The notes under the pieces were generated by a model that was not told the DNA's origin, made no database searches, and was given only the letters and a program-made list of their open reading frames with translations. Made by a program: the position numbers and the translations under genes. DNA of 20,000 nucleotides, from IMG/VR virus record IMGVR_UViG_3300050581_000203. One strand, written 5' to 3'. Below are positions 1 to 20,000 of this stretch, piece after piece; within the stretch, counting starts at the first letter, position 1; each line of letters opens with the position of its first letter. The DNA comes from an uncultured virus (IMG/VR IMGVR_UViG_3300050581_000203). Taxonomy: Duplodnaviria; Heunggongvirae; Uroviricota; Caudoviricetes.

Positions 1-2
1 AC

Positions 3-953
3 AACGCCGCATGGGTCACCCAGGCCTTCGAGCGCTACGCGATGGGGCAGGCCAGCGACATGGACATCGCGCGTTGGCTGAACAACCACGGCGTGCGCAC
101 GTCCTATGGGCGCCCATTTAGCAAAGATACCGTGCGCGTCATGTTGAAGAACAAGTTCTACGCCGGCTTCGTGGCCTATCGCGGCCTGAGCAACGAGTGG
201 ACTGAGGACGGCCATCGCAAGCGTAACCCGCGCTCCAAGACGATCTGGACGCGCGGGGCGCATCAGCCCATCGTCAGCGAGGAACTCTACGAGCGCTGCC
301 AGGCGATGCGCCGCGACCAGGCCAAGCGCCAGGTGGGCCGGCGTCCGGCCGAGAAGCACGTCTATCTCCTCAATGGGCTGGCCATTTGCGCTAAGTGCGG
401 CAAGAAGCTCGGTTGTTCGACCGGTAGCGGCAACACAAAAGAGAACTATCGCTGCAAAAGCCGCGAACGCGGGATCGAATGCTCGGCGCGCCAGAGCTAC
501 GTCCAACAGGCGAAGCTTGTTTCCTACATCGATGACATGATCGAGCAGCTCCAGTTGTCGGAGGAAATTATCGACAAGGCGGTCGAACTGTCGCAATCCG
601 AAGAGACGGCCCACGCTTCCGAGAAACGCCACGCCGAACTGAACGCAGAGCTGCGTCGCCTGAGCGTCATGTTTCAGAAGGGTGGGGTGAATGAGGACTA
701 TTACGACGCCGAGTTGAAGCGCATTCAAGCCGAAATCGCGGCGCTGGCGCCGGTCGAACCCCGCGACATCAAGCGAGCGGCGCAAATCATCGACGGGCTC
801 TACGACGCCTGGAAAGTCATGAGTAACGAAGAGAAAAGCGCCACGCTCCACACGCTTTTGTCGGGGGTCGTGGTGGACGTCGACGCCGGGGCTGTTGTAG
901 AATGGCAGCCACGGCGCGAGTTCGCGCAGCTTTTTGCGGCGATTCGGCTATGA
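3..953 (+). CDS. Large serine recombinase (recombinase + zinc-ribbon domains), 5'-truncated by the window edge
   Basis: The frame is open from position 3 (NAAWVTQAFERYAMG). Motifs IARWLN..G.RT, FSKDTVRVMLKNKFYAG, GAHQPIVSEELYERCQ, YLLNGLAICAKCG and YRC..C. Clear paralog of the 817-2517 LSR. Confidence 0.93.
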   Translation, partial: NAAWVTQAFERYAMGQASDMDIARWLNNHGVRTSYGRPFSKDTVRVMLKNKFYAGFVAYRGLSNEWTEDGHRKRNPRSKTIWTRGAHQPIVSEELYERCQAMRRDQAKRQVGRRPAEKHVYLLNGLAICAKCGKKLGCSTGSGNTKENYRCKSRERGIECSARQSYVQQAKLVSYIDDMIEQLQLSEEIIDKAVELSQSEETAHASEKRHAELNAELRRLSVMFQKGGVNEDYYDAELKRIQAEIAALAPVEPRDIKRAAQIIDGLYDAWKVMSNEEKSATLHTLLSGVVVDVDAGAVVEWQPRREFAQLFAAIRL

Positions 954-2517
954 GAACCTTAAAACTCTCCCCAATTTCGGAAATTTCCCCCAGTAGATAT
1001 AGGAGAATGCAACGCCCGTCGCGTCCGCTAATTGCTTTATCACTGAATGCCGCCACACACAGGGCGGCATATTCTTTTTTCGGCATAAGGCCAACGATCC
1101 TCCTGGTGTCCAAATCCACCTCCACTTGCTCGAAGATACAGCCCACGATGTCGGCTTGCTCTTCCGGCGTTGCGTTCTGCCACAAGCGCGCCATGTCACC
1201 CAACGCCTCAATCGCGGCTTGCGTGTCCGTGTGATGCACCGGCATTGCCAGGCGCGCCAACTCGCTCTTGATGCGTTTCGTCTCAGCGTCGTAGTAGTCA
1301 TCGGCCAGGTTGCCCGCCTGGTACATGCGGTTCACCCGCTGTAACTCGGCCTCCAACCTGCCCCGCTGCTTTTCAATCGCCGCCGTGGGGTCATCGGCTG
1401 TAATCAACGCGGTCGCCTGGGCCTTGATGTCATCGGGCAGTTGTAAGCGGGCCATGATGTGCGCCAGGTCATCCAGCAAAACATTCTCCTGGATCACGCG
1501 GTACGTCGCTCCGCACTGGGTGCCCCGCTCTTTGGCCGTGCAACGGTAATACTTGACGCCGGCGTTCATCGTAAGCGCCCTCAACGGCCCGCCACAGTGT
1601 GCGCAGTGGGCCACGCGGGAAAGTAGATAAACGCGGCTCTGTGCTGGTTTGCGCCCGGCATAGCTATGCCCTCGCGCTGCGCGTATTGCTTGGCACTTCT
1701 CGAACAATTCACGGCTGATAAGCGGCTCATGTACGCCTGGAATTACTTTCGTTTCGCGCTTGCTGCGGCGCATCCGCTCCCGATGTTCGTTCTCACGATC
1801 CACAAGCCCACGGTAGCGCACATCGCCGCAGTAAAACGGATTCATGAGCATGGCGCGTACCGTGTCTTTGCTGAATGGCCGGCTGCCCCATGTGCCGCGT
1901 GTTACCTTGCCCTGGGCGTTAAGCCACTCGGCAATCTGCAAGTCACTGTAGTCGCCGGTCGCGTATCGCTCGAACATCTCGCGCGCCGTGTCCGCCTCAG
2001 CGTCCGGCACGTCGTGGCCGCTGGCGTCCCTGGTGTAGCCGAATGCCGGTATCGTGGCATTGCTAAGCCCCTTGCGTGCCCTGCCTAGCTTGCCCTTCGT
2101 CGTCTCGCCGATCAGGTTGCGCCGGTACATGCGCGCAAAGGCAAGCAACAACGTCAGCATGACTTCGCCCATCGGCGTGCTGAAATCAAAATCCTCGGTT
2201 GCGGAGATGAACGCCACGCCGTAACGTGCCAGGCCCTTGAGCACGGTCAACCCATCCACCACATCGCGGCTGAGTCTATCCAGCTTGTGAGTCACGATGA
2301 TTGCGAAGCGTCCGGCCTCCGCATCGGCGATCATGGCCTGGAACTGTTCGCGGTCGGTCACGTTCTTTGCGCTTTCGACTTCCGTGTACTCGGCCTCAAC
2401 CGCAAAGTCACGCCGCTTGCAAAACTCGCGGCACTGGTAAAGCTGTTCATCCAGCGAGTGCCCATCGCGCTGTTCTTCGCTACTCACCCGCACGTAAATT
2501 GCTGCCCGCTTAGGCAT
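817..2517 (-). CDS. Large serine integrase of element 1 (reads through the att core)
   Basis: Likely start MPKRAAIYVRVSSEEQ (catalytic Ser; RBS GAGGAAGG). Motifs HKLDRLSR, AFGY, GVHEPLISRELF, AHCAHCG and YYRC. The C-terminal SGRDG is encoded by the att core. Confidence 0.95.
   Translation of the reverse strand: MPKRAAIYVRVSSEEQRDGHSLDEQLYQCREFCKRRDFAVEAEYTEVESAKNVTDREQFQAMIADAEAGRFAIIVTHKLDRLSRDVVDGLTVLKGLARYGVAFISATEDFDFSTPMGEVMLTLLLAFARMYRRNLIGETTKGKLGRARKGLSNATIPAFGYTRDASGHDVPDAEADTAREMFERYATGDYSDLQIAEWLNAQGKVTRGTWGSRPFSKDTVRAMLMNPFYCGDVRYRGLVDRENEHRERMRRSKRETKVIPGVHEPLISRELFEKCQAIRAARGHSYAGRKPAQSRVYLLSRVAHCAHCGGPLRALTMNAGVKYYRCTAKERGTQCGATYRVIQENVLLDDLAHIMARLQLPDDIKAQATALITADDPTAAIEKQRGRLEAELQRVNRMYQAGNLADDYYDAETKRIKSELARLAMPVHHTDTQAAIEALGDMARLWQNATPEEQADIVGCIFEQVEVDLDTRRIVGLMPKKEYAALCVAAFSDKAISGRDGRCILLYLLGEISEIGESFKVLIAESPQKAARTRAVAAILQQPRRRRPPRPPTKACGAWRFSLRYS
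1015..1028 (+). repeat. att core (junction element 0 / element 1), tRNA-Asp 3'-end-like
   Basis: CCCGTCGCGTCCGC is identical at 10086-10099. It parses as T-stem 3' strand CCCGT + acceptor strand CGCGTCC + discriminator G. Confidence 0.85.
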
Positions 2518-2761
2518 TGTTCCCTTCCTCGGTTGCTGGCACATCAGCCCCAGGTAGAAATCGCGTTGTGCCAGCACTCGTTTCAACGTGGACATTGGGC
2601 AGTGCGAGCCACAGGGCACCCTCGTGATTCATTGCATGTACTGCCAACCCCGCGTGCTGGCAGTACATGATTGCAGATTCCAAAATCTCAAGCGCCTCGA
2701 CGGGCGTGGTTGGCTTTAGTTTGGGCTTTCGCCCGCCGTCGCTTCCGTTTGTTTTGCTCAT
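2510..2761 (-). CDS. Small hypothetical protein overlapping the integrase start (possible directionality factor)
   Basis: ATG at 2761 preceded by AAAGGA; 83 aa; overlaps the LSR ATG by 8 nt. Function is inferred from position only. Confidence 0.6.
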   Translation of the reverse strand: MSKTNGSDGGRKPKLKPTTPVEALEILESAIMYCQHAGLAVHAMNHEGALWLALPNVHVETSAGTTRFLPGADVPATEEGNNA

Positions 2762-3111
2762 ACGCTCGTTTCCTTTCGTCACTCAACAGCGCGAACCGGC
2801 CACCGTAACGCGATTGCCGCCCTGTGTGCGCACCCTTGCGCCACTGCCAGAATTTGCCGCGTCGCGTAACTTCAATGCGCCATGTGCCAGCAATGGGCGT
2901 GAGTGCTGGCACATGCACAACATCGAGTGCTGGCACATGTGCGGAAAAGTCTTGAATTTCCGGCGTTTCAGCGTGATAGGCAAGTGCTGGCACATAGGCG
3001 ATTAAACTTCGGCTTTTGGGTCATCCCCAGCCTTGCGCCCATTGCGTGCCGGGCGTGCTGGCACATGTTCGGCCATTGCTGGCACATCGTCATCGTTCTG
3101 TGCTGGCACAT
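2534..3111. repeat. Dispersed 11-bp motif TGCTGGCACAT, both orientations
   Basis: Perfect + copies start at 2534, 2904, 2928, 2985, 3056, 3077 and 3101. A perfect - copy lies at 2882-2892, a 10/11 - copy at 2566-2576 and a partial copy at 2655. Confidence 0.92.
2688..2993 (-). CDS. Small basic hypothetical protein, possibly nucleic-acid binding
   Basis: WRIEVTRRGKFWQWRKG...RYGG plus a K/R-rich tail. It fills the gap in a tightly packed - strand operon; the start is uncertain. Confidence 0.55.
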   Translation of the reverse strand: MPALAYHAETPEIQDFSAHVPALDVVHVPALTPIAGTWRIEVTRRGKFWQWRKGAHTGRQSRYGGRFALLSDERKRAYEQNKRKRRRAKAQTKANHARRGA

Positions 3112-3748
3112 GCGCGGACAATTGCGCATTGCCCCGCAAGCGCGCGTTGATCTCACGCGCGTTTCGCTGGCCGTAGGCTGTGAGTGCTGCGCGGCTTTCC
3201 TCTTCGCCCAACGCCACCATGAGCGATTGCATCTTGCCGATCTGCATGGTTTGTTGGATCTTCCGTTTCTGGCGCATGATCTGAATTGCCGGGTCTGCAT
3301 CGATGACGGCTTTCCAGAAGCCCACCACAAGCGGGATCACCAGCGGCACGCCCCAAAAGCTGTATAGCTTCAGGAAGTCGTTATTGCCGGCATCACTGCC
3401 CACCAGCGCGTTAAACTCAACGACGCAATTCAGCGCCACAATCGCAAACATCGCCCACCCGAAGATTTTGGCGAGGGTGCCCTGTGTGCCATGAGCGAAC
3501 CATACGAACGACCCGAGTAGGAACGTTGCCAGGCTGCCCTCGATTAGCACGGCAGGAATGAGCCCCAGCACTTTCATGGTGTCTGGAAATGCCCGGCTGT
3601 ACAACGAAAAACTCATGTAGCCCGTGAATAGCAGGCCCACGGCAATGAGGATTGCCGCCGCTGCCTGGACAAGCGCACGCTTGCCCTTGTGGTCGTCTTC
3701 CTCCATGAGTTCGGCCACACTCGAAACCCCAACTTGTCGATCTTCCAT
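3002..3748 (-). CDS. Membrane protein (about 4 TM helices) with helical C-terminal region
   Basis: Likely start MEDRQVG at 3748. Hydrophobic segments AILIAVGLLFTGYMSF, LGLIPAVLIEGSLATFLLGSFVWF, IFGWAMFAIVALNCVV and FWGVPLVIPLVVGFW. Confidence 0.8.
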   Translation of the reverse strand: MEDRQVGVSSVAELMEEDDHKGKRALVQAAAAILIAVGLLFTGYMSFSLYSRAFPDTMKVLGLIPAVLIEGSLATFLLGSFVWFAHGTQGTLAKIFGWAMFAIVALNCVVEFNALVGSDAGNNDFLKLYSFWGVPLVIPLVVGFWKAVIDADPAIQIMRQKRKIQQTMQIGKMQSLMVALGEEESRAALTAYGQRNAREINARLRGNAQLSAHVPAQNDDDVPAMAEHVPARPARNGRKAGDDPKAEV

Positions 3749-3796
3749 CTCGCACCATCCGTAAATCCAACCCGTCGCTTGTCCATCGCGCCCCGC

Positions 3797-3851
3797 ACAA
3801 ACGACAAAGCGGGCAACCCGCCGCCTGGTGCATGGTGGCTGGCTGCCCGCT
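3797..3851 (-). terminator. Terminator/attenuator-like hairpin in the operon leader
   Basis: On the - strand, AGCGGGCAGCC...GGTTGCCCGCT is followed by TTGTCGTTTG. Same position and outer stem as 12363-12410. Confidence 0.5.
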
Positions 3852-3882
3852 CCCTGTACCCCGCACATGGGTACAATGCAGG

Positions 3883-3954
3883 TAGCCCACCGCTGCCTAA
3901 TCCAGCGTGCTGGGTCAGAGTCGCCCCGGTGCTGCGAACACCTGGGCGATTCGC
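3883..3954 (+). ncRNA. Candidate structured small RNA, copy 1
   Basis: Hairpin CGCTG-CCTAATC-CAGCG, linker TGGGTCA and 14-bp stem GAGTCGCCCCGGTG-CTGCGAA-CACCTGGGCGATTC. Homologous covarying copy at 12428-12499. Confidence 0.65.
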
Positions 3955-3991
3955 ATATTACGGAACCGATCAAAATCCCGTACAACGCGGG

Positions 3992-4020
3992 ATGCTACCG
4001 CCGCAAGTTGCCAATGTCAA
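3992..4020 (-). promoter_or_regulatory. Sigma70-type promoter for the membrane-protein/integrase operon
   Basis: TTGACA (4020-4015), 17 nt, TAGCAT (3997-3992). The -35 contains the HTH gene's TGA. Confidence 0.75.
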
Positions 4021-4247
4021 TCCTCTTTCGCAGAATGTGGGCCGAATCGCTTATCCTTTCGCGCTGTTTTCTGGTGCGCTCTCAGGTAAGCCAATAGCGA
4101 TTTCTTATCGACCATCCAGACGTTCGCAAACTTCCGGCCCGCGATCATGCCGAAGCGCAGTAGCTCGCGCAGGTGGTCATCGTTGTAGCCGGTCAGTTCG
4201 ATTGCATCGCGCAGGGTAATCCAGGTAGTTGTTTTTGCCTTTGCCAT
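4017..4247 (-). CDS. Excisionase-like HTH (HTH_17/MerR-like) DNA-binding protein
   Basis: WITLRDAIELTGYNDDHLRELLRFGMIAGRKFANVWMVDKKSLLAY; homologous to 12557-12772. TACAAT lies 7 nt before the ATG. Confidence 0.85.
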   Translation of the reverse strand: MAKAKTTTWITLRDAIELTGYNDDHLRELLRFGMIAGRKFANVWMVDKKSLLAYLRAHQKTARKDKRFGPHSAKED

Positions 4248-4380
4248 GCCGCTGATTGTAGCGTGAATATCCCACAACTGTAGGGATACCCTGTTACAGG
4301 TGTTATATGCCCAATTCACGGCTGCCATTTTTTGCCGCGCTCAGCACCGACCAGGCACCCCATAAAAAGGCCCCTGGCGT

Positions 4381-4483
4381 GCGTTTTAAGGCCCTCATTT
4401 TTCTGTTTACGATACCCAGGTCAAAAATGGCATCCAATGGGCCTTAAATCGCTTCCTGTGAGATTTATAAATTTGACCTGGGT
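4381..4483. repeat. Two interleaved inverted repeats
   Basis: GCGTTTTAAGGCCC (4381-4394) pairs with GGGCCTTAAATCGC (4439-4452) at 13/14. ACCCAGGTCAAA (4414-4425) pairs perfectly with TTTGACCTGGGT (4472-4483). Confidence 0.8.
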
Positions 4484-4509
4484 CACTCATTCGCCTCACA
4501 ATCCCGCCA

Positions 4510-4686
4510 CTACGCTGCCAACACTTCGGCAAAGTGCTGCATGAGGGCCACGTACAGGATACGCCGATCCAACGGTGCACTGCGTAACGTTTCCTCCCAC
4601 CTGCGCCGAAGGCCCTCGGCCACGGGATCCGGGCTACTGAGAATCTCAATCATCAGCATGATCGCTTTCTTGCCAGTCTCGCTCAT
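4510..4686 (-). CDS. Small hypothetical protein
   Basis: ATG at 4686 with AAGGAG RBS; 58 aa, helical-looking. Confidence 0.55.
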   Translation of the reverse strand: MSETGKKAIMLMIEILSSPDPVAEGLRRRWEETLRSAPLDRRILYVALMQHFAEVLAA

Positions 4687-5146
4687 AGTTCTCTCTCCTT
4701 GCGAGGCTTCGCAACTCTTCCGCCACCTGCGCCCGTGTATCGGGGTCTTGCACGTAGCGGACAAAGATGCCTACCGCCTCGTCGAATAATTCGGGCGGGA
4801 TCGTGTCGTGATCCTCGCTCTTGCGATTGTCGTTTTGGTACGCCACGGCCTGCGCAAGTGCAAGCCTCACGGCACCCAGGGCAACTTTTGAATCCTTGCT
4901 GTTTATCAGCTTGCGAAGGCGTTCGAGCGCCGCGCCGGACAATGCCACCAGGCCGCGCACCGATTGCGCCATCGCCTCGGCCTGCGCCCGCCGAAGGATG
5001 CCCACAAAGGCATCCTCATGCAACCACCTGCGCAAGGTCGCGTATGACACCCCCGATGCCTTCGACGCGGCCTTGATCGTCGGCTGCGTAAGCAAGGCTT
5101 CAATCGCGGCCACCTGTTGCGGCGTCAATCGTTTAGACGTACCCAT
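4646..5146 (-). CDS. Phage-type HTH protein (phBC6A51 / terminase-small-subunit-like)
   Basis: LTPQQVAAIEALL...TIKAASKASGVSYATLRRWLHEDAF followed by ALERLRKLINSKDSKVALGAVRLAL, a pattern typical of this family. Confidence 0.7.
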   Translation of the reverse strand: MGTSKRLTPQQVAAIEALLTQPTIKAASKASGVSYATLRRWLHEDAFVGILRRAQAEAMAQSVRGLVALSGAALERLRKLINSKDSKVALGAVRLALAQAVAYQNDNRKSEDHDTIPPELFDEAVGIFVRYVQDPDTRAQVAEELRSLARRENYERDWQESDHADD

Positions 5147-5180
5147 CGGAAAAGTGCTCAGAAATGCCTAAAAATATCCA

Positions 5181-5225
5181 CCCCCCCCCACTGCCCGTGG
5201 CATGGTAGAGGTCATGCCACGGGCA
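5181..5225. other. Perfect 13-bp hairpin next to a C9 run
   Basis: TGCCCGTGGCATG (5192-5204), 8-nt loop, CATGCCACGGGCA (5213-5225); CCCCCCCCC at 5181-5189. Confidence 0.8.
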
Positions 5226-5247
5226 CCGCATGAGAGATGGGAAATCG

Positions 5248-5769
5248 TCAACGATAAAGCGGCATACTCGTAATGCCGGCAAGCTGTAGCGCCACCATGC
5301 CAACGTCAAGCGAGCGCGCCGACACGTTCTGAACCCTGATGGTATTTAGCGCATGGTCAGCAATCGTATCGCGCCAAATCTGCGCAAGGTGGCGCTCAAC
5401 GGGTGCAAGCTCTTCGCGTGGATAGCGATCCGCCATGCCCATCACGATGTCATGAGCAAGCTTGTGCTCCAGCACGCGGGCGCGATCACGAAACGGCTTC
5501 AGCCGTGCGGCCAGGGCCTGCGCCTGTTTATCGAGTGCGGCCAGGTCATCGCGGATCGATTGCGCCTCAGCCCGCAACGCCTGGGCCTCGGCCTGTAGCG
5601 TAGGGTCAAGCGCTTGCATCTCCGCAACAATCTTCCCCATCCGGGCCTGACGTACGACCTCAGCGCGCAATCCTTCCAACGTCGCAGCCTGGGCCCGCAA
5701 CGCATCTAGCCGCGCTATCTCGGCCTGGGCTAGTTCGGCACGTTCGATCTGTTCTTCCAAGTAGCTCAT
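5248..5769 (-). CDS. Hypothetical coiled-coil protein
   Basis: A/E/Q/R/L-rich heptad pattern; ATGA overlap with the upstream ORF. Confidence 0.75.
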   Translation of the reverse strand: MSYLEEQIERAELAQAEIARLDALRAQAATLEGLRAEVVRQARMGKIVAEMQALDPTLQAEAQALRAEAQSIRDDLAALDKQAQALAARLKPFRDRARVLEHKLAHDIVMGMADRYPREELAPVERHLAQIWRDTIADHALNTIRVQNVSARSLDVGMVALQLAGITSMPLYR

Positions 5770-5957
5770 CGAATTTTTCCTCCATGAAACAGCGGCATTT
5801 TCGCCAACGTTTCACGCGCGAGGGAACTTAGTTCTGCCTCGCATTCGGGCTCATGCACATCGCGCAACCACAACGGGCGCTTGAATTGCCGCCGCTGTGG
5901 GAATTGCGGAATATCGCCGCCTTCGTCACTGGTCGCCATCCTGACACGAATAATCAT
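5766..5957 (-). CDS. Small hypothetical protein
   Basis: GGAGGT RBS; coupled to the downstream ORF through an ATGA overlap. Confidence 0.6.
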   Translation of the reverse strand: MIIRVRMATSDEGGDIPQFPQRRQFKRPLWLRDVHEPECEAELSSLARETLAKMPLFHGGKIR

Positions 5958-5975
5958 GTTTACCTCCGATGCGGC

Positions 5976-7070
5976 TCATTCGCGCCGCATCACAATTTGC
6001 CCTTGTGGGCCGAACGTCGGTTCATAGCCGACGTGTTCGCCCCACGCTAAAACCGCTTCTATCAGCGCGTCGTCATCGTCCGCGCCGATCAACCCGGACA
6101 CCCAGGCTCGCAGGTCGCCGCCATGCCGCCAGAAGTCCGTGATGTCCTTATCGCCTTCGCGCAGAACCGGCACGGCCACACGCTGCGCACGCCTGGTAAT
6201 ACGTGTCACGCGCGCCGCGCCGGTGTCGCCCGCCGTGTCAACGTCGTAGGCCACGATCAGCCGCGAGATAGGCAGCAAGTAGCCGGCCCAGGTGGGCACA
6301 TCCAACCCTGCCGATTGGCTGCCCAGCGTCATCACGCCGCACAGGTCGCCGGCCACCTGGTGCAGCAACATCGCATCGAATTCGCCTTCGGTCATCACGG
6401 CCACGTCATGCCCGCTCAACGTGTCCGCGCCAAATAGGGCAGGGACGGCCAGACCTTTCACGGCCAGGTACTTCGGTTTGCCTGCCGCGCGCCGCATTTT
6501 GAGATACCAAACCTCGCCATCGATGACGCCGGGGATTAGGATGCCGCAAGGGACGCTTAGCCCGGCAATCTCGCGCCATTCGCTCGGTTCACCAGGCACG
6601 TAGCCGATCTGCCAGCGTTGCAATGTTTCATCGCTCAGCCCTCGCGCATTCAGCCAGGCCCGCGCACGTGCGCCAGTGTCAGCCCATAACGCCTTGACGC
6701 CCTGGACGATGGCCTCGCACGCCGCCTCTTGCAGGTCTGCCGGTGCGTGCGTACTGCGTGCTGGGGCCTGTGTCGCCGGTGTGCTTGCCGCAAGAGGCAA
6801 CCCGGCCAGGTCTGCGCACGCCTGCGTAAAGCTCGCCGACTGCCAACGCCGGTAGAAGTCGATTGCATCGTGATACCGGCCATCGCCACAACCCCGGCAC
6901 ATCCAGCGCCACCCATCGCCGGTGTCATGCACCACAAACCGATCCTTGCCGCCACAGAACGGACACGGCCCCGCGTACCAGCCGTTGCCGGTGCGCCGCA
7001 AGGTGCCGCCCGCCTGGGCCACCAGGTCGGCCAGGTTCACACTTCGCCGCAAAGAAGTTGTGTCAACCAC
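5976..7070 (-). CDS. DNA primase (P4-type zinc ribbon + TOPRIM)
   Basis: GPCPFCGGKDRF...WMCRGC zinc ribbon; ARAWLNARGLS; TEGEFDAMLL and AYDVDTAG TOPRIM motifs. Confidence 0.92.
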   Translation of the reverse strand: MVDTTSLRRSVNLADLVAQAGGTLRRTGNGWYAGPCPFCGGKDRFVVHDTGDGWRWMCRGCGDGRYHDAIDFYRRWQSASFTQACADLAGLPLAASTPATQAPARSTHAPADLQEAACEAIVQGVKALWADTGARARAWLNARGLSDETLQRWQIGYVPGEPSEWREIAGLSVPCGILIPGVIDGEVWYLKMRRAAGKPKYLAVKGLAVPALFGADTLSGHDVAVMTEGEFDAMLLHQVAGDLCGVMTLGSQSAGLDVPTWAGYLLPISRLIVAYDVDTAGDTGAARVTRITRRAQRVAVPVLREGDKDITDFWRHGGDLRAWVSGLIGADDDDALIEAVLAWGEHVGYEPTFGPQGQIVMRRE

Positions 7071-7087
7071 TCTTGTGCCTCATAGAG

Positions 7088-7166
7088 GGTTGTTTTAGGT
7101 TGTTTTGGGTTGTTTTTGCTAAGTGCCTAAAAAGCGGAAAAACAACCAATAACAACCAATAACAAC
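7088..7166. other. Candidate replication origin (inverted iterons)
   Basis: GGTTGTTTT at 7088, 7098 and 7108, and inverted AACAAC at 7141, 7151 and 7161 (10-bp period). Intergenic between helicase and primase. Confidence 0.75.
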
Positions 7167-7170
7167 TACA

Positions 7171-8244
7171 TTAAGTGTCAGAAGAAACCAAGCTCCAAAG
7201 GTCACGCGGCTTCTTGCCACGTTCGGCATGTTCATCTTTGCGGGCAACTAACCCCCGTCCCAGCGCACTCGTTAATTGCTTGCGCGCTGCCTCCTTGCTG
7301 ACCCCTAGCTTCGTCGCCACGGCTTCTGTTGGCTGATCGTCGCCCAGGTCATTCAGCGCTCGGAGTACGGCCCGGCCCGCGCGTATCTCTGCGATACGTT
7401 CGCCGTTGCCCTCGTAACTCCAGCCGGTAGCGCCATCGAACCGGATCGTCATGTCGTCGGATTCGATGTCACGCGCCTCGATGTGCAGCACTGCCTCAAG
7501 CTCTCTTGGTTTGCGCTGAATCACAACGCCAACGTCGTAGGCCCCACGAATTGCGCCCGCGCCCCGGATTAGCTCGAACGGGTCTTCGGCTTCCCCTTTG
7601 CGGGTATGATGCGAAATGACAAAAGTAATTTCGCGCCTGTGGGCTATATCCGCGAGTGATTGCACAATGCCGCCCATCGTCGAATTGTCGTTTTCGTCTG
7701 TACCCGGCCCGCAGGCCGCGCGCAGCGTGTCGATAAACACGGCTGCATATCCGCTTATGGCCTGCTCAAGTTGTGCCAGGCCCCCATCAGTCAGAGGCAA
7801 CAAGCCGAAGGAGAAACTAGACGCCGTGGGCTTCCATTTGCGGACATGAAGGCGCTCATGTATTCGCCGCTCACCATCTTCCAGGGCGATGAATAAGACG
7901 CCGCCGCGCTTTGTTTGACGGCCTAAGAATGAATCGCCAGTGTCAATGGCCGCTGCCAGTTGGAGCAACAACCAAGACTTGCCAGATTTTGGGCGGCCTG
8001 CGAGCAACACGCAATCGCCGCGCGCGACCAAACCATCCAGAAGAAACTCGCGTGGTGGATACTGGCGCGTGTACAACTCCACCCCTGTAGTCGTTGCAAG
8101 CCCGCCACCGGAAATGTTCGTGGAAAACAACTCAGCCAGCATCTGATCGCCTTCGGGCGTCCCGCCCAGCGCCCGTTGCAGCGCCTGCGCGCGCTCAGGG
8201 TCGCGGGCCAGCGCTGAGAGTTGCTGGGCAGTAGAATTAGACAT
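7171..8244 (-). CDS. AAA_25 / RSF1010-RepA-like replicative helicase with C-terminal winged HTH
   Basis: Likely start MSNSTAQ at 8244. Walker A GRPKSGKS, LFIALEDG, VFIDTL, HHTRK, IRGAGAI; C-terminal TEAVATKLGVSKEAARKQL...GLV. Confidence 0.92.
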   Translation of the reverse strand: MSNSTAQQLSALARDPERAQALQRALGGTPEGDQMLAELFSTNISGGGLATTTGVELYTRQYPPREFLLDGLVARGDCVLLAGRPKSGKSWLLLQLAAAIDTGDSFLGRQTKRGGVLFIALEDGERRIHERLHVRKWKPTASSFSFGLLPLTDGGLAQLEQAISGYAAVFIDTLRAACGPGTDENDNSTMGGIVQSLADIAHRREITFVISHHTRKGEAEDPFELIRGAGAIRGAYDVGVVIQRKPRELEAVLHIEARDIESDDMTIRFDGATGWSYEGNGERIAEIRAGRAVLRALNDLGDDQPTEAVATKLGVSKEAARKQLTSALGRGLVARKDEHAERGKKPRDLWSLVSSDT

Positions 8245-8404
8245 GTCCGCTCGCCTTCCGTGGGCTGGTGGATGTCTGTCCTTCAAGCGTGTTGCCGTGA
8301 GAAAGTTCCACGCTTGAAGGGCATTGCTGCGCCATACGCCGCGCGATCTTCGCGACCACGAGGGCCAGCCGCCTGGGCGGGCTAATCGGTCGAGACATGG
8401 ACAT
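8237..8404 (-). CDS. Small hypothetical protein
   Basis: ATG at 8404 with AGGAGG RBS; overlaps both neighbours. Confidence 0.5.
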   Translation of the reverse strand: MSMSRPISPPRRLALVVAKIARRMAQQCPSSVELSHGNTLEGQTSTSPRKASGHV

Positions 8405-8561
8405 GCTCCGCCTCCTGCGCGGCGCTGGTATCGCGCGCAATCAAAAAACGAAGGTAGCTCGAAGGGGACAAGCCAAGTTGGGACGCTCGCTGGTCGATCT
8501 TCGATGCAAGCGAGGGCGAAATGCGAAATTGCCGGATTAGCGCCATCTTCTGGCCTTTCAT
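8382..8561 (-). CDS. Ribbon-helix-helix (CopG-like) regulator
   Basis: GGAGG RBS; IRQFRISPSLASKIDQRASQLGLSPSSYLRFLI fits the RHH strand-helix-G-S-helix pattern. Confidence 0.75.
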   Translation of the reverse strand: MKGQKMALIRQFRISPSLASKIDQRASQLGLSPSSYLRFLIARDTSAAQEAEHVHVSTD

Positions 8562-8574
8562 TTGAAAACCTCCA

Positions 8575-8635
8575 AAAACAAAAAACGCCCGGCAAGAAAA
8601 AGCAAGCTTCAGCTTGCTAAACCCTGCCAGGCGTT
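8575..8635 (-). terminator. Attenuator-like hairpin in the replication-operon leader
   Basis: On the - strand, AACGCCTGGCAGG...CTTGCCGGGCGTT is followed by TTTTGTTTTT directly before the GGAGG RBS. Confidence 0.55.
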
Positions 8636-8657
8636 CTAAAAAGACGGCCTGAGTCGA

Positions 8658-8694
8658 ACGATTGAATCGTAACACAATGTATGGCGAATGTCAA
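8658..8694 (-). promoter_or_regulatory. Sigma70-type promoter of the replication operon with overlapping palindrome
   Basis: TTGACA (8694-8689), 17 nt, TACGAT (8671-8666) with extended TG. Palindrome ACGATT-G-AATCGT at 8658-8670. Confidence 0.75.
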
Positions 8695-8763
8695 TACGCG
8701 GATTATTTTACTAATCAAAAGTATATACTTCATAGAACCAATCCTCTCAAAGCGCGAAAAACG

Positions 8764-8800
8764 AAAAAAGCGGCCACATCTCACAAGAGACATGGCCGCT
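8764..8800 (-). terminator. Intrinsic terminator downstream of the tyrosine recombinase
   Basis: AGCGGCCA...TGGCCGCT stem followed by a T-run on the - strand. Confidence 0.65.
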
Positions 8801-8925
8801 CACTTGATCGACCGAATAGTGGCCGCACTTGCTGCCACTGAACTCCCCAATGCACTCGCACCTGGGATAAACTCGATTGCTGTAAATTCTAGGGAATCTG
8901 CTTTCATCTGTCAACATCCTGGCAG

Positions 8926-9933
8926 TTATTCCCCTGCCACCTGTCGTAGCGTGTCCAGCATGGCGCTACCACCCTCGCGGATGTAGCGATCCAGCATCAC
9001 GCGCGATGCGTGCCGTGTGACCTGCATGATTGCGTGATCGGGGATCCCATCGCGTGCGGCTTGGGTTGCGAATCCCGCGCGCAGGCTGTGGCCGCTGATG
9101 CGCCGGTAGTCGCTGGGTGTATCGCTTAGCCCGGCACGCTCAGCCAGGCGCTTGACCACCGAATCGACGTGCTTGTCGTTGATGCGCGCACGTCCGGCAT
9201 GGCCCCACTTGTCCACGCGCACAAACACCGGCCCGCTGCCAATGCCCGACGCCTTCAACCACTCGCGCAGGGCTGTCACAGGGCATATCGCCGTGTCATT
9301 GAGCCTGGGCAGCGTGAGGGTTTGGCCCTTGCTGCCCTTGTCGGTTTTGGTGTTGCGGAGCGTCAAAATCACCGCGTCATCGCGGAAAATCAGGTCACGC
9401 ACATCGAGGCCGGCTATCTCGCTTCTGCGCATGGCCCCAAACCATCCCACAAGCAAGATTGCCCGGTCGCGCTTGCCCCCAATGGTGTCACCCGTGGCGG
9501 CAATCATGCGCCGCAGGTCGGCAAGCATGATCGGGCGGGCTTGCTCTGGCGCTGCTTGCTCCGGCTTGTCCTGGGCAAGCTTGTTGTGTATGCCCTGCAT
9601 GAGGATGCGCACTTCCGGGGCAAGCGCTGGGTTTATGGCGCTGCCCTTGCCCCCATGCGCAAAGCTGATTGCCGACTTGTGAAGCTCGATGGTGCTCACC
9701 TTGTAGCCACTGTCGGCCAGGCTGGTGAGGTAGTGAACCACGGCGGGCACGCTGGCCGGCTGTGCCTGGTAGCCATGCGCTGCGCAGAACGTCTCAAAGG
9801 CCGCCCACGCCTTGCGGTACGTGATGCGCGTGTTGTCGCGCTTGCTGGCGTTCACGTAATCACGCGCAGACTGTGCCACCTGCGCCGGAAGGGCTGCGCT
9901 ATTGCTCGCTGGAATTAGCTGGGTCTTAGCCAT
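8926..9933 (-). CDS. Cre-like tyrosine recombinase (SAM-like N domain + catalytic domain)
   Basis: RDRAILLVGWFGAMRRSEI, NTKTD, ICPVTAL, SGHSLRAGFAT, TRH and DRY give a complete R-K-H-R-H-Y set. Confidence 0.95.
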   Translation of the reverse strand: MAKTQLIPASNSAALPAQVAQSARDYVNASKRDNTRITYRKAWAAFETFCAAHGYQAQPASVPAVVHYLTSLADSGYKVSTIELHKSAISFAHGGKGSAINPALAPEVRILMQGIHNKLAQDKPEQAAPEQARPIMLADLRRMIAATGDTIGGKRDRAILLVGWFGAMRRSEIAGLDVRDLIFRDDAVILTLRNTKTDKGSKGQTLTLPRLNDTAICPVTALREWLKASGIGSGPVFVRVDKWGHAGRARINDKHVDSVVKRLAERAGLSDTPSDYRRISGHSLRAGFATQAARDGIPDHAIMQVTRHASRVMLDRYIREGGSAMLDTLRQVAGE

Positions 9934-9946
9934 TGGTTTACCTCTC

Positions 9947-9978
9947 TAATGCCGATAAGTTTACATTATCGGACATTA
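9947..9978. promoter_or_regulatory. Candidate lox/dif-like recombination site of the tyrosine recombinase
   Basis: TAATGCCGATAA - GTTTACA - TTATCGGACATTA inverted arms, 13 nt upstream of the ATG. Confidence 0.7.
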
Positions 9979-10004
9979 TAACTCTGGTAGATTTCGGTAA
10001 ACCG

Positions 10005-11738
10005 TCAGGCGACGATCCGGCCCCAATGGGGCGGCTGTGCCCAAACTATCCCCCGTAGGTCAATATGCCAATTGCTAAGCCCATCCCCGTCGCGTCCGCC
10101 TGAGACGTCTAACCGCTCAGTGATTTTAGAATCCTGAGCGGTTATTTCGTTTTCCAGCACAAAACTGTAGTCCCGCTCCACCATCCCCGTCTGTCGAAAC
10201 AGGGGCACAAACTCGGCATATGGCTTGACACCCACGATTCGCTTCTCGTCTGTATCTACATAGACCGCTTCAAACATCTCTTTGAGCATGGCGTGGCGAT
10301 GCGCTTTGTCAGCTTTCGCCCACGCCGATCCAAAGGCCACCACCTGCTCCCCTGTCTCCAGCAAGTGATGAGTGTCTGGTACCACAAGACTGTTTATCTC
10401 CCGGATCAACTTCTGCGCTCTCTTTTCGTAAGCCGGAACGTCGGATTCCTCGATCAGCCCCTGCTCAAATTGGTAGTTGAGCCGACGCAGCTGACCACGT
10501 AAGTCATTGCGCCGTTTTTCCAGGTTCACCACCTCAGTGTCACTTGCGACCAGCTCATTGATACGTGTACGCCAATCACCCGGCATACTCAAGGCCGCCA
10601 TGTACTGATCCATTTGAGGTGTCAACAGGTCTTCGCGCACCTGTTGCCGTGAAGCATCACATGGCTCATCCCGCAACCATGAAGCACAACGATAGTAGTG
10701 ATGATGTTGCCCGCACTGACTCTGAATACTGCGTAAAGGCTTCCCACAACTCGCACAATGTGCTATCCCCTGCCCCAATAGGTACACATGAGACGCTTGA
10801 GGCGTTAACAATCGCCCAGGGTTATAGCGCTTAATCCGGGCTGCCATCGCACGGTCTGCCAGCTCTTGGTCAATGATCGCTTCATGTGTTCCCTGGCGCA
10901 CCTGAAAGTCACGCAGGCGTTCTGCTTTGGTCCGCTCTTTCACTCCCACATAGGGAGTATTACCCAGATAGAACTGCACTGCCTCCCGGTCAAATAACCC
11001 GGCAACAGAATCCTTAGTCCAGCCACGCCGGAGCGACAGGTCAGTATCAGGTCCAGCCTTAGCTTTGGAACTGGATATCAGGCGGTAGGTGCGTGACCCG
11101 ACACGATTGAGTTCATCTGCGACGTCCTGGTCTATCTTGCCAGCCGAACACATTTGGTATGCAAATTGCACAAAATGTGCGTCTGCATTTGGCACAGGCT
11201 TATATAGTTTCTTCACCTTGCCATTCTTGATTTCCTCTCCGACTTCAGTCTTCGAGTAGCCAAAGCGCAAATCCCCATTCCAATAACCCGCTTCAAAGCG
11301 AGCCACCTTGCCTTTCGTCGTTTCGGCACTCAGGTTTTGCAGATACCATTCGGCGAAGAAGGCCAGCATGACCAGCATCATCCGCCCGGAGGGTGAGGTG
11401 AAGTCAATCGACTCTGCTGCGCTGGCAAAGGTCACATTGCATTTCTGCAACTCATCCAGCGTCAACAAAACGTCCACCAGGCTGCGCGAAAATCGATCCA
11501 ACTTGTGACACACCACCACATCAAACTGGCCTTCACGTGCATCAGCCAACATCTGTTGGAAGGCTGGACGATGAACCGTCTTGCCACTCCAGGCCTCATC
11601 AACATAGGGCTTACCGTTGATCGCCCAATCAGGACGAGCGGCGATGAAGTTTCGACATGCTTTATCCTGGGCTTCAATACTCCAGCCTTCGGATTGTTCG
11701 TCACTCGAATACCGGTAATAACATCTCACTCTAGTCAT
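10005..11738 (-). CDS. Large serine integrase of element 2 (reads through the att core)
   Basis: RCYYRYSSDEQ catalytic motif, HKLDRFSR, FGY, GTHEAIID, IAHCASCG and YYRC. GRDG is encoded by the att core. Confidence 0.95.
   Translation of the reverse strand: MTRVRCYYRYSSDEQSEGWSIEAQDKACRNFIAARPDWAINGKPYVDEAWSGKTVHRPAFQQMLADAREGQFDVVVCHKLDRFSRSLVDVLLTLDELQKCNVTFASAAESIDFTSPSGRMMLVMLAFFAEWYLQNLSAETTKGKVARFEAGYWNGDLRFGYSKTEVGEEIKNGKVKKLYKPVPNADAHFVQFAYQMCSAGKIDQDVADELNRVGSRTYRLISSSKAKAGPDTDLSLRRGWTKDSVAGLFDREAVQFYLGNTPYVGVKERTKAERLRDFQVRQGTHEAIIDQELADRAMAARIKRYNPGRLLTPQASHVYLLGQGIAHCASCGKPLRSIQSQCGQHHHYYRCASWLRDEPCDASRQQVREDLLTPQMDQYMAALSMPGDWRTRINELVASDTEVVNLEKRRNDLRGQLRRLNYQFEQGLIEESDVPAYEKRAQKLIREINSLVVPDTHHLLETGEQVVAFGSAWAKADKAHRHAMLKEMFEAVYVDTDEKRIVGVKPYAEFVPLFRQTGMVERDYSFVLENEITAQDSKITERLDVSGGRDGDGLSNWHIDLRGIVWAQPPHWGRIVA
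10086..10099 (+). repeat. att core (junction element 1 / element 2)
   Basis: CCCGTCGCGTCCGC is identical to 1015-1028; base composition changes around this point. Confidence 0.85.
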
Positions 11739-11788
11739 GGTTTATTTTGTTTAAGGTGTTCATCTGCATCCGTTTAGGGCCGTGCATG

Positions 11789-11971
11789 TCAACGAGATTG
11801 CCGCTCCACCTCCGCGATGATTGCCAGCAGTCGCTCAATGCGCGGTGCGAGTACAGGACGTCGTGGCAATTTGGGATGTAGCGAGTCACGGTGCCCAGCC
11901 TGGTTCCCTGCTCTATGTAAGAGCGGTGAGCCGGTCAACTGCTTACTGGTCGTGTCTTCAAAATGCGTCAT
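11789..11971 (-). CDS. Small hypothetical protein upstream of the integrase (possible directionality factor)
   Basis: 60 aa with amphipathic C-terminal helix RIERLLAIIAEVERQ. Function is inferred from position only. Confidence 0.45.
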   Translation of the reverse strand: MTHFEDTTSKQLTGSPLLHRAGNQAGHRDSLHPKLPRRPVLAPRIERLLAIIAEVERQSR

Positions 11972-12078
11972 GCAATGGATTGGGATAAGTAACGGATGCT
12001 AAAAAGGTAATAACGGGCTGAGGCAAAACCTGACACAGGCCTTGCCTCAACTCACTAAACGGACAAGTGCGGGATCGC

Positions 12079-12303
12079 TTAGGAGTCCCGTCGCACAAGG
12101 TCTACCCGGCAATCACGGGTATCCTCAAGCCGCATATAGCTTTTGCGTCCGAGGACCCGGCGGCGCTGTTTACCTGACAACTTGAGCGTCTTGCAAATGT
12201 CGTGAAGCAGATGTGACAAGGGAGCCTCAATCTCATCGGCGCTTGTCTCGGCTTCGCGTTCGCACTGCTGGCGGAACTTGCGGAGTTTACTTGCGGATTT
12301 CAT
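12079..12303 (-). CDS. Small basic hypothetical protein
   Basis: ATG at 12303 with GAGAGGTG RBS; 74 aa; first gene after the structured leader. Confidence 0.65.
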   Translation of the reverse strand: MKSASKLRKFRQQCEREAETSADEIEAPLSHLLHDICKTLKLSGKQRRRVLGRKSYMRLEDTRDCRVDLVRRDS

Positions 12304-12362
12304 CTGACCACCTCTCAACACTAACTTGCTGGCTTTACCAAACTTGCCCCGCTAAAGCCAAC

Positions 12363-12410
12363 AAAAAAACGGGCGACCCTTGCCGGTGGTGAAAGCAAGG
12401 ACTGCCCGCT
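12363..12410 (-). terminator. Intrinsic terminator/attenuator in the operon leader
   Basis: On the - strand, GCGGGCAGTCCTTGC...GCAAGGGTCGCCCG is followed by T7. Confidence 0.7.
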
Positions 12411-12427
12411 TCAAAGTAAAATGCGGT

Positions 12428-12499
12428 TAGCCTTGCCGATGCCCTAAACATCGGTTGGGTCAGGGTTGTGTGGGTGCTGCTAACACCTATACGACCCGC
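12428..12499 (+). ncRNA. Candidate structured small RNA, copy 2
   Basis: Hairpin CCGATG-CCCTAAA-CATCGG, linker TGGGTCA and 14-bp stem GGGTTGTGTGGGTG-CTGCTAA-CACCTATACGACCC (three G-U pairs on the + strand). Confidence 0.65.
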
Positions 12500-12531
12500 T
12501 TTATAGCATTTATATGCTAACTATACTTAGT

Positions 12532-12560
12532 ATATTATACTAGCAGTCTACTCATGTCAA
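12532..12560 (-). promoter_or_regulatory. Sigma70-type promoter for the integrase operon of element 2
   Basis: TTGACA (12560-12555, containing the HTH stop codon), 17 nt, TAATAT; TATAAT also present at 15-nt spacing. Confidence 0.7.
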
Positions 12561-12772
12561 GTGGTTCGTTTGCCTTTTGCTCCATGCCGTCGATCTTCTG
12601 ACTTAGCTTTTGCCGCTTGACTGGCATACTCCAGCAAGTCTCCCCTATCAACCCAATATTGACCACCCTTCTTCTCAGCCTTGATTCTTTTCTGCCGCAA
12701 CAACAAAAGCAAGTGTGCAACACTGTAGCCGGTAAGTTGGCTTGCCTCTTCAGTAGTGATCCAGTCAACCAT
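12557..12772 (-). CDS. Excisionase-like HTH (HTH_17) DNA-binding protein
   Basis: MVDWITTEEASQLTGYSVAHLLLLLRQKRIKAEKKGGQYWVDRGDLLEY; homolog of 4017-4247. Confidence 0.85.
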   Translation of the reverse strand: MVDWITTEEASQLTGYSVAHLLLLLRQKRIKAEKKGGQYWVDRGDLLEYASQAAKAKSEDRRHGAKGKRTT

Positions 12773-12907
12773 ATTTGGAATTGTAGCGTTAACCACACCT
12801 GTTTGCCATATTGGGTATTCGACCTAAGCGTGAACATTATGGGGTATAAAAACAAAAATGCCTTAACCCTGAACTTACGACAATGAAAAGAAAAGGAGTT
12901 CACGAAC

Positions 12908-13384
12908 ATGGACAAATCACTTATCGGCGCAGCAGGTGTCTATTACGTTGCCGCGGAACTAAGCTTGCGCGGATTGATTGCCTTACCTACCATCCGGAAC
13001 ACGGCCGGGATTGACTTGGTCGTAGTTAACCCCGCTGGCACATGGAATGCAAACCTGCAAGTTAAAACATCGAAGAACAGAGTGTCGTTCTGGCCGGTTG
13101 GCACTCATTACACAAAACTCAGCGGACGCGACAACTATTATGCGTTTGTGCGTTATTTAAGCAGCCAAAAGTGTTTCGAGGTTTTTCTGGAAATGGCTGA
13201 TCGGGTCATTGATGCTACAGCTCGGGCGGATGAAATCGATCGGAGCAGGGGTAACAAGGTGTGGACGTCATGCTGGCACCTACCCAGGCAAGAAGATGAA
13301 GTCAAAAGACTCAGACTGCAATGGGAGCGATTCGGCGTAAATTTCAGATTCCCGAGAGCGAGTGAGAATTTGGAGGCAGCTTGA
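12908..13384 (+). CDS. Small PD-(D/E)XK-family nuclease-like protein
   Basis: GAAGVYYVAAELSLRG...NTAGIDLVV...LQVKTS; AAGGAG RBS. Confidence 0.75.
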   Translation: MDKSLIGAAGVYYVAAELSLRGLIALPTIRNTAGIDLVVVNPAGTWNANLQVKTSKNRVSFWPVGTHYTKLSGRDNYYAFVRYLSSQKCFEVFLEMADRVIDATARADEIDRSRGNKVWTSCWHLPRQEDEVKRLRLQWERFGVNFRFPRASENLEAA

Positions 13385-13462
13385 ATCCATTGGATGTTCA
13401 CTGTGATAATCCCAACCCCAACCAGCGTTGCTGAGTCTACTCAGGACAAGTTTCCTACATAT

Positions 13463-14404
13463 CTATTCTTGCTCTTTCAGATACTGGTTTACTTCCAAAA
13501 AGGGTTCGGTTTCAAGATTCAATTTTGCGACCTTAGCAAGCAGGAAAGCCCGAAGATCAAGTGGAACACTAAGCACTGTTCGCAAGTCATGACCCTCCAT
13601 TAAAAAGATGGATTTACTGGGATTTTGTTTAAGCAATGGAATAACGTTTTCTGACCATCCATTAACAGAGAGGAACATCCCCATAGTCTGACGACCCGAA
13701 CGATCTATTTGCCCCTTCAGACCATCGAGCTGCCGAATATCCGCTAATTTTTCGCGCCATCTGCACTCAACTAGGTAGTGCCAGCCATCAAGCTTGAATG
13801 CACCATCTATCTGCTCCCCACCATCATTCCGCGTAAAGCTCTTCACAACTGGGATATCATGAAGGTCAAACAACCGATTTATTAAATCCTGGAGGAGATA
13901 CCCTCGCCGCTGAGGATCATCCATGAGTTTAGCCAAATCGTCAAACATCATTAATAGCAGACTAGACTGCTGACCCACTCGCTTCAGTCGTTCCTTTTCT
14001 AGTCGCGCTAATTCTTCCTGGCGAGCTAGCACACGCTGTTTTTCCTCACGTTGCTCCATCAATTGGACTGTGCCGAGAATTTCACGAGCTTTTTGAACTG
14101 TGGCACGAGCAGCATACTGGTCATCAGCGAGATAGAACTTATCCCAATTTGCTGCGATCTCAACAATCTTACGTACGACCCCGGCACACTCAGGACGTTT
14201 ATCAACCTCCTCCAAAATGAGGGGAGCCATTTGACGTTTTGACAATGGCCGGTTATTGACCTCATCATGCAAAGTCAATATTTGCCGATAAATATCCACT
14301 GGTACGCCAGCAGGCTTCAAAATCATATTCACCATTGTGTTTTTGATATGTACCAGCGTAGCAATTGATTCGATAGCTACAGTCCGCTCTTCGCTAAGTT
14401 CCAT
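13463..14404 (-). CDS. Restriction-endonuclease-like protein (C-terminal Mrr-cat-type domain)
   Basis: PQRRGYLLQDLINRLF, GEQIDGAFKLDGWHYLVECRW, LKGQI, GMFLSVNGWS; N-terminal helical domain plus coiled coil. Confidence 0.8.
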   Translation of the reverse strand: MELSEERTVAIESIATLVHIKNTMVNMILKPAGVPVDIYRQILTLHDEVNNRPLSKRQMAPLILEEVDKRPECAGVVRKIVEIAANWDKFYLADDQYAARATVQKAREILGTVQLMEQREEKQRVLARQEELARLEKERLKRVGQQSSLLLMMFDDLAKLMDDPQRRGYLLQDLINRLFDLHDIPVVKSFTRNDGGEQIDGAFKLDGWHYLVECRWREKLADIRQLDGLKGQIDRSGRQTMGMFLSVNGWSENVIPLLKQNPSKSIFLMEGHDLRTVLSVPLDLRAFLLAKVAKLNLETEPFLEVNQYLKEQE

Positions 14405-14507
14405 CAAAGGCCTCGTATAGAGTGGGTTTCAAAATTGGCGTGTTAGTCGCTTAGATTCAATAAAATACTATATCAGCAAAATCGGACCGAAAAGTTATCT
14501 ATATTTG

Positions 14508-14624
14508 CGCAGGGCTCGTGGCCCTGCGGCGCTGTCGCTTCCTTCGTCGCTCCAGTCGCCGTTTTTTTAACTTCTGAAGAACTCGACAATAGAACTGGTT
14601 TGGGGTCTGGTTACGCTAACCAGA
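14508..14624. other. Hairpin cluster; candidate oriT / single-strand initiation region
   Basis: CGCAGGGC-TCGTG-GCCCTGCG (14508-14528), CGGCG...CGCCG + T7, and TCTGGTTA-CGC-TAACCAGA (14606-14624), all in the intergenic region upstream of the mobilisation genes. Confidence 0.4.
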
Positions 14625-14766
14625 GGAAGTGCTACTAATAACCGTATAATGGCCGCGGTTTTCGCAGATTTTCTATCCATAACAGGGTGGCGTTAAGGAA
14701 ATGGTAAGCGTTCATATCCTATGTTCGTTATTAGCATGTCACCACGACTCCAGTCATCTATATGTG

Positions 14767-14818
14767 TGTAATTAACTTGTCAATTACAGGTTGACGTTTC
14801 CTGTAATCAAGTTATTTT
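14767..14818 (+). promoter_or_regulatory. Putative promoter/operator for the coupling protein-relaxase operon
   Basis: TTGACG (14791-14796) is flanked by inverted ATTACAGG/CCTGTAAT, with a third TGTAAT at 14767. The -10 (TATTTT) is weak. Confidence 0.45.
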
Positions 14819-14982
14819 ATTGCGGCTAGAGTAAGTTGTTACTCAATTTATCCGACCAACATTTATTGAATTTGGTGATTGCCAGCCACACAAATCGGCG
14901 TAAATGCTCTAAACTAGTGGTAACAGCTTTTAAAATATGTAACTTACCCACTGGGTTTGAGTTAAGTCACAGGAGGCAGTTA

Positions 14983-17610
14983 ATGAGTCTCGGTGAGATT
15001 ACACGATACCCAACGCTGACGCTCGCAGTCGTAATCGTTCTAGCCGGGATCATCATTCTCCTGGTAATTGGTATTAGACATAAATTCCCCAATCTAGCGA
15101 AAAGATTACAGATGTTACTGCGGAAGCAGCACATAAATACAGCCCCATCAGAACCTAAAGCAATTGTTTATACCATTGAGGTTCCCCCCAAGACTCCCTA
15201 TAACCCGGGAGTCGCGGTAGCTCTGATCGAACATCTGGTTGAAACTTACGCCAACAATGTGGCCTTCCGCTTAAGCTCGGAGAGTGGCAAGGTCACCTTT
15301 GAGTTGATCGATTTACTACCAGCTGCGTCTCGAGGTGATCCCACCTTGGCTATCAAGTCGGTATATGGCCCGCAAACGGCGGTAAATACCCGTCCCTGGA
15401 CCCCTACACCATATTCAGAACATACCCATTACCACATGCTCGCTCCCCTGTTCCACGGCAGCCAAATTAGAGACGAATGGTATTTGTCCAGTGTCCACCT
15501 TACCGAGGTTAACGCAGACCCGCTGATCTATCTCGTGTATACCATGGGTGAAGCAGCCAAATCTGGCGTCGTGACCAATCTCACCTTCTGCCTATCATCC
15601 GCGACTTTCGGTGACTCAGAGACCCGGGACGAGGCTCGTCGTAAACTTTTAGGCCTACCATCCGACAGTGAGAAGATAGTTAAGGGTATCATCAACACTG
15701 TCGGCTCCATTACCTTGGCTTTTATCGATACTGCACTCGACAGTGTAACGGGGAAACGGGACAGAAGCGGGTATGGGACATCTTACGGTGGCATAGTTCC
15801 TGTAAAATATAAAACCCCACCGCCAGAGCAAATCCTGAAGCAATGTCTTAACAAGGTGAACTCACCTCATCTATATGAGTTGCAAGGCGTTCTGGAAGTC
15901 TATGGGAACGATGAATCCCGAGTTACTGAGGCAGTAGTAAATGTCAGTAGCCACTTAACTAACCGGTATCGCGGTGAAGTGTTAGGAATGGGCATTCACA
16001 AACAGTCGATTATGGGCGAGGCACAAGTCCGTAAGGTAGAAAGCCAAGCTCAGCTCGATACCTACTCTCTCTTCGCTTATACGAATTACCTCCATGAACA
16101 CAATAAATTCCTAAAGAAGACTCTAGCGGTAGTGACCAGCGATGAGCTAGCCGCCCTGTGGCATCTGCCTTATCAAGGCATGGCGGCGGAGTACGCTGTC
16201 TTCTCGTCAGGTAGTCAACCCCCGAAAGATATCCTTGAGAATCAGGAGGGCACTCGTATTGGTCACTATAAGCAACGACCAATATTCATGACTGACCAAG
16301 ACCGCAGACAACATGTCAACATCATTGGTAAAACCGGCACGGGTAAATCCAACCTCATGCTCAACATGATCCGCCAAGATATCAGCCGGGGCAAGGGGGT
16401 CGGTGTCATCGATCCTCATGGAATGTTAGTCAGTGACGTGCTACAAACTGCTATCCCCGACGACCGGATAGGGGACGTCGTCGTTATCGATGTCACTAAT
16501 CGTAACAATCCACCCCCGCTCAATCCCCTGACAATCAAAGACGATAATGGCCAGATTGCGGCAGGCACCTTCACTGAGATGATGAATAGGCTTTACGAAG
16601 ACTTCAGCCGTGCCGAGCGCGCCCAGGTATTTCTCAACGGCGCTCTTCGGACCTTAGCTTACGTGGAGACTCCCACCATCCGTGACGTAGTGAAGCTTCT
16701 TCAGGATGAGGAATTTCTCTATAACACCATCAGTCCCCGTCAGAATGACCAAACTATCGACCCAACCATCAACATATTTTGGACAGAGTTATTCGTACCA
16801 CTTACCGACTCCCAGAAGCGCGACCTACCTTTCCCCGCCATCTACCGCCTGAGCAACTTCTACAGCAGCGATTTTCTCTACCCCATCCTCTGCCATCCCG
16901 ACAGTCTGGAATGGGGAGAACTCATGAGTCAGAATAAGATCATTCTCGTCTCCCTGGACACCGACACTGGCACCGTTAGGAATGATGATCGCCAATTGCT
17001 GGGGACGATGGCTCTATCACAATTTGAAGCCGCGGCAAGACGACTTGGTACTGCTAGTGGGCTTGACTATTACCTATACGTGGATGAAGTGCAAACTTTC
17101 ACCAACACACCACTGAATGCGATGTTTGACGAGATTCGCAAATATGGCATCCGACTCACTGTGGGTAACCAGTACTTGGGCCAACTGAAAGATGAAGTTC
17201 TCGCTTCGATCATGGGCAACGTAGGTGGCAGTTTCATCTTCGAGCTGGGCATTGATGGCAAAGATGCTACAACTCTAGAGGATTACATCCAGCCAAATTT
17301 CAGCAAGGCAGATCTGATCAGTTTGGGTAATTATCACGCCGTCGCCAAAATGAAATATAAAGGTAAAACTGAACCTGCTTTCGATCTTTACCCTTATGGC
17401 CCAGACCCCACCACATCTGAGGAAAAACAGAGGCTCAAGCAACGAGAAGTGCTCATCCGCCAAATGTCCATTGACAAATACACTCCGAGGACCCGAGAGC
17501 AGATCATGGGCTGGCTGAATAGCCGCTACCCTTACCGCAAGATGACTCTGAGTAGAAGTATACGCAGGCAGGAACCATCACCAGATCAGTGGAAAGAGAA
17601 AGGGAAGTGA
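14983..17610 (+). CDS. Type IV coupling-protein-like ATPase (VirD4/TraD/TraG, DUF87-type) with N-terminal TM anchor
   Basis: ATG at 14983 after AGGAGG; N-terminal TM helix; DRRQHVNIIGKTGTGKS, VIDPHG, LYVDEVQ, EIRKYGIRLTVGNQYLGQL. Confidence 0.9.
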   Translation: MSLGEITRYPTLTLAVVIVLAGIIILLVIGIRHKFPNLAKRLQMLLRKQHINTAPSEPKAIVYTIEVPPKTPYNPGVAVALIEHLVETYANNVAFRLSSESGKVTFELIDLLPAASRGDPTLAIKSVYGPQTAVNTRPWTPTPYSEHTHYHMLAPLFHGSQIRDEWYLSSVHLTEVNADPLIYLVYTMGEAAKSGVVTNLTFCLSSATFGDSETRDEARRKLLGLPSDSEKIVKGIINTVGSITLAFIDTALDSVTGKRDRSGYGTSYGGIVPVKYKTPPPEQILKQCLNKVNSPHLYELQGVLEVYGNDESRVTEAVVNVSSHLTNRYRGEVLGMGIHKQSIMGEAQVRKVESQAQLDTYSLFAYTNYLHEHNKFLKKTLAVVTSDELAALWHLPYQGMAAEYAVFSSGSQPPKDILENQEGTRIGHYKQRPIFMTDQDRRQHVNIIGKTGTGKSNLMLNMIRQDISRGKGVGVIDPHGMLVSDVLQTAIPDDRIGDVVVIDVTNRNNPPPLNPLTIKDDNGQIAAGTFTEMMNRLYEDFSRAERAQVFLNGALRTLAYVETPTIRDVVKLLQDEEFLYNTISPRQNDQTIDPTINIFWTELFVPLTDSQKRDLPFPAIYRLSNFYSSDFLYPILCHPDSLEWGELMSQNKIILVSLDTDTGTVRNDDRQLLGTMALSQFEAAARRLGTASGLDYYLYVDEVQTFTNTPLNAMFDEIRKYGIRLTVGNQYLGQLKDEVLASIMGNVGGSFIFELGIDGKDATTLEDYIQPNFSKADLISLGNYHAVAKMKYKGKTEPAFDLYPYGPDPTTSEEKQRLKQREVLIRQMSIDKYTPRTREQIMGWLNSRYPYRKMTLSRSIRRQEPSPDQWKEKGK

Positions 17611-17621
17611 AGGGATAGAAC

Positions 17622-18503
17622 ATGACCACCGGTGAACCATCCAAGCGAGCGAGCCGCTTCGAAAGAGAGGCTAACCCGAAGCGCTTTGTATTAACTAAGC
17701 GAGACAAGGACGTCATTGCCTCAGTAAACCAATACCGACTTCTGTCGCAGTCTCAGATCCAACGCCTACACTTTCCATCCCGTAATACAACTCAGGACCG
17801 CTTGCTACATCTGTGGCAGCATATATACCTTCGAAGACTATATACAAACGGCTTTGTCACTGGGGAAGCACTATATACGCTGGATAGGCGTGGGATTGAG
17901 CTACTACAAGCGGAGCGCGGATTAAGCAAAGACCAAGTCCACGCCTATAAAGGAAAGATCGTTAACCCACTGTCCTTAGATCATACCCTGGCCCTCGCCG
18001 ATATCCGTATCGATGCCGAACTGTCCGCCCGACGACACGGATTACAAATTGCAGCTTGGCTGGACGACCTGGCTACCAAAGCGAGCTACGACCGAGTGCC
18101 AATTGAAAATCACTCGGTCCCCATAATTCCGGACGGGTATTTTACAGTCATAGATGAGGGCGGTACCTTTCACTTTCTCCTCGAATATGATGCCGGAACG
18201 GAAGGGCTTACAACTATCGAACGTAAGTTCCGTGCCTACCAACTGTATCTCGAGAGTGGCCGGTGTGAGAAGCGATATGGGACTAACAAGGTTCGTGTGC
18301 TGTTCATTATTAAAAAACCCGGCCGACGGCTGGATAATGTGCGGCGGACAGCTAAAAACCTACCACTATCTTTCCACTTCTGGATTTCCCACAAACAAGC
18401 AATAGCAGATGATTTCTTTACCGCACCAGTCTGGTTCTCCGGGCAAAAAGAGGCTCCTGCTCCACTCCTCGTCTCCACATTCGCCAAGGGGGACACTACT
18501 TAA
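17622..18503 (+). CDS. Replication-relaxation family protein (Replic_Relax; MOB_C-type relaxase)
   Basis: LTKRD...YRLLSQSQIQRLHF wHTH, HTLAL, IPDGYF, LEYDAGTE, KFRAY; directly downstream of the coupling ATPase. Confidence 0.88.
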   Translation: MTTGEPSKRASRFEREANPKRFVLTKRDKDVIASVNQYRLLSQSQIQRLHFPSRNTTQDRLLHLWQHIYLRRLYTNGFVTGEALYTLDRRGIELLQAERGLSKDQVHAYKGKIVNPLSLDHTLALADIRIDAELSARRHGLQIAAWLDDLATKASYDRVPIENHSVPIIPDGYFTVIDEGGTFHFLLEYDAGTEGLTTIERKFRAYQLYLESGRCEKRYGTNKVRVLFIIKKPGRRLDNVRRTAKNLPLSFHFWISHKQAIADDFFTAPVWFSGQKEAPAPLLVSTFAKGDTT

Positions 18504-18839
18504 ACTGTGGACAAGGCTTGACACTATTTGCTACAATGACGGTGTAGGCAAGAACCAACAATACCCCTCTAACTTAGGCCGGAAGGAGGCAGATGGTAGA
18601 TACAAACCTACCGCGAACGCCGTCGCATGCGTTCACCTAACCACCGCAAGAACCAATCTGTTAGAAAACAGAAGGCCCAGAAGCAGACGGCACCTGCACA
18701 GACCACGTAGGGGTTATTCGTATCACATCACCCCCTCTCTTTTTAAGAATTACAGAGTCCTGTCAGTCAAACCTACACCAACTTCTTTATATCACACAAA
18801 TGGTTGCCGAAAGGGAAACGCGTATAAGCATGTAGGGGG

Positions 18840-19331
18840 TTACATATCTATAGAATCAATGGCATCAGAGAAAGCAGAAGGGACAGATCCCTTAGCTTGG
18901 TCAAACAAATAGTCTATCGCTTGGCGTTCACGACGCAACTTCATCACTTCGTCTAGCATTTCTGTGAGAGCAAACAAACGACCTTTCCTAAAAGTAGGTG
19001 TACTCATGTACTCTAGATTTCTCGGCGTTTTTATGGGGAACCGACTAGCGTCAGGTTTAGGCAAAGAGTTATCTTCAGTACTAAGCACTAATTGTTTTGT
19101 TTGTGTATAAAGCCACAAAGCTTTTTGAGCCATTTGGGCTTGTTCCTCGGTTACGATCCCTCTACCTTTAGCTTCCCTTGTAGCGTCGTAAAGTGTGCCA
19201 TTAGCTAACCAGTCCACCAAGATATCGACTCCTTGGTTCACAGGTGCCGCTGATATGAATTGCTCCGAGAAGTACAAACCACCCCGAGGAACAGATTCAT
19301 TATTTGCTAATGGTTGTTCAGCCTCCGCCAT
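18840..19331 (-). CDS. Hypothetical protein
   Basis: 163-aa ORF with globular-protein composition; no recognised motif. Confidence 0.65.
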   Translation of the reverse strand: MAEAEQPLANNESVPRGGLYFSEQFISAAPVNQGVDILVDWLANGTLYDATREAKGRGIVTEEQAQMAQKALWLYTQTKQLVLSTEDNSLPKPDASRFPIKTPRNLEYMSTPTFRKGRLFALTEMLDEVMKLRRERQAIDYLFDQAKGSVPSAFSDAIDSIDM

Positions 19332-19559
19332 TGTTGGCGAGTCTAGAACAAAACTGGTTGAGATTCAACTCCAACTAATCTGTTGTTATTCACAATCCCC
19401 TTTGTGTTTATCAACGTTTAAAACTTTGAACTCGTATAGGAGTAAACGAAGACACTAGATCCTTTATCCCCCAAAAACTCCCTAATCGTTCTCTACTGGG
19501 TATTCTTCATCTGAGTATTCTCATCTCTATATTATTGGCGCAGGCTAAATTGAAGCTGT

Positions 19560-19656
19560 TCTGAAATCCACCGGTGGGAAACCAGAGATTCACAGGTGGG
19601 ATTCTTGTTTCCCATCGGCGGGAAACAGCCTCGCTTTTACACCGGACCTATCCACA
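19560..19656. repeat. Three 22-bp iteron-like repeats plus a DnaA-box-like 9-mer; candidate origin of element 2
   Basis: GG(T/C)GGGA at 19573, 19595 and 19617 (exact 22-bp period); CTATCCACA at 19648-19656; AT-rich tract around 19500-19540. Confidence 0.6.
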
Positions 19657-20000
19657 ACTCGGGCTTTACCCACGACATACTTGAGGACGTAGATGTTGGT
19701 TCTCCCCTGTCCACGCCGTTCCACATCCAACCATCCGGTGGCCTGCAATTCGAGCACTGCCCGATTGACTGTCGATTTGGTACTTCCCAAATCTTCAGCC
19801 ATGCGTTCCTGTCCAGGATAACAACGGTCATTGCTCCAGGCGTAGGCCAGCAGTTGTGCGTACACCACTTTCGCATTACTGCTCAGGTTTGACTTGAGCA
19901 GAATATTCGGTACCTGTGTAAATCCACCCGCAGAGACCGGGTCGAACCCTTTCAGGACGATATTCTGGTATTTTTCGAGCAGGTCTCCAATGGGCTTCAT
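19590..20000 (-). CDS. Winged-helix (HTH_36) replication-initiator-like protein
   Basis: GFTQVPN..L...LSSNAKVVYAQLLAYAW...CYPGQERMAEDLGSTKSTVNRAVLEL...GWLDVERRGQGRTNIYVL. The ATG is at the window edge, so the true start could lie further out. Confidence 0.85.
   Translation of the reverse strand: MKPIGDLLEKYQNIVLKGFDPVSAGGFTQVPNILLKSNLSSNAKVVYAQLLAYAWSNDRCYPGQERMAEDLGSTKSTVNRAVLELQATGWLDVERRGQGRTNIYVLKYVVGKARVVDRSGVKARLFPADGKQESHL

Follow-up and report, generated by a model that had tools for sequence, protein, structure and literature searches.

Ahead of the large serine recombinase (LSR) operon of each of the two mobile elements in the window (the whole stretch of DNA that was analysed, 20,000 nt) lies a conserved structured segment that is related to the SymR antisense RNA of E. 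coli and folds best on the strand opposite the operon. We consider it probable that this segment belongs to a two-RNA switch, which would account for the entire arrangement. A sense promoter just behind a helix-turn-helix (HTH) gene would drive synthesis of a leader that runs into an intrinsic terminator, and a promoter on the opposite strand, with its -10 box between leader and terminator, would yield a SymR-like antisense RNA of approximately 75 nt. If the antisense RNA is absent, the last eight or so nucleotides of its target would pair with the 5′ arm of the terminator during synthesis of the leader; this antiterminator pairing would delay the terminator, and the small ORFs and the LSR gene would be transcribed. 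If the antisense RNA is present, the target would be masked, probably via a kiss between variable hairpin loops, the terminator would form and the operon would be off. The HTH protein is probably a second brake, acting at an inverted repeat over the sense start site. Such a switch may control excision of the elements.

Both cassettes consist, in this order, of the HTH gene, the structured segment, a GCGGGCA..GCCCG terminator, small ORFs and the LSR gene, and the features that an earlier note had described for them were found where it had placed them, save for the strand of the structured RNA. The recombinase genes are:

817..2514, minus strand: LSR1, large serine recombinase of element 1
10005..11738, minus strand: LSR2, large serine recombinase of element 2

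Element 1 further encodes a tyrosine recombinase, an AAA_25 protein and a primase, and element 2 a coupling protein and a Replic_Relax protein. The same genome has a third cassette, on contig C25 and with an LSR of its own, and exactly three full RNA copies in all. A 14-bp sequence with exactly two occurrences in the genome (1015-1028 and 10086-10099, equivalent spots in the 3′ ends of LSR1 and LSR2) is probably an att-like core bounding an element 1 of about 9.1 kb that has integrated at the end of element 2; the contig yielded no tRNA or tmRNA. A 29-bp inverted repeat (7088-7167) with TTGTT/AACAA units lies between the genes for the primase and the AAA_25 protein and is a candidate for the origin of element 1. 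A third LSR (window 3-953, plus upstream sequence on C184) converges on LSR1 and ends a prophage-like region; it is the nearest tree row to LSR1, yet lacks the RNA cassette.

The structured RNA had earlier been placed behind the HTH gene and on its strand. The conserved, structured segment is indeed there, but its fold and its covariation are both better on the plus strand of the window, where we predict the following:

3884..3958 (3′ end approximate), plus strand: SymR-like antisense RNA 1, with 5′ AGCC, a small nested hairpin, a long 3′ hairpin and a degenerate U-run
3872..3877, plus strand: -10 box (TACAAT) of antisense RNA 1, its position conserved in the sets found without the -10
12429..12503 (3′ end approximate), plus strand: SymR-like antisense RNA 2, with a 14-bp end hairpin and a short U-run
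12417..12422, plus strand: -10 box (TAAAAT) of antisense RNA 2

The consensus fold of 21 copies has an energy of -30.6 kcal/mol opposite the HTH gene vs -21.1 kcal/mol on the HTH strand, and the pairs that are broken on the HTH strand are mostly A-C, which read as G-U on the opposite strand, an asymmetry that favours a location of the RNA opposite the HTH gene. In the opposite-strand fold 95% of cells pair, 17 of the 21 pairs show two-sided changes, and covariation exceeds that of all 500 shuffles and all slid registers, a margin inflated by the relatedness of the copies. Single-sequence folds prefer the same strand in 66 of 70 copies, which is partly an effect of composition. The predicted RNA is about 75 nt long, begins with AGCC 6 nt past a conserved TAnAAT box and closes with a long terminal hairpin. 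Its -10 is kept in 65 of 71 copies from the class, a count that is not independent because the model used (R1, see below) includes the -10; the -35 of this promoter is poor by eye. Taken together, the segment very probably encodes, opposite the HTH gene, a SymR-type RNA that is antisense in cis. At L112 and L121 (G082) the antisense -10 is lost or displaced, and the LSR of L121 is truncated.

The terminator might instead be switched, with no antisense RNA involved, by a structured leader that acts in cis on the HTH strand, either like a riboswitch or bound by a protein, since the sense strand also folds and bears both terminator and antiterminator. We regard this as highly improbable: the G-U vs A-C asymmetry favours the opposite strand, a reverse-strand -10 stands at fixed spacing in the listed matches that were found without it, and R1 matches symR, whose product is a proven antisense RNA. 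In Rfam scans, neither the window as a whole nor the two RNA regions could be assigned to a family; the only match, of 8 bits, was to the 3′ hairpin of BsrG, on the plus strand. A C4/CI-type immunity RNA and a riboswitch were also considered; neither is supported by any Rfam match.

Kinship of the antisense RNA to SymR was recognized in both directions. Model R1, which was built from 21 class copies only, matches E. coli symR across all 94 positions at 42.2 bits, and its -10 and +1 fall on those of symR; in the R1 genome scan 41 bits corresponds to an E value of about 6e-9 per genome, the symR locus having been picked with the hypothesis in mind. The Rfam symR model (RF01809) matches 4 of 20 homologous loci over its full length (positions 1-77), on the same strand and with 28-44 bits. 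Its threshold of 61 bits was not reached among these 20 loci (best score, 44.1), and the window's own RNA copies gave no RF01809 match. Judged by these scores, the RNA class in the window is akin to SymR but falls outside the family as Rfam defines it. It resembles E. coli symE/SymR (RF01809; PMC1891008) in size, in its three-helix fold and in its long 3′ hairpin; as in symR, the RNA 5′ end lies 6-7 nt after a TAnAAT box, which on the sense side is downstream of the target. According to PMC1891008, the symR -10 falls within the symE frame, where it reads CATTCT on the sense strand. In contrast to symE/SymR, no SymE was found with the class cassettes, whose target has neither start codon nor SD and is followed by a terminator. 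Of 65 class copies, one has an ATG where symE has its own, and the SymE family is absent from the 119, 64 and 31 proteins scanned.

In phage P22, Sar blocks translation of ant. The immI region arc-sar-ant (PMC2629481) is similar in having a small repressor gene followed by an antisense RNA whose promoter is in the downstream sequence, and RHH-type copies of our cassette end at the 3′ end of the RNA, exactly as P22 arc does. R1 scores a weak 9.1 bits (E 0.21) on P22 sar, in the right place and on the right strand, and this is its best match in 6.5 kb. The GenBank note on sar reads only "regulator of ant gene."

The GCGGGCA..GCCCG terminators reported earlier are present in both elements, and the leader includes in each case the target of the antisense 5′ end:

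3798..3852, minus strand: intrinsic terminator of element 1
12362..12409, minus strand: intrinsic terminator of element 2
3884..3891, minus strand: antisense 5′-end target, which is the 5′ strand of the predicted antiterminator of element 1
12429..12437, minus strand: antisense 5′-end target, which is the 5′ strand of the predicted antiterminator of element 2

Of 65 copies, 60 have a terminator call no more than 125 nt away, some of these calls being mis-picks; for the arm tests (n=54) six doubtful loci were left out and two terminators were set by hand, and the p-values of these tests are overstated because the copies are related. In transcripts cut before the 3′ arm of the terminator, the real 5′ arm was captured better than shuffled arms in 41 of 54 (-6.4 vs -4.7 kcal/mol), and a copy's own arm gained more than swapped arms in 39 of 54 (-7.8 vs -5.75). 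The 5′ arm finds its partners most often in the final 8 nt of the antisense target (n=54). The antiterminator of element 2 (-20.4 kcal/mol) rivals its terminator (-18.2 kcal/mol); the corresponding values for element 1 are -31.3, extra hairpin included, and -21.9. A plain duplex test of own vs foreign terminator arms was not significant (p=0.23), and a criterion of four pairs failed to separate real arms (38 of 54) from shuffled (63%) or swapped (63%) ones. No antiterminator pairing was seen in the C25 copy.

These results also bear on a reading in which the antisense RNA is real and the terminator constitutive, the RNA provoking decay of the leader or of HTH read-through mRNA once a duplex forms, or the two convergent polymerases colliding, and the LSR operon being expressed by leakage or from another promoter. 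The terminator does dominate the equilibrium fold regardless of the RNA: at full length it forms with a mean of 0.93 without and 0.98 with the antisense RNA, the values being 1.00 and 1.00 for element 1 and 0.53 and 0.93 for element 2. Antiterminator pairing is, moreover, weak or absent in some copies. A constitutive terminator is nevertheless rather unlikely, because the arm partners concentrate on the antisense 5′ target above the shuffled and swapped controls; as for duplex decay, in the case of SymR the levels of SymE were unchanged by loss of RNase III, according to PMC4147584. Since the terminator forms at equilibrium whether or not the antisense RNA is present, read-through must be kinetic, and kinetic attenuation of the pT181 kind is what we would expect, with reasonable though not high confidence, to be the action of the antisense RNA.

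The antisense system of pIP501/Inc18 is a transcription attenuator like that of pT181. The logic proposed here resembles the pT181 attenuator, as set out in PMC3753616, in that an antisense RNA acts on a nascent leader to bring about terminator formation and that the interaction begins loop to loop. Unlike pT181, where a plasmid rep gene is controlled, our cassette fronts recombinase and transfer operons of integrated elements, for which the corresponding function is proposed; Rfam scans gave no match to the pT181 RNAs.

The HTH genes and the promoters on either side of them are arranged as follows:

4017..4247, minus strand: HTH1, an HTH_17 protein of the excisionase family, MerR-like winged helix with a basic tail (family scan and model)
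12557..12772, minus strand: HTH2, an HTH_17 protein of the TIGR01764 excisionase family (family scan)
4255..4260, minus strand: -10 box (TACAAT) of the HTH1 gene, 7 nt before the ATG, the start being predicted as leaderless from this spacing
12780..12785, minus strand: -10 box (TACAAT) of the HTH2 gene, also predicted as leaderless
3992..4020, minus strand: predicted sense promoter of element 1, TTGACA over the HTH stop, 17 nt, TAGCAT
12532..12560, minus strand: predicted sense promoter of element 2, TTGACA over the stop, with TATAAT at 15 nt or TAATAT at 17 nt
3974..3994, no strand: inverted repeat from inside the sense -10 of element 1, operator candidate
12512..12535, no strand: inverted repeat from inside the sense -10 of element 2, operator candidate

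The two HTH proteins are alike, as had been claimed (39% identical over 62 aa), and ACGCTACAAT is found at 4255-4264 and 12780-12789, each time 7 nt before the ATG and with no SD. Leaderless initiation is not a general trait of such genes: only a minority, 9 of 38 HTH cassettes, are leaderless by spacing, most of the others possess a -10 16-38 nt upstream together with an SD, and among the 38 ACGCTACAAT is confined to the two window copies. The fold model, built from a 22-row alignment led by HTH2, is a MerR-like winged helix; its nearest neighbours are CbpM, RacA, GlnR, Pukovnik Xis and BldC, none of them at E<=0.001. The likeness to Pukovnik Xis (4J2N), BldC, RacA and Tn916 Xis is one of family and fold (HTH_17/TIGR01764). 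Unlike excisionases and MerR-like proteins, the window HTH has an extra basic C-terminal tail and accompanies unrelated recombinases, and the latter argues against a recombinase-specific directionality factor. We propose that HTH1 represses the promoter downstream of its own gene. Relatives of the three HTHs of this genome are present in 52 of 401 genomes of the class, and the best loci share the downstream segment.

The overlap between the HTH stop codon and the sense promoter exists as had been noted, TTGACA spanning the TGA at 4015-4020 and 12555-12560 with a -10 located 17 nt away (TAGCAT and TAATAT, respectively); element 2 offers a second option, TATAAT at 15 nt. The occurrence of TTGAC at the stop is far above chance, being found in 25 of 38 cassettes vs 49 of 2390 long-frame stops in the genome. 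As a rule, however, the overlap does not give a usable -35, with TTGAC 15-18 nt from a -10 in only 13 of 38 cassettes. In 12 of the 38 this distance is 7-9 nt, about one helical turn too close for a -35; these comprise L001 (the C25 copy) and 11 others, and the -10 in question is TATAAT. L075 has TTGAC at both distances. Host promoter spacing has a genome-wide peak at 16-17 nt, with two cases at 7 nt and one at 8 nt; TTGACA 7-8 nt from the -10 was rejected as a general host promoter type since there is no such peak. The short-spaced TTGAC is possibly a protein site. A further TTGACA over a TGA stop, that of a 60-aa ORF, lies just before LSR2 (11787-11792), with no -10 at working distance. In 30 of 34 cassettes the inverted repeat that starts within the sense -10 beats shuffles; where the HTH is of another type, the repeat is weak or absent. 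It is our candidate for the operator of the HTH protein.

How closely the cassette is associated with recombinases was determined in genomes of the class. Of 26 RNA copies that come after an HTH gene of this type and have at least 3.5 kb of sequence downstream, 24 are followed by an LSR. In 151 class genomes there are 87 LSR domains, of which 30 are preceded by the RNA on the opposite strand and one has it in another geometry; a re-scan of 40 loci among the negatives added two RNAs, and contig ends are close to some negatives. Half of the RNA copies in these genomes (30 of 60) precede an LSR. In other copies the gene ahead of the RNA codes for an RHH, another HTH_17, an Hfq-like or a tyrosine-recombinase protein, and the operons headed by the RNA also include those of tyrosine integrases, FtsK and ParM-like proteins. 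Two tyrosine-integrase elements (L100 and L101) have an Hfq/Sm-fold gene directly upstream of the RNA.

The cassette had been thought to travel with a single LSR clade, an idea that we rejected on a quick, unfinished LSR tree of 65 rows, with seven partial rows left out. In this tree the HTH-plus-RNA label is clustered and needs 10 changes, at least six of which are forced by well-supported branches. The two window LSRs group with the neighbouring prophage LSR in a 20-row clade, and no RNA was detected in 18 of its rows. The changes on the tree and the varied neighbours indicate that the cassette has been exchanged between elements. What persists of the idea of a portable HTH, RNA and attenuator unit is therefore its portability, its use by different element types and, probably, the attenuator; the parts concerning the strand of the RNA, the leaderless start, the stop/-35 overlap and the one clade were mistaken or put too broadly.

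Three of the ORFs between terminator and LSR are relevant here:

3002..3748, minus strand: first ORF behind terminator 1, 248 aa, with hydrophobic stretches and no Pfam family
2510..2761, minus strand: small ORF of 83 aa that abuts LSR1 and has a homolog behind the L018 cassette
12079..12303, minus strand: 74-aa ORF behind terminator 2, of an unnamed family

There is no likeness between the small ORFs of the two elements, as the earlier note had stated, but two of them have family members behind other cassettes. The 74-aa ORF falls into an unnamed 15-member cluster of proteins of approximately 75-95 aa, encoded between terminator and LSR in many cassettes; it had no Pfam or NCBIfam match and no usable protein atlas match, and is a candidate directionality factor. 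Several repeats of the motif TGCTGGCACAT are distributed in both orientations over 2868-3121, across the 248-aa ORF and a 101-aa ORF, and are possibly binding sites.

With R1, the RNA was detected in 32 of 151 class genomes and in 9 of 151 from the phylum. The hairpin loops are highly varied (61 types among 67), and 27 of the 67 loops examined start on the sense strand with YUNR, a kissing-loop motif. Such diversity, along with the presence of up to 7 and 10 copies per genome in two genome scans and the observation that the three copies of this genome cross-pair far worse than cognate pairs, would suit an RNA pair that is mainly trans-acting, in incompatibility or immunity against related elements, or whose product is the terminated sense RNA, with little effect on its own LSR. 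We find this distinctly unlikely, given the fixed place of the cassette ahead of recombinase and transfer operons and the fact that insulation among cis-acting switches would lead one to expect loop diversity equally.

To look beyond the class, a DNA pattern of the RNA without the -10 was used, which fixes GGCT and leaves the AT of ATG and the SD free. It gave at least 120 matches in viral contigs and at least 120 in GTDB genomes, both being samples, and a few of the GTDB matches look like chance; protein-seeded searches of the viral contigs were weak, yielding three distant loci. Among the matches listed, 94 of 109 distinct viral and 101 of 119 GTDB sequences have TA 6-7 nt ahead of +1 (other positions, 0-11), and TAnnnT precedes +1 in 55 of 109 and 87 of 119, respectively, the -10 being no part of the pattern. 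The 109 viral matches listed have a start codon at the symE position in 98 cases, an SD in 91 and a terminator-like hairpin in 8. The GTDB matches listed derive from Acidobacteriota (57), Pseudomonadota (43), Chloroflexota (6), Actinomycetota (4), Planctomycetota (3) and others. The Chloroflexota form has lost the start codon and gained a terminator: absence of a start codon together with a strong terminator characterizes 6 of 6 Chloroflexota and 0 of 113 other GTDB matches listed. These six have the layout of the window, with an HTH-like ORF upstream in three, from which we infer that the genome of the window belongs to the Chloroflexota.

Most of the relatives that the pattern detected stand at the head of an ORF, as SymR does at symE. 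Among the listed viral matches, 22 of 64 ORFs scanned (those with long flanks, out of 94) are HNH, GIY-YIG or NUMOD3 endonuclease-like, one is DUF2924 (L157) and one ArdC; among 31 longer ORFs hand-picked from 81 listed GTDB matches, 15 are small serine resolvases. We lean, by a little, towards regarding SymR as one member of a plug-in antisense cassette, consisting of a hairpin, a hidden SD, a start codon and an internal reverse promoter, with which mobile elements across bacteria and phages would keep hazardous genes (homing endonucleases, resolvases and integrases, for instance) in check. In the Chloroflexota form the replacement of the start codon by a terminator would have made the cassette an attenuator, which may now guard about one-third of the LSRs in the class sample, its loops insulating co-resident elements from one another.

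No description of SymR-like RNAs outside symE, or of the cassette, was found in the literature outside subscription journals, and the motif words had no match in six supplements of PMC10690425, which are a part of that source. SymR has been described as the antitoxin of one proteobacterial toxin. For the SymR-type RNA at recombinase operons, the antisense identity is well supported, and the attenuation step is proposed from sequence. Here the SymR fold and promoter layout lie ahead of mobile-element genes that are unrelated to one another, in phages as well as in several phyla, and the "antitoxin" may therefore be a general brake on mobile DNA. If the Chloroflexota form attenuates, it would be a natural case of one antisense RNA family passing from translational to transcriptional control, would afford a testable handle on the timing of element excision and would provide a large natural set of potentially orthogonal attenuators; those of synthetic biology are, according to PMC3753616, currently built from pT181 alone.

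Two further observations concern the translational form. At viral loci L153-L272 it heads many free-standing phage genes of the HNH/GIY-YIG homing-endonuclease-like type, and in 28 of the 109 viral matches listed the sense -10 is located 3 nt before the hairpin. At Acidobacteriota loci (e.g. L330, L336, L342, L366 and L392) the leader directly heads small serine resolvase genes.

What the first reader, a model, noticed from the sequence alone, without database searches (positions are those of the whole stretch)
3872..3954. Covarying two-hairpin RNA shared by two otherwise unrelated elements (second copy 12417-12499)
Seen: both loci read TA(C/A)AATGC.G.TAGCC, then hairpin A (CGCTG/CAGCG vs CGATG/CATCG, a compensatory pair change, 7-nt CCTAA-containing loops), then TGGGTCA, then a 14-bp stem with loop CTGC(G/T)AA closed by GGTG/CACC, then GC. 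The long stems differ at many positions yet keep their pairing. G-U pairs (one in copy 1, three in copy 2) work only on the + strand, and a -10-like hexamer (TACAAT 3872, TAAAAT 12417) precedes each copy. Known: P4 CI RNA and P1/P7 C4 RNA control phage operons through antisense pairing, with premature termination in P4. Inference: a roughly 70-nt antisense RNA controls read-through of the leader terminator into the integrase operon, and neighbouring elements might cross-regulate. I cannot tell whether Rfam already has this motif.
Basis: partly seen in the sequence, partly recalled or inferred. Interest (0 to 1): 0.88.

Follow-up and report, generated by a model that had tools for sequence, protein, structure and literature searches.

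The report
SymR/RepX-like antisense RNA as attenuator
Both copies are genes for a small antisense RNA, a distant relative of known E. coli and plasmid RNAs that block translation, which these mobile elements most likely reuse to stop transcription before it reaches their DNA-inserting enzyme.

Summary
The motif is real: two ~75-nt + strand units (3884-3959, 12429-12504), each 6 nt behind a -10 hexamer. They belong to a widespread family with no Rfam match at gathering score (86 non-redundant homologs from many phyla and phages). The structure covaries (0.41 vs 0.16 shuffled), G-U pairs favour this strand (94 vs 9), and the -10 is conserved (61 of 85 vs 1 of 85). In 61 of 86 homologs the RNA covers the start codon of an opposite-strand gene (HNH nucleases, recombinases, Icd-like, SymE). 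A model trained only on such members finds both window copies (69, 63 bits), RepX (39), SymR (28) and FinP (26), but not P4 CI, Sar, pT181 RNA or Sok/Rdl/Sib/IstR (13 or less). In the window's lineage there is no start codon there. A terminator follows on the opposite strand instead (32 of 38; held-out 16 of 17), and its 5' arm pairs best with its own RNA-covered leader. So the two elements share one module (HTH_17 gene, promoter, attenuator, serine recombinase) and are not unrelated. Cross-regulation looks unlikely. No transcript was observed, and the switch is a kinetic inference.

The parts
3884..3959 (+). Antisense RNA copy 1 (predicted): P1 3885-3915, CA linker, P2 3918-3952 with loop CUGCGAA, short tail
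   Evidence: Folding z -4.0; R1 63.9, R2 62.7, R3 63.0 bits. The 5' end is inferred from -10 spacing and from the register of SymR.
3872..3877 (+). -10 hexamer TACAAT of the antisense promoter, copy 1
   Evidence: Sequence; TAnnnT at this spacing in 61 of 85, 26 of 27 and 17 of 17 homologs vs 1, 2 and 0 in controls
3878..3891 (-). Predicted antiterminator of leader 1 (complement of the RNA's 5' end), pairing with the terminator 5' arm at 3850-3834
   Evidence: Lowest-energy fold of nascent leaders of 149-169 nt; arm-to-motif pairing 0.62 vs 0.35 shuffled, 0 of 30
3799..3852 (-). Intrinsic terminator of leader 1 (hairpin, then UUUGUCGUUU)
   Evidence: -33.1 kcal/mol
3992..4020 (-). Leader promoter TTGACA-17-TAGCAT; the -35 overlaps the HTH_17 stop codon and an imperfect palindrome
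4017..4247 (-). HTH_17 (excisionase/AlpA-like) gene 1, probably leaderless (TACAAT 7 nt before ATG)
   Evidence: Pfam HTH_17 E 0.006, below the curated cut-off (on the longer ORF 4017-4328); 39% identical to gene 2
3002..3748 (-). First gene after terminator 1 (no Pfam or NCBIfam match)
817..2619 (-). Large serine recombinase of element 1 (ORF as listed; true start probably further in)
   Evidence: Resolvase, Recombinase and Zn ribbon domains
12429..12504 (+). Antisense RNA copy 2 (predicted): P1 12430-12460, CA linker, P2 12463-12497 with loop CUGCUAA, tail GCUUUAU
   Evidence: Folding z -4.3; R1 66.6, R2 72.4, R3 68.8 bits
12417..12422 (+). -10 hexamer TAAAAT of the antisense promoter, copy 2
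12423..12438 (-). Predicted antiterminator of leader 2; it repeats the terminator's 3' arm and pairs with the 5' arm at 12409-12394
   Evidence: Lowest-energy fold of nascent leaders of 130-150 nt; terminator probability 0.18 free vs 0.92 with the RNA-covered part blocked
12360..12412 (-). Intrinsic terminator of leader 2 (hairpin, then U7)
   Evidence: -23.7 kcal/mol; not called by the simple scan
12532..12560 (-). Leader promoter TTGACA-17-TAATAT over the HTH_17 stop codon
12557..12772 (-). HTH_17 / excisionase-family gene 2, probably leaderless (TACAAT 7 nt before ATG at 12772)
   Evidence: Pfam HTH_17 E 3.7e-8; TIGR01764
12079..12303 (-). First small gene after terminator 2 (no family match)
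10005..11738 (-). Large serine recombinase of element 2

Best explanation
Each copy is the gene of a ~75-nt cis-encoded antisense RNA of the RepX/SymR kind, used here as a transcription attenuator in the manner of pT181/pIP501. Shown by sequence comparison: the fold, its strand, a conserved -10 6-7 nt before AGCC, an opposing promoter 25-60 nt beyond the RNA's 3' end, and an intrinsic terminator 12-70 nt beyond its 5' end. Inferred: the leader transcript copies the complement of P2 and then P1. Without the RNA, the P1 complement captures the terminator's 5' arm as it emerges, and polymerase reads through into the small genes and the recombinase. With the RNA present, loop-loop contact (P2 loop against a UUNG U-turn loop in the leader) leads to a full duplex, the antiterminator is masked and transcription stops. 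The upstream HTH_17 protein probably controls the leader promoter (not tested). Loop and stem differences keep neighbouring elements insulated from each other. In other lineages the same scaffold covers a ribosome site and start codon and blocks translation.
For: Strand: 94 G-U vs 9 A-C in 108 outer P2 stems with no folding filter. Covariation 0.410 vs 0.158 shuffled and at most 0.166 slid, on a plain MAFFT alignment. -10 in 61 of 85 vs 1 of 85, 26 of 27 vs 2 of 27 model-found members, 17 of 17 vs 0 of 17 held-out. AGCC was not in the first search pattern, yet appears in 20 of 24 stem-forming hits vs 2 of 25 others. Terminators in 32 of 38 vs 3 of 31 controls and 16 of 17 vs 3 of 16 held-out. 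Own vs foreign antiterminator pairing: -17.5 vs -15.0 kcal/mol, 0 of 20000 permutations (30 loci), and -19.6 vs -17.4, 50 of 20000 (16 held-out loci); the P2-complement control shows no such effect. HTH_17 upstream in 16 of 29 loci and a recombinase downstream within the fetched flank in 12 of 29. R1 lands on SymR with model position 2 on its annotated first base and on the RNA antisense to IncQ repA. Both RNAs are experimentally shown (passages of PMC1891008, and PMC8136791).
Against: No transcript was observed for either strand. At full terminator length the terminator forms at equilibrium with or without the RNA in most loci: only L219 (copy 2) and L240 of 32 switch, and copy 1 gives 0.94 vs 0.97. 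From the predicted start site even copy 2's lowest-energy full-length fold is the terminator, so the ON state must be kinetically trapped. The own antiterminator ranks in the best 3 of 30 in only 10 of 30 loci and is worse than most foreign ones in about 6. Loci are partly kin, so the permutation counts overstate. The RNA's own 3' U-tract is weak in copy 1. No clear -35 was found for the antisense promoters.
Confidence: 0.68

Rival explanations
1. The antisense RNA is real, but the terminator forms by default. The RNA acts by transcriptional interference or RNase III decay of rare read-through transcripts, and induction needs a protein or an upstream promoter, not RNA refolding.
For: Terminator probability is largely unchanged by blocking the motif in 30 of 32 loci. 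The two promoters face each other about 100 nt apart; convergent transcription matters in pIP501 (passages of PMC4981023).
Against: The locus-specific match between the P1 complement and the terminator 5' arm, repeated in a held-out set and absent for the P2 complement, needs an alternative pairing to be under selection.
Confidence: 0.17
2. The conserved thing is a cis-acting leader structure (minus strand) with no antisense transcript.
For: P2's complement also folds. Rfam's own model of the IncQ RNA reads on the mRNA strand.
Against: The 94:9 G-U bias to the + strand, the conserved + strand -10, and the relatives SymR and RepX, which are shown antisense RNAs.
Confidence: 0.06
3. The hairpins act as single-stranded DNA or a cruciform (origin, transfer or recombination signal) of the mobile element.
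For: G-T wobbles are also tolerated in DNA hairpins (general knowledge); all contexts seen are mobile elements.
Against: A fixed -10 spacing, an anti-start codon at a fixed offset in 49 of 86 members and the link to SymR/RepX have no explanation at DNA level.
Confidence: 0.04
4. Concerning ancestry only: the likeness to SymR, RepX and FinP is convergence of small RNAs that cover start regions, not common descent.
For: Scores are modest (R3: RepX 39, SymR 28, FinP 26 bits) and include anti-SD and anti-AUG letters. A whole-chromosome scan of K-12 with strict filters did not report SymR (best 17.4 bits). E-values are rough.
Against: Other start-covering or leader-covering antisense RNAs (Sar, SokB, RdlA-C, IstR, pT181 RNA, the copA region) score 13 bits or less. 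Clear members sit in front of SymE-like genes at 38-68 bits. The window copies cover no start codon, yet share the P1 closing helix, linker and P2 length.
Confidence: 0.25

Closest known systems
RepX / ct-RNA of IncQ plasmids R1162 and RSF1010 (Rfam RF00043; passages of PMC8136791)
   Same: About 75 nt, two stem-loops, no 5' extension, starts AGCC, P1 closed by GGU with a 2-nt linker, promoter just inside the opposite transcript. Found by R1, R2 and R3 at 30, 40 and 39 bits in full register.
   Different: RepX covers the RBS and start codon of repA and controls plasmid copy number. Its P2 lacks the GUG...CAC closure. The window copies cover no start codon, face a terminator, and do not reach the RF00043 gathering score.
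SymR antitoxin RNA of E. coli (Rfam RF01809; passages of PMC1891008)
   Same: 77 nt, two hairpins, -10 7 nt before +1, GUG...CAC in P2, C-GC end. Hit in exact register and strand at 22, 31 and 28 bits. Clear family members lie before SymE-like genes.
   Different: SymR represses translation of a chromosomal SOS-induced toxin. The window copies have no symE and no start codon, and do not match RF01809.
FinP (IncF)
   Same: Two stem-loops; best hit in 47 kb of pSLT (22 bits by R2, next 9.6; 26 bits by R3), next to the traJ start. PMC8136791 reports about 50% identity between FinP and RepX.
   Different: It has a 5' extension and a GACA spacer and lacks the AGCC/GGU helix; the weakest link. FinP is not annotated in the record and was identified by position and spacer.
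Antisense-driven transcription attenuators of pT181 and pIP501 (passages of PMC3753616 and PMC4981023)
   Same: Works like these: an upstream small DNA-binding gene, a promoter, a leader with antiterminator and terminator, and a convergent antisense RNA.
   Different: Unrelated sequence family: pT181 ctRNA (RF00242) is not hit by R2 or R3; pIP501 was not scanned. The controlled genes are a recombinase operon of integrative elements, not a replication initiator.
P4 CI / P1 C4 (Rfam RF01695)
   Same: A small RNA that causes early termination in a mobile element (passage of PMC10111431).
   Different: CI is processed from the same transcript as its target; here the RNA comes from the opposite strand. 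No model match in either direction.

Membership tests
SymR (RF01809) | Rfam gathering score | tested here: not met
   No hit in the window or near either copy at E up to 10
SymR (RF01809) | Antisense to the RBS and start codon of a symE gene | tested here: not met
   No symE and no in-register start codon in the window; met by the homologs L178/L255, L261, L268, L271
SymR (RF01809) | About 77-nt two-hairpin fold with the same register and -10 spacing | tested here: met
RepX / Plasmid_R1162 (RF00043) | Rfam gathering score | tested here: not met
   None in the window; homolog L178 reaches 30.5 of 55 bits, on the mRNA strand
RepX / Plasmid_R1162 (RF00043) | Covers the RBS and AUG of IncQ repA | tested here: not met
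   No repA next to either copy
RepX / Plasmid_R1162 (RF00043) | Two stem-loops, AGCC start without 5' extension, GU(U/C)A spacer | tested here: met
   spacer described in PMC8136791
RepX / Plasmid_R1162 (RF00043) | Bound by FinO | not testable with these tools
   Needs a binding assay; FinO-domain genes were not searched for in this genome
P4 CI / C4 (RF01695) | Rfam C4 score or shared model | tested here: not met
   C4 hits P4 at 8420-8507 but not the window; R2 and R3 do not hit that place
P4 CI / C4 (RF01695) | RNA processed from the same strand as its target | tested here: not met
   Fold and -10 lie on the strand opposite the operon
pT181/pIP501-type antisense attenuators (mechanism) | Convergent antisense unit over a leader that ends in an intrinsic terminator | tested here: met
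   32 of 38 and 16 of 17 loci; leader promoter regex in 16 of 27 vs 1 control
pT181/pIP501-type antisense attenuators (mechanism) | Antiterminator within the RNA-covered region, exclusive with the terminator | tested here: inconclusive
   Locus-specific pairing and nascent folds speak for it; equilibrium folding switches in only 2 of 32 loci
pT181/pIP501-type antisense attenuators (mechanism) | U-turn (YUNR) in the first-contact loop | tested here: inconclusive
   UUCG and UUAG in the window's target loops; 20 of 27 model-found members have YUNR on either strand, with no control
pT181/pIP501-type antisense attenuators (mechanism) | RNA causes premature termination | not testable with these tools
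   Needs in vitro transcription or a reporter
ctRNA_pT181 (RF00242) | Sequence family membership | tested here: not met

The most novel reading that the evidence does not exclude
SymR, RepX and probably FinP, so far treated as separate RNAs, are members of one ancient, portable ~75-nt antisense cassette spread across many bacterial phyla and phages, where it heads HNH nucleases, recombinases, Icd-like and SymE genes. One branch, seen in this window, has rewired the same scaffold from blocking translation to attenuating transcription of integrative-element recombinase operons, with loop changes giving mutually insulated alleles.
Probability: 0.5. Interest if true: 0.75.

Novelty: new variant of a known kind. 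Interest (0 to 1): 0.62.

Why it matters
Natural antisense-driven transcription attenuation is known to me mainly from Gram-positive plasmid replication (recalled; pT181 and pIP501 passages read). Here it would gate the recombinase operon of integrative elements, using an RNA scaffold that elsewhere blocks translation. That gives a natural case of a switch of mechanism on one scaffold and joins three textbook RNAs into one testable family. It also explains a gap in Rfam: both related models are too narrow, and one reads on the mRNA strand. Builders of RNA circuits want larger sets of mutually independent attenuators (abstract opening of PMC3753616); the loop-variant alleles found here are natural candidates. 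A member lies in E. coli phage satellites (497 of 5426 genomes with a match, 72 covering at least 80% of the query), so the family can be tested in a laboratory strain.

Tried and rejected
Rfam at gathering score: no hit on the window, on 20 phage homolog loci, at the motif in 20 further loci, or at the members among the 14 sources. At E up to 10 around each copy there were only chance hits. A strict two-copy pattern found 0 of 60 relatives; it was too narrow, because loops vary. Expression: no RNA holder was listed, which is no evidence either way; contigs only were laid. The SymE-like protein of L178 against viral contigs gave no confirmed locus. R1 on the K-12 chromosome with strict filters scored 5 candidates and did not report SymR. 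Cross-regulation between the two copies was rejected on predicted binding energy and loop mismatch. C4/CI membership was rejected. A reading frame through copy 1 (3417-3890) was set aside as probably spurious, since copy 2 has none. Rows dropped: pattern hits with P2 folding weaker than -14 kcal/mol or lacking AGCY; L039 and sequences over 78% alike (132 to 86); L014 left out of alignment A2 (85 rows); L230 and L248 (doubtful terminator calls) and six loci without a terminator left out; L289 (a duplicate of a locus already used) left out. Literature searches without a description of this family: 0 papers; 2 papers that by title and abstract do not concern it; 0; none of 6 listed holds both SymR and RepX. 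Loop motifs were not found in the readable supplements of PMC10690425 (6 files searched, 3 not) and PMC8040213 (8 searched, 2 not). The supplement of PMC5737381 could not be read. Those unseen files could hold the motif as an unnamed candidate.

Full report
1. Observation. The two stretches read as described. Each has a -10-like hexamer (TACAAT 3872-3877; TAAAAT 12417-12422), six bases, then AGCC. The + strand folds into two hairpins: P1 (3885-3915; 12430-12460), a CA linker, and P2 (3918-3952; 12463-12497) with loop CUGC(G/U)AA. The + strands give z = -4.0 and -4.3; the minus strands -1.9 and -1.2. Copy 1's P2 has 13 pairs and one C-U mismatch. Rfam gives nothing at gathering score and only chance hits at E up to 10.

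2. The two elements share a module. On the minus strand both read: an HTH_17 gene (39% identical; both with ACGCTACAAT 7 nt before the ATG, so probably leaderless); a TTGACA-17-TA..AT promoter overlapping its stop codon; the complement of the motif; a terminator hairpin with U tract; small ORFs; and a large serine recombinase (32% identical). 'Otherwise unrelated' is therefore wrong. The own genome holds two more members, G000:C25 (47.8 bits; with HTH_17, promoter, terminator and resolvase domain) and G000:C165 (40.4 bits; no terminator found).

3. A widespread family. 133 distinct sequences passed a P2 folding filter, and 86 remained below 78% identity. The loop and linker letters were in the search patterns, so their invariance is circular. 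Independent of the patterns are: AGCC upstream in 20 of 24 stem-forming hits of the first scan vs 2 of 25 others; TAnnnT 5-8 nt before AGCC in 61 of 85 vs 1 of 85; 94 G-U vs 9 A-C in 108 outer stems chosen by Watson-Crick pairs only; and covariation 0.410 on a plain MAFFT alignment of 85 sequences without the window copies, vs 0.158 shuffled and at most 0.166 slid (the tool warns that relatedness inflates this, and 0.675 on the model-fitted alignment leans to the structure). Model R1 from that alignment scores the window copies 66.6 and 63.9 bits, next 12.1. It matched 21 of 151 genomes of the same class, and R2 matched 10 of 151 of the phylum. Both counts include G000 and are lower bounds, since only 31 candidates were scored per genome. 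I infer Chloroflexota for the window because the named records with this layout are Chloroflexota.

4. Two modes of use. In 61 of 86 members an opposite-strand ORF of 50 codons or more starts inside the RNA's 5' end, 49 of them at one offset (AGCCAU is the complement of AUG GCU) and 46 with an SD under P1; the control gave 10 of 85. Of these 61 proteins, 16 match HNH families, 2 serine recombinases, 1 a tyrosine integrase, 1 RadC, 1 SymE, 3 match weak or other families, and 37 match no Pfam family. Enterobacterial members precede Icd-like genes, in an int-HTH-icd-primase island like a phage satellite; 497 of 5426 E. coli genomes match that query, 72 over at least 80% of it. In the window's lineage no start codon lies there. 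A terminator follows within 12-63 nt in 32 of 38 loci vs 3 of 31 control stretches; 9 loci from other lineages without a start codon gave 1 of 9. A held-out set from the phylum search gave 16 of 17 vs 3 of 16, with the antisense -10 in 17 of 17 vs 0 of 17 (six of these loci come from one genome and some are close kin of earlier ones). HTH_17 lies upstream in 16 of 29 loci and a recombinase downstream in 12 of 29 within the fetched flanks.

5. Attenuation. In both copies the complement of the RNA's 5' end can pair with the terminator's 5' arm, and this is the lowest-energy fold of nascent leaders that hold that arm but not the whole hairpin. Across 30 loci the own P1 complement pairs with its terminator arm better than foreign ones (-17.5 vs -15.0 kcal/mol; 0 of 20000 permutations), and the P2 complement does not. 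The held-out 16 loci repeat this (-19.6 vs -17.4; 50 of 20000). Against: with the full hairpin transcribed, the terminator wins at equilibrium in 30 of 32 loci whether or not the motif is blocked, and the own partner is among the best three in only 10 of 30. The ON state therefore needs kinetic trapping, which is inferred. The own RNA binds its leader at about -100 kcal/mol and the neighbour's at -17, so cross-talk is unlikely. A relative in run X3 keeps the terminator and P1 of copy 2 but continues into a different P2 loop, and the homology of a relative in X6 ends at 12504, the predicted 3' end (single contigs, the first at depth 3).

6. Comparison with known RNAs. One member faces a SymE gene (its genome, G184, is flagged unpublished and holds 9 matches below E 0.001), which prompted direct tests. 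R1 hits E. coli SymR at L253 1835-1915, on the right strand, with model position 2 on the annotated first base 1836 (21.7 bits), and the RNA antisense to IncQ repA (30.2 bits). R3 was trained on 61 start-covering members only (59 of the set in section 4 plus two Icd-linked loci), with no Chloroflexota, cyanobacterial, SymE-linked or G184 sequence. It gives the window copies 68.8 and 63.0, nine loop-variant attenuator-type members 37-53, RepX 39.2, SymR 28.1 and FinP 26.0 bits. P4 CI and isrK, P22 Sar, pT181 ctRNA, SokB, RdlA-C, SibA/B and IstR are not hit; the best score in those loci is 13.1. The copA region scores under 10 with R2 (copA is not annotated there and was placed by position). I read passages, not whole texts, of PMC1891008 (SymR is 77 nt, its promoter lies inside symE, and it represses translation), PMC8136791 (RepX is 75 nt, covers the repA RBS and AUG, has two probed stem-loops, binds FinO and is about 50% identical to FinP), PMC3753616 and PMC4981023 (pT181 and pIP501 attenuation), PMC10111431 (P4 CI), PMC5737381 and bioRxiv 10.64898/2026.09.22.753630 (nothing relevant). 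So the finding works like a pT181/pIP501 attenuator, is built on a RepX/SymR-like scaffold, and is a member of none of these families as Rfam defines them. Common descent with RepX and SymR is likely but not proven; the link to FinP is the weakest.

7. Novelty. Ten literature searches found no description of the family or of a SymR-RepX link. The library lacks most subscription journals, and several supplements could not be read. Earlier notes of this scan describe what appear to be the two halves separately: the start-covering cassette of phage nucleases, likened to SymR or RepX, and the Chloroflexota leader with terminator. They give no sequences and are not independent support. What this report adds is the test that the halves are one family and the held-out test of the antiterminator.

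8. Verdict. Observation confirmed; first reading partly supported; a new variant of a known kind; interest 0.62. No transcript has been seen, and the regulatory step is inferred.

Noticed in passing
window 2868-3121: At least six copies of TGCTGGCACAT in direct and inverted orientation between the small genes and the recombinase of element 1 (D1-D4, I9, I13); possibly protein-binding or attachment-arm sites.
   Followed up: no
window 3-953 (+) and 817-2619 (-): A second large serine recombinase (3' part) converges on, and overlaps the listed end of, element 1's recombinase ORF.
   Followed up: no
window 4646-9933 (-): A third mobile module between the two copies: tyrosine integrase, NikA-like protein, AAA_25 helicase, Toprim primase and an HTH gene, like a small satellite or integrative plasmid.
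   Followed up: no
window 7089-7166: Inverted repeat with 29-nt arms of GTTGTTTT/AAAACAAC units between the helicase and primase genes (I1); a possible replication origin.
   Followed up: no
window 14836-18503 (+), 19590-20000 (-): TrwB/HerA-like ATPase followed by a Replic_Relax protein, and an HTH_36 gene.
   Followed up: no
window 3770-3800 and 12325-12360 (-): Both leaders have a further hairpin right after the terminator that shares GCGGGGC; role unknown.
   Followed up: no
window 4255-4264 and 12780-12789 (-): Identical ACGCTACAAT 7 nt before the ATG of both HTH_17 genes: probably leaderless mRNAs.
   Followed up: partly
L274 8475-8549: Rfam RF00043 hits on the same strand as repA, i.e. 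the mRNA strand, although the RNA is described as antisense to repA. The Rfam model seems to be built on the complement.
   Followed up: partly
L235 1690-1989 (-): An Hfq/LSm-like ORF (E 2.4e-5, below the curated cut-off) stands upstream of the RNA where others have HTH_17.
   Followed up: no
L237, L265, L299 and L253: The P2 loop is flipped (UUGG on the antisense RNA rather than on the target), as in SymR.
   Followed up: partly
L142 1467-1535: An Rfam int-alpA RNA lies about 470 nt from a family member that heads a RadC gene.
   Followed up: no
L116, L143, L165, L189 (cyanobacteria); L107, L110, L156: Members with neither an in-register start codon nor (except L189, doubtful) a called terminator (L116 was not); their target is unexplained.
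   Followed up: no
G184 (unpublished) and G202: Single genomes with 9 and 8 members bearing different loops.
   Followed up: partly
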